IMG/VR virus record: IMGVR_UViG_3300032261_000561
Strand: one strand, 5' to 3'
Source: a virus
DNA: 64,000 nt
Below the pieces are notes generated by a model. That model did no database searches. It worked only from the letters and a program-made list of their open reading frames with translations, and was not told where the DNA came from. Shown piece after piece: positions 1-64,000 of this stretch. The translations under genes were made by a program, and so were the position numbers. Positions within the stretch are counted from its first letter, which is position 1, and every line of letters begins with the position of its first letter.

Positions 1-592
1 GGCGGCGAACCACCATGTCCAGCTTGGCCTGGTAGCGCTTGGCCGCCTTGACGTACGCCGTCCCGGCCGGGCCGGTGTAGTACTTCAGGATGAGCCCGTG
101 ATTGGCGCTGGCGAAACGCACCCGCACCAAACGGGACTCGGTACGACGCACCACCGGGTTGAAGAACGGCCGCATGGTGCTCGCCTCGCACAACACCAGC
201 TGCTTCTCTTCCAGACCGCGCTGCACGTAGCCGGTGGTCGACCCCGAGGTGTAGCCCCACAGGTCCTGCGCCAGGATCCCCGCAGCGGCCTGCTCGTTGA
301 CGTTGCGACTATCGACCTTCGGCCCGCCGGGCACCATCTCGCCGTAGAACTCGGCCATGCTGAACGCCAGCTTGGTCTCGATCTCCTGCTCGGTGTCCAG
401 AACGTGGCTATCGATCACCGCGTTGAACACCGCCTCCTTGACCGCCTGGTCGTAAGGCTGCAGAACACCAGCGATGCGCGTGCACCAGCCCTGATCGATC
501 AGGATCTGGTCGCAGATGCGCTTGACTTCTTCGGGATCGGCCCCCAGCTCTTCCGCTGTGGGCTGGACGAACTCCGGATTTGGAGTAACCAA
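1..592 (-). CDS. hypothetical phage protein (runs off window start)
   Basis: Open minus frame LVTPNPEFVQPTAEELGADPEEV...; TTG at 592 preceded by GAGGAGGGG RBS; not in ORF track because it is truncated. Confidence 0.75.
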   Translation of the reverse strand, partial: MVTPNPEFVQPTAEELGADPEEVKRICDQILIDQGWCTRIAGVLQPYDQAVKEAVFNAVIDSHVLDTEQEIETKLAFSMAEFYGEMVPGGPKVDSRNVNEQAAAGILAQDLWGYTSGSTTGYVQRGLEEKQLVLCEASTMRPFFNPVVRRTESRLVRVRFASANHGLILKYYTGPAGTAYVKAAKRYQAKLDMVVRR

Positions 593-713
593 AATAATCC
601 CCTCCTCAGGGATAGCCCCGCTCGGGGAACCCGTACTGTGGACGGACCCGGCGTGGGATTCCACCTGTCTACCAGGCGCCGTCGGCGGCGTCAACCTATT
701 GGGTAATTACCCC

Positions 714-878
714 TCAGGTGTTCACCAGCTGTTCGATCCGGCCGACCTGGGCGTCCAGCCGGTTGGAAAGGGAAAGCAGCGCGGTTTCCTTGTCGTGGTG
801 CCCGGTGTACGCCAGCTGCCTGCACTCCCGAGCCAGGCCACGCAGATCAGTGATCAGTGAGCTGTCGAAGTTGGGCAC
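714..878 (-). CDS. small hypothetical protein
   Basis: GTG start (VPNFDSSLITDLR...) with AAGGA RBS; 3' part of track ORF 714..1133. Confidence 0.55.
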   Translation of the reverse strand: MPNFDSSLITDLRGLARECRQLAYTGHHDKETALLSLSNRLDAQVGRIEQLVNT

Positions 879-924
879 GGTGAACGTCCTTCCGGTTACC
901 GGGGTTAAGGAAACTTCAGTCCTA

Positions 925-1278
925 TCACGACCGCCGGAAGAGCCGCCTGCGCAGCCGGGTGAACATCTTCTCGAACCACCGCAGGCGCCAGCGCAGCCGC
1001 CACCACCGGGTGTTGTAGTAGGGGTTGAGCATCCATGGCGGCACGTCGTAGACCAAGGCGATCTGGTAGGTGGGCAGCCGGGAGGATTCGTCATGCTCGG
1101 CCAGGATCGGCTCGGTTTTAAACCGCATGCCATAGGGCTTGAGGATCTCGTTCATCCGCGCCTCCACCCACTCCGCGCCCGCGCTATTCAAGCTCGTAGC
1201 CTCCGATCCCGTAGACGCGCCCAAAACGACTCGATCCCCAGCATAAACGCCGGGGACCGAATCAGGGGATGTGATCAA
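925..1278 (-). CDS. hypothetical protein with Arg/Trp-rich amphipathic C-terminus
   Basis: TTGA overlap with upstream gene; ends RWWRLRWRLRWFEKMFTRLRRRLFRRS. Confidence 0.55.
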   Translation of the reverse strand: MITSPDSVPGVYAGDRVVLGASTGSEATSLNSAGAEWVEARMNEILKPYGMRFKTEPILAEHDESSRLPTYQIALVYDVPPWMLNPYYNTRWWRLRWRLRWFEKMFTRLRRRLFRRS

Positions 1279-1571
1279 CGTTGCCAGGTGCCCTGGCGGC
1301 AGTGGACGATGTCCTCGGGCGGGGTGTAGGCCACGTCGCCGGGCCGGTCGCACGGTTGGCCTGGCTTCACCGTCAACAGACCACCATTAGCGCCGCGAGC
1401 CATCCACATACCGGATTGACCCGAACAGACCAGCGTTCCGTCCGACGAGACGATTCCACCCGGCGAGCATTGCCCGCCCGGCTGCTCACCGGAAGCGAAC
1501 ACCGGGGACGCGGTGACACCGGCCACCCCGAGTAGCAGCGTGGCAATACCTATCGTTCTACGGACAATCAT
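1275..1571 (-). CDS. small secreted Cys-rich protein
   Basis: Signal peptide (RRTIGIATLLLGVAGVTASPVFA) and two C-x-x-x-G..C..W units. Confidence 0.75.
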   Translation of the reverse strand: MIVRRTIGIATLLLGVAGVTASPVFASGEQPGGQCSPGGIVSSDGTLVCSGQSGMWMARGANGGLLTVKPGQPCDRPGDVAYTPPEDIVHCRQGTWQR

Positions 1572-1580
1572 GATGTTTCC

Positions 1581-1928
1581 TTATCTAGTGATTTCGATAC
1601 GGGCACTGGACGGGCTTTCGCAGTAACTGAGAACACCGGTCTCGCCGTAGACCCCGGCGGGATTGCCGACACAGTCCCAGCCGTCGACCGTGGAGGCATT
1701 ACGTGCAGTCTGGGTTCCCTTGCCCGCATTCCAGTCGTTCATGATCGTGCGGGCCTGCTGACAGCTCACTTCACCGCGAACATTCAGGATGAAGGTGCCC
1801 GGGTTGCCCTGAGCGAGCCGTGGAGGGAGTGAGTAGACACCGCAGGTCTGCGCCTGCGCCTGCGGCGCGAGGGCGATACCCGCTCCACACAGGAGCGGGA
1901 TCGCAGCGCCGATAATGGCTTTCCTCAT
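1581..1928 (-). CDS. small secreted Cys-containing protein
   Basis: MRKAIIGAAIPLLCGAGIALAPQAQA signal peptide; ..SC..A..I....GW.C..C pattern typical of actinobacterial secreted proteins. Confidence 0.75.
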   Translation of the reverse strand: MRKAIIGAAIPLLCGAGIALAPQAQAQTCGVYSLPPRLAQGNPGTFILNVRGEVSCQQARTIMNDWNAGKGTQTARNASTVDGWDCVGNPAGVYGETGVLSYCESPSSARIEITR

Positions 1929-2269
1929 CACCACCTCCCCGAGCGCAATTCGTCCGTGTCTGGGTAATACTCGGCCCAGTAGCCGCGTGGCTTCACGTTG
2001 GGCTGGCCGAGCGGGAACTCGCGGTTGATTCCCTGCAACAACCGGTCGCACTGGTGAAGATCCGCGATGCCGGGGCAGCGTCCGTAATACGCGAAGTCCT
2101 CGCCGCCCGTATTGTTCTTCGTGCGCTGTACCTCGTTGGAACCGACCTTGATCCACGAATGCGGTTTGCCGTGAGGGTCCCAGCCACCCTGCGCCGCGTT
2201 GGCGGGAGCCGCCAACGCGATACCCGCCGCCGCTATTGCTGGTCCGATCACCAGCGCCAGCCGCTTCAC
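1928..2269 (-). CDS. small secreted protein
   Basis: VKRLALVIGPAIAAAGIALAAPANA signal peptide; GTGA overlap. Confidence 0.7.
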   Translation of the reverse strand: MKRLALVIGPAIAAAGIALAAPANAAQGGWDPHGKPHSWIKVGSNEVQRTKNNTGGEDFAYYGRCPGIADLHQCDRLLQGINREFPLGQPNVKPRGYWAEYYPDTDELRSGRW

Positions 2270-2523
2270 GCGCCCACCCGGTTGCACTGCCAGCCACCGA
2301 AGCCCAGCACGCGCACGTTGACGCAGTGGTCGTAGCTGCCGTCGGCGGCGTAGTGGCAGTCCACGAAGCCCCCGCCGCCGGGCCAGCCGCCACCACCACC
2401 GCCTTGGGCGTCGTCGGCGTTGACACAGCTCGCGTGTGCGGTGCCCGGGCTGGCCAGCACGACACCGCCCACGGCCAGTCCCACGGCGGCGATTCCGGTC
2501 GCCACCACCCGTTTCAGCATCAT
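2266..2523 (-). CDS. small secreted Gly/Cys-rich protein (CDGP-like)
   Basis: Signal peptide ending TAHA; GGFVDC..ADGSY.HC..FGG..C pattern; AGGAG RBS. Confidence 0.7.
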   Translation of the reverse strand: MMLKRVVATGIAAVGLAVGGVVLASPGTAHASCVNADDAQGGGGGGWPGGGGFVDCHYAADGSYDHCVNVRVLGFGGWQCNRVGA

Positions 2524-2626
2524 AAGAGATCTCCTTACAGATATGTAACAAAGTGCATGTGATGAAGACCATACCCTAAAGTACACACCATGGTGGAGAT
2601 TACTTTATAGGTATATCTTAAGAGGT

Positions 2627-2803
2627 ATGAAGCGCTATCTGAGCATCACCCAGATAGCAGAGAAGAGCGGCCTGGCCCGCAACACGGTCAAGGTCTACAG
2701 CCAGATACCCGGGCGGCTACCGCCGCCCGACGCCATGATCGGACGCATCAAGGGTTGGCTGCCCGAGACCATCGACCGTTGGATAACGGGACGCAAAGAT
2801 TAG
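2627..2803 (+). CDS. AlpA/excisionase-like HTH DNA-binding protein (58 aa)
   Basis: MKRYLSITQIAEKSGLARNTVKVY...LPPPDAMIGRIKGWLPETIDRW; below ORF-track cutoff; divergent from the secreted-protein operon. Confidence 0.85.
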   Translation: MKRYLSITQIAEKSGLARNTVKVYSQIPGRLPPPDAMIGRIKGWLPETIDRWITGRKD

Positions 2804-3054
2804 CCATCACCCCCCTTGGTCTTCACACCGGGCCCCTTGAATATCGGGTTGACGGGATATCTCATGGGCGGCAGGCCGGTCTCGGCATAACCGGACCAGC
2901 GGAAGCCGCCTTTCAGCTCGATCAGGATCTGGTTGAGTTCCCCGTTGCCGGGCTGGTGGATTTCCAGCCGCTCCACCCACTGCTGGCTTTTGCGGATCAG
3001 GCCCGCGCGGTCCAGCGCGGCGTCAACCCACATCCACAGTCTGCGGCGCGTCAT
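2800..3054 (-). CDS. hypothetical protein
   Basis: ORF track; high-GC3 codons. Confidence 0.6.
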   Translation of the reverse strand: MTRRRLWMWVDAALDRAGLIRKSQQWVERLEIHQPGNGELNQILIELKGGFRWSGYAETGLPPMRYPVNPIFKGPGVKTKGGDG

Positions 3055-3256
3055 GAGGCTGCTCCGATCCTTTCCAGGCCGCGTCCACCAGTTTCTGCCA
3101 CATCTGCACGCTGGCCGCGCTCTTCCCGCTGAGCACCATCGTCACATGCTTCGTCGTCACCCCCGCGTCGTCGGCCAGCTGGCGCTGGGTGCGCCCATTC
3201 TTTTTCAGGCCTTGGCGAACGTAGTCCGCGAGGTCGCGCTGGATGTTGGTCGGCAT
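3023..3256 (-). CDS. XRE-family HTH protein, probably leaderless
   Basis: TQRQLADDAGVTTKHVTMVLSGK HTH; TAAACT -10 six nt before ATG. Confidence 0.85.
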   Translation of the reverse strand: MPTNIQRDLADYVRQGLKKNGRTQRQLADDAGVTTKHVTMVLSGKSAASVQMWQKLVDAAWKGSEQPHDAPQTVDVG

Positions 3257-3277
3257 CCCGCCAGTTTACCATTCAGG

Positions 3278-3673
3278 TTAAGCCGGAGGGGCCTCTACCA
3301 CCTGCAGCGGGGACTGCGGGACCGGCGGCTGACCGTTCTGCTGGCCGAACTGCTCGGTGATCTGCCGGACCATCTCGTTCTGACGGTTCTGTTCGGCGGC
3401 CGCCGCCGCGTCGGCCTGCTGCTGCTGCTTGATCCACACCATCGCCAGCTGTGCCAGCGCCTCGGTGGCCGGATCCCCGATCTCCTGGGCGTAGGACCAG
3501 ATCACCGTGGCCGGGAAATCCGTCTCGTCGTCGAAGGTGACCTCGTGGTCACGGGGCTGGCCCATCTCCGTCCAGCCAAGCTCGCCGCGCTCGCAGGTAC
3601 GCCCGCTCTTGGTCTTGATGATCACCGACACCGGGGCCGCGCGCAGATGGTCGATGCAGGCAACTTCCTTCAT
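3278..3673 (-). CDS. hypothetical protein
   Basis: ORF track; AAGGAG RBS. Confidence 0.7.
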   Translation of the reverse strand: MKEVACIDHLRAAPVSVIIKTKSGRTCERGELGWTEMGQPRDHEVTFDDETDFPATVIWSYAQEIGDPATEALAQLAMVWIKQQQQADAAAAAEQNRQNEMVRQITEQFGQQNGQPPVPQSPLQVVEAPPA

Positions 3674-3899
3674 GGGTTCTCCTTCTACAGGTCGAGTTCT
3701 TCCACCAGTCGATTAACCTCCTCCACCCACATCTGGTCGACCGCCTCCTGGGCCTCGGCGAACGCCTCCTGGGCGATGTGGATCCCCGCGCACGCGGCGT
3801 CGGCGCGATTGCGCCGCTCGAAGTAATCCTCCCGCTCGCGCACCCGGCGGGTCACCTCGGCCTGCTGCTCGCCGGTCAGGCCGATCATGCGTGGGAATC

Positions 3900-4196
3900 T
3901 CATCCGCTCAACAGCTTCCCACGGCTCGGGGTGCACTCGCACAGCGCCTCCCACAACTCGGGATTGCGCTGCAGGAAGGCGGCGCTCTCCTCGCTGATCC
4001 GACGGGCCTCGGTCAAATCGACACCGAAGACGTCGGTGAAAGTCTCGCGGAACTGCTGCACGGCACGAATCAGCTCACCCGTCGGGGCCAGCGCGGCGGT
4101 GATCGCGCTCACCATCGTCCGGATGCGCTCGGCGGGGTGGGACTCGGGCTCGAAGTCCAGCTCGTCGAGGTCGAAACGCTCGGATGCGATCGTCAT
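3900..4196 (-). CDS. hypothetical protein with N-terminal RFDLDELDF motif
   Basis: ORF track; GGAGA RBS. Confidence 0.7.
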   Translation of the reverse strand: MTIASERFDLDELDFEPESHPAERIRTMVSAITAALAPTGELIRAVQQFRETFTDVFGVDLTEARRISEESAAFLQRNPELWEALCECTPSRGKLLSG

Positions 4197-4383
4197 GATG
4201 TCTCCGTCTTCTTGGGGGTGTTCTTATCATCGTCGTCCAGCTGGTCGTCCAGCTGGCCTCGCAGCCAGACCACCTCGTCCTGTAGCCGGTCGCGTTCCTT
4301 GTTGTCCCCCGACTCGTCGGGGGTGGCACGGGAAAACGCCGTGGTGAACAGCATGGTGACGATGGTGGCGACCGCCGAGGACC

Positions 4384-4710
4384 CTATCGCACTGAGGAAT
4401 GACGCCAGGGTATCCATCCATGCCTCTTCACCTCGTCGCGGGTGAACCGCCCGTCCCATTTGACGTCGTCGAACGTCCAGCTGAACCAACAGTTGCGGCC
4501 GTACTGGTCCAGGAAGATCAACCCGAAGACGAGAGCAATCATCCCGAGGCCGACGCTGATCCAGTCCCAGACGGTGTTGTTGTCAACCTTCCACAGGTCA
4601 TAGACCGGCTGGGTGCGCCCGACCAGATAACCCGACCACCACAGGCACGCGACGGCCGACCAGCGTCCCCGCACCATCGGTCCCCCGGCCAAGAACTCGT
4701 CGCGGCGCAC
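4384..4710 (-). CDS. small membrane protein
   Basis: Hydrophobic segment WISVGLGMIALVFGLIFL; GGGAGGA RBS. Confidence 0.65.
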   Translation of the reverse strand: MRRDEFLAGGPMVRGRWSAVACLWWSGYLVGRTQPVYDLWKVDNNTVWDWISVGLGMIALVFGLIFLDQYGRNCWFSWTFDDVKWDGRFTRDEVKRHGWIPWRHSSVR

Positions 4711-4789
4711 CGGGCGTCCTCCCTCTACAGTGCCACTTTCACCTTATTCCTATCCACGCCGGGCACTTCACACCTTCCACCTACGGTCC

Positions 4790-5308
4790 TCAATCCCCCC
4801 GCACCAGCGGGGGCAGGTCCAGATCGTAGTGTGTCAGCACCGGCCAGTAGTCCACCCCGATCGACTCGAAGAAGCCTTGGGCGATCCCGGCCCGGTCGAT
4901 CAGCGCGATGATGGCCAGCACGCTGGCGCCCGCCTCGACGACCATGTCGTACACGTAGCGCACCGAGCCGCCGGTGGTGACCATGCCCGCCAGAATGATG
5001 GTGGCGTCCTGCTCGGTCAGATCACCGCCGGTGGTGGCGCCGTCGGTGACGCTGATCCATTTCATGCTCGTCATCGCCCGGCTCACCACCACATGACCCA
5101 GCATCTCGTCGTCGAAAGGGCACACGATCGCGGACGGGATCTCGGTGACATGCAGCTCGATCCACTCGGCCAGCACCAGGGCAGCGGTGCGCAGACGGCG
5201 CCCGGTGCACAGCAGATGGCGCAGATCCAGGTCGGCCCAGTCGGCGGTCTCGGGCCCAGCCACCTCGGTGCGGATCAGCTCGATCAGCGTGCTGCGGTGC
5301 TGGCTCAT
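4790..5308 (-). CDS. type I phosphoribosyltransferase-fold protein (OPRTase-like, degenerate)
   Basis: IILAGMVTTGGS ... EAGASVLAIIALIDR; the acidic pair of the PRPP loop is absent. Confidence 0.7.
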   Translation of the reverse strand: MSQHRSTLIELIRTEVAGPETADWADLDLRHLLCTGRRLRTAALVLAEWIELHVTEIPSAIVCPFDDEMLGHVVVSRAMTSMKWISVTDGATTGGDLTEQDATIILAGMVTTGGSVRYVYDMVVEAGASVLAIIALIDRAGIAQGFFESIGVDYWPVLTHYDLDLPPLVRGD

Positions 5309-5999
5309 GCCTTGATCAGCTCGGTCAGCAGCGCGTCGAGGACCGCGAACATATTGCCCAGGAGGAACCACTCCGACGCCGTCGAACCCTCCGGATCAGC
5401 CTGACGGGTAGCCTCCATGCCGTCCCGTAGATTGCGCTGCAGTGCGGCCAGCCGATCCTTGTCGACCATGGGCAGCTTTTCATCGTCGGCCATCACACCC
5501 CCGCCTTGATCCGGAAGCCGTATTGCGCGGCCGCAACGGCCCGCAGGGCGGTGAACTGACCGATGGCGGTGTCCAGGGCTGCCAGCACGTATCCGGCGTC
5601 GCACAGCCCGCCTGAAGACAGGTATTCGATCTCGTCACGGGCCAGCGCCATCCTGGTCAGCGCACTGCGGAACTTGGCTTCCTTGTCCCGGTTGGACATA
5701 TGCACGTAGGTCACGAGCACTCCTCGTGAATCAGCTCGTCGTCATCGGTGTAGCGCACCCGATCCCCTTCTTCGATCTCTTCACCGCATGCCTCACAGAT
5801 GCCGTGGTAACTGGCTTCAAAAACTCCGCTCATGGCATCTCCTTGTAGGGCACCTCAAATGTCGGACCGGACCACACCCAGACATCGCCGCTCTTCTCGA
5901 AGCCGTGCTGGCCGTCCCAGCTGTCGGAGCAGGTCTTCTTGCACACCGTCGGATAGGGACAGCGGAAGCGCGGGTTGACCGGACAGTTGTGACCCGCCA

Positions 6000-6368
6000 T
6001 CACGACTCCGCGTCGTCCTCCGCAGCCACCAATCCCAGCAGCTGGTCGGTGGTCAGGCCCAGCGCGTTGGCCAGCTTGGTGATGGTCTCCTCCTTGGGGT
6101 ATTTGTGCCCCAGCTCGATCTCGGAGAGATAGGGATAGGTCACCCCGCTGCGCTGGTGCAACACCATCCGGCCCATCGACTGCTTGGTGCGCTCGCGGAT
6201 CAGCACCCGGGCGAAGCGTGACGGGTTGAACTGATCGTGGCCGGTGTGCGTGGTGTCGTGCCGGTAGGACACCGCCGCCACCTTTACCTGAGCCGGGCGG
6301 TCCAGGTGGATGGTCAACTGCCGCTGGCAGTTCGGGCAGTCGACGTCGATGCTGACCTGGGTGCTCAT
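6000..6368 (-). CDS. XRE-family HTH protein with N-terminal CxxC
   Basis: SGVTYPYLSEIELGHKYPKEETITKLANALG. Confidence 0.85.
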   Translation of the reverse strand: MSTQVSIDVDCPNCQRQLTIHLDRPAQVKVAAVSYRHDTTHTGHDQFNPSRFARVLIRERTKQSMGRMVLHQRSGVTYPYLSEIELGHKYPKEETITKLANALGLTTDQLLGLVAAEDDAES

Positions 6369-6670
6369 GACCCACTCTTTCGGAATGGAATCACCTTAGC
6401 CTCCATCGGCTCGTCCTCCTCGTCCTCGTCGTCATCTTCCCCGTCGTTGTCATCGTCATCGTCATCATCACCAGGGTGGTTGGCCTCCCACAGCGCGTAA
6501 CCATCGGGATCGCGGGACTCGAAGATCTTCAGCCCGATCTGCTCGACGACGTTGCACAGCTGGGTCAGCCATCTCTTCTCCTCGGACGTCACCTGCGGGC
6601 CCGGGACGAGGAAGTCGAGACGCATCCTCAGATAGGGGGTGTCGACGTCGAAGTCGTCGGTGTCACCCAT
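6365..6670 (-). CDS. acidic hypothetical protein
   Basis: ORF track; D/E run near C-terminus. Confidence 0.7.
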   Translation of the reverse strand: MGDTDDFDVDTPYLRMRLDFLVPGPQVTSEEKRWLTQLCNVVEQIGLKIFESRDPDGYALWEANHPGDDDDDDDNDGEDDDEDEEDEPMEAKVIPFRKSGS

Positions 6671-7460
6671 TGATCCGCCCCGCTTCCGCCTTTTCGCGGG
6701 CCTGCTGCTCCAACAGGTCCAGCTGCACGGCCATCGAGGTGGCCGCTGCCTGATCCCACTCGCGGACCACCGGCAAGCCCTCCACGTCGATCAGCGGCAC
6801 CGGGCAGGCGTCGAGGAACTCCTTGAAGTCCTCGTCACACCAGGGCGGCACCCAGGCACCGGACCGGCACACCGAGACGGCATCGAACACCATGTTCTTG
6901 GCGTCGAACTTGGCGCCGTCATCCTTGCGGGCGTCGCAGCCCCACCTCTTGGCCTCGGGCCGGTAGTGCTGCCCGGCTGCCTTATTCCAACGCGGGTAGC
7001 GCCAGTGCAGCTTGGAGCCCTTCAGGTAGTGCACGAACATCCAGTTCTCACAGGTGACCGTGTTGGTGCGGGCGAACTCGGCCAGCTGTTCTTTGGTCTC
7101 GATCCCGTACATGTCGTGATGGGCGTCGAACAGCCAGACGTGCTCGAACTCGCGCTCGTTCGCGGCGATGCCGGAGTACATGTTGGAGTCGCTGACCTCA
7201 CCCACCGCGTCCTCGGTGAAGGTGAATCGATCCCAGAACCCCTCCGGTACGTCCACCCCGGGCAGCGGATAGCCGTCTTTGAGGAAGCTGCCCGCGCGCA
7301 TCGGCCACACCACGTTGAGGAAGATGGCCTGGCTCTCCGAGTGGCCCCAGTCGAACTTCCAGAACCAGCGCTGATCCACGCTGGTGTCGGCGGCTTCCAG
7401 CGGATTCATGAAGAAAAAATCGAAATCCACAACCAGCAGGTTGCTCATGTCGTCTCCCAT
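6663..7460 (-). CDS. UPF0489/arginase-fold-like putative metallohydrolase
   Basis: Motifs VDFDFF, FDAHHD, CENW, CRSGAWVPPWCD. Confidence 0.6.
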   Translation of the reverse strand: MGDDMSNLLVVDFDFFFMNPLEAADTSVDQRWFWKFDWGHSESQAIFLNVVWPMRAGSFLKDGYPLPGVDVPEGFWDRFTFTEDAVGEVSDSNMYSGIAANEREFEHVWLFDAHHDMYGIETKEQLAEFARTNTVTCENWMFVHYLKGSKLHWRYPRWNKAAGQHYRPEAKRWGCDARKDDGAKFDAKNMVFDAVSVCRSGAWVPPWCDEDFKEFLDACPVPLIDVEGLPVVREWDQAAATSMAVQLDLLEQQAREKAEAGRING

Positions 7461-7629
7461 TGCATCTGGCGGATGACGGGATCCAGCTGGGGCACGGTGA
7501 CCAGTAGCAGCTTCAGGACGCCCACCACCCCACCCTGCGCGAAGATCTCATCCTCGGCATAGGAACAGATCCCGCATACCGGCTCATCGTAGGGGCAAGC
7601 CCGCCGCACCAAAGGACAGTGCTCACCAC

Positions 7630-7977
7630 TCACGACTGACCTTCGACCGCATCGAGCACGGCGGCGCGCGCGGCCTCGGCCTTCTCCACGATAGTGATCC
7701 AGTCCTCGACGTGGATCACCTGGCAGCTGAGGAACGTCGGGTAGCCGTTGATCGCCCAATGCCCGGCCTTGCTCAGGTCTTCGACGATGTTGCCGATCTT
7801 GTCGACGTCAATGCCCGCCAGCCCGTCCAGGGCCACCGGCAGAAAGATGGAGGTCATCATCTCCGGCGGCGCCTGAGTGGCGACGAACAGACTGCCCCCC
7901 ACCAGTTTCAGGGCAATCTCTTTGATTTCGTCTTCGGTCAGATGCTCCGGTTCGCGGAGCTGTTCGGTGTGTGTCAT
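7630..7977 (-). CDS. hypothetical protein, leaderless
   Basis: TGcTACAAT extended -10 six nt before ATG. Confidence 0.75.
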   Translation of the reverse strand: MTHTEQLREPEHLTEDEIKEIALKLVGGSLFVATQAPPEMMTSIFLPVALDGLAGIDVDKIGNIVEDLSKAGHWAINGYPTFLSCQVIHVEDWITIVEKAEAARAAVLDAVEGQS

Positions 7978-8093
7978 GACCTCATTGTAGCAAAGTTAGA
8001 GGAAGATTAGGGAAGCGACACACCGGGTTCGTCCCATTCCCCCACCAATCACCAGGAACTCGTCCTTACTCATGTAGGTCGGAATCAGCTGCA

Positions 8094-8417
8094 TCAGGCC
8101 ACCTCTTCGTAATGCCAGCTGTAGTTGTCGCCGTTCCATTCCAAGATGATCGCTTGCCAACCAGGTCCGCGCACCGGCTGCTCGTCGCCGTCGTAGCACT
8201 CCTCGGGGGCGTCCTCGGTCAGCCAGGGCATCTGCATGCATTGGCCTTGATCGGTCCAGCCGTCCCGACTGCCACACTCACACTGCTCGTACTGGGCGCG
8301 GATACAGCTATCGCAGGCCAACCGGCACGCCGCCCCCTCTGGGGCACGGCACTCGTACTCGGTGCGAACGTGGTCACCCGATCGAATCAAATGACGCACA
8401 TAATGGTCACTCATCAT
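8094..8417 (-). CDS. Cys-rich hypothetical protein
   Basis: ORF track; ATGA overlap. Confidence 0.65.
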   Translation of the reverse strand: MMSDHYVRHLIRSGDHVRTEYECRAPEGAACRLACDSCIRAQYEQCECGSRDGWTDQGQCMQMPWLTEDAPEECYDGDEQPVRGPGWQAIILEWNGDNYSWHYEEVA

Positions 8418-9457
8418 GCCCCGATCTCGTAGTCGCTGATGACCTCACCGGCGTCCTTGGAGCCCCGCACCTGCCAGCCCCACCAATAGGTGCCGACGTG
8501 CTTGCCCAGCAGCGGCGCCTCGGCGGTGAACGTCTTGAAATGCCCGCGCACCCGGTGCTGGCTCATCACGTACTCCTCGGCCGGGGACCGGCGGCGCCGA
8601 CCGTGGCGCAGTTCGCGACCGGCGGTACCGGGCAGCTCGATGGTGTGATAGCGGGTGATCGGCACCCGCTGGCGCTTCTCCCGGGTGCTGCGCGCAAAGA
8701 CGCTGCCCTGCTCGCGAGTGGTCACGTTGCGACAGTTGATCAAATTCAGCGCCAGCCACACCGGGTTGGCGTCCCCGATCTCCTTGGCGGCGTGCAGGGT
8801 CTCCTCGGGCACCTGGGACGTCGGGACCATGTCGGAGATGAAGTGATTGAACAGTCCGTCGGGGTTCAGCCCGATCTGGCGGGCGTAGGGCAGAAAGACC
8901 ACGCCGTCATTCGCGTCGAGGATGTACATGATCACCTGCACGGCGATCATCTCGCGGGCATCGGCGCGCAACTCGTCGCGCAGTGCCTTGAACGCATCCG
9001 CATCGCGGATCATGTCATCCAGGTTGGTCTCGGGGTTGCGCTTGAAGTACTTGGGATACATCTGGGCGAAGCCGGTGATCGAGCCGCGCAGCTGCTCCTC
9101 GTCGAGGTCGGCGGTGTTGATGGTGTCACTGATCACCAGGGCGCCGAACCGGGCCCTGGCTTCCATGTCCCACCACTTGCCGTGGATCAGCACCTTGTCG
9201 GGGACTTCCCACTCGCACCACATGGCGGGGTATGGCGGGCGCATCGGCCCGAAGTCGGAGTCCAGCCGGTAGTAGTCCTGCTTGCCCAGCCAGTACAGGT
9301 CGGCGGCCACCGACAGCTCGAAGAACGCCACCCGATCGCCCAGCAGGTGGGTGCGCACGTTGTCCTGGTTGACCATGTCCAGCCCGTGGCCATCCAGCGA
9401 GCGGATGGGGGCGCCCGACTTGAGCAGGTTGGCGATCGGGAATTTACCGGCGCTCAA
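8414..9457 (-). CDS. conserved phage protein, paralog of 9771..10757
   Basis: Motifs PPYPAMWCEW, LINCRNVTT, HRVRGHFK, YWWGWQVRG; TTG start with GGAGG RBS. Confidence 0.8.
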   Translation of the reverse strand: MSAGKFPIANLLKSGAPIRSLDGHGLDMVNQDNVRTHLLGDRVAFFELSVAADLYWLGKQDYYRLDSDFGPMRPPYPAMWCEWEVPDKVLIHGKWWDMEARARFGALVISDTINTADLDEEQLRGSITGFAQMYPKYFKRNPETNLDDMIRDADAFKALRDELRADAREMIAVQVIMYILDANDGVVFLPYARQIGLNPDGLFNHFISDMVPTSQVPEETLHAAKEIGDANPVWLALNLINCRNVTTREQGSVFARSTREKRQRVPITRYHTIELPGTAGRELRHGRRRRSPAEEYVMSQHRVRGHFKTFTAEAPLLGKHVGTYWWGWQVRGSKDAGEVISDYEIGA

Positions 9458-9774
9458 TCCGGCCACCTCCCTTCGTATCCGCCGTAGATGGGGTCCATGC
9501 GCCCGGTCAGCCGCCATACACGCCCGGTAAAGACGTAGTCAGGATCAGGATCGGGAGCGGGCGGCAGCTTGAGCAGCGTGCCGGTAACATCGACCTCGTC
9601 GCCCTCCTGTGCGTCGGCCGGTCGCTCGGGGAAGATCACCGTCCACCAGGGCGGCGGGTCAGCGAGGAAGGTGGCGTGAAAGTACACCACCGGGCAGTCG
9701 ATCATGATGTCGCCGTCCCAATAGATCTCCCAATGGGTCTCGTCGGTCTCGTAGCGAATGTCTCCCTGCATCAT
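9454..9774 (-). CDS. hypothetical protein
   Basis: ORF track; overlaps both neighbours by 4 bp. Confidence 0.7.
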   Translation of the reverse strand: MMQGDIRYETDETHWEIYWDGDIMIDCPVVYFHATFLADPPPWWTVIFPERPADAQEGDEVDVTGTLLKLPPAPDPDPDYVFTGRVWRLTGRMDPIYGGYEGRWPD

Positions 9775-10757
9775 GACTCATCTCCCCGTGCCAGCTCGTA
9801 GTCGGAGAAGATGACACCCTCGTTGATGTCGCCACGCTCCTGCCAGCCCCACCAGAATGTCCCAGCAAGCCTCCCGAACAGCAGCCCGGTGCCGAACTCG
9901 GGCCCGAAGTGTTTGTAGTGGCCTTTCACCTTGTGCAGCCGCATCGCGGCCTGATACGCCTCCCGGTCGCGGCGACTGATCCCGGTCAGCTTGGGCATGC
10001 CGGGCAGCTTGATGTGGTGGTATTCCACCGGCTTGGCGCCCGTCCGCTTGGCCCGACCACTGCGGCGCATCGGCACCACCCCCGCCTTCTCGGTGGTCAC
10101 GTTGCGGCAGTTCATCAGGTGCAGCGCCTGGCTGGCGGTGAACTCCGCAGTGCGCATCAGTTCCTGGGCCGTCGTGACCAGATCCGGCCGGTCGGCCAGG
10201 TTGTCGGGCACTTCGATCTGCGCGCTGTAGGTGTAGCGGCCGTTCTCGTCCAAGTACATGTCGTGCAGGATCTCGTCGAACAGCACCACGTCGGGGTGCT
10301 GGACCGGGTGCATGAACAGCGTCATCTGGATGCGGCTTGCCGCCATCTTCCTGCCGGATGCCGGGGCGTGTTCGTCGGGCTCGCACTCGGTCAGCATCAT
10401 CCCCTGGAAGATGTTGTTGTCGGACGGGTGCGCGGGATCCCACTCCATCCACATGTGCGGGTAGGGCATGCGCAGCGACCCGAAGTTCTCCTCACGGCGG
10501 CAGGCGATGCTATCGAAGCGGTCCCAGAAAAGGTCGTGGGCCAGCTGGACGTCGAACGGCACGCAGGCGGTGATTTCGCGCAGAAAGCTCAACCGGAGGT
10601 CTTCTTTCAGCGCGATCGACTCGTCCTGGTAAAGCCCCCACGGCGTGGTATACCCACCGAAGCCGTCGGCCTCGGTAGCCTCGTACAACGCGCGAGCCAG
10701 CGGCCAGATCTTGGCGCCGCCCATCAGCGCGCGCAACACCGGCATCGGAGCACTCAT
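9771..10757 (-). CDS. conserved phage protein, paralog of 8414..9457
   Basis: Motifs MPYPHMWMEW, LMNCRNVTT, HKVKGHYK, FWWGWQERG. Confidence 0.8.
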   Translation of the reverse strand: MSAPMPVLRALMGGAKIWPLARALYEATEADGFGGYTTPWGLYQDESIALKEDLRLSFLREITACVPFDVQLAHDLFWDRFDSIACRREENFGSLRMPYPHMWMEWDPAHPSDNNIFQGMMLTECEPDEHAPASGRKMAASRIQMTLFMHPVQHPDVVLFDEILHDMYLDENGRYTYSAQIEVPDNLADRPDLVTTAQELMRTAEFTASQALHLMNCRNVTTEKAGVVPMRRSGRAKRTGAKPVEYHHIKLPGMPKLTGISRRDREAYQAAMRLHKVKGHYKHFGPEFGTGLLFGRLAGTFWWGWQERGDINEGVIFSDYELARGDES

Positions 10758-10981
10758 AAGCCCACCAACTCTTCCAGCTTGCGCAGAAACCAGTCCCAGC
10801 CGTCCTCGTCGAGATCCGGCCGGTTGCAGCCCTCCCACAACGCGTGCTCGGTCGTCCACTTCCAGGGTTTCTCGAAGTAGTAGAGCAGGTCTTTAGCGGT
10901 GTCGAGATGGTCGGCACGCACCAGGACACCGCCGAACATCAGCACCGAATTCGGGTTGTGGAACCACTCCTCGTCGGTCAT
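10754..10981 (-). CDS. hypothetical protein
   Basis: MTDEEWF...YYFEKPWKW; TGATG coupling. Confidence 0.7.
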   Translation of the reverse strand: MTDEEWFHNPNSVLMFGGVLVRADHLDTAKDLLYYFEKPWKWTTEHALWEGCNRPDLDEDGWDWFLRKLEELVGL

Positions 10982-11210
10982 CAGTGCGCCTCCTCGTACT
11001 CGGTGGCGGCTTTGACGGCGTCGCGTTTGGTGGCGAACAGGAACTGCTTGGGATAGGCCGCGTCCACGCTCAGCGACCACTGCGTGCCGAAGCGCTCGAT
11101 GGCGTAGGTGTGATCCAGCTTGGCGAAGCCCCAGTAGGCCCTGGACCGATAGCGCCCGGCGCCCTCGCGGATGAACGGGATCTCTTTGGTCATGAAACCC
11201 GGCTTGTCGC

Positions 11211-11447
11211 TCATTGCTGCCCCCACTGACTGGGCGGGTAGGGGTTGTTGGGCGGCGCCGGGTAGTTGGTCGGCGGGTAGGCGGGCGGGTACGGGGCGCA
11301 GACCTGGTGGGTGGGGTCATACCAGTTGCCGGGGTCGCACGCGTTGGCGGGCGGCGCCAGCTGGACGCCCAGGATCACGCCCGAAGCCACCGCTGCCAAT
11401 AAGGCCAGCAGCGCCGAGACGCGCAAGGGGATATGAATGTGTGTCAT
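11211..11447 (-). CDS. small secreted Pro-rich protein, leaderless
   Basis: Signal peptide ending PPANA, then CDPGNWYDPTHQVC and a Pro/Tyr tail; TGcTACAAT six nt upstream. Confidence 0.75.
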   Translation of the reverse strand: MTHIHIPLRVSALLALLAAVASGVILGVQLAPPANACDPGNWYDPTHQVCAPYPPAYPPTNYPAPPNNPYPPSQWGQQ

Positions 11448-11898
11448 GGGCCCATTGTAGCAAAAACTTACCCAGTAGGTTAACCCCTCAGAGCACCAGC
11501 ATCCCGATCGCGATGCCCATCGTCACCAGCAGCACGGCGATCAGAAACCAAATCAGGTCGTCGTCCACACTCACCCGTGCCACAGCAACCACAGCGCCAG
11601 CACGAGGAGAACCACCACCAGCAGACCCACGAACAGGTGGTGGTTCACACCTTTTATTGTCGATGTTCGCGCAGCAGCTCGCGCAGTTCTTCGGCACACG
11701 TGTCCATCGCGTGACACCAGGAGTCACCGCGCAGATAGACGTCGGCGGCCCCTTCCATCTCCCAGCGCTCGGCCAGCTGGTGCAGCGCGCTGACCATGGC
11801 CAGTGTCGAGACGGCGCGGGCGCTGGCCAGGTCGGCGGCCAGCCGTTGGATCTCGGCCTCGTCGTGGATCCAGGGCGGCCGCTCGTCGTCGTCGGCCA

Positions 11899-12021
11899 TC
11901 AGTGCGCAGGCTTATCGATGCAGGTGGCGTAGATCGGCGCCGCCCCGCTGGTCCCGCCAGAGTCGGCGCAGCCGGTTAAAAAAACCAGCATCGCCACCAG
12001 GGCCATGAGTAGCCGCCTCAT
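11899..12021 (-). CDS. tiny lipoprotein
   Basis: MRRLLMALVAMLVFLTGC lipobox. Confidence 0.55.
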   Translation of the reverse strand: MRRLLMALVAMLVFLTGCADSGGTSGAAPIYATCIDKPAH

Positions 12022-12032
12022 CGGTTGCCCCT

Positions 12033-12134
12033 TCAAATGCAGTGCGCGTAGACGGGATGCGCCGGGCTGTCCCCGGCCGCCGTGCACCCGGCGAGCAGGG
12101 CGACCGCCGCCATCAGGGCGGCCATCAGCCTCAT
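12033..12134 (-). CDS. tiny lipoprotein, paralog of 11899..12021
   Basis: MRLMAALMAAVALLAGC lipobox; shared P-x-YA-x-CI end. Confidence 0.55.
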   Translation of the reverse strand: MRLMAALMAAVALLAGCTAAGDSPAHPVYAHCI

Positions 12135-12436
12135 TATTCGGTATCGGGGACGAGCACGTCGTGCCGACGCGGGGAGCACACGCAGAAAGGCCGGTAATGC
12201 CGGTTCAGTTCCTCCTCGCTGCGCACCATCCGCACATCGACCCGTCGCACCGGGGGCCTGGCGCCCATGATCTCGGCGCAGTGCCCGCACGCGGTGTAGG
12301 CCAGGCCGGTGGCAAAACAGAGCGCTTCCACGCGCGGGCGCGCGTGCGCGCGCGTGGAAGGAACGGGATCCGGTGTCAGCACCGGAGTGGGGAAGTCCAG
12401 CTCGTCGAGGTCGAAGCGGTCGGCGGTTAACGTCAT
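12134..12436 (-). CDS. hypothetical Zn-binding protein with N-terminal RFDLDELDF motif
   Basis: CGHC and CVC motifs. Confidence 0.65.
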   Translation of the reverse strand: MTLTADRFDLDELDFPTPVLTPDPVPSTRAHARPRVEALCFATGLAYTACGHCAEIMGARPPVRRVDVRMVRSEEELNRHYRPFCVCSPRRHDVLVPDTE

Positions 12437-12820
12437 GGGTGCATCCTGCCACAGTTCTCATGCCTCGCCCACCGCCTTTCTCAGTCGGTCCAGGTAATCG
12501 TCGGGGATCAGCGCGGCGATGATCTTCATTTGCGCGCGGTTCACCGTGGTGCCGGTCTTGGCCTTCAGGTCAGCGATCAGCAGATCCAGCTCCTCGTCGG
12601 TGTGGTCAGCCATCGTCTTCCCAGTCGGGCATGCGAAAGCCGATGGAGGTGCGCGGGGGCAGTACATCCATGTGGATCTGATCCCCGCGCTCGGGGTGGA
12701 ACTCCGCGCCCACGATGCACCAGTGGTCCCTCCCCTCCTCGTCGGGACCCTCGTGGATCAGCTCGCAGTTCAGCACGCTGCCGTCACCCCGGCGGATCTG
12801 CACGCCTTCAGGACGAGCCA

Positions 12821-13198
12821 TCAATACCGCTTCCCGTACCGGGCCAGGATGTCCTCGATCCCCTGCAGCCGCAGCTTCTCGGTCAGGCTCATCAGCTCGT
12901 CGTCCTTGAAACTCTCGACGTAGAGTGTGGCCACCGCCAGCAGCTGCTCGAAGTCATTAGCTGGCATCGAGACTTCGCCTGGGCGAGGATCGACACTTTC
13001 CGCAGGTCCCAGCGATTCGGCGATTTTCAGCGATTGTTTGCTGCACCAGTTCTGGATGGCCTCCCAGTGCTGGGCGGTCAGGCGCACGCAGCGCCATTCG
13101 GCTGCCGCCTTGCCCCCGAAGACGATCTTGACCCCGCCGTACTCGTCGGGCTCGATCACCTCGATGACCGGCCCGCATTCCCGGCTCACGTCAGGCAC
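12821..13198 (-). CDS. hypothetical protein
   Basis: ORF track. Confidence 0.6.
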   Translation of the reverse strand: MPDVSRECGPVIEVIEPDEYGGVKIVFGGKAAAEWRCVRLTAQHWEAIQNWCSKQSLKIAESLGPAESVDPRPGEVSMPANDFEQLLAVATLYVESFKDDELMSLTEKLRLQGIEDILARYGKRY

Positions 13199-13676
13199 TC
13201 ATGATGTTCGATGACCTTGCCGCGTCCAGTTGATGTGGCAGCGGGCGCGGGTCCACCCCCAGGAAGGGCACGTAGTGGAAGTGCTGGTGCTCGCAGGACC
13301 AGTCCTGGCAGACCGTCCAGCAGCCCCCGACGTCGTCGGGGTGCACCCGCCACTGGCCGACCGAGACCGGGCCGCTCATCGCCTCGGCGCCCCGTGCCGG
13401 TCGGTCTCCGGTGGCAGCGTGTGCTGCTCGCGGGAGTCCACCGTTGTGGATCGGATGGCTTTCAGGTTGAACGTGGTGACCGTTGCCTGCAGGTCCTCGA
13501 TCCAGCGGGCAATCGGGCCGCAGTTGGTCGGATGGGCGGAGTTGAAGGTGGTTCGGTTGATCTCACGCAGCACATCGAGCCGCGCAAGAATCATCGCCGC
13601 CAGTTCATCAGCAGCGTCCATCATGCCTCCTTCTCGTGACCAGAATCTCCGAAGCCACTCCTCCTCGGTGATGGGC

Positions 13677-14183
13677 TTACCCGCCATGGGCTGTGTCCTT
13701 CATATGACGACAGGACTCGCAGTAGATGACCATCGACGTCACCCCGGCCGGGAGGGTGACGGGCAGGTACCGCTGACACTGGGCGCAGCGGACTTCTTTG
13801 GCCGGATAGCCCATCCAGACCAGCGGCTTGTTGAACTGTTTGGCCCAGTCGACGGGCTCCTTGTCGTACCACGGAATCCGGTCGATGGGCTCCTTGTCGT
13901 AGGTCAGATCACTCGGGTCAAAGCCCGTCGTGTCGTACAGCGACGCGCCCTGGTAGCCGCGTTCGGCTTCCTTAGCCAACTCGTCAATAGTTTTGCCGTA
14001 ACGGGCCTCGGCCTCGGCCACGTCCTCGGGGGTGGCCGCGATCACCGGCTGATGCTCACGGTCCAACTCCTCGGGGGTGTAGCGGGCATGATCACGGACA
14101 CGCTCGTGGTCGGCCTGGCACTCAAACAGCGTCATGCCGGGATGCCAGGGGCACTGCATATCGCCGATCTTCATGTCAGCCAC
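13677..14183 (-). CDS. hypothetical protein with C-terminal Zn ribbon
   Basis: CAQC...CESC; internal YDKEP(I/V)D duplication. Confidence 0.65.
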   Translation of the reverse strand: MADMKIGDMQCPWHPGMTLFECQADHERVRDHARYTPEELDREHQPVIAATPEDVAEAEARYGKTIDELAKEAERGYQGASLYDTTGFDPSDLTYDKEPIDRIPWYDKEPVDWAKQFNKPLVWMGYPAKEVRCAQCQRYLPVTLPAGVTSMVIYCESCRHMKDTAHGG

Positions 14184-14522
14184 TCCTTGCCCTCGGTACT
14201 CATGAAGAACTCCTTGGCGTAATTGCGGGCCTGAAACTCATTGACCTGAGCCACCTGGATCTGGCCGCCGAAGTCCTTCTCGTGCTCGGCGGCCCAGGCC
14301 AGGAAGGCCACGATCAGCTCGGTAGCTGACCCGGGCCCCACCGACCTGCGGCGTTACCCGGTGGGTAACTGTCCAGCTGGGCGTTTGCCGACACTTGTCA
14401 CAGCCCGAAGTTTTGCTGCAGCATGACCCGCCGTCGTAGTCAGCCAGCTCGACGTCGAGGAAGACGGGCTCAACCATGCTCTACCTCCCTGTCGGGCAGA
14501 TCTTAGTCATCGGGCGTGTCTC

Positions 14523-14858
14523 CTATTCCTCGGGAATGCGTACCTGCACCGTTTCGGCGGCTTTATCCAGGTCTTCGGGCGTCATGGTGAACACGCTGCG
14601 CGCCGCGTGGCTGGCCGCCGTCATGTCTTTGAGCAGCGTCATGAACACCTGGTTGACCGCGACCCGGGCCAGCTCGCTGGGATCCAGCTGGTCGAGGATG
14701 ATCGCCACGGCCGAGTCTTCTAGGACCAGCTCCCCGTAGAGGCGCCGATGGTTGGCGATGATCTGCACCCGCATCGCGCGGCGCAACGCGTTCTCCACGT
14801 CCGCGATCAGCGCCAGCCGGTCGCCGGTGTCCTCGAACTCCACCTGCGGATCACTCAT
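14523..14858 (-). CDS. hypothetical protein
   Basis: ORF track; ATGA overlap. Confidence 0.65.
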   Translation of the reverse strand: MSDPQVEFEDTGDRLALIADVENALRRAMRVQIIANHRRLYGELVLEDSAVAIILDQLDPSELARVAVNQVFMTLLKDMTAASHAARSVFTMTPEDLDKAAETVQVRIPEE

Positions 14859-16283
14859 GAGAAGCCCACCACGCCGGTGATCCTGCTGGCGTCGATGTCC
14901 TCGTCCAGCCCAGCTGCTCGATAGGTCACTTTATGCACCTCGTGCACCCGGCGGTTCAAATCCCCACCGACGCGGGCCTCGGTGATGGTGTAGCGCTTGG
15001 TGTCATCCCCGTCCAGGACAACCACCTCTCCCGGCTCAAGCATTGATGGGTTCTTTCTTGTCGAGCAGATTGACCGGCGGCTCGGGATAGGGCTGCTCGG
15101 CTTCGGCGATGAGGCGCATCAGCGCGTGCAGCGCCTCCATCGGGGTGTGCCCGTTCCCGGCCTTCTCGAACAGCGGGATGGCCCGGTAGGCGACGAAGTC
15201 CACACCTTCCCCGCCTTCGATGACGTATCTCATACTTTCACCTTCGGGCATCCTTGCAGGTGGGAGCGTAGCGGCCACTGCTTGTAGCGAGTCGGCCAGC
15301 CACAGATTGAGCACGGGGTGTGCAGGTGGTGATCGGGGTAGATCTCCATCCAGCCCGACCTCATCGCATTCTCGCCATCATGTCCACGGCTATCATCACC
15401 TGGTAGCACAGCGCCTCCCGGTCGTTGTCGCTTTCCATCAGCGTCTTGACGGTGTTGAAGATCAGGTTGTCACGCGGGATGCGGTCCTTGTACTTCGCAT
15501 AGGCGCTAGTCAGATTTTCCAGATGAGCGGTCCAGTAAGCGATAACCGAATCGGCCTCTTCGCGGGCGTTGGCGATGATCAGGTCCATCGGGTCTGGGGC
15601 GGGCACCGGCAGCCTCCTCGATTGCACGCAGCAGCATGATCTGAGTAGACACCAGTTTGTCGGCCAGCTGGTAGAGGTTGGCCAGGTGGTCCTCGGCCTC
15701 GGCGGGCCCGCTGACCTTCAGCCTGTGCCAGAGACCCACGGTGTTCTCCACCTCGCGCCGCGCCAGCTTCACGAAGGTGATCTCCGACGTCGGGGTGTCA
15801 GCCATCGTCGAACTCGATCAGGCCGGGCACCTGGAAGCGGACGGGATAGGCCACCGGGTCGGCCGGGAAGTGCACCAGGAACTTGGCCCCGGCCACATGA
15901 CAGGTGGCCAGGAAGTGCAGCGCGTCGATCCCGGCCGCGTGCAGCTGCTCATCGGTCAGCGGGACCGGGCGCAGCCGGGAGGAGGCCAGCCGCATCTCTT
16001 TGAGGCACTCCTTGGTGGTGGGCCGTCCCGCCACCTGCTCACCCAAGATGAACTCGGCGTCGGTCAGCGGCGGCAAGTCGTCAGCCACTGTTGGCCATTG
16101 CCTTCTCGGTCAACGAGGCAATGCTGACGTGGGTCGCGGTGATACCGACCTGGGGGGAGGCCGCGTCGTTGACGATGGACTGCAGCTGCTCCTGGTTCAT
16201 CCGCAGCATCGAGTTGCCGTCCTTGTCGTTGTTCTTCACCACGTTGCCGGGCACGGTGATGGTCAGCTCGTTGATGGTGACGC

Positions 16284-16748
16284 TCATGATGTCTCCTCTT
16301 CCTCATCGGTTTCCTCGCACTGGATGGCTTCCAGTTCGTCTTCACGCAGGGTGAACTGCCCCAGCCCGGGAATGCTCACCTGGTAGTGCGCGGTGGCACC
16401 GTCGGCGCGCGGGTAGACGCTGCGTGAGACGGACACTACAGTGCCCTGAGCGCCCCCCTGACGCACGATCACGCGTTCGTTGACCCCGAACTTCGGGGAG
16501 CCGGAGAAACTCGCCCCAGGCGCCGCAGAGGCCTGATCTGAAGGCCAGGGCAGCAGCACTTTGGGCGCCGGGCGCGGGCGGGTCAGCTCGGCCACGGTGG
16601 CGAGGTCCTTGGACGCCAGCACCCCTTTGATCCATTCGATGTCCAGGTGCAGCTCGAACAGCTCGCGGGAGGATTCCCGGGCTTCCTCGAAAGCGCGGTC
16701 GGCCGCCTCCTTGGCGTAGACGTGCGGGGGTTCAGAGCCGTTGGGCAC
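16284..16748 (-). CDS. hypothetical protein with C-terminal SH3/KOW-like segment
   Basis: PKFGVNERVIV...GTVV...YQV...EDEL; AAGGAG RBS. Confidence 0.65.
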   Translation of the reverse strand: MPNGSEPPHVYAKEAADRAFEEARESSRELFELHLDIEWIKGVLASKDLATVAELTRPRPAPKVLLPWPSDQASAAPGASFSGSPKFGVNERVIVRQGGAQGTVVSVSRSVYPRADGATAHYQVSIPGLGQFTLREDELEAIQCEETDEEEETS

Positions 16749-16858
16749 CGGCGCTCCTTCGGACTATTGACCTCACAGGTTACCTTGCTTCTCGATGTCC
16801 TCCAACGCTTCCCGCAGATCAGCAGCGATCTGCTCGCCGGTCGACTTGACGTAGATGG

Positions 16859-17148
16859 ACCCTGATGTCGATGGCGGCGCCATTCTCATCCACACCCACG
16901 GGCAGGTCGAGGAACTCGTCGATGTTCCAGATGTCGTCGGCCTTACGGTCCAGCCACCAGGCCAGCCGGTGCAGCAGCCCGGCGATACGGCGCCTCATTC
17001 CACCGTCACCTCGCCCAGCCGCCGAACCATCTCCTCGACAGCGGCGCCGCAGGCTTTGGCGTACGCCGAAACCACGTCCTCGGGCCCGGCGGTGTCCTTC
17101 CAGCGCACCCTGATGTCGATGGCGGCACCATTCTCATCCACACCCACG
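16859..17148. repeat. 42-bp direct repeat (16859-16900 and 17107-17148, one mismatch)
   Basis: accctgatgtcgatggcggc(g/a)ccattctcatccacacccacg. Confidence 0.95.
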
Positions 17149-17742
17149 CTGAACCCACTCACAGCAGCACCCACAGCGCACAGACCAGCACCCCCAGAAC
17201 CAGCACACAGACCAGGCCCCACTCGTCGAAGAACGTGTTCACGACACCTCCTGTGGGGGTGTGGCCACCAGGTCGTAGCCCACCGCGCGGGCCTCGGCGA
17301 TCACCTGCTCGGCGAACGGGTCGCAGATCGAGCGGCTCGGCCCGAACCCGAAAGCGTGGTAGACCAGCTCGGAGAAGGCCATGCCCAGCAGCCGTTGGTC
17401 GATCATCGGTCCTCCGCCAGCCGGTAAACACACTTGCCCGCGCTGTGCGGGACCCGCGTCACGATGCCGTGCCGATGCAGGGTTTCCAGGATCACCTTCT
17501 GGTGCCGGTCAATCCGCAGGTGCGGGGGCCAGATCCCGCCGCACAGCCGCATGGTTTCCAGGATCACCCGCTGGCGTTTGCCCTGTCCCCGCATCATTGG
17601 TCCCCGTACTGGTCGGACGGCGGCGGCCAGGTGGCCGGGGTCAGCGGCGGGCCGATCGGGCGGTGGGCGTCGTCGTCCAGGGCGATCACCGCCCCGAAGG
17701 CGATGCCCAGCGCCACCACCCAGAAGGCGATCTTCCACCAGC

Positions 17743-18081
17743 TCATATCGGTGCCCTATCCGCCTCGTGCATCATGCGTGCCAGCCGAGCCACCGCCACC
17801 GCCGCCAGCATGGCCACGTTGCCGCCCCCGATGTCGCCCTGCGTCTCGGCGGTGCCCAGCGCCATGGCCACGCTGAGCGCGACGTCCTTGTCGGTGCGCC
17901 CGTCGTTGATGAACTCGGTGGCCAGCACCACGAAGGCGTTCAGCTTCTCGTTGTGGTCGGTGTAGATGTCGCGCTCGCCGTCGTCCACAGCAAACACCTT
18001 CCTGTTGCCTTCTCGTAGGTTGCCGTTTTCAGCGTGCGTAGCAAACTCGGTACACGCCGTTGTCCAGGCTGAGAATGCCAC
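17743..18081 (-). CDS. hypothetical protein (start uncertain)
   Basis: ORF track. Confidence 0.55.
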   Translation of the reverse strand: MAFSAWTTACTEFATHAENGNLREGNRKVFAVDDGERDIYTDHNEKLNAFVVLATEFINDGRTDKDVALSVAMALGTAETQGDIGGGNVAMLAAVAVARLARMMHEADRAPI

Positions 18082-19481
18082 GCTGGACCAGCCCGTCGAA
18101 GATGTGCCGGTGATCGCTGCGGATCTTCCAGTGCTGCGGCCACATCCCGGCGTTGCGGTGCATGGCGTCCAGCACCGCTTGCTGGCGCCGTCCCAGCTTC
18201 TTCTCGTTCACCGGCGCCGTCTGCGGTACGCGTTGCGTCCCCAGATCGCCAGCTGGGTCACGATCGCCCCGAACAGGCCGCCCACCAGAAACTCTGCCCA
18301 ACTCACAACACTCCCTATCTCGTCGACGCCTTAGTCCTGTGGCCCCGGCAGCGGCTTGTTCAGGTCTGCCCACGGCTCAAAGCCCCACCATTTGTCGCGT
18401 TCCCGCACCGCGTCATTGAACGCCTCCAAGGCATTGAAGACGAACATGGCCAGGATAAAATCGGGGGTGTGACTGCGGTTCTCCACGCTGTGCCGGTTGC
18501 ACAGCTCGCGCAGCTCTTCCTCGAAGCTCTTCCCGTCGTTCACAGCACTCCCTGTCTGGCCGCCAGCTCGGCCCTGATGGAGGTCACCAGCGCCTGCAGC
18601 CAGCTGTCGTCGGCGCCCTTGATGTGAATCGCGTTGCCGATCCGGACCGCCTTCATCCCCGGCTGCAGGGTGATGGTGAAGGTCGGCTTCATGGGGCTCA
18701 CCTCTGGATCGGCTTGTCCTTGATCTTCGCATGCAACGCCGTTCCCATATTGATCTTGGTCATCGCGGGTGCAGCGGTTTGCCGTCGATCTTGGCACTGA
18801 CCGCGCCCCCGCACGCCATACAGGCCACATGATAGGGCTCGTCGGAGACGAATTTGTGCGGGCGAACGCTGCCGTCGGCGTTGAACACCGCCGGGTCGCG
18901 GAACCTCTTATCGATGGTGGTCATGTGTTCTCCTTGGGTGATTTTCGTGCTGTAGATCAACAGCACCGTGTTGAGCAGGCAGACGACGATCAGCGCTCCC
19001 AGAAGCGCCCCCAGAAGCAGCGTTGTCACGGGTATCCACTAGCAGACCCCGGTTACCGGCATGCGTCAACATGTTCACAACGGGCCTTCAGCGGGCCTGT
19101 ACGCCATCATGGCGTGCCGGTAGGCCACTATGGCGTCGGGCCCCTCGAACGTGCGCTCACAGCGGTCCCAGCCCGCATAGACGGCATATCTACGCAACCC
19201 CTCCACCGTCGCGGGACGAGGGGGCCAGTTGGTGCTCGCCCACCAGGTCTGCCCCAGCGGGTCGGTGTAGCCCCAGGAGGACCCGTCGGGAGCGATACCG
19301 TGCAGGATCCAGGTCACGACAGCAGCCCTATCGTCAACCGATACTCAGGCCCAGCAACACCCCAGACAGGAAGAACAGCGTGATGACTAGGGCGAATCCG
19401 CCCCAGGTGGCGTTGTAGCCAATGCGAGGCTCGGTCATATCCAGGTCTTCCTGTCGGGGGCCATGCCGTGCAGCGTCCAGG

Positions 19482-19949
19482 TCATTCGACCACCACCTCG
19501 GGGACCAGCAGTTTGGGCTTGCCCTGCTCGGTGATCGGGGTGCGGCGCAGGGTGCCCGGCACCTGACCGGGGACTTCGACGTAGTCGTACCAGTGCTGAC
19601 GCTGTGCTTCTGCACGTAGCTCACGACGCAATTGGTGAAGGACCACGGCCTTTCCCGGCTCGGTGGCCCGTGCATAAGCACGGGCGTGCACCGGCAGGAT
19701 CTCACGGGTGGCGTACTCAGCGATGCAGGGGTCTTTGGGGCAGGTCAAGGTGATTTTCACGGGCGTTCTCCGTAGTCGAGCAGGTCTGTGGTTCGGACGC
19801 GGGGGGATGTGTACGCGGTGGGGGGTACCGCAGGCGGGACAGTCCGCCTCCATGTAGCAGTCGCCGCGCCTGACCGCGACAGGGGCGTCGGGCGGGGTGG
19901 TGTAATCGCACAGCCGGATACCGCAAGAACAGTCGATGACGCAGGTCAT
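19482..19949 (-). CDS. Zn-ribbon protein, paralog of 19946..20146
   Basis: VIDCSCG...YTTPPDAP...DCPACGTPH. Confidence 0.65.
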   Translation of the reverse strand: MTCVIDCSCGIRLCDYTTPPDAPVAVRRGDCYMEADCPACGTPHRVHIPPRPNHRPARLRRTPVKITLTCPKDPCIAEYATREILPVHARAYARATEPGKAVVLHQLRRELRAEAQRQHWYDYVEVPGQVPGTLRRTPITEQGKPKLLVPEVVVE

Positions 19950-20146
19950 CCGAACAGCTCCCTGGCGGGGATCGGTACTACGTGGTGCGCTCCGCAATCG
20001 GGACAGTCAATCATCAGATGAGACTGATCTTGCAGAATCGCCATCGGCGCGTCCGGTGGTGGCGTGTATTCGGTCAGGTTCTTGGTGGGTCTGATGATGA
20101 TGTTCTGCCGAGTCCCGCACTCGCAGTCGATGATTACATTCGTCAC
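19946..20146 (-). CDS. Zn-ribbon protein
   Basis: IIDCECG...YTPPPDAP...DCPDCGAHH. Confidence 0.65.
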   Translation of the reverse strand: MTNVIIDCECGTRQNIIIRPTKNLTEYTPPPDAPMAILQDQSHLMIDCPDCGAHHVVPIPARELFG

Positions 20147-21606
20147 ACTGTTCCCTTCCGTTGCACAGGTTTTCGTGGATCACCCCGCAGTCGGGGCACT
20201 GGTGGATGTAGGTGCTCACCGCGTCATCCCCGGGGGGTAGGCGGGATGGCCGTCCCCGTGCGGCGGGGCGTCCCGGCAACCCAGGCTGGGGCGGTCGTGC
20301 GAGCGGTGACACCACTGGCACCGGGTGGGGTCGTCGTCCCGGTACTGACATTGGTTGCGGTGATTCCTGCAGCGCTCCCTGGTCTTTCTCGGCGGCAAGC
20401 CGGGCGGATCCCACGGGCGGGTCACCGGGCGCTCTGCGGCCTGTCTGACGGTCACGCCCACCCCAGCTCGACCAGACGCGCGATGCCGTCGTCGGCGACC
20501 TCCTTGGCCTGGGTGCTGTCGAACACGATCGAGCCGGTGCCACCGACCCAGCACGTCGACCCCGCGCCCACCACCTGATACATCAGCTCGGTGACGTTCT
20601 CGGCATCGGCGAAGCGGTTCAGGATCATTCGGACAGGCTCACCGCCCCAGCTCCTCGATCACGATGGCGTCCCCGAGGGGGTGCTCTTGTACCAGTGGTG
20701 CTCGCAGAGGTATTGCTCGCGGTCCTCGGGGTAGCACACACAACCCTTGCTCATGATGACGCGCACGGTGGCGGGTCCATCACCGAATCGGCACTGGGCC
20801 ACTGCCATACACCGGCCTTTCGGGTCTCGCACAGCCAGGAGTGCCGGGCAGGTACGGGCACTTCCCCATCTCGCCACATGTCGGGCAGGGGTCCATCCCC
20901 AGGTGCTCGTCGCAGCGGCTGCGCTGCTCCCAGTTGCCCAAGCCGGGACCGTCCCCGGTCCAACGTCCGAAGGCACTGGTGGCCTGGTTGGGACAGTCGC
21001 CATAGCCACAGCGGCCAGGGAACGGGCGACCGTCCCAGAGTGCGGGCCTGCGCTCTTCACTCACTGCCATATCACCTGCGCCTCCCTGTTCGAGTGCGCC
21101 CAGCCCTGGTGAGGTTCATCGGTGCTCCCGATGCGGCTGGCCATGATTGTCGGCCGCCGCGTCGTCGGCCCGCCAGAAGCGCTCTTTGGCCAGCTCGTAG
21201 ATCTTGTCGGTGGGCGGCCATATCGCAGGGGGGTCAATGCCGGTGTGCGCTTGCAGCTGGCGCACCTTGAGTTCCAACAGACCCACCTCGATGCCGGTCT
21301 GCCGGATCAGCTGGTCGATGCGCTCGTGCAGGTAGGCCAGCTCATCAGAAATGCTCATGGCGCCCAATCAGCTCACCGCCCTCGGTCGGCCGTGGCGCAC
21401 CACGTTGACCCCCAGCGTGGACAGCAGGGCGACCAACAGCTTGGGCGGGGGATGGCCGGAGAGCGTGTGCGCCTCGTTCTGCTTGACCCACAGCACAAAC
21501 TCGCTCAGGTGTCTGGTGGCCGAGGCGACGGTGTCCTCGTCGATGCCGTTGCGCCGCAGGATGGCCGCGATCGCCTCCTCCTCCTCCATCGGCAGAAAGG
21601 CGCTCA

Positions 21607-21750
21607 TCAGGCTGCCTTCTTGCGCTCGGCCCAGCCGATGGAAAGCAGCATGCCTTGGGCGACCTGGCGCCGGGGACCTTTGGTCTTGGCCACCGGCTCC
21701 AAGACCTCGCGAAGCAGCTCGATACGCTCCGGTGTCAGATTCATCTCCAT
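21607..21750 (-). CDS. small hypothetical protein (47 aa)
   Basis: MEMNLTPERIELLREVLE...; GGAGACACAC RBS; first gene after the promoter at 21792-21817. Confidence 0.7.
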   Translation of the reverse strand: MEMNLTPERIELLREVLEPVAKTKGPRRQVAQGMLLSIGWAERKKAA

Positions 21751-21791
21751 GTGTGTCTCCTTGGGTAGTTCTCGGGTGTGTCACCTTCTGG

Positions 21792-21817
21792 AACAATTTA
21801 CCAGCCAAGTATATTCC
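21792..21817 (-). promoter_or_regulatory. SigH/SigE-type promoter GGAAT-N18-GTT with internal operator-like palindrome
   Basis: GGAATATACTTGGCTGGTAAATTGTT. Confidence 0.6.
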
Positions 21818-22018
21818 GGTAAGTCACGCCGGATACGCCAGGAGAACAGGCTGGTCCATTCGATCCAGCTGTTGCTGCCCATAGCGAGCACGGGGCGATC
21901 AACCCAGCGCGAATCGCGTGGGCCCTCTGGCTTGCTGTGGATGCTCATTCGGTGTCCAGCACCTTCTCACCCACCCGGGGGACGGGGAACTGCCGCCCGC
22001 ACATGGTGCACTGCGCCT

Positions 22019-22543
22019 TCACAGCGGTGGTCCCATCAGCTCGCCGTAGTTGAAGTCCTGCCCCATCACATCCTGGATGGTGACCTGCGGGCCGTGGGCG
22101 CCGTGGAACTCCCCGCGCCAGATGTGGCAGTACTTGACCACGGTGGCGTCGGGACGACCTTTGACGAAAGGAATGGCACGCGGTGTGGGACGCCACCAGC
22201 CGTTGCGGTAGCTGCCGTCCTCGCGCATCCCGGGCATCGGCTCGATGAGATCCCAGGCGGGATAACGCAGCTTGGCGAAATCCCCGCCGCCGGTGCCCCG
22301 GTCTCTCAGCCGCGCCGCCAGCGGGGGGACCTCCACCCAGCTCTCGCCGTTGCGCTCGAAGTACCACACCACCGCCACCAGCAGGGTGCCCATCGCGCGG
22401 GTGATGGTGCGGTTGACGTACTCCTTGTCCAGCTTGGAGCAGGCCGGGCAGATCTTGCCCTCGGGGCAGGGATCGTTGAGCCACTCGGTGGCATCCGAGA
22501 GCGAATCGTTGTCGGGATCGAAGTGAAACGGACCGTGGGTCAT
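22019..22543 (-). CDS. hypothetical DNA-binding-like protein
   Basis: CPAC Zn knuckle; GGDFAKLRY..W.LIE...G.W..T pattern. Confidence 0.65.
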   Translation of the reverse strand: MTHGPFHFDPDNDSLSDATEWLNDPCPEGKICPACSKLDKEYVNRTITRAMGTLLVAVVWYFERNGESWVEVPPLAARLRDRGTGGGDFAKLRYPAWDLIEPMPGMREDGSYRNGWWRPTPRAIPFVKGRPDATVVKYCHIWRGEFHGAHGPQVTIQDVMGQDFNYGELMGPPL

Positions 22544-23046
22544 CAGACCACCGCCACGATCAGCCGGAACAGCGCCCACCCGTAGAACACCAGGGCCACC
22601 GGCACGATGGCCGCGAGCAAGACCAGCGTGGCGCGGTAGTCGGCGCGGGTGGTGTCGGTGAAGTTGTGCGGACCACCGTCGAAGCCGAACAGCCCGCGTT
22701 GCAGCTGGATGAGCAACTCATTCACTGGCTGTCCTCGTGATGCAGCTGGCAGCACTTCTTGGCCTCTTTCAGCGTGCGAACACCATAGCCCTCCCCGTCG
22801 GTGGGCCCGGGCCCGAAATCCAGGCAGGGACGCCAGGTGTCGTCCTGCGCCCAGCGCTCGGCGGGGAACCAGGGCCCGCCCCTGCTGTACTGCACGATGC
22901 GGTAGACGTAGCCTTCGCTGGCCGCCCAGTAGGTCTTCTCCGACGGGTTGCGCAGTCGCTCCGGCGGGATGCGCGTGAAGTGCAGCGGGGGCTCGTTGCG
23001 ATCGAACACGACCGGCCCGCCGTCATCGGCGCTCATATCAGCTCCA

Positions 23047-23478
23047 TCATTGGTCGTCGTCCTCCAACCCCCATCGGTTCTCGTTCTCGATCCCGCCGAC
23101 GTACTCGATCTCCCTGGCCTCCCACTGCTGGGCGCGTGCCTTGGCCGCGTCCAGGTCAGCGAAGTGGGCCTCGGCCAGCTCACACGAATCAACCACCTCG
23201 GTGCCCTCGTCCTCCTCGACCTCGTTGCCCTCCTCGTCGAGGTAGTGGCCGGTGGGCATGTACGCCGACAGCGCCAGCCTGCTGACGTGGACGCCGTGGA
23301 CGTCGGTGTAGTCCAAGATGGTGTAGGTGCGGGCGCCCTCGATCGGGAAGATCACCACCCGGCTGCCGCCCCGGGTGAACGCGTGGCGGATGACCAGATC
23401 GGGGAAGTGCTCCATCGGGCTGTTCTCGGGCTTCCCCCATTTCAGCTGTTCGATCATCACGCCACCACCTCGTCGCAC
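23047..23478 (-). CDS. hypothetical protein
   Basis: ORF track. Confidence 0.6.
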   Translation of the reverse strand: MRRGGGVMIEQLKWGKPENSPMEHFPDLVIRHAFTRGGSRVVIFPIEGARTYTILDYTDVHGVHVSRLALSAYMPTGHYLDEEGNEVEEDEGTEVVDSCELAEAHFADLDAAKARAQQWEAREIEYVGGIENENRWGLEDDDQ

Positions 23479-23766
23479 TCGTCATCCCATTCCTGCACGT
23501 GATAGCCGGTTACATACGAGCTGGGCTGGGCCTTTTCCATGGCGTGGGCGAAGACCGTCGCCGCCAGCCAGCGGACGTCGTGGGCGATCTCGGTGGCGGG
23601 CAGGGAGGGGGTGTCGGCATGGTGGCGGGCCCGGTAGACGTCTAGGTCGACGTCCACGCTATAGCTGATCTTGACCCTCATCACGCCACCCCTTTACGCA
23701 GCTCTTCGAGCGTGGGTGGTTTCAGTTTTACTGCCATGTTGTGTGTCTCCTTGTGTGTGTCTGCTG

Positions 23767-24129
23767 CTATCTGATGAGCATGGAACAGAAGTAATCCGTC
23801 AGGGACCTGCTCGCGTTCCAGACGGCTTCCTCCGAGATAAGAGCCAGTTTTTTGGCCTGAGCCACCACCTCGTCGAATCCTTGGGACAGATACTCGCGCT
23901 CGGCGCCCGCCCATTGCTTGAGCTGACTCTCGTGACGCCGGGCATCCAAATGGGGATGAGAAATCCACACTCGCCCTGTCTGGCGTCCGTAAGCCAGGGC
24001 ATCACGACGATGCTGAGAGATGCGCGCCTGCGGCCGATTGGTGATGCCGATCTTGCAGCCTCGATCGAGGATCTCCACGACATACAGATATTTGGAGTCG
24101 TCGTATGGGGTCAGCTCACCACCACTCAC
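23767..24129 (-). CDS. GIY-YIG/T5orf172-like domain protein
   Basis: YLYVV...KIGITNRPQARISQH...E..L. Confidence 0.7.
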   Translation of the reverse strand: MSGGELTPYDDSKYLYVVEILDRGCKIGITNRPQARISQHRRDALAYGRQTGRVWISHPHLDARRHESQLKQWAGAEREYLSQGFDEVVAQAKKLALISEEAVWNASRSLTDYFCSMLIR

Positions 24130-24675
24130 GCGAAAACCTCCTTGGGGCTACCAGATCCAGTGCCTTCAGATTATCACAACATTAGAGGTACGTTAGAAGT
24201 CAACCGGGATGCCACCCTAGTGCTGGCGGGTGCTTAGCGTGCCAGGCACAGGCCCAGTGACCCAGCACCGCCCTGATCGCCGGGCGGCGGCACCAGTCGT
24301 GATCGAGGGCCTTCACCACCGCCCGGCAGCGATGCGTGGTTCTAGCCATGGGCGCCCGAGTAGCGGAGTTTCCCCCGGCAATCACCGCGTTGGTTCCCGG
24401 CTCCTCGCCGTGGGGACTCGGGCTTTCCAGATCAATTCGCATCGGGCACCCGTGCGAGTGTCCCAACGGATTCCAACCGCTCGGGCTCAAGCAGGTGCAT
24501 GGCCTCAGCGTCCTGGGATAAGCACTGCCGCACTCGCGAACATCCTCGCAGTCACAGATCTCATCCCTGTCGGCCTTGGCGCACCCGATTGTCGGGCTGA
24601 TCGGTCCATGCAGTCTCTCTTCATCCCACGCTTTCAGCACCTCTTCCAGCTGGGTGCCGTACACCTCGGCCAGAT

Positions 24676-25494
24676 TCATCGGCCTATCCTCGCCAGGCAC
24701 TGCGGATGTCCTCTCTCGCTGCTCGACTCGGGGTTGGAGGCCCAGCGCCACGCCTCGGCGGGCCCGTTGACGGTGCCGTCGTTGATCTCCTGGTGGCACC
24801 CGATGCAGACCTTGGAACCCAACGAGGGCACGCCCGCCTCGATTTTCTGTGGACCCAGGTACTCGCCGTGGCGGGTGTCTTCGAAGACGATGTTGCCGCC
24901 GCCGCCCGGGCGGAAATCGCGGGAGGATCCCTGCTGGGGGCCCAGCGGCACGCCCCAACCCGGGTTAGGGGCGGGGGTGTCGCCCACATGAATGGTGGTG
25001 CCCGGCTTGGCGTCGGCGCCGCCACCGGCCGCCCCATAGGTGGGCAGGGGCTCGCCGGTGCCCGCCTGCACGAACGTCTCGGTGGAACCCACACCCGCAC
25101 CGCCGGGTCCGACGATGGCGATCGGATTGCCTTCGCCGTCACGCAGGATGTTGTCGGCGGGGGCGCCGCCACCCATCGTCACGGGTGGCTGGCGGATCCC
25201 GTAATCGGGCTGTTGGCCGGAACCACCGCCGCCCATGTGCATGCCGGTCATGCGGGCACGGATCTCGGCGGCCGTCTCCCCGCGCTGTCCCTGGTGGATG
25301 GTGGTCACCCCGTCGGGGGCGGTACTGGTCACCTTGGTGGCGCACAGATCGCAACGGATCGAGCCGTCAGCCCCCCACAGCCAGCCGAACGGTTTGTACC
25401 CGGCCACTGACCGCGAAATGTCGTCGACATCGACGCGGCGCACGGTGGCGCACGATTTGCAACGCCAGTCAATGCTGATGGATTCCATAATCAT
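24676..25494 (-). CDS. Gly-rich hypothetical protein with CxxC motifs
   Basis: CKSC, CDLC, CIGC flanking a low-complexity Gly/Pro core. Confidence 0.65.
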   Translation of the reverse strand: MIMESISIDWRCKSCATVRRVDVDDISRSVAGYKPFGWLWGADGSIRCDLCATKVTSTAPDGVTTIHQGQRGETAAEIRARMTGMHMGGGGSGQQPDYGIRQPPVTMGGGAPADNILRDGEGNPIAIVGPGGAGVGSTETFVQAGTGEPLPTYGAAGGGADAKPGTTIHVGDTPAPNPGWGVPLGPQQGSSRDFRPGGGGNIVFEDTRHGEYLGPQKIEAGVPSLGSKVCIGCHQEINDGTVNGPAEAWRWASNPESSSERGHPQCLARIGR

Positions 25495-26819
25495 TTTGTG
25501 TCTCCCGCTAAAAGTATTTTACGCTGCCATTCCAGAAACCGCTGGTCATCGGCGAATTTATGGGCGCCGAATCTCGCATTGAATTTCGCCACCTGCCCCC
25601 AGGTCAATTCTTCGTGGTCGGGCGCCCGATTCAGGGTCTCCGAACGCAAATGCTCCACCACCGAGGACGGCACCAGCATGGGCGCGGTGCCGTGCGCCCG
25701 CGCTTGCTCCACCACGACGTCATCGGAGCACCAGCCGGTGAAACCCTCGTCGAAGCCGCCGATCTCGTGCCAGAACTGGCGGCTGACCATGAAACACCAA
25801 CCTGACAGATGGGCGCCGGTGGTGTAGCCGGTGGTGTTCTCGGTGATGTCCTGCTGGCGCTCGTCGCCGGGGCATTTGGGGCTCATCACCGGGTGATCGG
25901 CGGCAAGCAGCTGGTGCAGCCAGCCGTCGCGGAAAATCAGATCGTTGTTGGCCACCATGATCCACGGGGCGAAACCCAGCGCCGCGCCCCGGTTGGCGAA
26001 GTGGTTGTAGTTGAACTCGTCGGAGGTGTACACGGTCTGGGCGTGCTGGTAGCGCACGCCTTCGCATTGCTCGATCACCACGATGTGCACCGGCAGCGAG
26101 TTGGCGCCGGAGATGCAGGTGTTGATGGTGGTCTGGGTCATCGCCTTCATCTTGGGGGTCTCGGCCTTGGAGCTGATCACCACATCGACCAACGGTGGGA
26201 TGTTGCGCATCCGCAGCGAGCCCGGCCGGGGGATCTGCGTCTCGGTGGTGTGCGGGGACCAATCGTAGAAGTACAGCACCTTAGGGATGTGGTGCTCGCT
26301 GGACAGGTGCGGCCGGATCAGCTGGCCGTACACCGCGTCCTCGCCGTAGACGACGTTGGGGAAACTGGCCCGCCGCGCGATGCTGCGTTTGACGGCGCAG
26401 ATGTGGTTGGGCAGCCGCTCATATTTATTGGGCAAGTTGCGGTTCTCCTGGAAACGAATGGAGTACTCGCACGGCTTGGGCTCCTCGCCATTCATGGAGA
26501 CTTCGACCAGAAATGTGATGACATCGGCCGGATCGACGTCGATGGCGCGCAGCAGCTCGGCGAACATATCCGGCGCAATGCGATCGTCGTCGTCGATGAA
26601 TTGCACATAGCGGCCTTGGGCCATATCGATCATGACATTGCGTTTCTCGCCCAGCATCATAGTTTTGGTGTCCGTCAACATCAGTATTTCCAGCCGAGCC
26701 TGATCCTGCTCGGGCAGGCTGTGGTACTGGGTCCAGAGCTGCTCTTGGATGGCTAGCCCGAAGGTGTTCCAGCGGGTGTGGGTTGAGCACACCAAGATAG
26801 AGAGATCGATGCCGCTCAT
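25491..26819 (-). CDS. tandem GT2 (GT-A fold) glycosyltransferase
   Basis: GEKRN..IDMAQGRYVQFIDDDD and GED in domain 1; FNY..N.GA, NND, IGGFDE.F..W.SDD in domain 2. Confidence 0.9.
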   Translation of the reverse strand: MSGIDLSILVCSTHTRWNTFGLAIQEQLWTQYHSLPEQDQARLEILMLTDTKTMMLGEKRNVMIDMAQGRYVQFIDDDDRIAPDMFAELLRAIDVDPADVITFLVEVSMNGEEPKPCEYSIRFQENRNLPNKYERLPNHICAVKRSIARRASFPNVVYGEDAVYGQLIRPHLSSEHHIPKVLYFYDWSPHTTETQIPRPGSLRMRNIPPLVDVVISSKAETPKMKAMTQTTINTCISGANSLPVHIVVIEQCEGVRYQHAQTVYTSDEFNYNHFANRGAALGFAPWIMVANNDLIFRDGWLHQLLAADHPVMSPKCPGDERQQDITENTTGYTTGAHLSGWCFMVSRQFWHEIGGFDEGFTGWCSDDVVVEQARAHGTAPMLVPSSVVEHLRSETLNRAPDHEELTWGQVAKFNARFGAHKFADDQRFLEWQRKILLAGDTK

Positions 26820-27445
26820 CCTTTGGTCACGATCACCATGTTGGGGTGGAAGGATACCGCCGCGATGTCGTCGTAGGCACCCACCGAGTAGTCCTGGGGG
26901 ATCATCCACGCATTGACCTGATCAGCCATCCGCTTGAACCACTGCATGGCGGTGCGTCCGTAGACGTTGGGCACCTGGGCCTCGGGGTTGGGATCGGCCT
27001 CGACGGGGTTGTCAGCGTAGTAGCTGGTCATCAGGTCTTCGACGATGTAGAAACCGTGCATCTTGAGCCTCGACCACCAGTTGATGAAGCTGGTGATGGT
27101 CTTCGAACTGAGGTGGCTGGCGTCGTCGATGATGACGTCGAAGGTGGCGTCCTGCAGGCCTGGGGGGATCTCGGCCTGGTCGCAGACATGGGTACACACC
27201 CGGTCACTGAAGCGCAGGCTGTCATAGGTGATGGCGCGATCAATGCCGTGGATTTGGGCGCCGGGGTGGGTGAAGTACTCGTCCCACATGGCCAGGCTGG
27301 CGCCCTTCCAGATGCCCAGCTCCAACAGGGAGATGGGCTGGTCGCGCCACGGGGTGAACAGCCGGTCGTAGATCCAGGTGTAATTATGCTCGGAACTGCT
27401 CTTGTCGGTCCCGTGTTGCAGCCCCAGCTCGTCCAGTGTCGCCAT
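26816..27445 (-). CDS. class I SAM-dependent (sugar O-) methyltransferase
   Basis: GTDKSS.HNY, LLELGIWKGASL, FDVIIDDASH, YIVEDL. Confidence 0.85.
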   Translation of the reverse strand: MATLDELGLQHGTDKSSSEHNYTWIYDRLFTPWRDQPISLLELGIWKGASLAMWDEYFTHPGAQIHGIDRAITYDSLRFSDRVCTHVCDQAEIPPGLQDATFDVIIDDASHLSSKTITSFINWWSRLKMHGFYIVEDLMTSYYADNPVEADPNPEAQVPNVYGRTAMQWFKRMADQVNAWMIPQDYSVGAYDDIAAVSFHPNMVIVTKG

Positions 27446-27589
27446 TCCCCTGTGCCTTATCGATCAGGGCGGCGTGGAAGGCGCAGTACCAATCCAGCCG
27501 ACCATGAAACGTGCGTAACGCGTCCCCTGGCTCTGAGCAGCGCGTATCTGAGCATAGTGCACCTGGCTGGTGTTTATCGGCATAGCTGC

Positions 27590-28054
27590 TCACTCGCTGC
27601 TGATCTCCTCATGCTTGGTCACCATCCCGATCGCGCGCAGCGTCTCGGCCACCGCGATCGCGCTGTTCTTGGACTCGCAGTGGGTGCGGATCGTGTAGGC
27701 GACCTCACCCTCGGTGACCGGCCACCCGGCCAGCACATAGACGCCGGGTATCGGGGTGGGCGGGGGAGGCTCGCACTCCCATTCATGCGCCTCGGCGGAC
27801 GCCACTGCCATCTCCCGCTCGGGATAGGCACCGACCGGGATCCAGCCGTGCTCGCGGTGGCGGGCCCAATGTTGCCACACCGGATCATCGGTGTGGGTGA
27901 GCAGGGCATGACAGTCTGCCGCCCACAGCTGGTCGAGGTGCTTGTAGACGAAGAAATGCCCATCGGGGCCTTCACGCCGGTGGGCCCTGATGTCGCGGCG
28001 CATCTGCTGGGCCAACAGCGAGGTCGGTGAATGCGGGGTCCACAGCAGGGTCAT
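27590..28054 (-). CDS. hypothetical protein
   Basis: ORF track; ATGA overlap. Confidence 0.6.
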   Translation of the reverse strand: MTLLWTPHSPTSLLAQQMRRDIRAHRREGPDGHFFVYKHLDQLWAADCHALLTHTDDPVWQHWARHREHGWIPVGAYPEREMAVASAEAHEWECEPPPPTPIPGVYVLAGWPVTEGEVAYTIRTHCESKNSAIAVAETLRAIGMVTKHEEISSE

Positions 28055-28788
28055 GCGGCAATCTGCGGCACCACCACATCCCCCTGAGCCGCGATGAGGC
28101 GCTGGTAGTCACTGAACGTGACATAAAACGAGCCGTTCTGGCCCCAGCTGGAACCCCAGCTGTTGCGGAATTTGAGCAGCTTGGTGACCGGGTTGAAGCC
28201 CAGCGCCAGATATTCGTGGCCACCGGCGATGTTGGAGTCGTCCAGACTGCCCACGATGACCAGGCCGGTGACCGGGTCGGCGTTCTCCATGTCATTGGTC
28301 CAAGCGGTGCCGACCACCACCGGCTGGGTGGCCAGGGCATGCAGCAGCATCTGGAAGCTGAAGGTGTGCTGGTAGTTGCGGACGTAGCCCAGCTGCTGAC
28401 AGGCCTTCACCCCGCCCAGGCCCGAGCTGCCGTCGTCATCGGGCGGGAAGAACCCGGTGGACGAATCGTGCAGCCCGTCCAGATGGGTGGCCAGCCCGTA
28501 GATGTTTAGCGCATCGCCCTCGGTGAACCACTCCTTGTGCAACCGCTGGCGCAGCGGGGCGGCATAACTGGTGTTGAGGAACTGCGCGAAACCATTGCCG
28601 ACGCAGCCGTTGTAGTTCATCTGGTTGAGCGCCGGGGCGTCCATCGCCCACTCCACCGGGTGGGTGGGCAGCGGTGCGGTGGGGGCGAAGGCATAGAGCA
28701 GGGATCGCGAATCGTGTTCAACGTGGCGGCCGAGGCCATGTGCGCGGTTGGGGTCGACGACATCGAGACGTACGACGTGCACGGTCAC
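28051..28788 (-). CDS. papain-like (C1) cysteine peptidase
   Basis: LNQ...GCVG (oxyanion Gln, catalytic Cys), GGHE (His), RNSWG.SWG.NG (Asn); GTG start with GAGGAG. Confidence 0.85.
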   Translation of the reverse strand: MTVHVVRLDVVDPNRAHGLGRHVEHDSRSLLYAFAPTAPLPTHPVEWAMDAPALNQMNYNGCVGNGFAQFLNTSYAAPLRQRLHKEWFTEGDALNIYGLATHLDGLHDSSTGFFPPDDDGSSGLGGVKACQQLGYVRNYQHTFSFQMLLHALATQPVVVGTAWTNDMENADPVTGLVIVGSLDDSNIAGGHEYLALGFNPVTKLLKFRNSWGSSWGQNGSFYVTFSDYQRLIAAQGDVVVPQIAA

Positions 28789-28924
28789 GTAGGCTCCTCG
28801 ATGGTGATCTCGGTCCATTCACAGTCGCGGCGCGGCAGCTGCTCGCCCATGATCTCTTTGGCTTCCTCGGGGCTTTCCGCTTCGATCTCCTCGGTGCCCC
28901 CGACGGCCCAGCCGACCAGGAACT

Positions 28925-29365
28925 TCATGTGATCACTTTGCGAATCGGGTCTTCGTAGAGCTGGCCACCACTGCCCGGGCGCACGTAACCGGCGATGCCG
29001 TCGGCCTGGCCGGTCACCACCTCATGGCGGTATCTATCGTGGTCGGTTTCGCTTTCGGGATCGGTGCGCGCGCAGATGGTCACGGTGGGCAGGTACATGT
29101 TGGTGGAGCTGCCATCGAGGTTGCGGGCCTCGTCCCAGGTGACGCTCACCAGAAAGCCCGCCTCACCGAACAAATCGACAGCGGCGCCGTGGAACTCGTC
29201 CATGGTGCGATCGTCGAAGCGAGTGTTCTCGAAGCGGGCCCGCAGGTCGCGGAATGCGCGGCGGATCTTCGGGATTTCGGAAGGATATGGTTCCGTATCT
29301 GGCAGGGGATCCGGCGCGGGATTGGGTTCGCTACCCAACCGGCGGACAGACTCGGGTCGTGTCAC
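28925..29365 (-). CDS. hypothetical protein
   Basis: ORF track. Confidence 0.65.
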   Translation of the reverse strand: MTRPESVRRLGSEPNPAPDPLPDTEPYPSEIPKIRRAFRDLRARFENTRFDDRTMDEFHGAAVDLFGEAGFLVSVTWDEARNLDGSSTNMYLPTVTICARTDPESETDHDRYRHEVVTGQADGIAGYVRPGSGGQLYEDPIRKVIT

Positions 29366-29400
29366 GTACCCAACCCTAACGCGGCGGGGGGCTTTCTGGG

Positions 29401-29577
29401 TTAAGTCTCGGCGTGCAACGCCACAATGATGCGACCCTTGCCGTCGGAGCCCTTCTCCACACTGACGTCGGCGGGCGTGTCCTCCCCCATCACCTGCCTA
29501 ACTTCTTCCCACCACGCGGTGGCCTCGTCCAATTTGCACGGGACTACGAGCTGCAAGGTGGTGTAAGTGTCGGCCAT
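29401..29577 (-). CDS. small hypothetical protein
   Basis: MADTYTTLQLVVP...; AAGGAG RBS. Confidence 0.6.
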   Translation of the reverse strand: MADTYTTLQLVVPCKLDEATAWWEEVRQVMGEDTPADVSVEKGSDGKGRIIVALHAET

Positions 29578-29593
29578 TTGGGACTCCTTGGGC

Positions 29594-29635
29594 ATTAAAG
29601 AGGCGTCCGAGGAGACACACAGTACTCGGACGCCT
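29594..29635 (-). ncRNA. candidate hairpin sRNA carrying an anti-GGAGACACAC loop
   Basis: Perfect 11-bp stem (29601-29611 / 29625-29635); minus-strand loop UACUGUGUGUCUC; TGtTACTGT extended -10 six nt upstream; CUUUAAU downstream. Confidence 0.5.
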
Positions 29636-29752
29636 AGGCCAACAGTAACAGCTGAAGATGTGCGGTGTGACGGCCCCAAAAACGACGTTATACTCTGTAG
29701 GTACATTAGAGCAAGATTGGAAGAGACACATAACCATGACCAAGGCCCCCTG

Positions 29753-30127
29753 ATGTCCATTGCCGACCTCATTCCCCCCGAATACCTCTGGTGCCGAGAC
29801 ATGAAGCACAGCTGGGATCCGGACAGCCTCGTCTCACGCGAACACTTCAACCGACGTGTCGAACGCTGGGAGATCTGGCGTAGTTTCCGCTGCCTGTTCT
29901 GCGGCGGGCACAAGACCCAGAAGCTGACCAAGGCCTACCAGCTGCTGGGCACCAGCTACGAGTACGCGCCCAACTACACCATCGACGGCGGTCCCGGCTA
30001 TCGACTCACGGCCGAGGATCGCGCCCAGATCAGGGCGCTGTCCACCGCGATACGCGGTGGGGTGGAGAAACCCAGCACCGAAGACCGCGCCGAAGCCCGC
30101 AAGACCACACCCAGGAAAAAGCCATGA
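29753..30127 (+). CDS. small Zn-binding hypothetical protein
   Basis: WCRDMKHSW...CLFCGG. Confidence 0.7.
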   Translation: MSIADLIPPEYLWCRDMKHSWDPDSLVSREHFNRRVERWEIWRSFRCLFCGGHKTQKLTKAYQLLGTSYEYAPNYTIDGGPGYRLTAEDRAQIRALSTAIRGGVEKPSTEDRAEARKTTPRKKP

Positions 30128-30549
30128 AGATCGAGATCAACCCCGCGACCGGACTCATCACCGCCGAGATCGAAGACAACAGCAGCGCGGCCTCCTTCGT
30201 GCGCGAGCTGCTGAGCGGCCACGCGGTCCCCGCGCCCAAGGCGATCGAATCCAAGCGGGTGGCCAAGCCTGCACCGAAGAAGCGTCGCCGCCGGAAACTG
30301 GCGCCGCCGCGCCCCGAGCGTCCGATCTCCAAGCCCCTCGATGAGACTTGGGCCTGGATGGCGGCTGCGGACCGGCCGGAGGGAATCACCGCCCGAGAAA
30401 TCGCGGGGGCGTTCGACCTCACCAACGCCGGTGCAACCTGGCGCATCAACAGGCTGATCGAGCGCGATATGGTGTGGTTGGTCAGCCGTGGACGCTACCG
30501 GGTGGGCTCGGCCCATGACGCCGAAGTCCTACTCAATGGCTCACGCTGA
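30124..30549 (+). CDS. winged-helix DNA-binding protein
   Basis: GITAREIAGAFDLTNAGATWRINRLIERDMVWLVSRGRY. Confidence 0.75.
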   Translation: MKIEINPATGLITAEIEDNSSAASFVRELLSGHAVPAPKAIESKRVAKPAPKKRRRRKLAPPRPERPISKPLDETWAWMAAADRPEGITAREIAGAFDLTNAGATWRINRLIERDMVWLVSRGRYRVGSAHDAEVLLNGSR

Positions 30550-30832
30550 GTGGACGAAGCGGGACTGTGGTGCCGACCAGGCATCCGTGTGATCGCACAT
30601 CTTCCTGGACTTGTTATTGCCCGCTAAGCCGTCGTTCTCAAAGAAGCATTTTCCCTCTCGCGGCACCTCGCTTAACACCTGTGAGGTTACCAGAACAATC
30701 CCACCGTGGAACCTTCCAGACTGGGTTTCAGGCTGACGCCGGTGGTTTTCTCGACATGCTGACAGAACGGCGTGCGCAGCCACAGCGCCCACCACAGGCT
30801 CAACGTCGGGAAGAACGTGGGGCCGTGCTCGG

Positions 30833-31837
30833 TCAGGCCTCGACCAGGAGGCGTTCGCACTTGGCGCACCTCTCGATCATCCGCGCGGTGTCCCAGGCCA
30901 AGCGGCCACCCAACGACTGCAGGCGGCTGCGTGTGTCGTAGGCGTGGACCTGGTTGGCCACCAAGGTCACCGCCTGGGTGACGTCGTAGACGGTGGTGCC
31001 ATCCTCGGGAAGCTGGCGCACCTGCTCGATGACGGCATGCGTGAGAGCGGAGGAGAGCCGGTATTCGTGGGCCAGCTGCTCGGCGAAACTCACCGGATGC
31101 CCGGGGACCGGGATGTCAGCCGTCTGCTTGTAGCGATCCAGATGCTCGTCCATGGTGGAAAGCAGCTCCTCGGCGGCGATCTCCATGGAGGCCAACACCT
31201 CGGGCATGGTCATCCCGGTGATGGTGATCTTCCCGTCGCTCTCCGAGGTGGTCATCCCGTTGGTGCACACCAGCCGGTGGAAGTAGCGCGACACGCTGGG
31301 GGCCTTGACCCGATCGGGATAGGCCAGAAAGCGGATACCGCCCTCGGTGATGTCCCCCACCTCGGGTCGACCGAGGATCCCCTTTGGGTTGGGGACGTCC
31401 ACCTTATGGTCGGCGGTGGTGACGTCGAGGTGGAAGCGTTTCTCCTCGCGGGTGAGCTGGCGGATCTCGTCCTCAGGCTTGAACACGGTTTCCACCAGCT
31501 TGCCAACGCGTGCCACCGGGATCATCATCAGGCCGGGGCTGAACATGCTCACGATGCCATTGTCGACGGACTCCAACACCACGTCGGCCCGGGCTTTTTG
31601 GTCCCGCCAGAATTTCAGTGTCTCGGCGCGAAAATCGGGCGGGCAGTCCCGAAGATACTGCACCGGCAGCTTGAGATAACGGGCCAGAATGTTGAGCGCC
31701 TGCTCGTCAAGCGCGAACTGCCCGTCGTTAATCGTGATCGTCGAACAGTCGTCCGCGATGGCCAGATCGCCCAGCCGTACGATCCGGCGTGTCTCTTGAC
31801 GTTTGGCCAGGCTCTCCGCTAATTCGGCCACCTTCAT
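30833..31837 (-). CDS. DUF932-like phage protein
   Basis: RLVCTNGM motif; T.YD...AVT..AN near C-terminus; GGAGACACAC RBS. Confidence 0.75.
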   Translation of the reverse strand: MKVAELAESLAKRQETRRIVRLGDLAIADDCSTITINDGQFALDEQALNILARYLKLPVQYLRDCPPDFRAETLKFWRDQKARADVVLESVDNGIVSMFSPGLMMIPVARVGKLVETVFKPEDEIRQLTREEKRFHLDVTTADHKVDVPNPKGILGRPEVGDITEGGIRFLAYPDRVKAPSVSRYFHRLVCTNGMTTSESDGKITITGMTMPEVLASMEIAAEELLSTMDEHLDRYKQTADIPVPGHPVSFAEQLAHEYRLSSALTHAVIEQVRQLPEDGTTVYDVTQAVTLVANQVHAYDTRSRLQSLGGRLAWDTARMIERCAKCERLLVEA

Positions 31838-32008
31838 GTGTGTCTCCTCGAAGCGTTGGGGGAAAGTTGGGCGAAGATTTCACTATAGTCCTCGGCCGGT
31901 AAATGGACACACCTTCAGCCGGGTCGACGCGGTGCTCGCAGGCCACAGCCAGCAACAGGAAGCGGCACGGCCGGTAATGCCAGCCGTCGGTGCGCCTGCA
32001 GTGACAAC

Positions 32009-33133
32009 TCAGATCTGGCGGGGTATTTGCAATGCGTTCCATGCCACCTGCAAAGAGTGTTCAACGCCGGTCACCACTTTGGTCGTGGTGAGATACGGGA
32101 ATGCCGTCTCGGAGGCCGGGGTGTTAATGATCGTGGGAGGCACACCCAGGCTGGGCTGCAGCTGTAGGGTGCCACCCAGATAGGAGCCGTCGGCCGTCGA
32201 GCCCAGCGGCACCTTGGCAGCTGTCACCGCACCGGGGTCCCAGCCCTGGATCGGAGTACCTAACGGCACCCACGAGCGGGTGCGCAGCTGGGTGAAGATC
32301 TGCGCGTTCATGTTGCCGCCCGAGGCGGCCTGCACGGTGGACAAGTAGAGGGTCTTGCGCCAGCCAGCGGCGGACAGCGGGCCGTCGCTACGCAGCCCAG
32401 GCTCGGGTGCGGCGTTGACCGGATTGGGATCCCAGCCGCTGCCGGTGCCGAACTGCCACGCCAGACTGCCACCACCAGCGGGGTTGCGGGCCGAAGTAAA
32501 CGAGTTGACGCCCACCGCGCTCCATCGCTTGCGGGCGGTGAACACGTGGCCGTCTGAGTCGGTGCCGTACACCGTCAGGTATCCCCGGGCGGTCGAAATC
32601 CCCTTGTCGAAACTCACACCCTGTGCAGAAAGGTTGGGGATAACCTCCTCGGCCACCGGCACCAGCCGCCCGCCGGTGGCCACGCGGAAATGCTGCAGCA
32701 GGCCGCTGGTCTGGGCGCCCTGCGTGACACTGTGCAGCAGATAGAGGTACGGGGTGCCCACGCTGGTCCCGGCGTTGAGCACAGCGGAGTCCACCGGCGT
32801 GACGATCGGGATGACCGGCGTGTTGTCGATCAGCGTGCGCGCGCCGCTGGGGCCCAGAATGAACCAGCTGGGTGTGGTGTGCTCGGTGTAGTCGCTGAAA
32901 AAACCGGGATTGCTGGTTGACGGGGTAGCCGTCGTCCAGCGCCGGGAGAATGCGGCCAGCATCTGGGTGGAGCTGATCTGGTGAATGTGTACCGGCGCCC
33001 CGGCCGCGATCGTGGTGTTGTCGTAGAAGGCGCCCAGCCGGGAGCTGGTCGCGTTGCGGGTGGCGGTGACGATGGAGGCGCCCAGCAGATCCACGGCGCT
33101 GGACAGCACCTGTGCCGCCGGGTTGCTAGCCAT
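32009..33133 (-). CDS. beta-rich hypothetical protein (possibly virion-associated)
   Basis: 374-aa ORF rich in Ser/Thr/Gly. Confidence 0.65.
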   Translation of the reverse strand: MASNPAAQVLSSAVDLLGASIVTATRNATSSRLGAFYDNTTIAAGAPVHIHQISSTQMLAAFSRRWTTATPSTSNPGFFSDYTEHTTPSWFILGPSGARTLIDNTPVIPIVTPVDSAVLNAGTSVGTPYLYLLHSVTQGAQTSGLLQHFRVATGGRLVPVAEEVIPNLSAQGVSFDKGISTARGYLTVYGTDSDGHVFTARKRWSAVGVNSFTSARNPAGGGSLAWQFGTGSGWDPNPVNAAPEPGLRSDGPLSAAGWRKTLYLSTVQAASGGNMNAQIFTQLRTRSWVPLGTPIQGWDPGAVTAAKVPLGSTADGSYLGGTLQLQPSLGVPPTIINTPASETAFPYLTTTKVVTGVEHSLQVAWNALQIPRQI

Positions 33134-33866
33134 CGAACTCGTCGTCGTCGTCGAAGTCGGCCTCGGTCCCCGGGTCGAACACGTCGTCGATGACTTCCTC
33201 GACCCGCGCGGTCAGCGCGGGCACGGCTATCGGCTGATCGCTGTTGACCTTGGCGCTGATCGCGTCCCACATCTGTGGGGGCACCACCTCTTTGACCGCG
33301 CTGATGATGCGGTGCACCTCGGCCATCATCTCAGCGTGTTGCATCTCGCCGGTGGACCGGCGCTCGATCTCGGCCAGCCGCGCCGCCGCCGTCATGCCTT
33401 CACCCACCGTGACCACCGTGGTGGGTTGGATCAAGTGCTCATGGGCCCGCTGCATGACGGTTTCCAGGAAGGCCAAATGCGTGACCGTCTCCCCAATGCC
33501 GTTCTCGTAGTCGCGGCCGAACTGCATCTCACGTTTGAGCCCGATGCTGCGGTAGATCGCCCACGACGGATTGTCGAGCGCGAAATGTTGCTCCGCGTGG
33601 TGCTTGATGATGCGCTGGGTGATGGGGCCACGGCCCTGCTTTTTGCGCGCCGGGTTGATTGAGGTGCCGAGAATCTGATGGACGTCGCGATAGCTGTGCA
33701 TACGGGCCAGCAGGTTGTTGACCAGGATCCGCGTCGAGGGATCCTGACACACCCGGCACCGGGGCTCAATCTTGACTTCCAGCTTGAGCTTGCCCTCTTC
33801 GCGCAACCGCGCCATCTCCGCAGCGACGGCCGCGTCGATGTCGTAATCGGTGGCCAGCTCAGTCAT
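33126..33866 (-). CDS. Zn-finger/HTH protein
   Basis: PRCRVC...SYRDV...HAEQH; acidic tail. Confidence 0.65.
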   Translation of the reverse strand: MTELATDYDIDAAVAAEMARLREEGKLKLEVKIEPRCRVCQDPSTRILVNNLLARMHSYRDVHQILGTSINPARKKQGRGPITQRIIKHHAEQHFALDNPSWAIYRSIGLKREMQFGRDYENGIGETVTHLAFLETVMQRAHEHLIQPTTVVTVGEGMTAAARLAEIERRSTGEMQHAEMMAEVHRIISAVKEVVPPQMWDAISAKVNSDQPIAVPALTARVEEVIDDVFDPGTEADFDDDDEFDG

Positions 33867-34168
33867 TCGTCGGCCTGCTTGAGTTTGACCGGCCGCTGCC
33901 CGGCCCACGGATTGTAGGCACGGCGATACATGCCATGCGACAAAGCCCGGTCCGGTGCGCCGTAGGGGCCGATAAGCTCACGCGACCATCGTAGTGCCAG
34001 CTGGTCAGCGGTGAGGTAGTCCACTTCACGTCCCTGCTCACGCAGGCGGCGCCGGTCGGCGGCCAGAATCTTCTCGGCGTCGTCTTCGACGGAGAAATCC
34101 ACTCCGCTGCGCAACGGCAGGATGTTGGGTGGAGGGGCGGTATCAAACCTTCCATCCTCGGCAAACAC
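33863..34168 (-). CDS. hypothetical protein
   Basis: ORF track; GAGGAG RBS. Confidence 0.65.
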   Translation of the reverse strand: MFAEDGRFDTAPPPNILPLRSGVDFSVEDDAEKILAADRRRLREQGREVDYLTADQLALRWSRELIGPYGAPDRALSHGMYRRAYNPWAGQRPVKLKQADE

Positions 34169-34177
34169 TGGGGCTCC

Positions 34178-34654
34178 TCAGGCAGATATGAGCTGCTCCC
34201 GTTCGTCCTCGAACGCGGGCAATGAGGTGGCGGTGTCGGCCGTCTCAGGGGTGCACTTCGAGCGCTTGACGTAGATCCTTGGTACCCAGGTCCCGGCCTG
34301 CTTTTCGTCATAGGCCTTGACCATGCGTGCCAACGCGGTGTCGGCGTACTGCTGTATGGGGGTGCTCCACTGGCTCTCCGGCAGCATGATGTCGGTGGCC
34401 GCGCCCTCGGTGAACCCGCGCAGGCAGATCAGCTCGAAGGCTTCCCGCTGGCGATCAGGCAACGACAGGATGCCGGTCATCAGATCCGGCAGGTAGATCT
34501 CCTCCACCCCCAGGACGGTATCGACGACCACGATGATGCCCGGCATTTCCATTTCGCCGGATTCGATAAGAGCCTTGAAATGTTCGAGATGTTGAAAGCA
34601 CCGCTTGAATATCTGTAGCCTGCGCTTGGTGGGATCATCGGGTAAGCGGCGCAT
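34178..34654 (-). CDS. sigma-70 region 4-like HTH protein
   Basis: LPDRQREAFEL..LRGFTE..A..IM...AL. Confidence 0.7.
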   Translation of the reverse strand: MRRLPDDPTKRRLQIFKRCFQHLEHFKALIESGEMEMPGIIVVVDTVLGVEEIYLPDLMTGILSLPDRQREAFELICLRGFTEGAATDIMLPESQWSTPIQQYADTALARMVKAYDEKQAGTWVPRIYVKRSKCTPETADTATSLPAFEDEREQLISA

Positions 34655-34663
34655 TTCTGGTCC

Positions 34664-35356
34664 CTATCGCTCGAAACTTTTCCAGGTGCGGATCTTTTCC
34701 AGGTAGCTCATGAACCGGCCGATCTCGTCATAGAAATCCTTCGAGGTCTGCCAAAGGCAGTACCGGAAGAACGCATGATAGCGATCGGTGCGGGTGTCGC
34801 GATTGGCCCGGGCGGTGCGGTCGTTGATGGTGCCGTCGATGGTGGCCCAGTAGACATCGTCGTGCATGTCCCCGGCGGTCATCTTGCCGTAGACGGCATC
34901 CTGCAGCAGCTGGCTGATGCGCGGGGCGACGTCGAGGCGCAGCCGCTGCAACCCGAGGATGGCCTCCTCGAAGTCCTGGCCGGTGAGCTGGCTGTAATCC
35001 TCTAGGAAGCGGCCATCCTCATCACGCTTGTAGACCTGACGTCCCTGCCGGTCGACCAGCGCCATGCCGGTGTGCGGATTGGTGTCGGGTATGTGCATGG
35101 CGCCGTAGAAGCGCTGGAAGATGTCGATGGCGTCGCGGAAGTTGTTGGCGAACTCCTCATCGACAGCGGCCTGGGTACGCACCAGGATGGCCTGATCTTC
35201 GGGGCGCCAGGTGAACCGAATCTTCTCGAAGATCGACTTGCGCTGCTCGACTTCCAGGTCGTCGGCGTCGGTGGGTGCGGCAGGGAGCAAGTCTTCCAGC
35301 GGCTGGTTCAGATCGTCGACAGCCGCCTGGGAAAGACCGTTCGATCCTTCGGTCAC
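34664..35356 (-). CDS. conserved phage protein
   Basis: ORF track, within the recombination operon. Confidence 0.75.
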   Translation of the reverse strand: MTEGSNGLSQAAVDDLNQPLEDLLPAAPTDADDLEVEQRKSIFEKIRFTWRPEDQAILVRTQAAVDEEFANNFRDAIDIFQRFYGAMHIPDTNPHTGMALVDRQGRQVYKRDEDGRFLEDYSQLTGQDFEEAILGLQRLRLDVAPRISQLLQDAVYGKMTAGDMHDDVYWATIDGTINDRTARANRDTRTDRYHAFFRYCLWQTSKDFYDEIGRFMSYLEKIRTWKSFER

Positions 35357-35814
35357 TACCCTGTAACCTTCCGCCTCTCGGCCCCATCGGTGGCCCCCTG
35401 CTCGTCAAGATAGCACGTCAAATCGGGTGTGATGTGGATTCGTACACCCATGGGTTCTCCAATTTCTGCCACCCGTTTACGCACGAGCAAAGTGGTCACC
35501 TGAGCGTCATCGCGCCACACCACGCCCGTCAGTGCATCCAGACATGCTCGGGTGAGCTTATCAATGTCGGGCTTCTTGGTAGCCGGAGGCGTGGGCTTGG
35601 TCTTGGCAGTATTACCGGGTCGGTAAAGCACGAATTCTAGACCAACAGCGAGTGGACCCTCGATTAACTCCATGGGTTCCACCTCTTGATAGGCCGCCAA
35701 CGCAACACGTTCACGCCACGGGCCCAGCTCCTTGTTGTCTTCCCGCATCCCCCAGCGGGTCTTGACCTTCGACCCCTGAGATTGAGGTTTACCCGGGACG
35801 TAGAACGAGAGCAT
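35356..35814 (-). CDS. rusA: RusA-like Holliday junction resolvase
   Basis: KPDIDKL.RA.LDALTG..W.DDAQV. Confidence 0.9.
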   Translation of the reverse strand: MLSFYVPGKPQSQGSKVKTRWGMREDNKELGPWRERVALAAYQEVEPMELIEGPLAVGLEFVLYRPGNTAKTKPTPPATKKPDIDKLTRACLDALTGVVWRDDAQVTTLLVRKRVAEIGEPMGVRIHITPDLTCYLDEQGATDGAERRKVTG

Positions 35815-36560
35815 CAACGGGGCCCGTCCGGATGAAGCCAGCACGCGAACCGTACCGGGCAGGTAGTGACCGTAGGACTGTTGGGTGCACAACAATAGAT
35901 CGGCGCACGATTGAGCGCGATAGCCTCACGCACCCGGTCGAACTTCGAGTAGATCTCGGAGAGCAGCGCGTCATTGCGGGCCACCGGGATCTCGCGCATT
36001 CTAAACGGATAGCCGCTCTCCACCATCAGGATGATGCCGGTTTCCAGCCCCTGGCTGTCCAGCTGGATGGACAGCTGCGCCTCCCACTTCGGCAACAGCT
36101 CGGTCTTGGCAAACTTGAAATGGGTGCGGCTCTTGATCTCCACCACGATCGGACCGCGTGTGAGATGGTCGACGATCGCGTCGATGCGGCCGCGCACGTG
36201 GTGCTCCTCGATGGTGAACATCTTCTCGACGTTCTCCGGCTTCACCAGACCGGTGCGCACCAGATGCCGCTGCAGTATCTCGTGCAGGCTGGTGCCCACC
36301 CCCGCCGCCATCTCGCGTTCCAGGCTGAACGGCTCGTCTACGGCGAATTTCTGGGTGTCTGGGTGGAAGAGGTAGTACAGCTGGCGTTCGCCCATCAGCG
36401 GGTGCGTGGAGGGGTGAAAATAGCCATCCCCGCGACCCTCCCACACCCCGCCGTGCAGATCGGCGCCGTCGCGTACGGCGGCCCGCATCTGGTTTTCCAG
36501 CATGGGCAGCACAATCTCCTGATTGGCCAGCCGTTTGAGGAGGTTGTCATAGATGGTCAT
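35814..36560 (-). CDS. Cas4-like PD-(D/E)XK exonuclease
   Basis: GT.LH, GRID, EIKS, Q...Q, C-terminal C..C...C. Confidence 0.85.
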   Translation of the reverse strand: MTIYDNLLKRLANQEIVLPMLENQMRAAVRDGADLHGGVWEGRGDGYFHPSTHPLMGERQLYYLFHPDTQKFAVDEPFSLEREMAAGVGTSLHEILQRHLVRTGLVKPENVEKMFTIEEHHVRGRIDAIVDHLTRGPIVVEIKSRTHFKFAKTELLPKWEAQLSIQLDSQGLETGIILMVESGYPFRMREIPVARNDALLSEIYSKFDRVREAIALNRAPIYCCAPNSPTVTTCPVRFACWLHPDGPR

Positions 36561-36910
36561 GGAACTTCCTCCGTTCGCCGCGCCAGGTCGAGCAGTTCCG
36601 CGAAGTCGTTGAGCCTCAGCACAATGTAGTCATCAACTGCACTACCTGTGATAAAGCGAATTGGAATAACGAACCGCTGGCCCAGGTAGTCAGCGCGCTC
36701 ACTCTCGGCCAGCAGAAACGCGTGGTTGAGACTGAACGAGCCTTTCTCGGTGCATTTGCAGTCGGCCAGCATCGGGAATGCGGTCTGTGCCGGGTGCCGG
36801 GTGTCGACGGCGTCCCCGCGTGCGTAGAACTGGTTGCCACTGCCCGGCGTGGAATCTAAGCGCAACAGCTGCTGCACGTAGCGCTCGAACGTCTTCCACA
36901 GAGGTGCCAT
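36557..36910 (-). CDS. Hjc-like PD-(D/E)XK resolvase
   Basis: FER....TPGSG....GD....DCK. Confidence 0.7.
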   Translation of the reverse strand: MAPLWKTFERYVQQLLRLDSTPGSGNQFYARGDAVDTRHPAQTAFPMLADCKCTEKGSFSLNHAFLLAESERADYLGQRFVIPIRFITGSAVDDYIVLRLNDFAELLDLARRTEEVP

Positions 36911-36911
36911 C

Positions 36912-38024
36912 TCATTCCTCCCCAAACACCCCCTGGCGGAACAACTCAGCCACCGGCGCTTCGTCCAGATCGTTGGGATTCTGCACCGGGGCTACCTCGG
37001 ACACCCGGTCGCGCAGCTGCTCGATGATCGCCACCCGCAGCTGCGCCTGCAGCTCGGGATGGGCTTTGATGTGCGCCGAGAACTGATCGGCGCCGCAGAT
37101 CTTCCCGTCAGGTAAAGACGGGTGGTGATACCAGGCGCCCTTGCGGGTGACGATCGACGTCATGGCGCCCAGCCGGGCGATCTCCTCGGCCTGGTCGACA
37201 CCGAAGCCCCACTTCTCGGTGCGCACCGACATAAACCACCACTGGCAGGTGCGGCCCTCGATGCCCCCGGCCTGGTTTTTGACGATTTTCGCCGCCACCG
37301 TACCGCCGACTTTGACGCGCTCGCCGTTGATGTCCTCGAAGACTTCGCCTTTGGCTTTCTTGAGATACACCCGCATCACCGCGTTGTGCTTAGGGGCGTG
37401 CCCGCCGGGCGTGATGATGCGATGAAAACCCGCAACGTCATCGCGAGTCTGGTTGACGGCGTAGGTGCAGCATTGGTACTTGGCGGTGAGATTGGCCATG
37501 ATCGGAGCGAAGCGCGCCATTTGGCGGGCGTTGCCGGTCATCTCGTCTTTCTCGGTGTCCATCGACTTGCGGGTGATCGCGCTGGCGATGGAGTCGAACA
37601 GCACGAAACACACGAAGCCGCTTTTCACCGCCTCTTTGTAGATCTCACAGGCCTGCTCGATATCGTCGGGCTGGGAGTAGATGATGCGCTTGTCCAGGCG
37701 CTCCTCACCCACCAGGGTGGCCAGCCACTCGACGTCCAACTTGTGCTCGGTATCCAAAATCAGCGCGCCGCGCTTGGGCTGAGCGTCGAGGAAGTTGCTC
37801 ATGCCCAGCAGCCCCAGCGTGGTCTTGCCGCATTGCTCGGCGCCGAACACCTCCACCATGCGGTCGGATGGCCAGCCGCCGCAGCCGGTGGCCAGATCCA
37901 GCGAGATGGAGCCGGTCGAATACTTGGGGTAGCGCGGCATCTGCGAGGCCATCATCACCGAGCGCGGGCCGAATTTTTCGGCCATCGCATCGTGGATCTT
38001 CTGCGCCTCCGGCTTGGCCGCCAT
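36912..38024 (-). CDS. recA: RecA-like recombinase
   Basis: STGSISLDLATG.GG.P, Walker A GAEQCGKTT, SQPD..EQA, FDSIA, NQ.R, TPGG. Confidence 0.95.
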   Translation of the reverse strand: MAAKPEAQKIHDAMAEKFGPRSVMMASQMPRYPKYSTGSISLDLATGCGGWPSDRMVEVFGAEQCGKTTLGLLGMSNFLDAQPKRGALILDTEHKLDVEWLATLVGEERLDKRIIYSQPDDIEQACEIYKEAVKSGFVCFVLFDSIASAITRKSMDTEKDEMTGNARQMARFAPIMANLTAKYQCCTYAVNQTRDDVAGFHRIITPGGHAPKHNAVMRVYLKKAKGEVFEDINGERVKVGGTVAAKIVKNQAGGIEGRTCQWWFMSVRTEKWGFGVDQAEEIARLGAMTSIVTRKGAWYHHPSLPDGKICGADQFSAHIKAHPELQAQLRVAIIEQLRDRVSEVAPVQNPNDLDEAPVAELFRQGVFGEE

Positions 38025-38210
38025 CAGCCGAAATCTTCGTCGAGGACCCGTGGCGCATCGGGGTCCCCCACCCAGCTGATCTCCCCGGCCTGCCTCGCTT
38101 CGGCCAGAATCTTCATCGCGAACTCGTTGCACAACGCCACCGACGGCCGGAAGGTCGTCCGCTGCTGCACAAGATCCCCGAGCACCACGCCGAAATTCGC
38201 GACCTGGTCT

Positions 38211-41200
38211 TTAGTTGCCATACTCATCCCATATCTTGTCCAGTCGATACAAATTGCTAAGACACACGCCATTGTCTAGGCGCTCGCATTCACAGATCAC
38301 CGGCTTGCCCATCTCGATGGAGTATTTGTACCGCTCCCACGGGCCCGGGAACACCACAATATCGTAGGTGTCGCCCTGCCATTCCACCCCGATGAACGCC
38401 ATCTCGGAGCCCGGGTTGCGGCCTTTCTTCGTCTTAGTCTTGCGGATCTTGACGATCTGCCCGCCGATCACCAGCTCCTGGCCGGGCAGATATTTGCGGA
38501 TCTGCGATGGGTTGCGGATCGCTTCGGCGTCGATGGCGCGCACATAGGCACCCATCGGATCGATGGTGACGAAGCTGCCGACCAGCTGCTGCTCGATCTG
38601 GTAGAGCACCTCGTCGTTAGCGAAGTCGGGGACCTCGATCTGAAACCGCTTGGGGTACTTGGCGATCTTGTCGGCCACCAGCGCGTCGCGCTCAGCCGGG
38701 CTAGCCTTGGCCCACTTGCCGGGCCCGATGTCCTTGCCCGCCCAGCGGTACTCGATCTCGCGCAGCATGGCGGTGCGGTCGCCGAACTCGTCCAGTGCCC
38801 CGATCTTCACCAGGTTGACCGCACAGGCTTTGTAGGCGCCTTTCCCGGCGCGCGCCAGATAGTCGTTGAACGAGCTATAGGGCTGCGCAGCCACCAGCGC
38901 CCGGGCGTTGACTTCACCCACGCCATGGATGGCGTCTAGCCCGTAGCGGATGGTCTGCCCTTCGATACGGAACGTCACCCGCGACTCGTTGATGTCGGGC
39001 GGCAGGATGGTCAGCCCTTTGCGCCGGGCGTCGCGCACGAAGTAGTTGCGCTTGGCCTCGTCCACCCGCATGAAGCCGACCAGCATCTCGGCCGGGTAAT
39101 AATGCTTCATCCAGATCTCCCAGGCCGCGATCATGGCGTAGCCCAGCGCGTGGCTCTTGTTGAAGCAGTACCGGCCGGAGGCTTCGATGGAGCGCCAGAT
39201 GTCAGCGGCCACCGGCGCCGGAATCCCCGAATGGGTGCGGCAGCCATCGATGAACTTCTCCTTCATGGCCAGCACTTTGGCCATGATCTTCTTACCGACC
39301 GCCTTCTGCAGATCCGAGGACTCCGACTGGCTGAACCCGGCCAGCTCCCGAGAGGCTTCCATCAGCTGCTCCTGGTAAACCAGGATGCCGAACGTGCTCT
39401 GGGTGATCGGCTCCATCATCGGGTGCTGGTAGACAACCGACTCAACGCCAGCTCGACGGCGTAGGTACGCGTGGTAGAGACCCGCATCGCGCACACCGGG
39501 GCGGTTGATGGAGATGAGGTCAGCGACTTCAACCATGCTGCGCGGCCGAAACTCGATCGCAGACTCAGTTCCACCGGGTGTGCCCAGCTGGAAGATGCCA
39601 ACGGTCTGCCCTTCGTCGATCTGGGTCCAGATGACCGGATCCTCATAGTGGCGCTCGTCGAATGCCTCGTAGTCGATGTCGGCATCGTGGCGTTCCTTGG
39701 CCAGGTCGGCGGCGATCTGCAGCGCATCCAGGTGGCGCAGCGCCAGAAAATCGCCTTTTAGCCCGCCCAGCTCCTCGACGTCATACATGTCAAACTGCGT
39801 CGTCAGCGTGTTGTTCTTGACCCGGGTCGGCAGCGTCCCACCGGCCAGCGACTGATCGCTGATCAGCACGGCGGCGGCGTGCACCCCGGTCTGGCGGATC
39901 ACTCCGAACATCTTGTCGAGATCCTCGAACAGCTTGGGGTGCCTGTCCATGTAGGGACCAATCTCCTTGCGGTGGTCTTCGATGACCTCCTCCCAGCTGC
40001 GGACGTCCTCCTCGGCCGACTCCTCCTCTTCGATCTCGGCGGCGGTGATGCGCTCGACGATCTTGCCGATGTCTTCCAGTTCCTTGTAGTCGATGCCCAG
40101 CATCCGACCGATGTCTTTGACGGTGCCTCGGGCCTGGTTGCGGCTCATCGTGCAGATGGAGCACACGTGGTCGTGTCCCCAGCGGTGCTTGACGTACTCC
40201 TTCATGCCCGCCCGCTTGGAGCGCGGGAAGTCGATGTCGATGTCGGGGAAGCCGGTGCGTTCGGGGATCAGGAAGCGCTCAAACAGCAGTCCGTATTTGA
40301 TCGGGTCGATGCTGGTGATGCCCAGCAGCCAGGCCACTAGGGAGCCGCCCACCGAGCCCCGGCCGGGCCCGATCATCATCGGCTGGGGCCCGGTGCCCAG
40401 CACGTACTGCGCCCAGCTGCCGTCGCGGGCGGCGCGCACGTAGTCGGTGACGATCAGGAAGTACCCGGCGAACCGCTTGTCGCAGATGACCTGCAGCTCG
40501 GACTCCATCCGGCGCCAGTACAGGTCGCGGTCCAGCCCGCCGCGCTCCACCCGGTCGCGGAAGCCTTTCTCCACCAGGTCCAGGAACGTCTCCCAGTCAT
40601 CGGCCTCGCTCTTGGTGAACAGCGGCATGCCCAGCATGGGCTTGATCACCACGTCGCACTGCTCGGCCATATGCGCGGAGTGCTTGATGGCCTCGGACAC
40701 GATCTCCCGGCTGACGCCGTGCCGCTTCATCCAGAAGTGCAGCTCGCTCTCGCTCATCAGCCAGTCGGCCTTCTGCCCGCTGACCTCGGCCTGATCGGGA
40801 TTGGAGTCGGCCCTAAAACCCCACACCAGCTCCTTGTAGCGCCAGTGCCCGGGATAGGCGTAATGGGAATCGTTGACCACCACCATCGGGATGCCCATTT
40901 CGGTGGCCAGGCGAACCTTGGCCTGGTTCAGCTGGGTCATCTCGGCGTTAAGCCGGTGCTGGTCGATGATCTCCCGGCGGCGCTGCGCGGCGGTGATCAT
41001 CTCCTCGGTGTCGCCGGGCAGCCACGGGTTGCCGTTGGCGTCCAGCACCACCACCTCAGGCGGGATATCAGGCAGCTCCATGTACTGCCAGGTATGCAGT
41101 TCCACGTAGAAATTCTCGCGGAAGATCTCGTGCAACCCGCCCATGTACAACCGGGCCAGGTCCTCGTCACCGGCCACCACCGCCCGGTTCAGCCCGGTCA

Positions 41201-41678
41201 GCATGCAACCGTCGCTGGCGTAGAGGCCAGCCGCGTGCTGGCTCAGCAGCTCCGGATCGGCCAGCGGCTTGTTGTAGAAGTGCTTGGCGTCATATGCGGT
41301 GGACGACAGCGCCCACAGGTTGCGCAGCCCCTCCTGATTCTTGGCGATCAGGCACAAATGACTGGTGTTGCCGGTGGGATTCTTCTCCTCCCGCGCTTTG
41401 GCGATGTTGGAACACCAATAGCCTTCCATCCCGAAGATCGGCCGCACCCCCTCGGCGCGGCAGGCCTTCTGGAATGCCAGGTGCTGGTTGACCTCGCCGT
41501 GGTCGGTGAGCGCCACCGCGCTCTGGCGCAGCTCGCGGGCCCGCCGAGCGATCTGGCCGACTTTGGAGAAGCCGTCGAGAAATGAGCCCTCCGAATGGTT
41601 GTGAAAGCCAACCTGATCCTCTGGTTCGGGGGGCCCCGGGTTATCCCCATATCCCGGGGCCGCCGCCACCTGTTCCAT
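38211..41678 (-). CDS. dnaE: DNA polymerase III alpha subunit (DnaE-like, with PHP domain)
   Basis: HNHS..S.LDG, ALTDHG, GPGRGS.GGSL, FERFL, PDIDIDF, YQEQ.M, FNKSH, C-terminal OB fold. Confidence 0.97.
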   Translation of the reverse strand: MEQVAAAPGYGDNPGPPEPEDQVGFHNHSEGSFLDGFSKVGQIARRARELRQSAVALTDHGEVNQHLAFQKACRAEGVRPIFGMEGYWCSNIAKAREEKNPTGNTSHLCLIAKNQEGLRNLWALSSTAYDAKHFYNKPLADPELLSQHAAGLYASDGCMLTGLNRAVVAGDEDLARLYMGGLHEIFRENFYVELHTWQYMELPDIPPEVVVLDANGNPWLPGDTEEMITAAQRRREIIDQHRLNAEMTQLNQAKVRLATEMGIPMVVVNDSHYAYPGHWRYKELVWGFRADSNPDQAEVSGQKADWLMSESELHFWMKRHGVSREIVSEAIKHSAHMAEQCDVVIKPMLGMPLFTKSEADDWETFLDLVEKGFRDRVERGGLDRDLYWRRMESELQVICDKRFAGYFLIVTDYVRAARDGSWAQYVLGTGPQPMMIGPGRGSVGGSLVAWLLGITSIDPIKYGLLFERFLIPERTGFPDIDIDFPRSKRAGMKEYVKHRWGHDHVCSICTMSRNQARGTVKDIGRMLGIDYKELEDIGKIVERITAAEIEEEESAEEDVRSWEEVIEDHRKEIGPYMDRHPKLFEDLDKMFGVIRQTGVHAAAVLISDQSLAGGTLPTRVKNNTLTTQFDMYDVEELGGLKGDFLALRHLDALQIAADLAKERHDADIDYEAFDERHYEDPVIWTQIDEGQTVGIFQLGTPGGTESAIEFRPRSMVEVADLISINRPGVRDAGLYHAYLRRRAGVESVVYQHPMMEPITQSTFGILVYQEQLMEASRELAGFSQSESSDLQKAVGKKIMAKVLAMKEKFIDGCRTHSGIPAPVAADIWRSIEASGRYCFNKSHALGYAMIAAWEIWMKHYYPAEMLVGFMRVDEAKRNYFVRDARRKGLTILPPDINESRVTFRIEGQTIRYGLDAIHGVGEVNARALVAAQPYSSFNDYLARAGKGAYKACAVNLVKIGALDEFGDRTAMLREIEYRWAGKDIGPGKWAKASPAERDALVADKIAKYPKRFQIEVPDFANDEVLYQIEQQLVGSFVTIDPMGAYVRAIDAEAIRNPSQIRKYLPGQELVIGGQIVKIRKTKTKKGRNPGSEMAFIGVEWQGDTYDIVVFPGPWERYKYSIEMGKPVICECERLDNGVCLSNLYRLDKIWDEYGN

Positions 41679-41693
41679 GCGGGGATAGCAGGA

Positions 41694-42755
41694 TTAGGTG
41701 GTCTGCTGCTGCTCGGTAGCATGCTGCTTGGCGTGGCCCTGCATGCGTGCCCGCAGCGACTCGAAGGACTGGTCCTCGGCCGGTGCCACCTGCGTCTCGG
41801 GAGCCGGGGCGGCAGCTGGCGTTGGCACCCCGGGCAGCGGGATCGCCGGAGGAGCCGACGGCGCCGGTTCCGGATTGTGCGTGGTGGCCCGGTCGAATTC
41901 GCCGATACCGTCCTGGGCCTCGGTCGTCGCACCGTTACCCCAGCCTCCCGGCGATGAGAGTGCGGGCGCCGGGATCGGCTGACCGGGCATCGGGATCTGC
42001 GGCGGACCGCTGCTGGCCTGCGTCTGCTGTTGCTGCTGCTCGCCCACCAGCCAGAATTTGATGCGGCGCTCGCTGCCATAGTCGTCGGCGAACTCCTTGG
42101 CGGTCTGTGGGCAGTACATGTAACGATCGTTGGCGTTGCCATCCCATGGGCGCCCGTAGCCGTAGTACTCGATGACCACCTTGGGATCACGCAGCGGGTC
42201 GCTGGGGGTGGGATCCACCGGCACGATGGTGTACTTGGTTTCCAGCTTCTCGCCGCGCCGGGTGATCCGGTAGTCGCGATCCATGATGGTGCGGTACATG
42301 CCGAAGAAGCCGACCATCTGGTCCCAGAAGTTGTTGTGCCCCTGCTTGAACACGATGAATTTGCGGGCCCACAGCCCATCGGGGCGCTGGTAGGTGTCGT
42401 CTTCCAGCTCGAAGGTGGGGCGGGTGTCGCTGCCCGGCGTGGGCTGCACCATCTTCTGGCGCCGGGCCACACCCACACCGATGGTCCGCTTGACGCATTT
42501 GCCGTCCCAGCCGCCAGGCTGGACGTAGCGATTGACCAGGTTCTGTTGGGGATCGGGTACCAGGAAATCCTGGTACTTCCCGTTGGCACAACGGACATTC
42601 ACCGCGAAGTCGCTGGTGATGATGTCGTCGGTGAGGAAGCGAACGAATATCGATTCGCCGTCCGCGATCTTGAAGTAGTCCAGGCCGGGGGTGAAATCCC
42701 CGCGCGCGGCCGCTTCCTTCAGTGTTTGTTCCAGCGCGCCAAAACCAGTTTGCAT
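41694..42755 (-). CDS. putative single-stranded DNA-binding protein (gp32-like)
   Basis: YFKI.DGES..VRFL, DY.ITR.G....TKY.I.P; low-complexity tail; position in operon. Confidence 0.7.
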   Translation of the reverse strand: MQTGFGALEQTLKEAAARGDFTPGLDYFKIADGESIFVRFLTDDIITSDFAVNVRCANGKYQDFLVPDPQQNLVNRYVQPGGWDGKCVKRTIGVGVARRQKMVQPTPGSDTRPTFELEDDTYQRPDGLWARKFIVFKQGHNNFWDQMVGFFGMYRTIMDRDYRITRRGEKLETKYTIVPVDPTPSDPLRDPKVVIEYYGYGRPWDGNANDRYMYCPQTAKEFADDYGSERRIKFWLVGEQQQQQTQASSGPPQIPMPGQPIPAPALSSPGGWGNGATTEAQDGIGEFDRATTHNPEPAPSAPPAIPLPGVPTPAAAPAPETQVAPAEDQSFESLRARMQGHAKQHATEQQQTT

Positions 42756-42810
42756 TTCCGTTGTCCTTTTTCCGAGTTTCACCAAAAAAGCCGGGATCAG
42801 CTTTGCGTTT

Positions 42811-43839
42811 TCAATTTCCCGGTGCGATCGACGCTACCACGCAGGTAAACAGTGCGAAAGAGTTTCCGGACGTGGGTTTCCAGAATCTGGGGATGCGCAC
42901 GATGTTGCCCATGTCCGACCACGTGGGCCTGCGGTCATTGGTCAGCTGCACTCTGATCGCTCGGGTGTAGCGGAACATCGGAGCCAGCGCCATAAGGTGG
43001 AAATACCACAGCTGGGCGACAAGCCGGTCGGTGTAGTGCTCGCCCTCGGAGAACCAATCCCAGTGGTCGTTGCCCGACGCGGTGTCGGCAGCGCGCATAG
43101 CCTGGGAGCGGTCCTGGGCAAAGACCCCACCGTCGCCTATCCGGCCGTCGGTGCGCCCCAGATCGTTGATGATCTCCTCGTCGGGCTGCTCGACGCGCTT
43201 GAAGAACGGGCTGAGGTCCTCGGCGTTCATCGACATCACGATCGGGTTGTCGGCCTCGATCTTCTTGCGGATCCGGCTGTCCACCCACTTCTCGCCCGAG
43301 CGCAGGTTGTCGTAACGCTCCCGGCGCTGGGGGTTGAGCAGCACCCTGGCGATCTCGCGCAGGTACATGAACTCCTCGGTGTCGGGCGCCCAGCCGGTGT
43401 CGGGGTGGGTGCGCCGGTACTTGGTGGCCAGCGCCTTGCGGATCTCGGCCTCGGTGGCATCGGGGCGCACGCCCAGCAGCCGGTAGTAACCGTTGGCATC
43501 CAAGCCGATCTTGCGGGGGATGCGCATCAGCGCCCGCGCGCAGCTGGGGTAACCCACGCCGGGACAGTGGTCGCGCGAGCTGAAGAATTCTTCCGCGCGC
43601 TGACTGGCCACCCAGACCGGGGTGGCGGGCAGGTTCTCTGGCTCGATGAAGTCGGGCCCGTAGACGTCCCACGGCGCCTCGGGCTCGGGACCAATACCGA
43701 GGGCCGCCTGGATGCTGTCGCGGCCGGGGTGACCCACCAGGGAGCGGTACAGGTCGTTGGCGCTGCTGGGGTGGCGCAGAAAGCGATCGCCGTCATCGGT
43801 CCCCAGAATCTCGTGGATGTGGGGGATCCGGCCCATCAA
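42811..43839 (-). CDS. J-domain (DnaJ-like) protein
   Basis: YYRLLGV.PDAT..EIRKA......HPD ... L.NP.RR..YD. Confidence 0.9.
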   Translation of the reverse strand: MMGRIPHIHEILGTDDGDRFLRHPSSANDLYRSLVGHPGRDSIQAALGIGPEPEAPWDVYGPDFIEPENLPATPVWVASQRAEEFFSSRDHCPGVGYPSCARALMRIPRKIGLDANGYYRLLGVRPDATEAEIRKALATKYRRTHPDTGWAPDTEEFMYLREIARVLLNPQRRERYDNLRSGEKWVDSRIRKKIEADNPIVMSMNAEDLSPFFKRVEQPDEEIINDLGRTDGRIGDGGVFAQDRSQAMRAADTASGNDHWDWFSEGEHYTDRLVAQLWYFHLMALAPMFRYTRAIRVQLTNDRRPTWSDMGNIVRIPRFWKPTSGNSFALFTCVVASIAPGN

Positions 43840-44072
43840 ACCACCCTTTTACTGTGCGGAACGATCGGGTGAGCGGCCAGACTCTCCCGGCGGCGCTTTA
43901 CCAGCCCCCTGTGGCGTTCTGCCAGCTCTTGATGCGCTTTGAGGTTCTCACCATGGGCCTCAGTCAAACGCTCGCGCAGGCGGCTCTGACCCGGCTGCAG
44001 GACCACCCGGCCGGTGTCGGGGTGATAGTGGACCTTGTAACCGTCAGACAGGGTGTGTTCCACGGGATCCAT
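43836..44072 (-). CDS. hypothetical protein
   Basis: ORF track. Confidence 0.6.
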   Translation of the reverse strand: MDPVEHTLSDGYKVHYHPDTGRVVLQPGQSRLRERLTEAHGENLKAHQELAERHRGLVKRRRESLAAHPIVPHSKRVV

Positions 44073-45173
44073 TTAGCGCATCCCCTTCCGCACCTTCTCG
44101 GCGTCGTATTGGGCCCGCTTCATGAATGCGGGTACGGCCGAGTCCAACATCGCCTGGACTTCCTCTCTCGTGGAACAGTCTCCCAGATCTCGGCCGGGTT
44201 CGGGGTCCACCACCAGTACCTTGCTCACCGACAGGCCATTGACCAGGGTGCGCTCCCCGGCGCGACCGGCCGGGTCGTCGTCGAACCACACCGTGACCGA
44301 CGCGAAATCGTGCAGCAGTGCCAGCTGGCTGGGCGTCACCTTGGCGCCGAAAGTGGCCAGCACGTAGGGGATCCCCAGCGAATAGGCCTTGGCCACGCTC
44401 ATCGGACTCTCTACCACCACCACGTGTGTCATCTTGTGCATGTCCATCAGGCTGCGGGTGCGGCAGTAGTCGTAGCCGTAAAGCGTCTCCGCTTTGGGGA
44501 AACCCAGGCTGGACTTGTACTTCGGGTCCTGCTCAGCCGACTCCGGCCACGGGCCTGGTGGGATGGCGCGTTTCTGGAAGCCGACCAGCTGGCCTTTGAA
44601 GAAATGCGGGAACACAATCCGGTTGTCGGCCTCATCCCATCCCAGATGCAACATCTCGACGGCTTCCTCGGTGATGCCGCGCGACGTCAGGTAGGGATGC
44701 GGCATCGTCCACTGGATCCAGGGATTGAGGATCGACTCCCCGTAGGACGGCGGGGCCACCGTGTAGGCGCCCGGCGCGGCCATGGTGCGCACCAGCTTGT
44801 CTTTGAACGTCTCGTCGTCGTCGGGGCCCGCGTGGATCAGGTCGGAGACGGCCAGCAGCGCCTCGGAGAAGCTCTCCTTGCCCTCCATCTTCATCACCAG
44901 GTGGAAGAGGTCCCCGCGCCACTGGGACGCGTAGCAGATGAACTTGCGCTTCTCCACGTTGACCGACGCGCTCGGGTTGGCATCGCGATTTCTGTGGTGC
45001 GGCTCGACGCGGTCGATCAGGCAGCTGTGCACCAGCTCGGTGGTACCGTCCTCGCCGGGCTGCTCGGTGACGTGCTCGGCGCCGTAGTGGACGAGGACCT
45101 CGCGGGCGTCCAGCGAGTGCAGGTAGCGGTAGTACAGCCGCTCGTCGGCCAACGCCTGCATGCCGGTGATCAT
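44073..45173 (-). CDS. DNA primase (Toprim)
   Basis: YL.SRGI, RIVFP, PKY, VVES..S, FDDD.AG. Confidence 0.9.
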   Translation of the reverse strand: MITGMQALADERLYYRYLHSLDAREVLVHYGAEHVTEQPGEDGTTELVHSCLIDRVEPHHRNRDANPSASVNVEKRKFICYASQWRGDLFHLVMKMEGKESFSEALLAVSDLIHAGPDDDETFKDKLVRTMAAPGAYTVAPPSYGESILNPWIQWTMPHPYLTSRGITEEAVEMLHLGWDEADNRIVFPHFFKGQLVGFQKRAIPPGPWPESAEQDPKYKSSLGFPKAETLYGYDYCRTRSLMDMHKMTHVVVVESPMSVAKAYSLGIPYVLATFGAKVTPSQLALLHDFASVTVWFDDDPAGRAGERTLVNGLSVSKVLVVDPEPGRDLGDCSTREEVQAMLDSAVPAFMKRAQYDAEKVRKGMR

Positions 45174-46414
45174 TCGTCTAACACCCTGTCCATCGAAATC
45201 TCGGTGCGCCCGAACAGGTGCCAGTTCAACAGCCAGCTGGCGGTGCGCGATCGCCGGGCCCCTAGCAGCCGCATCTGCATCTGGTTGGCCTGCTCCATCT
45301 CGGCGTTACGCCACAGCCCCAGACACAGATCCGACGTCGCCTCCACCTCGGTGGCGTTAGCGAAGCTGTCCAGGCCCACCCCCTCATGGCGGCGCTGGCT
45401 CTCCCGGTTGAACTGGACGGCCAGCACGCACGGCACCCTGCCCGCCGACGCCCTACCGATCTCGGCTTTGAGCTGGCGCATGATCACACTGTGGTGCTCT
45501 TTGAGGTCGCGCACCCGCCGCGCGGGCTCCATAAAAGACAGCTGGTCGATGATCGGATAGGGCGCGTCGGCGTAGCGGGCCCGATTGACGATGGCCGCCA
45601 CGGTGCGGTCGCCTTCCTCAGGGGCCTCGACCTTAAGCCCACCCAGATCGGCCAACTCCTCCTGGCACGCCGCCAGGTGGCGCATCTCGTCCATGTTCAG
45701 CTTGGACTTGGACAGCCGGTCATAGCTGATGCCGCTGAACATGGCGTCCAGCCGGTCTTCGATCTCCTCCTTGGGCATTTCCAGGCTGAAGAAAATCGGC
45801 ACGAGGCCGGAGCGCCGGGCGGCGATCGCGACGTTGGCCAGCCACATCGTCTTGCCGGTCTTGGAGTAGGCGCCCACCACGCACAGCTCGCCAGGTAGTA
45901 GTCCGCCGACGTGGTCGTCGAGCGCGGGGATCCCCAGCGTCACACCCCGGCGCTGGCCTTCGGCGCGTTCTAGGTAGCGGGTGCGCCGCTCGACGATGTT
46001 GAGCGCCATATCAGATCGGCTATATCGGGGCGTGACATTCTCGGCCATGGAGTGGAATTCACTGCGCAGAAAGCGCACCGCCTCCTGTGGGTCAGCATGC
46101 GCGATCTTGGCGCCTTCCAGCATCTTTTCCTGGATCGCGGTGTTAGCGAAGTCGTTTTTGAGCTGCTCGGTAGCCCAGGTGGTGGACAAGTCCTCGTCGA
46201 TAGGCAGCTCGATGCCGGGGAACTGCTTGGTCAGTACGGCCAACGTTGGCATCATCCGCTGCTGCTCGGTGTGCCAGTAGTCGACCATGAAGTCGAACAT
46301 CGCCTTGCACACCAACTCGGTGAAGTGCACGCTGCGCAGCCCCAACTCCCACGCGGTGACCATCTCGCGATTGCTGGTCAAATTGGCCAGCAGGCGCCGT
46401 TCCAGCTCGCTCAT
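45170..46414 (-). CDS. dnaB: DnaB-like replicative helicase
   Basis: LD..VGGL.PGEL, GAYSKTGKT, FSLEM, IIDQL, Q.NR. Confidence 0.92.
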   Translation of the reverse strand: MSELERRLLANLTSNREMVTAWELGLRSVHFTELVCKAMFDFMVDYWHTEQQRMMPTLAVLTKQFPGIELPIDEDLSTTWATEQLKNDFANTAIQEKMLEGAKIAHADPQEAVRFLRSEFHSMAENVTPRYSRSDMALNIVERRTRYLERAEGQRRGVTLGIPALDDHVGGLLPGELCVVGAYSKTGKTMWLANVAIAARRSGLVPIFFSLEMPKEEIEDRLDAMFSGISYDRLSKSKLNMDEMRHLAACQEELADLGGLKVEAPEEGDRTVAAIVNRARYADAPYPIIDQLSFMEPARRVRDLKEHHSVIMRQLKAEIGRASAGRVPCVLAVQFNRESQRRHEGVGLDSFANATEVEATSDLCLGLWRNAEMEQANQMQMRLLGARRSRTASWLLNWHLFGRTEISMDRVLDE

Positions 46415-47190
46415 ACGATCGGTCGCCGCTTCTCTCCGACATCGACCTCGTCGTTTTCCAGCCTGAAATTGATGAGCCCGTAATCGGCGCCCTTCACCTC
46501 CACGTGGAAACAGGACCTCTTGAGCTGGCTTAACACCGCGCCACCGTAGCCCAGGTCGAGGTTGTCAGGCTCGATGTTGGTGGTCAGGATCGTCGGGCGG
46601 GCGTTCTGGGCACGATCGCGCAGAATGTGGTCAAAGGTGGTCTGCGGCAGGTTGTGGCTGGACCGTCCCTCCTTACCCAAGTCGTCGAGCAGCAGCACCT
46701 GGGTGTACATGAACCTGTCCTCGAACCACTGCTTCTTCGACTTGTCTCCCCAGGTGGCGGTGAACGCCTCGATCATCTTGGAGAAAGTGGTGGCGTAGCA
46801 CCTCACGCCTTGGCGGACCAGATGCTTGAGGATCATGTTGGCCAGGAACGTCTTGCCGGTGCCGAGAGGCCCCCACAGAATGACCCCCATCCCCCGATCG
46901 ACGTAAGCCTCCCAGTTCTGCAGGTAGTGGTCGACCGCCTTGTAAGCCTCTTCGTCACCGTGCCAGTCGGCCACGCTGGACCGCTGGAAAATTTTCCCGA
47001 TCCCGGCGGCGGTGTAGTGCTTGGCCAGCTGCTTCTGACGCTGGCAGTCGCAGTTGCGATCTTTACCCTGCCAGCGGTAAGTGCCCTTGTTGGCGCAGGT
47101 GGGACAAGTGGTCTTCAGATCCGGCCAGACCTGGTAGACGCGCTCGGCCTCCTCGGTGGACAACGCCAGATCGATCGAATCCCCGCTCAC
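46411..47190 (-). CDS. DnaC/IstB-like helicase loader ATPase
   Basis: CPTC..CDC, GPLGTGKT, LLLDDLGKE, TILTTN; GTG start by GTGA overlap. Confidence 0.9.
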   Translation of the reverse strand: MSGDSIDLALSTEEAERVYQVWPDLKTTCPTCANKGTYRWQGKDRNCDCQRQKQLAKHYTAAGIGKIFQRSSVADWHGDEEAYKAVDHYLQNWEAYVDRGMGVILWGPLGTGKTFLANMILKHLVRQGVRCYATTFSKMIEAFTATWGDKSKKQWFEDRFMYTQVLLLDDLGKEGRSSHNLPQTTFDHILRDRAQNARPTILTTNIEPDNLDLGYGGAVLSQLKRSCFHVEVKGADYGLINFRLENDEVDVGEKRRPIV

Positions 47191-48248
47191 AGCAGCTCTC
47201 CCATCTCGATGCACGCCGCCGCTATCGCGTCCACGGCCACCCGCACCTGCTGCACGGTGACGGTCAGCGGCGGGGACAGCCGCAGAGTGGGCTGGATAAG
47301 CAGCCCCGCGTGGCGGCAGCGGCGGCGGAAATCCTGTGCCTGGCTCGGGGCGTTGAGTTTGATGGTGCGGATCAGCCCGATGCCCGGGGTGGAATGCAGG
47401 ATGTCGCTGAACTGCTCGCGCACCGTTTCCAGGTCGGTGCGCAGCGTGTCGGCCACGTTGCGGACCTGCGCCAGCAACGAATCGTTGATGCGCGGCACGA
47501 TCGCATTGCCCACCGCGCAGGCGATCGGATTCGGGGTGGGCGCAACGTGCGCGATCAGCTGGCGGAAAGCATCCGACTCGAACAACGGACCTGGCGCCAA
47601 CACCGCGTTGCACGGCAGGCCCCCGGTGCCCGCCGAACCGAGCAGGATGACGTCGGGGGTGACGTGGTACTGCTCGAACAGACCGAACGTGCCGGTGCGC
47701 CCAAAGCCGGTGTCCAGCTCGTCGGCAATGATCTTCAGCCGCTGCGCGCGGGCCCGGTGCACCTCATCCTGCACCTCGCCGCCTTCACGTGGCACCCCTT
47801 CGGGATCCAGCAGGCTCAGGAAGTAGCCGCCTTGCGACGGTGGGCAAATGCAGATCTGGGCGGCGGTCATGCGCGCCTCGTAGATCGACGGCGTGAACAT
47901 CACCTTCAGCGGCTGGCCGTCCTTCTGCGGAAAGCGCTCGGAGAGCAGCGCGGCGTAGTCGGCCACCAGCCGGTCCTGGTAATCACCGTAATCACCGAAC
48001 CAGGTGTGCTCCTGCAGCTGCACCAGCGCCATGTTGGCCACCTCGGGGTCACGGTGCCCGAACAACAGCTGAGAGCCGCCGTTGAAGTCCAGGTACTGCT
48101 CGCCGTACTCGTCCATGATGGTCGCGCCGATACCGCGTCCCATCGGGTGCAACAGGGACCCGGGATTCAGACCGGCCAGATAGGTCAGGCACTTCCGGCG
48201 GCCCTCCGCGAAATGTTGGTCAAGCAGGTCCTTGGCCGACTGATCCAT
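47187..48248 (-). CDS. class III aminotransferase-fold protein lacking the PLP lysine
   Basis: G.G..I.DE.G..YLDF, GH..P.V, IADE..TGFGRTG, PDVILLGSAGTGG.P, LRLSPPL. Confidence 0.8.
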   Translation of the reverse strand: MDQSAKDLLDQHFAEGRRKCLTYLAGLNPGSLLHPMGRGIGATIMDEYGEQYLDFNGGSQLLFGHRDPEVANMALVQLQEHTWFGDYGDYQDRLVADYAALLSERFPQKDGQPLKVMFTPSIYEARMTAAQICICPPSQGGYFLSLLDPEGVPREGGEVQDEVHRARAQRLKIIADELDTGFGRTGTFGLFEQYHVTPDVILLGSAGTGGLPCNAVLAPGPLFESDAFRQLIAHVAPTPNPIACAVGNAIVPRINDSLLAQVRNVADTLRTDLETVREQFSDILHSTPGIGLIRTIKLNAPSQAQDFRRRCRHAGLLIQPTLRLSPPLTVTVQQVRVAVDAIAAACIEMGELL

Positions 48249-48795
48249 TCTTCGACGATGCCTTCGCTTTAGTCTTACGTTTACGCCGCGTCTTCTTCGG
48301 TGGCTCCGGCGCCCACCGGCCGGTCTTGGCCAGTTGAACGCGCCTGACAACCTCCTGCAACTGGTCGATGGAACGCATGCCGCCCTTCTGGTACAGCGAC
48401 ACCGCCATGTTCTGGATGACTTCGAGGTTGAACCGCCGGATCCCTTTCTTGCCGTGGCGCTCGGGCTCGATCGGACGGGGCTCGGGATTCTCGGGATCCA
48501 GCGGGGGATGATCGGGATCGTCCAGCGCGTAGTAGAACCAGCCGCCGCCGCCGTCGTCGCGCGAGCGCATCGCCCAGTACATCCACTGCGGGCTCTTACC
48601 GAAAAACTGCGCGGCCTCCTCGGTGTTGTAGACGCGCTCGATCCCCGACAGGTCGACGTCGATCGTCTCGATCTGCCGGAACACCTCGGCCACCGCTTCG
48701 ACGGGGATGGCCAGGCCCCGCCCGCTGGCTGATGCCGCGAACTGACGTGCGGCTGTGATAGCCCAGTCCTCCGAGCCAGCTTTTTCACGCTCCAT
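48220..48795 (-). CDS. MerR/excisionase-type HTH protein
   Basis: YNTEEAAQFFGKSPQWMYW...RRF; basic tail. Confidence 0.7.
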   Translation of the reverse strand: MEREKAGSEDWAITAARQFAASASGRGLAIPVEAVAEVFRQIETIDVDLSGIERVYNTEEAAQFFGKSPQWMYWAMRSRDDGGGGWFYYALDDPDHPPLDPENPEPRPIEPERHGKKGIRRFNLEVIQNMAVSLYQKGGMRSIDQLQEVVRRVQLAKTGRWAPEPPKKTRRKRKTKAKASSKNGSVGQGPA

Positions 48796-48809
48796 TACCG
48801 CTCCCGGGG

Positions 48810-49553
48810 TCAGGTCATCTTCCTGTCGTTGAGGCGCGGTGCCTTGGGCTCGCCGAAGGTCATGCACTCTCCAATGGTGTTGTAGAGCACAGGATCTTGC
48901 TCGGCCCGGTCGAACAGCTTCTTGAGGCTGAAGGTGTATTCGACGTGTGCCGGTACCTCCTCAGCCTCGCAGATCTCCTGCCAGACCTCCTCGCCCACCC
49001 GCATGCGCAGACGGCCCTCGTCCAGGGTGGGGTCGGTGTACCCCGCGCCTTCGCGCGAGAACTTCCGGCCGAACTCGGGTACATCCAGGGTGGCGTTGTG
49101 ATTCTGTGGATCCTTGACACCCTCGACGGCCAGCTGCGCATCCATGTGCGCGAACACCGCTACCTTGAGGACACCCTTGTTGTAGACGTCGAGAAGCTCG
49201 GTGGCTTCCTTGGCGCCCAGCCGGATGTCCATCAACGCCGCAGCCTGCTCAGCCGACAATGCTCCATCGTGCGTGGAGAGGTCCAAGGCGGTGATTTTGT
49301 TGACGAGCTGGCCCAGCCGCTCGCCCATGGCGATGAGGGCATCCATGCCACCCTCACCTTTTGCGTATTCGTCGAGCATCCGCTTGTACTCGGCCTTGCG
49401 TGCGGCCACCGTGGACGCCGACGATTCGTCCGCCAACGTCTCGGCGGAAGCCTTTTTGCGGAAGGTTTCCATCGCGATGGCGACGTCCCCACCGGCTGCC
49501 CGCAACAGCTCACCGATGGGGCTGAGAGCGATTTCGCTCTTTTCAACTGTCAT
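48810..49553 (-). CDS. conserved phage protein
   Basis: ORF track; GGAGACACAC RBS. Confidence 0.75.
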   Translation of the reverse strand: MTVEKSEIALSPIGELLRAAGGDVAIAMETFRKKASAETLADESSASTVAARKAEYKRMLDEYAKGEGGMDALIAMGERLGQLVNKITALDLSTHDGALSAEQAAALMDIRLGAKEATELLDVYNKGVLKVAVFAHMDAQLAVEGVKDPQNHNATLDVPEFGRKFSREGAGYTDPTLDEGRLRMRVGEEVWQEICEAEEVPAHVEYTFSLKKLFDRAEQDPVLYNTIGECMTFGEPKAPRLNDRKMT

Positions 49554-49616
49554 GTGTGTCTCCTTTTCCTACAACTTTAGTCTAACGTAGGCCCAAGACA
49601 TGCCCAAAGGACCGAT

Positions 49617-49910
49617 CTATCTGCCGCCTTGGCGCTGTTTGACGATCTCGCGCTGGGCGATCTGCACCATCTCTTCGAGCACCGGCGCCAGCACGCCGGT
49701 CTGGATCATCTGGAACGCCAGCTTGATCTCCTCCTGGGTGGGGATGGGATCGACCCACACCCCGTTGCGCTCCCAGCCCTTCCAGCCGATGGACGCCTCG
49801 GTACCCGGCTTGAGCCATTGGTCGGTGGTGCCGTTGACCGTGAGGGTGGCATCCATACGCACAGTCAATTTGAAGGAGTCGATACGGGTGGGTGGCTCGG
49901 GGTCGCTCAC
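49617..49910 (-). CDS. hypothetical protein
   Basis: GTG start with GAGG RBS. Confidence 0.6.
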   Translation of the reverse strand: MSDPEPPTRIDSFKLTVRMDATLTVNGTTDQWLKPGTEASIGWKGWERNGVWVDPIPTQEEIKLAFQMIQTGVLAPVLEEMVQIAQREIVKQRQGGR

Positions 49911-50090
49911 AACCGGGCCTCTTCGTTGATCTGGACCTCGGCGGCGATCTGCTTCAGCTCGTAAGTCCACAGCCGGTCTTCAATCTCTTGGCGCCTGAAG
50001 TAGTCGGGGTCGTCGAACACCGGCCACCATTTGATCAGCAGCACCAGGTACACGGCCAGTGCGATCAGGATCGCGCTCACCGCCACGGTT

Positions 50091-50468
50091 TCAAGGACTT
50101 CCATTGTGTGTCTCCTCTGCTTGGCGCTGCAGCTCGTCGATCTTGAGCAGCGTCACGTCCTCCACCAGTCGGCGTTCGACCGGCGTAAGATCCTCCATCA
50201 TCTCCTGGCCGTAGACCCAGTGTTCGGCCAGCACCGCCAGCATCTGAGCCAGCAGATACGCCGGAAACCGGCCCTGCCGGGCCTCGACGAACTGCACCGA
50301 GCGCCGCAATGCCTCGCCGGGGGTGAGCAGCCTGCCGTGCAGAACCAGCTGCCCCTCGGCGCCCTCCACCCAGTCCTCCAAGAACGTCAGGAAAGCCACG
50401 CTGATCTCGCCGCCGCCAGCCAGCGCCGCCCGGCGCCCCTGCCAGCTGTCGGTGTCACGCGTCTTCAC
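50091..50468 (-). CDS. hypothetical protein
   Basis: ORF track. Confidence 0.65.
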   Translation of the reverse strand: MKTRDTDSWQGRRAALAGGGEISVAFLTFLEDWVEGAEGQLVLHGRLLTPGEALRRSVQFVEARQGRFPAYLLAQMLAVLAEHWVYGQEMMEDLTPVERRLVEDVTLLKIDELQRQAEETHNGSP

Positions 50469-50784
50469 GGCGGCAAGCCTCTAGGACGCGCTCGATGCCC
50501 GGGCGCGACGTCGGAATGGAGACGTGCGGGAAGTTTTTCTCCGGCATGTACGGCTTGGACGTCAGGTGATAGTGCTCGGCGTGCTCGCACTTGTACACCC
50601 GCTGCTCGCACCTCTGGCCCACCGCCCGCTGAATGCGTTTCAGCGCCTCTTTCGCATCGGCATGCGTCCGGTAGCCCAGCTTGCCGCCCGACGGCTCGCA
50701 GGGGCCTATGTCGAGGATTCTGGACATGCCGGAATGGCTGCGCCGGGACCGTTTGGAGCGCTGCTCCTTACCATGGCTGCTCAC
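50455..50784 (-). CDS. Zn-binding phage protein
   Basis: C..GK..Y.T..DA..AL...RVYKC.....YHLTS. Confidence 0.65.
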   Translation of the reverse strand: MSSHGKEQRSKRSRRSHSGMSRILDIGPCEPSGGKLGYRTHADAKEALKRIQRAVGQRCEQRVYKCEHAEHYHLTSKPYMPEKNFPHVSIPTSRPGIERVLEACRREDA

Positions 50785-51634
50785 GGCTCGACAACTTTCA
50801 GCTCGGACCAGTTGTGCACCGCCAGGGCGCCGGGGCGGTCGTCGAACTCCACCATGGCGAAGTGCACATTGCGCTCGGACAGCCCCTGCGGACCGGCGTT
50901 GCAGCGCATCGTCAGCGGCAGCGGGTCGGCGGTCAGTCCCAGCTTCACCGCGATCTCATAGTCGCTCTCCTGCGAATAACGAGCCTTGGCCTCCCGGCTG
51001 GGTTTCCAGACCGTGCCCACATGGATGCCCACCGAGCAGCCCATCGACAGGCACTTGTATTCGACTCTCACTTTGTTTCCTTCCCGAGCAGGCTCGTGAT
51101 CCGGCTGGCGCTCATATGAACTCCAACATCATCGGGTGGGTGGCTTTGGCGATGCGGTCGGCGCCATAGCGCACGTACACATAGGGATCGTTGACGTGGC
51201 TGATCACGCCGTACTCGGGCTGGTGGTCGGTGTCGTGGATCTGGAAGACCACCTGGGCACCGATGCGTTCCTCGGCTTCGTCGAGTCTCATGGCCATGGC
51301 CCCCATCATCACGCGAAGAGGAACGCCAAGACGACAAATAGGAACAAGCCCACCATGATGAAGGTGCCGAACACCGCGCATCCCAGCAGGTAGCCCCGAG
51401 TGAAGTTGGTGAAAATTTCCTCGGCCACACCTGGTTTGCGACGCGCCGGTGGCAGTGCTCGCGCCCGAGGCGCCGCGTAATAGTGCAGGTGCAGGATCTG
51501 GTCGTTCACGACGCCTCTCGCTTCACCGTCTGAGGCCCACCGCGCTCGTCGGTTACCTGCGTTTCGTGCATTGGTGTGTGTCTCCTGTCGTGTATATCTT
51601 CTAATTTACCTATAATACTGCTCTAATGCCAGGC

Positions 51635-51970
51635 CTACCCCGGCGCCGTATGCGTGATCGGAACCGGCCGCCATGGGACCTTGGTCCGATTTCCTGGTTG
51701 CATCAGCTTCATGATTTCGCCCAGCTCGTATTCGCGCATATCCAGCTGACGGCGCAGCTCGGCCAGCCGGGAAACCTTGGCATTGGTCTCGGTGGCCAAC
51801 CTCAAACGGCGCTGGGCTGCCTCCCGGGCCCGCAGTGCCGCCTCGTAACGGCGCTGCAGCCGATTGGTGGCGTAGTCCACCTCGATCTGATAACGCTCGC
51901 TGATCGGATCGCTATGCAGCTCGTAAGCCTGCGGCGGAACGCGATGACGACTCTTATGCTTCTTGGCCAC
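51635..51970 (-). CDS. hypothetical coiled-coil protein
   Basis: ORF track. Confidence 0.6.
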   Translation of the reverse strand: MAKKHKSRHRVPPQAYELHSDPISERYQIEVDYATNRLQRRYEAALRAREAAQRRLRLATETNAKVSRLAELRRQLDMREYELGEIMKLMQPGNRTKVPWRPVPITHTAPG

Positions 51971-52679
51971 GATCCTTAAGCCCTTCGATCAGTTTGTCGC
52001 GGACATCCTCAGGGGTCTCGTCGTTGCGGGAATCTTTGAAGGCCAGGACGGGTTCGAGGTCCCCGGTCTTGCGGGCGGCCTCGATGCGGTCGAAGTAGGC
52101 CCGCATGGCAAAAACCCGGCGCATCAGCGAGTTCTTCATGCGCCCTTTCTCTAACCGCCGGGTGGCCTCCCGAGAGGTCTGCGGGGGCAGCGGCATGCCG
52201 CCACGCAAATGAGAGGCACCTGATCCAGCCAGACGCCACCTGGTGCCTTCGCATCGGGCGAAGAACTCCTGGATCTGCTCCCACTCCTTGAAGAACAACG
52301 TGGCGATCTCCCAGTGCATCGAGAGCCAGTATTCGTGGGACTCGGAATCCCGTTCCATCTGCAGCGGCGCCGGGGTGCCGAACTTATTGCGGTGCATGAT
52401 CTCCCAGACCAGCACGGCATAACGCATCCGGTCGGCGTCATGTTGATAGGCCATCGACACCAGCTGATCGCGCAGGTGCTCCTTCTCCCGTTTGGATAGC
52501 CCAGTGGCGGCAGCCATCGCCTTGGAGTGGATCCCGGCCCGAACCTCGTTGATCTCCTTCTTCACCGCCGACAGCTGCTCGGTCAGCTCCTTGATCTTGG
52601 CGTGGGCCTGCTGCAGAGCCTCGGATTCGAGCACCTTGAGCCGGGAATCGGCACGCTGGGCGTATTTCCCCTTCGTCAC
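51954..52679 (-). CDS. hypothetical coiled-coil protein
   Basis: ORF track. Confidence 0.65.
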   Translation of the reverse strand: MTKGKYAQRADSRLKVLESEALQQAHAKIKELTEQLSAVKKEINEVRAGIHSKAMAAATGLSKREKEHLRDQLVSMAYQHDADRMRYAVLVWEIMHRNKFGTPAPLQMERDSESHEYWLSMHWEIATLFFKEWEQIQEFFARCEGTRWRLAGSGASHLRGGMPLPPQTSREATRRLEKGRMKNSLMRRVFAMRAYFDRIEAARKTGDLEPVLAFKDSRNDETPEDVRDKLIEGLKDRGQEA

Positions 52680-52788
52680 TATCCGGCCCCCTGCTCCATC
52701 TCGATCAACTCGCCATCCTGGGGAGGACCCCTTTTATGTCCTCTAATTTACACACAATGTTGATCTAATGATAGTGAGACGGTTCTTT

Positions 52789-54267
52789 TTACCAGCTCAG
52801 CACCATGCCGCCCTCGTCCTCCTCGGGCCCGGCGGTGTCCACCAGGTCGTCGATCCAGGACACCGCCGCGCAGTCCAGCACCTCCTTGGCTCGGGTGACC
52901 GCCACGTAGCCGATCATTGCCTCGGCCTCCGAGATGGTCGGCGTCTCGCCGTCCTCGGTGACGCGCGGGGCGAAGAAGTCCCCGGCCACCTTGACCGTCT
53001 CCCACTGCCGACCCTTGCTCTTGTGCGCGGTGGAGACGATCACGTCGGCGTCGTCCTCGTTGCGGGAGAGTGCGTTGGTGGCTTCCAGGATCCGCTCGAT
53101 GCCATGCTCCTCGATCAGCTTGATCAGCGGCAGCAGGTCGCGGCCCCCCTCCTCCTCGGTGGCGTAGCGCACCACCGAGTCCCAGTCGGGGAAGGCGTAC
53201 AGCTCGGGGTGGTTGGTGGTCTTGCCTTCCCGCAAGTCCCCCGCCGCCCGAGCCAGCCTGCTCAATGCGTCACCGCCGCCCACCAAGGACACCCGACGGC
53301 CCGAGTCCAGCTCGCCCAGCACGTGGCCCATGGCGCCCGCATTCGTGCGGCACAGGATCGCCTTGGGCTTCTCCAAGGTGTCCACCACCGAGTCCATGTG
53401 CGGGTTGCCGATCAGTTCCAGCGGGGTGTGCAGCTGGTGCAGCCATTTGTTGGCCTCGTCCGCGATCGCCTGCCCGAACCGCCAGGACTGCGCCAGATAG
53501 AGCTGACGGGCGTTCTTCCAGCCGCCCAGCGCATCGACCGCCCCGCGCCAGGCATACATCTGCTGGCACGAGTCCCCCACGATGATCTGCTGGGCGTTCT
53601 GATCGCTGATCAGCTTGGCCAGCACCGGGTTGGCGTCCTGCGCCTCATCGAAGTAGATGGTGTAGTAGGGCAGCTCCGGCCGGGTCAACGCCCACATCTT
53701 CAGATAGTGATCGTGCTCGAACGGCATCCAGCCGCTGCGGTCGTTGACGTCGGCCCACCAGCGCTGGGCCAGTGGCAGCACGTTGGCCACCAGGACGGCG
53801 TGGTCGGCCCCGATGATCCCGTTCTGCGGTGGGACGTGGCGGGCGGTGATCTCGTCGTCGGCGCTGTAGCAGAACCGGCGCACCGTGTCCCCGGCGATAC
53901 GCGCCAGGTGGCTGGACTTCACCATGACGTCGCGGCCTAATCGCAGGTTGCGCAGCCCCATCCGTTTGGCCACCTCCCAGCTCGGCTCGCGCTTGCCCGA
54001 GATCCGGTGCCGGAAGTCCTTGCCCACCGCCCCGTAGGCCAGCCCGTGGCTGGTCTTGCAGGTGACGTGCCCGGGGAACTTGCCCGAGGCATCCAGCTGG
54101 ATCGGCTTGTTGTAGGCCACGTACAGGCTGCGTTTCGGCAGCTGCTCGGCCACCATCACCAGGGTGGACGTCTTGCCCGTCCCGGCGCCCGCCTGCACGA
54201 CCAGGTTGTCCCCGCTCAGGGCCCCGTCGATGACCGCCTGCTGTTCGGCGGTCGGTGGGTATTCCAT
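52789..54267 (-). CDS. UvrD/Rep-like SF1 helicase
   Basis: AGAGTGKT, DEAQD, VGD..Q..Y.WRGA, SWRFG, STAHKSKG.QW, YVAVTRA. Confidence 0.95.
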   Translation of the reverse strand: MEYPPTAEQQAVIDGALSGDNLVVQAGAGTGKTSTLVMVAEQLPKRSLYVAYNKPIQLDASGKFPGHVTCKTSHGLAYGAVGKDFRHRISGKREPSWEVAKRMGLRNLRLGRDVMVKSSHLARIAGDTVRRFCYSADDEITARHVPPQNGIIGADHAVLVANVLPLAQRWWADVNDRSGWMPFEHDHYLKMWALTRPELPYYTIYFDEAQDANPVLAKLISDQNAQQIIVGDSCQQMYAWRGAVDALGGWKNARQLYLAQSWRFGQAIADEANKWLHQLHTPLELIGNPHMDSVVDTLEKPKAILCRTNAGAMGHVLGELDSGRRVSLVGGGDALSRLARAAGDLREGKTTNHPELYAFPDWDSVVRYATEEEGGRDLLPLIKLIEEHGIERILEATNALSRNEDDADVIVSTAHKSKGRQWETVKVAGDFFAPRVTEDGETPTISEAEAMIGYVAVTRAKEVLDCAAVSWIDDLVDTAGPEEDEGGMVLSW

Positions 54268-54295
54268 GTGTGTCTCCCTTCCTTACAATCTCATG

Positions 54296-54322
54296 AACGA
54301 GTTTACCCTACAGGTATATTCC
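54296..54322 (-). promoter_or_regulatory. SigH/SigE-type promoter GGAAT-N19-GTT with internal TTACC-N5-GGT palindrome
   Basis: GGAATATACCTGTAGGGTAAACTCGTT. Confidence 0.6.
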
Positions 54323-54325
54323 CTA

Positions 54326-54922
54326 TCACATCCACTCGGGGCGTATCCGACGCCACCGCTCCACTGTTCCCTGAGGCACCGACCGTTGATATCCCTGACG
54401 GTGCAACACAGACTTGGATATCCCGAACTCCACCACCACCTCGGCCAGCCTGATCAGTGGCTGGGGATGCAGATTCAGCTCGGGGCGCGGCGCCGGGGCG
54501 GGTTTGTCGCTAACGATGACTGGCTGCAGGGTGGGTGGCTCGGGCTTGGGTTGGCGACGACGCGCGGGACGCTGTCCTTTCGGCCTGGCCCGTCGGGGAG
54601 TCAGGTTGGCGCCGTAAAACCGCAGGAACGTCCTCGTCGCTCGGGTCAGCGTCCAACCCTCGTTCTCCTTGTGCAGCTTGTGCACGAGGTCGTGACAACG
54701 CTGACACAGCGGAACCAGATCGGAGTCCAACTCAGCTCCCATCCGCCGGTAGGTGTGGTGATGCAGGTGGATGTCGATGACGCTCCCGCACGCCTGGCAC
54801 TGCCTCTTGTGATTGGCATAGAAGGCTGCCTTCCTGCGCTCCCAGCTGGTCGAATTGATGTACTGGGCGTATTCGTCTTTGCTGCGCCTTCTACGGGGCT
54901 CTGAGCGGGTTTGCTGGGGAAT
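54326..54922 (-). CDS. HNH endonuclease with putative ATT start and C-terminal extension
   Basis: YAQYINS.SW.RRK...CQAC...HLHHHTY.R.GAE..DLVPLCQRCH...H; frame is open to a TAG just above an AGGAG-N7-ATT. Confidence 0.8.
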   Translation of the reverse strand: MPQQTRSEPRRRRSKDEYAQYINSTSWERRKAAFYANHKRQCQACGSVIDIHLHHHTYRRMGAELDSDLVPLCQRCHDLVHKLHKENEGWTLTRATRTFLRFYGANLTPRRARPKGQRPARRRQPKPEPPTLQPVIVSDKPAPAPRPELNLHPQPLIRLAEVVVEFGISKSVLHRQGYQRSVPQGTVERWRRIRPEWM

Positions 54923-54924
54923 TG

Positions 54925-55310
54925 GAGTTCTCCTGGGTCTTAGGGCCTACTTCGGGCCTTGCCTCGGTGACCCCCCAGGCGACTGACCCCCATTTGCCAT
55001 CTCCGGTACTGTCACACCACCTCTGGCCCCCTGTCTTGGAGTGACAGAGAGCTGATACGCATTGACCTGAGGCTTGCTCTGCAGCTGCGAGCTTCGGGTA
55101 CCCGGCCCGGCCCGGGATTTCCTCGTAGGAGACTCAGTACCGGGAGCCGTGTCAGGTACTCCGGATACGGAACGGGAAGGGAGAGCGGGTTTTTCGGCGG
55201 GTCTCCCCGTAAGCGCCGGTAGGAGGGGCAGTGGCAGCTGCAACAATTACCATCCGGTAACCGGGAGCGCAACCCCGTCCAACATGTTGGGTGAACTGGT
55301 TGCACTACCC
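54925..55310 (-). ncRNA. candidate large structured RNA upstream of the HNH gene
   Basis: No credible ORF; many helices (55298-310/55263-274, 55234-243/55079-088, 55135-143/55003-011, 55041-047/55009-015). Confidence 0.45.
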
Positions 55311-55334
55311 CCCAGATGTAGAGATACTCTCAGA

Positions 55335-55411
55335 TACGCACAGAGATGCGTGGAGACAGTGGCAACTTCTCCGAAGGGCCCCGGCACATGGGAGCCGGGG
55401 CTCTTTTCTTT
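55335..55411 (+). ncRNA. candidate ~77-nt counter-transcribed sRNA with three hairpins
   Basis: TTGCAC-N17-GATACT promoter (55300-55328); hairpins ACGCA/TGCGT and GGAGA/TCTCC, then an intrinsic terminator. Confidence 0.55.
55376..55411 (+). terminator. intrinsic terminator
   Basis: GGGCCCCGGC-N8-GCCGGGGCTC-TTTTCTTT. Confidence 0.8.
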
Positions 55412-55444
55412 CCACAAGTCGTCCAATTTTCCTACAATGAGCTG

Positions 55445-57370
55445 GTGACACACGCGACGGTTGAGTCGACCATCGAACTTTTGGCCAGCGACCCCGAGGT
55501 CGACCTGGACACCGTCGTGTTGGTCAGCGAGTCCACCGCCTACTCGGGCTGCCTGCGTTTCGAACCGTTCGACGGGGACCGGCAGGGCTTCTTCCAGCGC
55601 TACGGCTTGGAGGAGAACTGGATCAGCCGGTTCCTGGTGCTCAACGAGCACCACAACCTGCGCCATTTCATCCGCCAGCTGCTCGACGACAGCTGGCTGC
55701 TGGTGTATGACCCGTCGGCGGATCCGATCCTAGCCGACTTCGAGCGCTGGGCGGCGCCGCTGGACGTGCAGGGCTTCACCTGCCCGCACCACGGGCAGCT
55801 GCGGCCCTATCAGACCTTCGGGATTCAGCGGGCGCTGGAACGGAACGAGGCTCAGAAGGCCTCTGAGCGCCTCACGGTGCCCGGGTGGTGTGCCGGTGCC
55901 GGGAAGAGCCTGTTCGCCTGCGCAGGGGCTCAGGAGCTGGCCAACAGGGGCCTTGTGGACGTGGTGCTAGCTTTCACCCTGATGCGCCACAAAGACAACC
56001 TGCGGGCGTTCTTCGCCGACACCACCGAGCTGAAAGCCGTTGTGGTGGACGGGACTAAAGACCGGCGCCGCAAGCTCTACGCCAGCGAGCACGACGTGTT
56101 CGTGGTCAACTACGACAAACCGCGCTTCGACTTCGAGGAACTGTCCGAGCTGACCGCCGGAAAGCGTGTGCTGTTCGTGCTCGACGAGGTGCAGAAGGTG
56201 CTTACCGCCGAGACCAAGACCCAGGCCCGCAAGGCGCTCGATCAGCTGATCAAGGGCTGCCGGGCCACCATCTGGCCGATGACTGCCTCCATTGTGGGCT
56301 CCAATCCGCTACGCTACCGCTCGCTGTTCGCCTTGAGTCAAGCTCGGGACAACCCGCTGGGCAGCCGGGCGGACTTCGAGGAGCGCTACCTGGAACGCGA
56401 CAACTGGGGCAACCCGAAGAAGCGCACCTACCAGCGCACCACCCGCCACGGCGGGTCGTTCACCGTCACCGACTACGACTGGGATTTGGCCGCGTTGCAT
56501 GAGGTGCGCCACCGGGTGGCCGACCGGGTGCAGAACGCGCGTAAAGGCGATCCCGGTGTGCGCGAATACTTCCCGCCGCTGCAAGTGGAGTTCATCCCGA
56601 TCCAGATGAGTCCCGAGGACCGCCAGCTGATCGACGAGATCGAGTACCTGGCCCGCATCGCCAAGCGTGAGGGGGAGTCGTTGACGTCCTACGCGCTGCT
56701 GCAGCGGTACGTGTGCAACACGCCGGAAGCGTTGGCGCACTCCATCTCACCGCTGGCGCGGGTGCTGATGGAGGAATACCCCCGGCTGATCACCAGCGCC
56801 AACTCCGCGAAGATGGAGTACTTCCTCGACCAGGTGGAATCGATTGCCGACGCCGGAGATAAATGCGTCGCTTTCACCAAATGGACCAATTTGGGCTTGC
56901 ATATTTTGAGTCGTGAGCTGGACAAGCGCAAGGTGAAGCATGTGGTGCACTACGGCACCGGCCAGACCGCCAAGGAGTCCCAGCGGGCCCAGGACTGTTT
57001 CAAGGCCGATGCCGAGATCACGTTGTTCCTGTCCAGCGACGCCGGGGCGTATGGCCTCAACATGCAGGAGGCCAAGTACTGCATCCAGTACGAATGCCCG
57101 TACAGCTACGACGATTTCCAGCAGCGGATCAACCGGATCCACCGCACCGACTCCCAGCTGGCCGGGCTGACCGCGTACATCTATGTGACCGAGAACTCGA
57201 TCGAGGAGCGCATCGCCGGGATCTGCGAGTATCGGCGCCAGCTGGCCGAGGCCACGCTGGGCACGAGTGAAGTCGTCTCGTTACCTGAGATCGCCACCCG
57301 AGACGAGATATCGAACGCTGATTATTTACTTTTCGGAGATGACCGTGATTTTTGGAAACGAGTGACATGA
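55445..57370 (+). CDS. SNF2-like SF2 helicase, leaderless
   Basis: LRPYQ, GAGKS, VNYD, LDEVQ, SAK, AG.YGLNMQ.A, QRINRIHR; TACAAT -10 six nt before GTG. Confidence 0.9.
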   Translation: MTHATVESTIELLASDPEVDLDTVVLVSESTAYSGCLRFEPFDGDRQGFFQRYGLEENWISRFLVLNEHHNLRHFIRQLLDDSWLLVYDPSADPILADFERWAAPLDVQGFTCPHHGQLRPYQTFGIQRALERNEAQKASERLTVPGWCAGAGKSLFACAGAQELANRGLVDVVLAFTLMRHKDNLRAFFADTTELKAVVVDGTKDRRRKLYASEHDVFVVNYDKPRFDFEELSELTAGKRVLFVLDEVQKVLTAETKTQARKALDQLIKGCRATIWPMTASIVGSNPLRYRSLFALSQARDNPLGSRADFEERYLERDNWGNPKKRTYQRTTRHGGSFTVTDYDWDLAALHEVRHRVADRVQNARKGDPGVREYFPPLQVEFIPIQMSPEDRQLIDEIEYLARIAKREGESLTSYALLQRYVCNTPEALAHSISPLARVLMEEYPRLITSANSAKMEYFLDQVESIADAGDKCVAFTKWTNLGLHILSRELDKRKVKHVVHYGTGQTAKESQRAQDCFKADAEITLFLSSDAGAYGLNMQEAKYCIQYECPYSYDDFQQRINRIHRTDSQLAGLTAYIYVTENSIEERIAGICEYRRQLAEATLGTSEVVSLPEIATRDEISNADYLLFGDDRDFWKRVT

Positions 57371-57795
57371 CTGTTCTCCCCTTCCCCGGCCCCAGTGACG
57401 GCGCCCGACACAGTGATCCACCCACCAGTTGGAAGGCAGCAGCCATCAACCAAAGCCGCCGCAATGAACTGCGGTTCAATATGCTCTACACGCATGGGAT
57501 CCTGCTCAGGGACCGACCCAACTGGTACGTGGGACAACAAGGATTAACCGCCGACGAAATCGCCCGCGTGATGAACCTTCCCGTCCCCGCTAACGGCGGG
57601 ACGTCCAAAATGTGCCATTGGAAGCGCCACTCCGAGCTGTACCGCGTCTTCGGTTATTTGGACGTCACCCTCATCGGCAACCAGGAGTTGGAGCGCGAGG
57701 GCCAGCATGTGCTGATAATCAACCAGCGTGGCCTGCGGCACATCGACGACATGCTGAGAAGATATCCGAACATGACCGAGCGGAAATTTGACTGA
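57367..57795 (+). CDS. winged-helix phage protein
   Basis: ARHSDP.TS..AA, GLTADEI, WKR.SEL. Confidence 0.7.
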   Translation: MTVLPFPGPSDGARHSDPPTSWKAAAINQSRRNELRFNMLYTHGILLRDRPNWYVGQQGLTADEIARVMNLPVPANGGTSKMCHWKRHSELYRVFGYLDVTLIGNQELEREGQHVLIINQRGLRHIDDMLRRYPNMTERKFD

Positions 57796-58493
57796 TGAGC
57801 GAGTTCGTCTTCAGCTCCAACCAGGTCACCAACTCCGAGCAGTACTACTTCCCGGCCAGCCTGGAAGCGTTGGAGATGACTCCCAACTTGAAGCGGTGCT
57901 CGCTGACCAACGCCATGCGCTTCGGCGGGCCGCTGGTGCGGCTGATCCTGGAAACCGCGCCGCTGGAAGGCGACGGCGAGGACATCTACGTCGAGACGGT
58001 GGTCAACTACCTGCACGTGGGCCAGTGCCCCACCCAGCCGGGCTGGCATCTCGACGACATCCCCCGGCTCACCCCCGAAGAGCCCACCCAGCTGCCCGGC
58101 ATGACCCCCGATGCCATGGACTACCCGTCGCTGACCGAGATGGTCAAGCAGACCCAGGCCGGGCGCCACGTGCGCCACCACACCATCGTGGTGGGCAACC
58201 CGTGCCCCACCGTGTTCGCCAACGAGCCGGTGACCCTGGACATCGAGCACCCCGACGACTGGGGGGTGATGCGCGACATCCACGCCAAGGCCAGCGCGGC
58301 GAGCTTCGAGGCGATCGCGTTCCCCAACGGCATGTGGACGACGTGGGACTGGTGGAACCTGCACCGGCCGTGCCAAGCCAGCCAGTCGGGGTGGCGACTG
58401 CTGCTGCGCATCGGGGAGGGCGGGGACCGGCCGGTCGAGCACGATTTCTTCAAGCCGATCCACCACGTCTACGTCCCGTCCACCGCGATTTGA
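57795..58493 (+). CDS. putative 2OG-Fe(II) oxygenase-like protein
   Basis: PGWHLD (HxD), distal LHR, then GWRLLLR (2OG-binding Arg). Confidence 0.65.
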   Translation: MSEFVFSSNQVTNSEQYYFPASLEALEMTPNLKRCSLTNAMRFGGPLVRLILETAPLEGDGEDIYVETVVNYLHVGQCPTQPGWHLDDIPRLTPEEPTQLPGMTPDAMDYPSLTEMVKQTQAGRHVRHHTIVVGNPCPTVFANEPVTLDIEHPDDWGVMRDIHAKASAASFEAIAFPNGMWTTWDWWNLHRPCQASQSGWRLLLRIGEGGDRPVEHDFFKPIHHVYVPSTAI

Positions 58494-58508
58494 TGGGAGG
58501 ATCGGCCC

Positions 58509-58847
58509 ATGGCTGAGATCTCAACCAAAGAGCTGTACCGCTACCGCAGCCATCGCACCCTGCAGGAGCTGCACGACTACAAGAAGCTACGGGTGCGAAT
58601 CCGCACCGAAGGGGTGCGCACGCCGGTGGAGCTGCACACCGACGGCCGGTTCGTCTTCATGGCCGAAGGCCACAAGCGGGTAATGATCGCCATCGAACTG
58701 GGTATTAAGACGCTGCCGGTGACCGTCACCGAGCGTGAATTCTCCCGGTCCCGCCGAATGAAATATCGGATCGGACCCGAGCTGGCCGAGCTGCTCAAAG
58801 AAAAGACCGCCGCGACCGTGGGGTCCGACGACGGGGATAACCTATAA
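58509..58847 (+). CDS. ParB/Srx-like domain protein
   Basis: I..EG...PV......EGHKR...A.ELG...LPV. Confidence 0.75.
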   Translation: MAEISTKELYRYRSHRTLQELHDYKKLRVRIRTEGVRTPVELHTDGRFVFMAEGHKRVMIAIELGIKTLPVTVTEREFSRSRRMKYRIGPELAELLKEKTAATVGSDDGDNL

Positions 58848-59375
58848 GCCTTGCGGGCCTACAACAGGCGGCGGGGTGTAGTACGCCGGGCCCATGCCCA
58901 GGATCCTGGGATTGGCGTTGAGCACCGCCGGATAGTGCTGATGGGCCCGCCACCCCCTGAACCCGGCGTAGCGACCCAGGTGCAGATCCAAGTGGCGCCA
59001 GGGATCGTCCATCTCGCGCTGGCCGTAGACCACGCGCATCAGCTTCCAGACATCGGGCGCGGCCGCGATGAACTCGGCGCGGAACCGCGCGAGCCCCAGC
59101 GGGGTGGCGCCGGTGCCGACGAAGTCGATGCCCTGCTGGTAGCCGAAGAAGCACCAGGGGTGCGGACAATCCAGCAGCGTCTCGATGGCGCCGGGCCAGG
59201 GCACGGTGTCATGCTCCATGGTGATGAAATCCTCGCCGCGCTCCCACGCCGCCGCCATGTAGTCCAGGTAGGCCCATTTGCCGCCTGAGACGTCCACCAG
59301 CGTGACGGGGACCGGGCAGTAGAACGAGGACGCCAGGAAGACCCGGGTGGCCTCTGAGAGCCGCGTGAAGGGCAC
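58842..59375 (-). CDS. small GT-A-fold glycosyltransferase-like protein
   Basis: AW..GEDFI.MEHD..PWPGA...L..CP.PWC, LG..RF, W..LD. Confidence 0.65.
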   Translation of the reverse strand: MPFTRLSEATRVFLASSFYCPVPVTLVDVSGGKWAYLDYMAAAWERGEDFITMEHDTVPWPGAIETLLDCPHPWCFFGYQQGIDFVGTGATPLGLARFRAEFIAAAPDVWKLMRVVYGQREMDDPWRHLDLHLGRYAGFRGWRAHQHYPAVLNANPRILGMGPAYYTPPPVVGPQGL

Positions 59376-59770
59376 GTAGAGCCTCAGTGGGCCTCCCGGC
59401 GCCAGGCGTTGCGGTTCCCCTTGCGCGGGTGCTTGTCAGGGCGCCCGTTGGGGATCCGCGTGGAGCGCGGCCGGATCTCAACCCACCGGCGCACGCGCTC
59501 CTTGTGGGCTTGTTCGGCCGCTGTCAGAGTGGGCATTCCGACCACCTCCTTCCACTTCTAGTTTACCAATCAGGTAGTTATATCTTTGCGACCGGCTTCC
59601 AGCTCGTCGGCCGTGCAAGTGGTGTCCCAGCACAGCACCTTGCAGTCCTCGTTGCCGCAGAACGCCTGTCGACCTTCGTCGAGGAGGAGGACGGGCGGCT
59701 GGTCACAGTAGGGACAATTGGGAGTGGGAACGCTCATCGCTCGGCCCTCCGCGCTACCCACATGCGCTCC

Positions 59771-60166
59771 TCAGACATCAGTTGGCGCCATCTGCTCGGG
59801 GCTGACCTCGACGTACTTCCATCGCTCGTTGATGTCGTCGTACCTCGGCTCCACGACGGTGCCGACGTCCAGCTCCTCGACCGCCTCGACGGTGCTCTGG
59901 ATGGCGTTCCAGACGATGGGCCCGCCCCAGCCGGTCTCCTTGCCTGCTTTGGCTGCCAGCTGGAACAGATCATCCCAGCTCACCTCGCGCTCAACCACCT
60001 TGGCCGTGGTCGTTGCCCGGTAGGTGGTGGTGCCTGAGATCGAGCGGTCGCAGCCGCAGCCGCCTGCGTTGCAGCAGACGGCGCCGAAGCTGGCCACGAT
60101 CTCGCCCTCGGGCACGTAGCAGAACTCGCCGTAGGGCACTTCCCCCGTGCTCACCAGTACTTTCAT
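59771..60166 (-). CDS. conserved actinobacterial Cys-containing protein
   Basis: MKVLVST...EGE.V....C...CGC.RS..G.....ATTTA.V; GGAGACACAC RBS. Confidence 0.7.
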   Translation of the reverse strand: MKVLVSTGEVPYGEFCYVPEGEIVASFGAVCCNAGGCGCDRSISGTTTYRATTTAKVVEREVSWDDLFQLAAKAGKETGWGGPIVWNAIQSTVEAVEELDVGTVVEPRYDDINERWKYVEVSPEQMAPTDV

Positions 60167-60570
60167 GTGTGTCTCCTCATTTCTTCTCTTCCTTGCGCTC
60201 GATGCGCAACCAGGCGCTGTAGCCGAACCAGACCAGGGCTCCCAAATGGCTGGGCTCGACGAACCGGACGGCGATGTCGCCGTCGCTGTCGCACCGGGCC
60301 GATTCGACGACCCCGAAACCGAGAATCTCATCCCCCGGCCTGAGGTTGCGGGCCTCGACTCCGATCATGCGTGTGTCTCCTTCCGGTAACGGGATCGATC
60401 CGACCAGTCGACGTCGACCCCGAGCTTGTGCAGGAAGTCGGCCAGCTCGGGACCGAGATCCTGGATGTGATACGCATCCCCGCCGCCGTTGTAGACGACG
60501 TGGGCCTCCCCGAAGTACTTCCAGAGGAAGTCTTCGATCGCGCAGATGTCGACCTGGGGGTGATCAGGCA

Positions 60571-60921
60571 TCAGAACCTCGCCTCCCGTTCGTGGCCCTC
60601 GACCTGGATGCCCCGGTAGTAGTACACCGAACCCAGGCCCATGCTGTCCGAACTGGGAGGGCCCAGCTCGGCCATGGCCTCCTTGACCTCATCCAGACCG
60701 ACTTCGTCGTTCTCGTTCAGGCCCAGCAGCTGGGGTGCCAGCACCTCGGCCAGGGCCATCTGGAAGTCGGCGGGGCCGACCCCTCTGTCTACCGAGTAGC
60801 TCAGGCAGCTGGCGCCATACATGCCACGACCCGAATACTCGGGGCTAAGACGCTCGTCGAGGTCGATCAGCAGCATGCTGATCTTTTGGAACTGCGCCTC
60901 GCTTAGCAAGATCTTTGCCAT
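60571..60921 (-). CDS. conserved phage protein
   Basis: YSGRGMYG..C...DSMGLG.V.Y; GGAGACACAC RBS. Confidence 0.75.
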   Translation of the reverse strand: MAKILLSEAQFQKISMLLIDLDERLSPEYSGRGMYGASCLSYSVDRGVGPADFQMALAEVLAPQLLGLNENDEVGLDEVKEAMAELGPPSSDSMGLGSVYYYRGIQVEGHEREARF

Positions 60922-60954
60922 GTGTGTGTGTCTCCTTCCACTTCGTTGAACAGT

Positions 60955-61203
60955 TTACTCGTCAGGTGCATTCCGGCCGCGTATCTCGGCGCTGACACTC
61001 AGGGCCTGGACCAACGCCATGATCAGATCCCTGGTGGCCTGACCGTCCAGCTCGATCTCGGCGTACTCCTTGCCGATCTCGCTGGGTGCCTCGTCGACAG
61101 ACATCTGGATCTGGCCGTTTCCCATGGTCTTGACCACCACCGACTTACCGCCGAAGCGGACCTCGCTGACTTTGGACGCGATGAGACCTGAGTGAAATGG
61201 CAT
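60955..61203 (-). CDS. hypothetical protein
   Basis: ORF track. Confidence 0.6.
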   Translation of the reverse strand: MPFHSGLIASKVSEVRFGGKSVVVKTMGNGQIQMSVDEAPSEIGKEYAEIELDGQATRDLIMALVQALSVSAEIRGRNAPDE

Positions 61204-61546
61204 TACTTTCCCTTCCTTCGATAGGCGGCGTAGGCCCGCCGCTGGGCCCCGGCACTGGCCAGGTGTGAAGCTGCTTCCCCGTGCCAGCCGACCGATCGGG
61301 CGATCTTGGCGCGGGTCATGAAATCATGCCAGCGCACGTAGCAACCGACGGCATGTCGGTCGGCGTCGCTGAGATCGGCCCACACCGGCCGGGTGTAGGG
61401 ATACTCGGGGGTGCCGTGGGTGCGCGCCCACATGGTGATCTCGTCCTTGGTGGGGCAGCGGTAGTACGGCATCCCGTTCTCGTTGAGGGGCTCCAAGAAG
61501 CCGTGATCATGCTTCTTGCCGTAGCCATGACGCTGGGCGGCTGTGG

Positions 61547-61774
61547 TCATTCTTCGTCCTCTTTGGGAAAAGCCTCGGCCCACTCCTCAGCGGTAACCCC
61601 GGTCATGAGGAACTCGCGCTCATCAGCAGTCAGCTCGGGGAAAACCTCTTGGATATGCTTGCCCTTACCATTGGGGTTGAATCGCCAACACCGAGCCAAC
61701 CGCTCTTCGGTGACCGTCGGCAGGTCTATGGTGTGCTCGACGCCGGTGAATGCCGACTTGCGTGTGACCTTCAT
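61547..61774 (-). CDS. conserved small phage protein
   Basis: R.S.FTG...DL....IQ..FP.L...EREFL.TG.T.EEW. Confidence 0.8.
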   Translation of the reverse strand: MKVTRKSAFTGVEHTIDLPTVTEERLARCWRFNPNGKGKHIQEVFPELTADEREFLMTGVTAEEWAEAFPKEDEE

Positions 61775-61995
61775 GTGTGTCTCTCTTCTAGGGGGCCCGA
61801 AGGCCCGGGTTATTGCGCCTCGGACTCGACGTCGGGTGCGCCGTCAATGGCCAGCAGGTCTTGCCGGATGAACTCGGCGCGGGTGTCGCGTACGTTCCAC
61901 ACTTCGGTGCGGCCGTCCGCGAATTCGATGCTCACGATCGCGGTCATGGTGTGTGTCTCCCTACCCTTATCTGCACCGCAGGCGCCTGATCTGTG

Positions 61996-62793
61996 TCAGG
62001 CGCCCAACAGCTCCTTCTCGTATTGCGCGCGCTGCGCCTCGACGAACCGCTCGAAGCGCTCGCGCTCGTTGCCCTTGACGTGGGCCCGCTCGACGGCCTC
62101 CTCGACGTCGGTCACCCCGTAGGCCATCGCCTGCGCGGCGCGGGCCTCGAAGTCGTCGACCTTGACGTGCCACAGGATCGTCTGTTGCTGACCCTGGTAT
62201 TCGCCGTGGTCCTTGACCTTCGCGCTCAAGATGACCGCCCGGTCACCGCGTTCCAGGCCGAACAGCGACTGGCTGGACCCCGAGATCTTGATGACCTGAC
62301 CGGCGTCACTCTCCGCGATGATGAACATCGACGGGGAACGGTTCCAGGCGCCCTCGTTGTACTTGGCGTAGCGAATGCTGACCGGGATGTTGGTGACCTT
62401 CTCACCGACCTTGCCCAGGAAGCCCTGGACCAGAGCAGCCCGGCGGGCAGCCTCGGCGTGCGCCTCGTCCCAATCCGCAGCGAACTCGGCCGCAGCCTTG
62501 GCGGCGTTGGCGACCTCGGCGGCTGACGCCTGCTCGGCGCGCAGCTCGTCGCCGTACTCGGCCCACAATGCGTCTTCCTTGGCCCTACGGCGCAAGGTGT
62601 TGACGCTGATGCCGTCGGGGTCCAGCTTGGCACCCATGCAGCGGTAGCAGACGCCGTGGTAGTGGCTGTAGATGCCCGAACCACCGCAGCGAACACAGGG
62701 GCTCGCCACGCGCTCCCAGCGATCCATGCCGGGGTGCGGGTCCTCGTACAGGTGAAGCTCGTAGCTCTTGCCGTTGTACTTCATTCTTGTCAT
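61996..62793 (-). CDS. Zn-finger plus OB-fold-like early protein
   Basis: CVRCGGSG......GVCYRCMG; G..GEK...A.VK.H.EY.G..QT.L. Confidence 0.75.
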   Translation of the reverse strand: MTRMKYNGKSYELHLYEDPHPGMDRWERVASPCVRCGGSGIYSHYHGVCYRCMGAKLDPDGISVNTLRRRAKEDALWAEYGDELRAEQASAAEVANAAKAAAEFAADWDEAHAEAARRAALVQGFLGKVGEKVTNIPVSIRYAKYNEGAWNRSPSMFIIAESDAGQVIKISGSSQSLFGLERGDRAVILSAKVKDHGEYQGQQQTILWHVKVDDFEARAAQAMAYGVTDVEEAVERAHVKGNERERFERFVEAQRAQYEKELLGA

Positions 62794-62819
62794 GTCGTTA
62801 CCTCCCTTCCACTGAGATG

Positions 62820-62845
62820 AACGATTTACCTTACAGGTATATTCC
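62820..62845 (-). promoter_or_regulatory. SigH/SigE-type promoter GGAAT-N18-GTT with internal palindrome
   Basis: GGAATATACCTGTAAGGTAAATCGTT. Confidence 0.6.
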
Positions 62846-62925
62846 TACGTGTGGTACGCGACCCGCTGTTCGCGGTCATACCTGATCCGGTTCCGGTGAG
62901 CGCGCCCCGTCATGCGTGCCATGTG

Positions 62926-63081
62926 TCATTTCTCCCGGTTGAGCTGCTTGTCGGTGATGCCCAACGCTTTTTGCAGTTTGGCAGCCTCTTCGGCCCGTCC
63001 TGGTTGCTGGTACATCCAGCGGATGTAGTTGATCTCTGCCTGACGCTCATAAGCCTGTATTCGCTTACGGATGCTGCCCAC
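62926..63081 (-). CDS. small hypothetical protein (51 aa)
   Basis: MGSIRKRIQAYERQAEINYIRWMYQQP...; GAGGAGACAC RBS. Confidence 0.6.
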   Translation of the reverse strand: MGSIRKRIQAYERQAEINYIRWMYQQPGRAEEAAKLQKALGITDKQLNREK

Positions 63082-63195
63082 GGTGTCTCCTCACTTGGTA
63101 GTTTACCTGATAGGTTAATGTGGTGGTCAAAAAATTTGACGCACAAAAAATCGGGTTTTCATGCGCTGGGCTCGTTAGCTCTTTCCATTGACTGG

Positions 63196-63222
63196 AACGA
63201 GTTTACCCCCGGGGTTTATTCC
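63196..63222 (-). promoter_or_regulatory. SigH/SigE-type promoter GGAAT-N19-GTT with internal palindrome
   Basis: GGAATAAACCCCGGGGGTAAACTCGTT. Confidence 0.55.
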
Positions 63223-63282
63223 ATGACATGTGATCCAGGGGTCCCGGGAGTTAGCTCGCTGCTCGGCCGAGCTAGTAGGCTC

Positions 63283-64000
63283 TCATTTAAGGTAATTCGG
63301 GACGAGCACGGCGCCATAAGCCCAGGCATTAGGGCTGAGGATGGCGGCCTGGCAGCTCACCTCGTTGACCGGCGTGGTGTTGGAGACGATCGCCAGCCCG
63401 GCGTAGCGCAGCGCGGTCACGTCGTGCAGGAAGTTGCCTTCGCCTCCTAACCTGGCAAAATAGCGAATTTGGGCTACATCCGTCCAGGCGTCGTTGAGAT
63501 AGAAGTCCCCGCCCGCGTCACCGGACACCCGCACTTCCAGGGTGTAGATCTGATCGGGCACATCGGGGATCTCGAAGAACGGGGTCTGCAGCAGGTACCA
63601 GAAGCCCGCGATCTTATCGGGGTTGAAGGTGTGCTGGTAGATGTAGACACCGTCGGACAGCCGCCGCAGCCGCAGGATGACCTGGTCCCCGTCGGCCACC
63701 GGCTTGAAGAACTGGCAGTTGAGCCGGGCCAATGCGTTGGGCACAAAGCCGGTCACCTGGCGGATGTTGACCCCGGCCTCGCCGTACCCGGCCGCCCGGG
63801 TGATGTGCAGCACCCGCTTACCGTTGTAGTTCATGTTGGGGTCGACGTTGATGGACACCACCGCGAACGGCTCGCCCCACACGATGGTGGGGTCGGCCCA
63901 CTTGGCGTTGTCGTCGCCCCAGGTACCCGACGGGACGGTGGAGGGATAGGTGCTGGTGTAGTAGGCCAACTTGGTGGAACTGATATTGGTGTCCAGCGGA
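63283..64000 (-). CDS. C-terminus of a probable tail/structural protein (starts beyond the window)
   Basis: Beta-rich, carbohydrate-binding-like sequence; frame open to window end. Confidence 0.6.
   Translation of the reverse strand, partial: PLDTNISSTKLAYYTSTYPSTVPSGTWGDDNAKWADPTIVWGEPFAVVSINVDPNMNYNGKRVLHITRAAGYGEAGVNIRQVTGFVPNALARLNCQFFKPVADGDQVILRLRRLSDGVYIYQHTFNPDKIAGFWYLLQTPFFEIPDVPDQIYTLEVRVSGDAGGDFYLNDAWTDVAQIRYFARLGGEGNFLHDVTALRYAGLAIVSNTTPVNEVSCQAAILSPNAWAYGAVLVPNYLK

What the first reader, a model, noticed from the sequence alone, without database searches (positions are those of the whole stretch)
29594..29650. Hairpin whose loop is the exact antisense of a phage-wide start-site motif: candidate anti-RBS sRNA regulon
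Seen: a perfect 11-bp stem (AGGCGTCCGAG / CTCGGACGCCT) in a divergent intergenic region. On the minus strand the loop and 3' stem read UACUGUGUGUCUCCUCGG, complementary to the GGAGACACAC found at 11 start codons. It pairs over 14 nt with the DUF932 leader (CGAGGAGACACACA) and 13 nt with the leaders at 50106 and 60167. An extended -10 (TGtTACTGT, 29642-29650) would start transcription at the hairpin base, and CUUUAAU follows the stem. This is the only plus-strand GGAGACACAC I noticed, and it has no start codon after it. Inference: a ~40-nt RNA (or 5' leader) that silences a set of phage genes by loop-RBS pairing, analogous in logic to P1 C4 / P4 CI antisense RNAs. Alternatively, the plus-strand hairpin is a decoy for a protein that binds the motif.
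Basis: partly seen in the sequence, partly recalled or inferred. Interest (0 to 1): 0.88.

Follow-up and report, generated by a model that had tools for sequence, protein, structure and literature searches.

The report
Phage hairpin mirroring its start motif
An uncultured soil actinobacterial phage has a conserved RNA hairpin, probably at the very start of one transcript, whose open loop is the exact complement of the private ribosome-binding tag before about a dozen of its genes; it probably damps their translation, and a similar layout in well-studied Cluster K mycobacteriophages makes the idea testable.

Summary
A perfect 11-bp hairpin with a 13-nt loop lies at 29601-29635, between a leftward 58-aa gene and a rightward two-gene cassette. 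Its loop holds the only opposite-strand copy of GGAGACACAC in the 125.7-kb contig. The other 12 copies, 11 of them in the window, lie 0-5 nt before an ATG.

New evidence:
- The TGnTAnnnT box upstream belongs to a promoter class that is strongly enriched between genes. Its spacing puts +1 on the first base of the stem.
- A sister lineage (~85% identical) keeps the loop 13/13 and the next 17 nt. It changes one stem pair C-G to G-C, and changes the box only at its N positions.
- Cluster K1 mycobacteriophages carry a "single reverse SAS" that has been noted but, in the papers read here, not explained. It sits in the top loop of a conserved folded leader, in the gap where late transcription is reported to start.

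Best reading (~0.4): a 5'-leader hairpin that pairs with the start-motif regulon. A discrete 40-nt sRNA is not shown. No RNA data exist. Loop/motif co-variation cannot be tested, because both lineages share the motif. Some Cluster K phages keep the SAS but have lost the matching loop.

The scan has noted similar loop/RBS matches on other phage DNA. This looks like a new variant of a known kind.

The parts
29642..29650 (-). Extended -10 promoter box (TGnTAnnnT) for the leftward transcript
   Evidence: Seventeen such boxes lie on the coding strand of the contig and 13 of them are intergenic (p 4e-10). In lineage B only the N positions changed.
29635..29635 (-). Predicted transcription start (A), the first base of the stem
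   Evidence: Inferred. The box is followed by a 6-nt spacer, as in two boxes of this genome that abut ATG codons as for leaderless genes (minus-strand boxes ending at window 7984 and 3263).
29601..29635 (-). Hairpin: 5' arm 29635-29625, 13-nt loop 29624-29612, 3' arm 29611-29601
   Evidence: Lineage B has one compensatory C-G to G-C pair (29628/29608) and an unchanged loop.
29611..29620 (+). Only opposite-strand copy of the start motif. On the minus-strand RNA it reads as the motif's complement: 9 nt in the loop plus the first stem base.
29584..29600 (-). Invariant 17-nt tail after the hairpin, ending in the GGAG SD of the 58-aa gene (29587-29584)
   Evidence: 0 of 17 positions differ between lineages A and B, whereas the intergenic DNA outside the 52-nt hairpin-plus-tail block differs at 15%.
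29401..29577 (-). 58-aa gene, first gene of the leftward operon (then 146 aa, 47 aa, a papain-like peptidase, a methyltransferase and a glycosyltransferase)
   Evidence: Homologues are found only in lineages A, B and one further variant.
29702..29707 (+). -10 box (TACATT) of the rightward promoter, within a 29-nt block identical in both lineages
   Evidence: It resembles the GGTAAAYT boxes upstream of other motif genes.
29719..29731 (+). Degenerate start motif of the rightward cassette. It is the exact motif in lineage B.
   Evidence: The duplex with the loop is -15.3 kcal/mol in lineage A.
29736..29753 (+). Five-codon mini-ORF whose stop overlaps the ATG of the 124-aa gene (TGATG)
   Evidence: It is kept in lineage B with one synonymous change.
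29753..30549 (+). Rightward cassette: a 124-aa Cys/His protein (phrog_4480) and a 141-aa winged-helix protein
31838..31847 (-). Start motif of the 334-aa gene (candidate target). In lineage B it ends in GC instead of AC, which still pairs with the loop through a G-U pair.
49554..61960 (-). Eight more exact start motifs, starting at 49554, 50106, 51576, 54268, 60167, 60371, 60926 and 61951 (candidate targets)
21751..23750 (-). Two exact start motifs (21751-21760 and 23741-23750), downstream on the same strand as the hairpin

Best explanation
The hairpin is the extreme 5' end of the leftward transcript. That transcript is started by a host-type extended -10 promoter and encodes the 58-aa gene and the genes after it. 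The 13-nt loop of the hairpin displays the complement of the phage's start-associated motif (the SD core GGAG plus an ACACAC spacer). I propose that this loop base-pairs in trans with the ribosome-binding sites of the roughly 13-17 motif genes and lowers their translation. The nearest such target is the divergently transcribed Cys/His plus winged-helix cassette. The same stem-loop, starting at +1, would also shield its own mRNA's 5' end. The active form could be the mRNA leader or a short RNA released by partial termination after the stem (the tail begins CUUUAAU); this is open.

Shown: the hairpin, the motif, the complementarity, the conservation and the compensatory change. Inferred: the promoter use, the +1 position, the pairing in vivo and its effect.
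For: - The complement of a 10-mer that marks 12 gene starts occurs once in 125.7 kb, and that one copy lies in a 13-nt hairpin loop.
- TGnTAnnnT is a genuine promoter class here: 13 of 17 coding-strand copies are intergenic, p 4e-10. Two copies abut ATG codons with the same 6-nt spacer that here puts +1 on the first stem base.
- Lineage B is ~85% identical over 12 kb. It keeps the loop 13/13 and the 17-nt tail, has one compensatory stem pair, and changes the box only at N positions. That is 2 changes in 52 nt against 19 in the other 123 nt (P 0.009).
- Eleven starts form duplexes of -18.7 kcal/mol or stronger with the loop. The median over 191 starts is -9.4, and shuffled loops give on average 2.4 starts at or below -16.
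- In lineage A the neighbouring RBS has drifted, yet the loop still matches the genome-wide consensus. In lineage B one target changed A to G opposite a loop U.
- Independent analogue: the lone reverse SAS of Cluster K1 phages (PMC3203893) is the top loop of a conserved three-hairpin element with covarying stems. In Adephagia this element lies in the gene 92-93 gap, where late transcription is reported to start (PMC11373665).
- Actinobacterial sRNAs can act through loops without a chaperone, as 6C does (PMC6486639, title and abstract).
Against: - There is no transcript evidence of any kind.
- Only two sequence lineages are available and both use the same motif, so loop/motif co-variation is untested.
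- One compensatory pair is a small sample and does not say which strand folds.
- The promoter is of the same host type as those of several target genes, so no temporal logic follows from it.
- One leader RNA would have to titrate more than a dozen mRNAs.
- In Cluster K, phages with the same SAS carry a drifted loop (DarthP, Cain, Unicorn), an unrelated loop (Marshawn, Keshu, SirPhilip), or have lost the hairpin's 5' half and loop (Oscar). The match is therefore not indispensable there.
- GGAGACACAC also turns up before starts in unrelated GC-rich viral contigs, so part of the motif may simply be a good RBS.
Confidence: 0.4

Rival explanations
1. The hairpin is only a 5'-terminal stabiliser or structural leader. 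A stem starting at +1 protects the operon mRNA from 5'-end-dependent decay, and the loop's match to the motif has no function in trans, for example because it is inherited from a copied RBS.
For: The predicted +1 is at the first stem base. The stem is conserved through a compensatory change. The SD of the 58-aa gene follows 13 nt later, so the element is part of an mRNA. That 5' stem-loops stabilise mRNAs (ompA, phage SP82) is general knowledge and was not checked here.
Against: A stabiliser needs no particular loop sequence. Yet the loop is an exact 10-mer complement of the motif and is invariant between lineages that differ at 15% in the intergenic DNA outside the 52-nt hairpin-plus-tail block. 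None of the other extended -10 promoter sites whose downstream sequence was read has such a hairpin.
Confidence: 0.2
2. The two arms form a DNA operator. The winged-helix protein of the divergent cassette binds the 11-bp inverted repeat at +1 to +35 and blocks the leftward promoter.
For: The element is a perfect palindrome in a divergent promoter region next to a wHTH gene (HTH_24, E 8e-4, below Pfam's cutoff). The wing of that protein differs between lineages (RY versus HH).
Against: The symmetric C-G to G-C change fits base pairing better than independent drift of half-sites. No other intergenic copy of the arm exists with one mismatch or fewer. The half-site centres are 24 bp apart, which I judge unusual for a wHTH dimer (my own knowledge). 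This reading does not explain why the spacer is the start motif or why the spacer is invariant.
Confidence: 0.12
3. The element is a cis-acting attenuator with the logic reversed. The hairpin plus its CUUU tail stops most leftward transcripts. Pairing of abundant motif-bearing mRNAs, or of ribosome-free RBSs, with the loop changes termination or leader folding and so sets expression of the leftward operon.
For: The hairpin is followed by CTTT, as is another intergenic hairpin about 20 nt after a stop codon (105766-105798). The 17-nt tail is invariant.
Against: Only three U follow the stem. Loop pairing need not open an 11-bp GC-rich stem. There are no data.
Confidence: 0.1
4. The plus-strand copy is a relic, left by a former gene start or by the inversion of the two-gene cassette, with no present function.
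For: In more distant relatives the cassette is collinear with its neighbours, so it was inverted in this lineage. The mini-ORF looks like a remnant of a lost upstream gene.
Against: The hairpin and tail are conserved: 2 changes in 52 nt against 15% nearby, and the 2 changes are compensatory. There is no flanking similarity to any other motif site beyond 14 nt.
Confidence: 0.08
5. The plus-strand RNA hairpin displays the sense motif as a decoy for a protein or for the 30S subunit.
For: The plus strand folds slightly better than the minus strand (-25.3 kcal/mol).
Against: My reading found no TAnnnT box on the plus strand upstream of the hairpin. The rightward promoter lies downstream of it, at 29702-29707.
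Confidence: 0.05

Closest known systems
Start-associated sequences (SAS) of Cluster K mycobacteriophages, including their single reverse-oriented copy (Pope et al. 2011, PMC3203893; Freeman et al. 2024, PMC11373665)
   Same: Both are short asymmetric motifs that contain the SD core. They sit a few nt before ATG starts of non-structural genes and run in one orientation, apart from one lone reverse copy that is not at a gene start. In Anaya that reverse copy is the 10-nt top loop of a hairpin on the transcribed strand, inside a conserved non-coding element behind a -10-like box. In Adephagia the element lies in the gap where late transcription is reported to begin.
   Different: The motif sequence differs (GGGATAGGAGCCC) and the phages are unrelated. 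The Cluster K element has three hairpins and its anti-SAS loop lies about 90 nt from the putative start, not at +1. Several Cluster K phages keep the SAS but not the matching loop. The papers read here give no role to the reverse copy and do not mention a hairpin.
c4 antisense RNA of phages P1 and P7 (Rfam RF01695) and the CI RNA of P4
   Same: In logic they are alike: a small phage RNA whose exposed loops pair with a ribosome-binding region and silence it (general knowledge, not tested here).
   Different: There is no sequence or structure homology (cmscan). C4 is processed from the same operon as its target and has a single target region. Here the complement is separately encoded and matches a dozen dispersed starts.
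6C/B11 sRNA of Mycobacterium and other high-GC Gram-positives (PMC6486639)
   Same: Its loops pair with several mRNA targets in the host phylum without an RNA chaperone (title and abstract).
   Different: 6C is a host gene with two C-rich loops, and no 6C match was found here. The present loop is GU-rich plus CUCC and is matched to a phage-private motif.
5'-terminal stem-loop mRNA stabilisers (E. coli ompA leader, Bacillus phage SP82 stabiliser; general knowledge)
   Same: A stable hairpin with no unpaired 5' overhang at the predicted +1, ahead of an SD.
   Different: Such stabilisers have no need for a loop complementary to other genes' RBSs.

Membership tests
Start-associated sequence (SAS)-type motif (the targets) | A short asymmetric repeat within a few nt upstream of start codons, mostly ATG | tested here: met
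   All 12 coding-strand copies lie 0-5 nt before an ATG.
Start-associated sequence (SAS)-type motif (the targets) | Contains the SD core, but conservation extends beyond what pairs with 16S rRNA | tested here: met
   GGAG is followed by an invariant ACACAC. That ACACAC has no complement in the 16S 3' end is my own knowledge of the actinobacterial 16S tail; the host is unknown.
Start-associated sequence (SAS)-type motif (the targets) | Restricted to non-structural genes, one orientation, with a rare lone reverse copy | tested here: met
   There is none before any start called in window 63.3-117.7 kb, the block of large genes I take to be structural (their functions were not verified here). There is one reverse copy, at 29611.
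Extended -10 SigA-type promoter | A TGn-TAnnnT box, co-oriented with and upstream of a gene | tested here: met
   The box is at 29650-29642. The class is enriched between genes (13 of 17, p 4e-10). The specified bases are kept in lineage B.
Extended -10 SigA-type promoter | Transcription actually starts 6-7 nt downstream | not testable with these tools
   No RNA run was listed.
P1/P7 C4 antisense RNA (Rfam RF01695) | Match to the family's covariance model | tested here: not met
   cmscan of 29300-31000 at E up to 1 gave no C4 hit.
Intrinsic terminator (needed for a discrete ~40-nt sRNA) | A GC-rich stem followed directly by a U tract | tested here: inconclusive
   The stem is strong, but the tail CTTTAAT has only three consecutive T. 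The scan tool flagged only a smaller inner stem. One other putative terminator in this phage has a similar CTTT tail.
Trans-acting anti-RBS RNA (functional class) | The complementary segment is exposed in a loop or single strand | tested here: met
   Nine of the 10 complementary nt are in the 13-nt loop of the minimum-free-energy and centroid folds.
Trans-acting anti-RBS RNA (functional class) | Regulator and targets co-vary between relatives | tested here: inconclusive
   Lineages A and B share both the motif and the loop. Cluster K shows both matched and unmatched loops with the same SAS.
Palindromic operator of a wHTH regulator | The half-site recurs at other regulated promoters, or half-sites drift independently | tested here: not met
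   No further intergenic copy exists with one mismatch or fewer. The only arm change is symmetric and complementary.

The most novel reading that the evidence does not exclude
Single reverse copies of a phage's private start-associated motif, displayed in a hairpin loop at the head of a transcript, are a recurrent and independently evolved device. Through it one leader RNA would control translation of the whole SAS regulon. This would supply the phage-encoded RNA partner that Pope et al. (2011) left open for Cluster K SAS, and it would apply to this phage as well.
Probability: 0.3. Interest if true: 0.85.

Novelty: new variant of a known kind. Interest (0 to 1): 0.64.

Why it matters
Start-associated sequences have been catalogued in actinobacteriophages since 2011, and the three papers read here (2011, 2024, 2025) still call their role unknown or unverified. 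The original paper asked whether a host or phage product, RNA or protein, binds them. This case gives a concrete candidate: an RNA loop encoded once per genome, complementary to the motif, conserved with a compensatory stem change, and placed at a predicted transcript start.

The same arrangement explains the unexplained lone reverse SAS of Cluster K1 phages such as Adephagia and Anaya. Those phages are culturable, can be engineered, and already have RNA-seq data, so the hypothesis is open to bench testing. If it holds, it would add a regulon-wide translational control by a leader RNA to phage biology in a host group that, as I recall, lacks Hfq.

Tried and rejected
- RNA evidence: the look-up of sequencing runs, kind rna, listed no RNA holder.
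- Close DNA relatives in the phage collection: none by megablast. The distant search gave only short hits to Phrappuccino, Finch and Stormageddon-type phages.
- The search for related loci in viral contigs with the 124-aa and 146-aa proteins found nothing.
- Exact scans of viral contigs for the hairpin core and for the loop 14-mer gave only chance hits, none with a stem.
- The metagenome scan with the 58-aa alignment returned only two lineage-B loci.
- DNA could not be fetched for a third variant of the 58-aa protein (P0016), for P0019, for the 134-kb relative carrying P0006, or for P0012. These are the sequences that might have allowed a co-variation test.
- Rfam gave no family for the hairpin region or for the Cluster K element.
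- The AlphaFold model of the 124-aa neighbour was too poor (pLDDT 61.5) to search with, so no fold search was run.
- The more distant relatives L011 and L012 carry neither the motif nor the hairpin.
- The scan for the motif plus ATG in viral contigs gave mostly single chance hits and a few GC-rich fragments with two copies. These were too short to test.
- The convergent gap 30550-30832 shows no significant structure (z +1.3), so there is no clear terminator shielding the cassette.
- Rejected: a plus-strand ORF starting after the motif, because there is no ATG, GTG or TTG before 29658.
- Rejected: the motif as a SigA -10 box for leaderless transcripts, because it has no TAnnnT and its spacing to the ATG varies.

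Full report
**What is there.** The window is bases 8002-72001 of a 125.7-kb IMG/VR viral contig (63.6% GC, CheckV completeness 84%). Its only DNA-level kin in the phage collection are short, ~64-72% identical hits to large actinobacteriophages (Phrappuccino, Finch, Stormageddon), plus ~70-nt hits at ~84% to Asterius/Yucca-type Mycobacterium phages.

At 29601-29635 lies a perfect 11-bp inverted repeat around a 13-nt spacer. As RNA it folds at -23.7 kcal/mol on the minus strand (z -3.2) and -25.3 on the plus strand (z -4.6). Only three perfect hairpins with stems of 10 bp or more lie between genes in the whole contig.

GGAGACACAC occurs 12 times in the window, against 0.13 expected, and 13 times in the contig. 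Every copy on the coding (minus) strand lies 0-5 nt before an ATG. The single plus-strand copy is 29611-29620: the last stem base plus the first nine loop bases. Only the coordinates need narrowing.

**Setting.** By codon-position GC and my own crude gene calls, 176 of 190 genes are on the minus strand. The hairpin lies in a 175-bp gap.
- To the left is a 58-aa gene (29577-29401). It is followed by a 146-aa gene (phrog_2779), a papain-like peptidase, a methyltransferase and a glycosyltransferase.
- To the right is a small plus-strand cassette. It holds a 124-aa protein with invariant Cys/His residues (phrog_4480) and a 141-aa protein with a winged-helix C-terminus (HTH_24, E 8e-4, below Pfam's cutoff).
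- In more distant relatives the same gene pair runs in the same direction as its neighbours. It was therefore inverted in this lineage.

**The motif.** It consists of the SD core GGAG plus an invariant ACACAC spacer. With one mismatch or fewer it precedes about 15 genes, all in the non-structural part of the contig and none before any start called in window 63.3-117.7 kb.
- Some copies follow promoter-like boxes of the GGTAAAYT type. Others lie inside operons and overlap the end of the upstream gene, which argues for a role in translation rather than transcription.
- It meets the descriptive criteria of the start-associated sequences (SAS) of Cluster K mycobacteriophages (PMC3203893).
- The same 10-mer also precedes starts in a few unrelated GC-rich viral fragments. 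Part of it may simply be a good RBS.

**Which strand, and where would the RNA begin?** The box TGTTACTGT lies at 29650-29642 on the minus strand.
- TGnTAnnnT occurs only 17 times on the coding strand of the contig. Thirteen of these are intergenic, although only 10.7% of the contig is (p 4e-10). The other strand has eight, two of them intergenic.
- Two boxes abut ATG codons, as for leaderless genes, with a 6-nt spacer between the box and the A of ATG. The same spacer here puts +1 at 29635, the first base of the stem.
- I found no TAnnnT box on the plus strand upstream of the hairpin. The rightward promoter (TACATT, 29702-29707) lies beyond it.
- The hairpin is therefore most simply the 5' end of the leftward RNA. 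These steps are inferred, because no RNA run was listed.

**Relatives.**
- The 124-aa and 58-aa proteins led to a sister lineage, B (loci L010, L013-L024, L071, L072). It is ~85% identical in DNA over 12 kb and has the same divergent layout. All B loci are identical in the gap.
- Between lineages A and B the 175-nt gap has 21 differences.
- The 52 nt made of the hairpin plus the next 17 nt (ending in the SD of the 58-aa gene) have only two. These two are the two sides of one stem pair, C-G changed to G-C. The other 123 nt have 19 differences (15%). P(two or fewer in 52) is 0.009.
- The loop is 13/13 identical.
- Within the box itself, only the N positions of TAnnnT changed.
- This supports a selected, base-paired element behind a selected promoter. 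The evidence is thin: one comparison and one compensatory pair, and a C-G to G-C swap does not tell the strands apart.

**Targets.**
- I scored duplexes between the loop and 191 translation starts. Eleven gave -18.7 to -19.7 kcal/mol. The median was -9.4. Shuffled loops gave on average 2.4 starts at or below -16, against 15 observed. This quantifies the complementarity but adds no independent evidence.
- In lineage B the RBS of the divergent cassette is the exact motif. The leftward leader there is the perfect complement of its neighbour's RBS.
- In lineage A that RBS has drifted (duplex -15.3), yet the loop still matches the genome-wide consensus.
- In lineage B the RBS of the 334-aa gene changed A to G opposite a loop U, which keeps a G-U pair on the minus-strand RNA.

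[quoted passage not shown] They left open whether an RNA or a protein binds SAS. I looked at that copy.
- In Anaya it lies at 59870-59882 in the gp96-gp97 gap. On the transcribed strand it forms the 10-nt top loop of a hairpin.
- The surrounding ~180 nt are found in 177 Cluster K records.
- An alignment of 14 of them gives three hairpins. Fourteen of 35 pairs are kept through changes on both sides, and many G-U pairs are specific to the rightward strand. An invariant TAGACT box lies upstream.
- In Adephagia the element (58572-58754) lies in the gene 92-93 gap (58447-58878). Freeman et al. report that late transcription initiates between genes 92 and 93 (PMC11373665).
- Neither that paper nor a 2025 survey of 188 Cluster K genomes mentions a hairpin or an antisense copy. 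Rfam has no family for it.
- Caveat: DarthP, Cain and Unicorn have C/U-rich loops that no longer match the SAS. Marshawn, Keshu and SirPhilip have unrelated loops, and Oscar has lost the hairpin's 5' half and loop. The SAS was confirmed as unchanged in DarthP, Unicorn, Marshawn, Keshu and SirPhilip. The match is thus frequent but not obligatory there.

**Mechanism and rivals.** My best reading (about 0.4) is a 5'-leader hairpin that pairs through its loop with the motif RBSs and lowers their translation, while also capping its own mRNA.
- A free ~40-nt RNA is possible only by partial termination. The tail has three U. One other intergenic hairpin, about 20 nt after a stop codon, has a similar CTTT tail.
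- Rivals, with my odds:
  - a pure 5' stabiliser (0.2). This does not explain the loop.
  - an operator for the neighbouring winged-helix protein (0.12). Against it are the symmetric complementary change, the lack of other copies and the 24-bp spacing of the half-sites.
  - an attenuator read in the reverse direction (0.1).
  - a relic of the inversion (0.08). Conservation argues against this.
  - a plus-strand decoy (0.05). There is no promoter for it.

**Comparison with known systems.** The element works like the anti-RBS RNAs of P1/P7 (c4) and P4 (CI) in logic, but it is not a member of those families (no Rfam match). It also differs from them in being encoded apart from its targets and in matching a dispersed regulon. 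Loop-mediated, chaperone-independent pairing has precedent in the host phylum (6C sRNA, PMC6486639). The targets qualify as an SAS-type motif.

Earlier notes of this scan report similar loop/RBS matches in other uncultured phages. I did not test those notes and do not count them as support.

I rate this a new variant of a known kind. Its main value is that it turns the old question of what SAS are for into an experiment that can be done in Adephagia or Anaya.

Noticed in passing
window 29736-29755: A five-codon mini-ORF (M-T-K-A-P-stop) sits behind the cassette's start motif. Its TGA overlaps the ATG of the 124-aa gene (TGATG). Lineage B keeps it with one synonymous change (ACC to ACT). It may be the stump of a lost upstream gene that still provides translational coupling.
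   Followed up: partly
window 29753-30549; loci L011, L012 and the contigs of P0006 and P0012: The 124-aa plus wHTH gene pair is inverted relative to its neighbours in this lineage and in lineage B. It is collinear with them in four more distant relatives.
   Followed up: partly
L074:10760-10940 (Anaya 59760-59940); L075 (Adephagia 58572-58754): A conserved three-hairpin non-coding element lies behind an invariant TAGACT box in 177 Cluster K records. It has covarying stems, and in K1 phages its top loop is the complement of the SAS. It is not in Rfam and is not mentioned in the three Cluster K papers read. It lies in the gap where Adephagia late transcription is reported to start.
   Followed up: partly
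window 7976-7984 and 3255-3263 (minus strand): Two TGnTAnnnT boxes are followed after 6 nt by an ATG, with no room for an SD. These are likely leaderless genes, as is common in actinobacteria.
   Followed up: no
window 105766-105798 (contig 113767-113799; L089): A perfect 10-bp hairpin lies about 20 nt after the stop of a 304-aa gene. It is followed by CTTTCC on the coding strand and TTTT on the other strand. It may be a terminator with a short U tract.
   Followed up: partly
window 23741-23773 (minus strand): The start motif at 23741-23750 is preceded by a partial second copy (GCAGACACACACAA), giving a long AC-rich leader. My gene caller missed this gene and the one at 51585.
   Followed up: no
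L012:300-330 and 1770-1800: A distant relative has a different repeated leader (GGTCGGCCGAGAAAGGG...) before two gene starts. This may be a private start motif of its own.
   Followed up: no
It matched only phrog_1362 (unknown function).
   Followed up: partly

Follow-up and report, generated by a model that had tools for sequence, protein, structure and literature searches.

The window analysed here is a stretch of 64,000 nucleotides from IMG/VR virus record IMGVR_UViG_3300032261_000561, a record that is 125.7 kb long and 84% complete. Its minus strand carries a gene for an HNH endonuclease of 198 aa (54326-54922) and, directly downstream, a UvrD-type helicase gene (52789-54267; Pfam UvrD-helicase, AAA_19, UvrD_C). 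On the plus strand, a divergent SNF2-type helicase gene (55445-57370; Pfam Helicase_C, PHROG DNA helicase) is preceded by a TACAAT −10 box ending at 55438, and GTG 55445 is its likely real start, as the alignment of homologues begins near there. From the HNH start to the SNF2 start, we found approximately 520 nt (54923-55444) that hold no conserved ORF and whose upstream frames are broken in homologues, which bears out, at greater length, the ORF-less stretch of ~390 nt noted in a preliminary description of this DNA. This interval consists largely of a structured RNA core (54966-55222, minus strand) and an unconserved leader or control region (55223-55444, minus strand). The leader contains a hairpin at 55310-55263 and a TTACC/GGTAA dyad at 55261-55244; both had been drawn as helices of the RNA and both are present, but they lie upstream of and outside the conserved core. 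Farther upstream, near 55375-55413, is a GC-rich hairpin whose plus-strand sequence resembles an intrinsic terminator. A GC-rich hairpin occurs ~100-150 nt upstream of the core in every family member, and the small hairpins upstream of the core differ from relative to relative. Within the 125.7-kb record (84% complete), we found no ParA (AAA_31), ParB_N or tyrosine integrase, and no family-A DNA polymerase (PolA) or RNase H; GC skew gave no origin signal.

The HNH frame is open from 54946, just past an in-frame TAG (54949-54947), and contains no ATG, GTG or TTG between that TAG and a Met at 54742. Homologues start M-x(1-9)-QQT(R)S where the window reads I-P-QQTRS, and because these starts precede QQT and a Shine-Dalgarno sequence, AGGAGA (54934-54929), lies six nucleotides upstream, ATT at 54922-54920 is the probable start. 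The protein joins an HNH core (CQAC...HLHHHTY...N/D...CQRCH) to a basic linker and a small C-terminal domain, and it matches PHROG HNH families. Pfam returned only HNH (E = 3.6e-4) and a weak DUF968, with no RuvC-type family, confirming the preliminary reading of a CxxC-HNH-CxxC protein that lacks RuvC and is not IscB. The best solved relatives are nonetheless the HNH domains of IscB (E = 1.5e-3) and Cas5-HNH (6e-3), both weak matches. HTH-like domains of two types and an SH3-like one replace one another at the C-terminus of homologues. The opening codons of HNH, CAG CAA ACN CGC UCA G, show nucleotide-level conservation and include rare codons.

Copies of the RNA were gathered from protein-guided metagenome loci, an RNA-motif scan of IMG/VR, further HNH homologues and cultured phages, all searches being run with sequence profiles. 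MAFFT and nhmmer set the borders of the core, of which ~260 nt are conserved at the nucleotide level across 17 distinct loci, all of them phage; the nhmmer family profile recovers the window and 16 other distinct loci at E = 1e-25 to 1e-85. These 17 distinct sequences make up the alignment used throughout (A6), with a partial 18th copy, L149, left out. Comparison with Rfam 15, a check proposed in the preliminary description, yielded no relevant family in E-value-mode scans of a 3-kb stretch and a 421-nt slice (E ≤ 10), and nothing relevant in a gathering-threshold scan of the whole window or in scans of the relatives. Two motif scans of 185,579 prokaryotic genomes produced chance matches only and plasmids produced zero matches; on these scans the family is virus-only. 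The first motif scans, with GGCYAGAGGTGGTGYGAC, likewise gave chance matches only, and a protein-pattern scan of IMG/VR with a single HNH or SNF2 sequence gave no match.

We considered whether the region might encode protein, as 97-99-aa ORFs at 54947-55246 or 55012-55305 or as a TAG read-through fusion with HNH. Open frames of 97-124 aa do exist, and only one TAG separates the 99-aa frame from HNH, with which it is in phase. However, the similar peptides upstream of HNH in homologous loci fall in different frames with stop codons between, so conservation is at the nucleotide and not the protein level: the same conserved nucleotides are read in differing frames, interrupted by stops, from one homologue to another. 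HNH homologues, moreover, begin at the QQT motif, and the compensatory base-pair changes and G-U bias described below fit an RNA. We rejected both the coding and the amber read-through readings on account of the shifting frames and stop codons in homologues, and regard a protein product as scarcely credible.

The structured non-coding RNA proposed in the preliminary description is upheld by its 17 distinct loci and by covariation and G-U bias. RNAalifold predicted 46 base pairs from A6, 25 of which show compensatory changes on both sides. Cells in the alignment were paired in 91.9% of cases compared to 80.0% in column shuffles (0/500 shuffles reached the observed value), and the covariation score was 0.49 relative to 0.25 in shuffles; as the tested structure was drawn from the same alignment, these statistics are biased in its favour. 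Sliding the 3′ partners as a control left 37-52% of cells paired, and helix H2 emerged from each sequence on its own, even though the sequences forming it are unrelated. The folded strand is the HNH-sense strand, because G-U cells outnumber A-C cells by 111 to 11. The window's single-sequence fold was no more stable than shuffles (z = −0.21), and RNAduplex scans between distant segments returned promiscuous pairings.

The RNA fold comprises ten or more helices, of which two are long-range, arranged 5′ to 3′ as H1, a C-rich strand, H2, H3, the hairpins H4, H5 and H6, the motif AGAGGUGGUG and twin UGGGRGGUC boxes; all coordinates below are on the minus strand. H1, the 5′ hairpin (55195-55218), pairs CGGCG (55218-55214) with CGCCG (55199-55195); its pairs are kept in 95.6% of cases, and the helix is rebuilt as AACG/CGUU in L010/L011 and as CACGGCU/AGCCGUG in mycobacteriophage Et2Brutus. 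H2 (55137-55168) joins GUAUCCGG (55168-55161) to CCGGUAC (55143-55137) around a conserved loop, GUACCUGACACGG (55159-55147), whose motif is GUACCUNAUACGG. This helix occurs at the same place in 13/13 sequences while differing greatly in sequence, and three of the four pairs between A6 columns 70-73 and 101-104 carry compensatory changes. The long-range helix H3 is formed by GUCUCC (55128-55133) and GGAGAU (54999-55004), running 55133-55128 with 55004-54999; both sides change in 5/6 pairs between columns 109-114 and 256-261, one example pair being UA in eight sequences and CG in eight. Next come the hairpins H4 (55100-55117; UCCCGG with CCGGGU, compensatory changes in 3/4 pairs), H5 (55064-55099; CUGCAG-type apex, outer pairs ACC/GGU, both sides changing in all five inner pairs, 78.8% of cells paired) and H6 (55026-55053; AGCUCUCUGUC with GACAGGGGGC). 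Six of the nine pairs in H6 are compensatory, a conserved U-G pair is added to them and 95.4% of cells are paired.

Downstream of H6, the nearly invariant AGAGGUGGUG (55015-55024) includes GGUG (55018-55015), whose predicted partner is UACC at 55100-55097, with the UACC of the H2 loop as an alternative; changes in GGUG/UACC are all one-sided and compatible with pairing. A separate pairing of the H2-loop GUACC with a downstream GGUAC was discarded, as it fails in L053 and the L084 group. The twin UGGG(R)GGUC boxes (54969-54995) flank a small helix, H8 (98% paired), and the second box (54976-54970) pairs with the C-rich strand at 55185-55179 to form LR1, which closes the domain (88% paired, with changes from C to U only). 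The conserved helices thus differ from the long-range stems and pseudoknot previously drawn. The stem 55135-143/55003-011, which was thought to cross a 10-bp stem as a pseudoknot or switch, is paired at 9/9 positions in the window and at 1-7/9 in relatives, and the stem 55041-047/55009-015 goes from 7/7 to 2-6/7 in the same comparison. The 10-bp stem itself (55234-243/55079-088) brings together two occurrences of one palindrome, GCAGCUGC, and the occurrence forming the 5′ arm falls within the unconserved leader.

Known RNA classes did not account for the element. An RNase P-like reading, suggested by GACAGAACCGGG and AAAUCCUGG in L009, was set aside, since the putative P4 5′ strand is part of the covarying local hairpin H4 and the Rfam RNase P models give no match. 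A group I intron with an internal homing endonuclease was rejected because there is no Intron_gpI match and the upstream flank is a divergent promoter region rather than an exon. Nor does a function linked to tmRNA or tRNA hold, as L008 is the only locus within a tRNA/tmRNA array and the others are without tRNAs.

We found a close relative of the RNA at an experimentally defined origin of replication. A family profile for which the window and metagenomic relatives were the sole input matched the mycobacteriophages Mulciber and Et2Brutus (nhmmer E = 4.3e-25 and 8.7e-25, respectively). In Et2Brutus, the match covers 25538-25774 on the minus strand, opposite to parA and inside the gap between gene 31 and parA (25381-26052). 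Furthermore, the metagenomic copies L081 and L084 align by blastn with 26 cultured mycobacteriophages, Et2Brutus and Mulciber included, at 72-75% identity over 83% of the query. Wetzel et al. (2020, mBio) reported that Et2Brutus 25381-26052 alone is enough for autonomous replication in M. smegmatis, and marked in this segment a non-coding RNA directed away from parA (PMC7157519). In that work, loss of the part containing ORF 32 (25542-25706) abolished replication, and a stop codon in ORF 32 left replication intact (PMC7157519). Annotated gene 32 overlaps the RNA on the opposite strand, and its dispensability as a reading frame is a further argument against a coding role for the region. The authors concluded that in these "non-RepA" phages an RNA initiates replication, and pointed to ColE1 as an earlier example. 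Their data establish the need for the region and the production of an RNA but stop short of a primer role for that RNA, and they describe neither a secondary structure nor relatives beyond cluster A (PMC7157519).

The origin of Et2Brutus (subcluster A11) and the window RNA have in common the motifs GUACCUNAUACGG, AGAGGUGGUG and AAUGGG and the helices H1, H2, H4, H5 and H6. Both are non-coding and read away from a divergent neighbour, the strand in the window being deduced from the G-U and A-C counts. Their settings are different: the window RNA lies between SNF2 and UvrD helicase genes in a 125-kb soil phage, is followed by HNH and comes with no detected partition or integration genes, whereas that of Et2Brutus adjoins a parABS cassette in a 52-kb temperate phage. 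By profile match, shared motifs and shared helices, the window RNA is of the same family as the Et2Brutus RNA-based replication origin. A second class of origin RNAs, to which the remaining tested origins belong (those of Alma, LadyBird, Gladiator and RedRock-like phages including AnnaL29; PMC7157519), has the same role and position. It shares with Et2Brutus an upstream element of ~100 nt and a GC-rich hairpin with a CUGGCAGG loop, but the body of the class-2 RNA is unrelated in sequence, and the profile of the Et2Brutus-type (class-1) RNA gives no match to class-2 origins.

The preliminary description had the RNA fused directly upstream of HNH, an arrangement that holds in the window and not throughout the family. 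The common gene order is SNF2 helicase (divergent), RNA, optional HNH, Tad4, DUF7242, DUF7229 and aminotransferase, with the SNF2 gene syntenic with and divergent from the RNA in 11 RNA loci; in some SNF2 relatives, the same slot holds other non-coding segments unrelated to the RNA. A search for empty sites, also proposed at the outset, showed that this arrangement exists both with and without HNH. In four IMG/VR phages (L081, L082, L084, L085), the RNA is followed directly by Tad4, and the RNA is present without any HNH in the 26 cultured Et2Brutus-like mycobacteriophages. Amongst IMG/VR loci found via the RNA motif alone, HNH was present in 1/5 and absent in 4/5. Conversely, L014 and Streptomyces BE phages carry relatives of the HNH protein but lack the RNA; in the BE phages, HNH sits between SSB and DnaE. 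In the cultured phage JustASigh, the order is inverted: a full RNA (E = 3e-28) lies 12 nt downstream of HNH gene 64, which is the best cultured match to the window HNH protein. The HNH gene is an optional neighbour of the RNA, not a proven partner.

Even so, the RNA and this HNH clade could be functional partners, with a nuclease that is bound or directed by the RNA, or that nicks or processes an R-loop or origin DNA. Variants of this idea would have the nuclease make the priming 3′ end, cut the origins of competitors or belong to a two-part module able to lose its protein. Partnership would be consistent with the position of close HNH homologues (about 47-63% identity), which in 12/12 cases examined stand directly 3′ of the RNA, and with the recurrence of the pair in several contexts, namely the SNF2/Tad4 phages, the tRNA/tmRNA array of L008, L149 (a locus without SNF2/Tad4 neighbours) and JustASigh. 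A Phage_L5_Gp78 gene is found on a second contig that encodes the L149 HNH protein. In Weirdo19, a 460-nt gap with a class-2-ori-like stretch (E = 5e-6) precedes the homologue, which points the same way, as do the nucleotide-level conservation of the first HNH codons, with their rare codons, and the weak resemblance of the HNH domain to those of IscB and Cas5-HNH. This association is, however, inflated by ascertainment, as most HNH-bearing loci were found through HNH, and HNH is missing from most loci found via the RNA alone. Origins of the Et2Brutus type work without a phage protein (PMC7157519), those phages have no HNH at the RNA site, and the swapped C-terminal domains fit DNA recognition by protein. 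We consider a partnership rather unlikely, and the ribonucleoprotein nuclease envisaged in the preliminary description is countered by the same evidence: RNA without HNH in the four IMG/VR and 26 cultured phages, and replication without a phage protein.

OMEGA systems (IscB or IshB with omega-RNA, HEARO) are the nearest known parallel to such a partnership. OMEGA proteins carry a PLMP domain in IshB and a split RuvC domain in IscB. As there, a structured RNA of about 250-300 nt stands directly 5′ of a small HNH protein, whose HNH domain has its nearest, though weak, counterpart in IscB. In contrast to OMEGA, the 421-nt query and its relatives have no HEARO or other Rfam match at E ≤ 10, the window protein has no RuvC-type family and no PLMP motif evident in its N-terminus (QQTRS...YINSxxWERRK), and RNA and protein occur independently, with the order inverted in JustASigh.

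The HNH protein fits a free-standing homing-endonuclease-type gene, as judged from its sequence features and distribution. Phage HNH homing endonucleases of this kind (T4 mob genes, I-HmuI-type) similarly have CxxC zinc-binding pairs, a basic linker and exchangeable C-terminal DNA-binding domains, and are present or absent at a syntenic site beside highly conserved sequence. If HNH homes to a site beside a conserved RNA gene, its association with the RNA would follow. The mobile element of the preliminary description therefore suits the HNH gene, which comes and goes at a syntenic site, but does not suit the RNA. Unlike usual homing endonucleases, the window HNH clade constantly adjoins one RNA family. 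We also observed that the association of the RNA with this clade is tighter than casual insertion predicts.

A different reading takes the RNA as a cis-regulatory 5′ leader of a leftward early operon (HNH, Tad4 and later genes), in the form of a processive antitermination or translation-control element with no replication role here. The RNA opens the operon, coming just downstream of −10-like hexamers and ahead of the first ORF, and is not followed by an intrinsic terminator. Its three Shine-Dalgarno-like G-rich boxes and C-rich anti-box resemble expression platforms, and no lysogeny or partition genes were found in the phage. Yet in Et2Brutus the RNA points to the end of the tail-gene arm and has no annotated ORFs ahead of it other than genes 32, 31 and 30, all encoded on the opposite strand; even so, replication depends on the segment, and the segment alone suffices for it (PMC7157519). 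A leader function is likewise hard to place in JustASigh, where the RNA follows HNH, or in L008, where it lies inside a tRNA/tmRNA array. We find this explanation quite improbable.

A replication-initiator or primer RNA, one of the options raised in the preliminary description, is the best explanation, because the Et2Brutus segment with the homologous RNA replicates autonomously. The element is probably a member of a phage origin RNA family, a leftward transcript that would start DNA replication in cis, with HNH a separate and optional gene. Transcription would most likely run leftward from the divergent SNF2/HNH intergenic region, and the RNA would set off phage DNA replication in cis, by priming it or by forming an R-loop. 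The conserved multi-helix core may provide the fold for hybrid formation or processing, and the variable 5′ hairpins, possibly with a counter-transcript, may provide control and specificity. The HNH gene would have lodged beside a conserved RNA gene, its AUU start keeping expression low. Counting for an origin, the RNA lies in a replication module, divergent from SNF2 in 11 loci and here adjacent to a UvrD helicase gene; counting against it, a setting without ParA, ParB_N and integrase differs from the plasmid-prophage setting of the defined origin. Given its place among helicase genes in a phage where no Par or integrase genes were found, the RNA may serve lytic replication.

The proposed action would be analogous to that of ColE1 RNA II, a primer that is processed by RNase H and extended by Pol I and whose 5′ part is the target of the antisense RNA I. 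In both cases, replication would begin without an initiator protein, and transcription would carry a long folded RNA into the origin. A role like that of RNA I could fall to the variable 5′ hairpins and to the terminator-bearing opposite-strand segment (55300-55413). There is no sequence or Rfam relationship between the two RNAs, so the comparison is an analogy only, and as neither PolA nor RNase H was found in the record, the host would have to supply the enzymes for ColE1-like chemistry.

It is conceivable, though rather unlikely, that the HNH clade is a dedicated companion of RNA-based origins and that the class-1 RNA is the lytic origin of an entire group of 100-160-kb soil actinophages. 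The nuclease would then recognise the origin RNA, R-loop or gene, to process the primer or destroy the origins of rival phages, and the RNA and HNH would constitute a previously unrecognised origin-linked nuclease module.

To our knowledge, RNA-only phage replication origins have so far been treated in a single study, on cluster A mycobacteriophages. Our analysis places one such origin RNA in a conserved family with a complex fold that is absent from Rfam, and finds a particular HNH clade repeatedly beside it. The 'hypothetical protein' ORFs that overlap the RNA in cultured phage records are mis-annotated. Better mycobacterial plasmid vectors based on these origins are a possible gain, and the covariation model supplies precise mutations for testing RNA-started DNA replication in Actinobacteria. 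For the phages themselves, the family extends beyond 52-kb plasmid-prophages to large soil phages, in which the RNA sits in the replication module beside helicases.

On the plus strand opposite the variable leader of the RNA (window 55223-55444, minus strand), positions 55300-55413 contain a GC-rich hairpin (stem ~55375-55405) followed by a T-run, which together read as an intrinsic terminator. A short counter-transcript of the RNA, of the type of RNA I, the antisense control RNA of ColE1, could be terminated by this hairpin. All members of the Et2Brutus-type family of replication-origin RNAs carry a GC-rich hairpin 100-150 nt 5′ of the conserved core, and in two related loci (L081 and L085) and in cluster A phages its loop contains CUGGCAGG.

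The called ATG starts of the divergent SNF2 helicase gene (55346 and 55388) lie within or adjoin the GC-rich hairpin, and alignments with SNF2 homologues begin only at about residue 17-20. Within 55388-55445 on the plus strand, a GTG codon at 55445 is preceded by a TACAAT box; because this codon is only 7 nt past the box, its position suggests that the SNF2 mRNA is leaderless and starts at GTG 55445. In one relative, L084 (= L135), an insert with Hint-like sequence, probably an intein, splits the SNF2 gene after the Walker A motif (GSGK); the tblastn match there spans ~2.9 kb versus 1.8 kb.

On the 3′ side of the RNA, the optional HNH endonuclease gene opens with the codons CAG CAA ACN CGC UCA G (window 54911-54896), whose nucleotide sequence is conserved in most loci that carry an HNH gene. 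Two of these codons, CAA and UCA, are rare ones, the genome being ~64% GC. An RNA- or DNA-level signal may overlap the start of this ORF. In cultured phages, Et2Brutus gene 32 (25542-25706), Mulciber gp76 and JustASigh gene 65 (43349-43630), all annotated as ‘hypothetical protein’, are ORFs that lie across the structured RNA and probably do not represent genes.

Large tRNA arrays and a tmRNA occur in related phages, downstream of SNF2 in L133 and L136 and at 99-6545 in L008, where a small RF-1-domain gene is also present and the array encloses the RNA-HNH pair. The window also encodes a protein homologous to Tad4, an inhibitor of Thoeris (50091-50468, minus strand; PF25186, E = 1.6e-15); in relatives its gene lies directly 3′ of the RNA or of HNH. 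Some relatives with the same SNF2/Tad4 synteny have different non-coding segments in the slot of the RNA: L129 (1082-1533) holds an unrelated stretch of ~330 nt between conserved flanks, and L014 (1826-2420) a conserved 92-nt stretch, distinct from the L129 segment and shared with L133 and L136, where it lies upstream of SNF2. The pattern gives the impression of a cassette-like exchange of origin RNAs.
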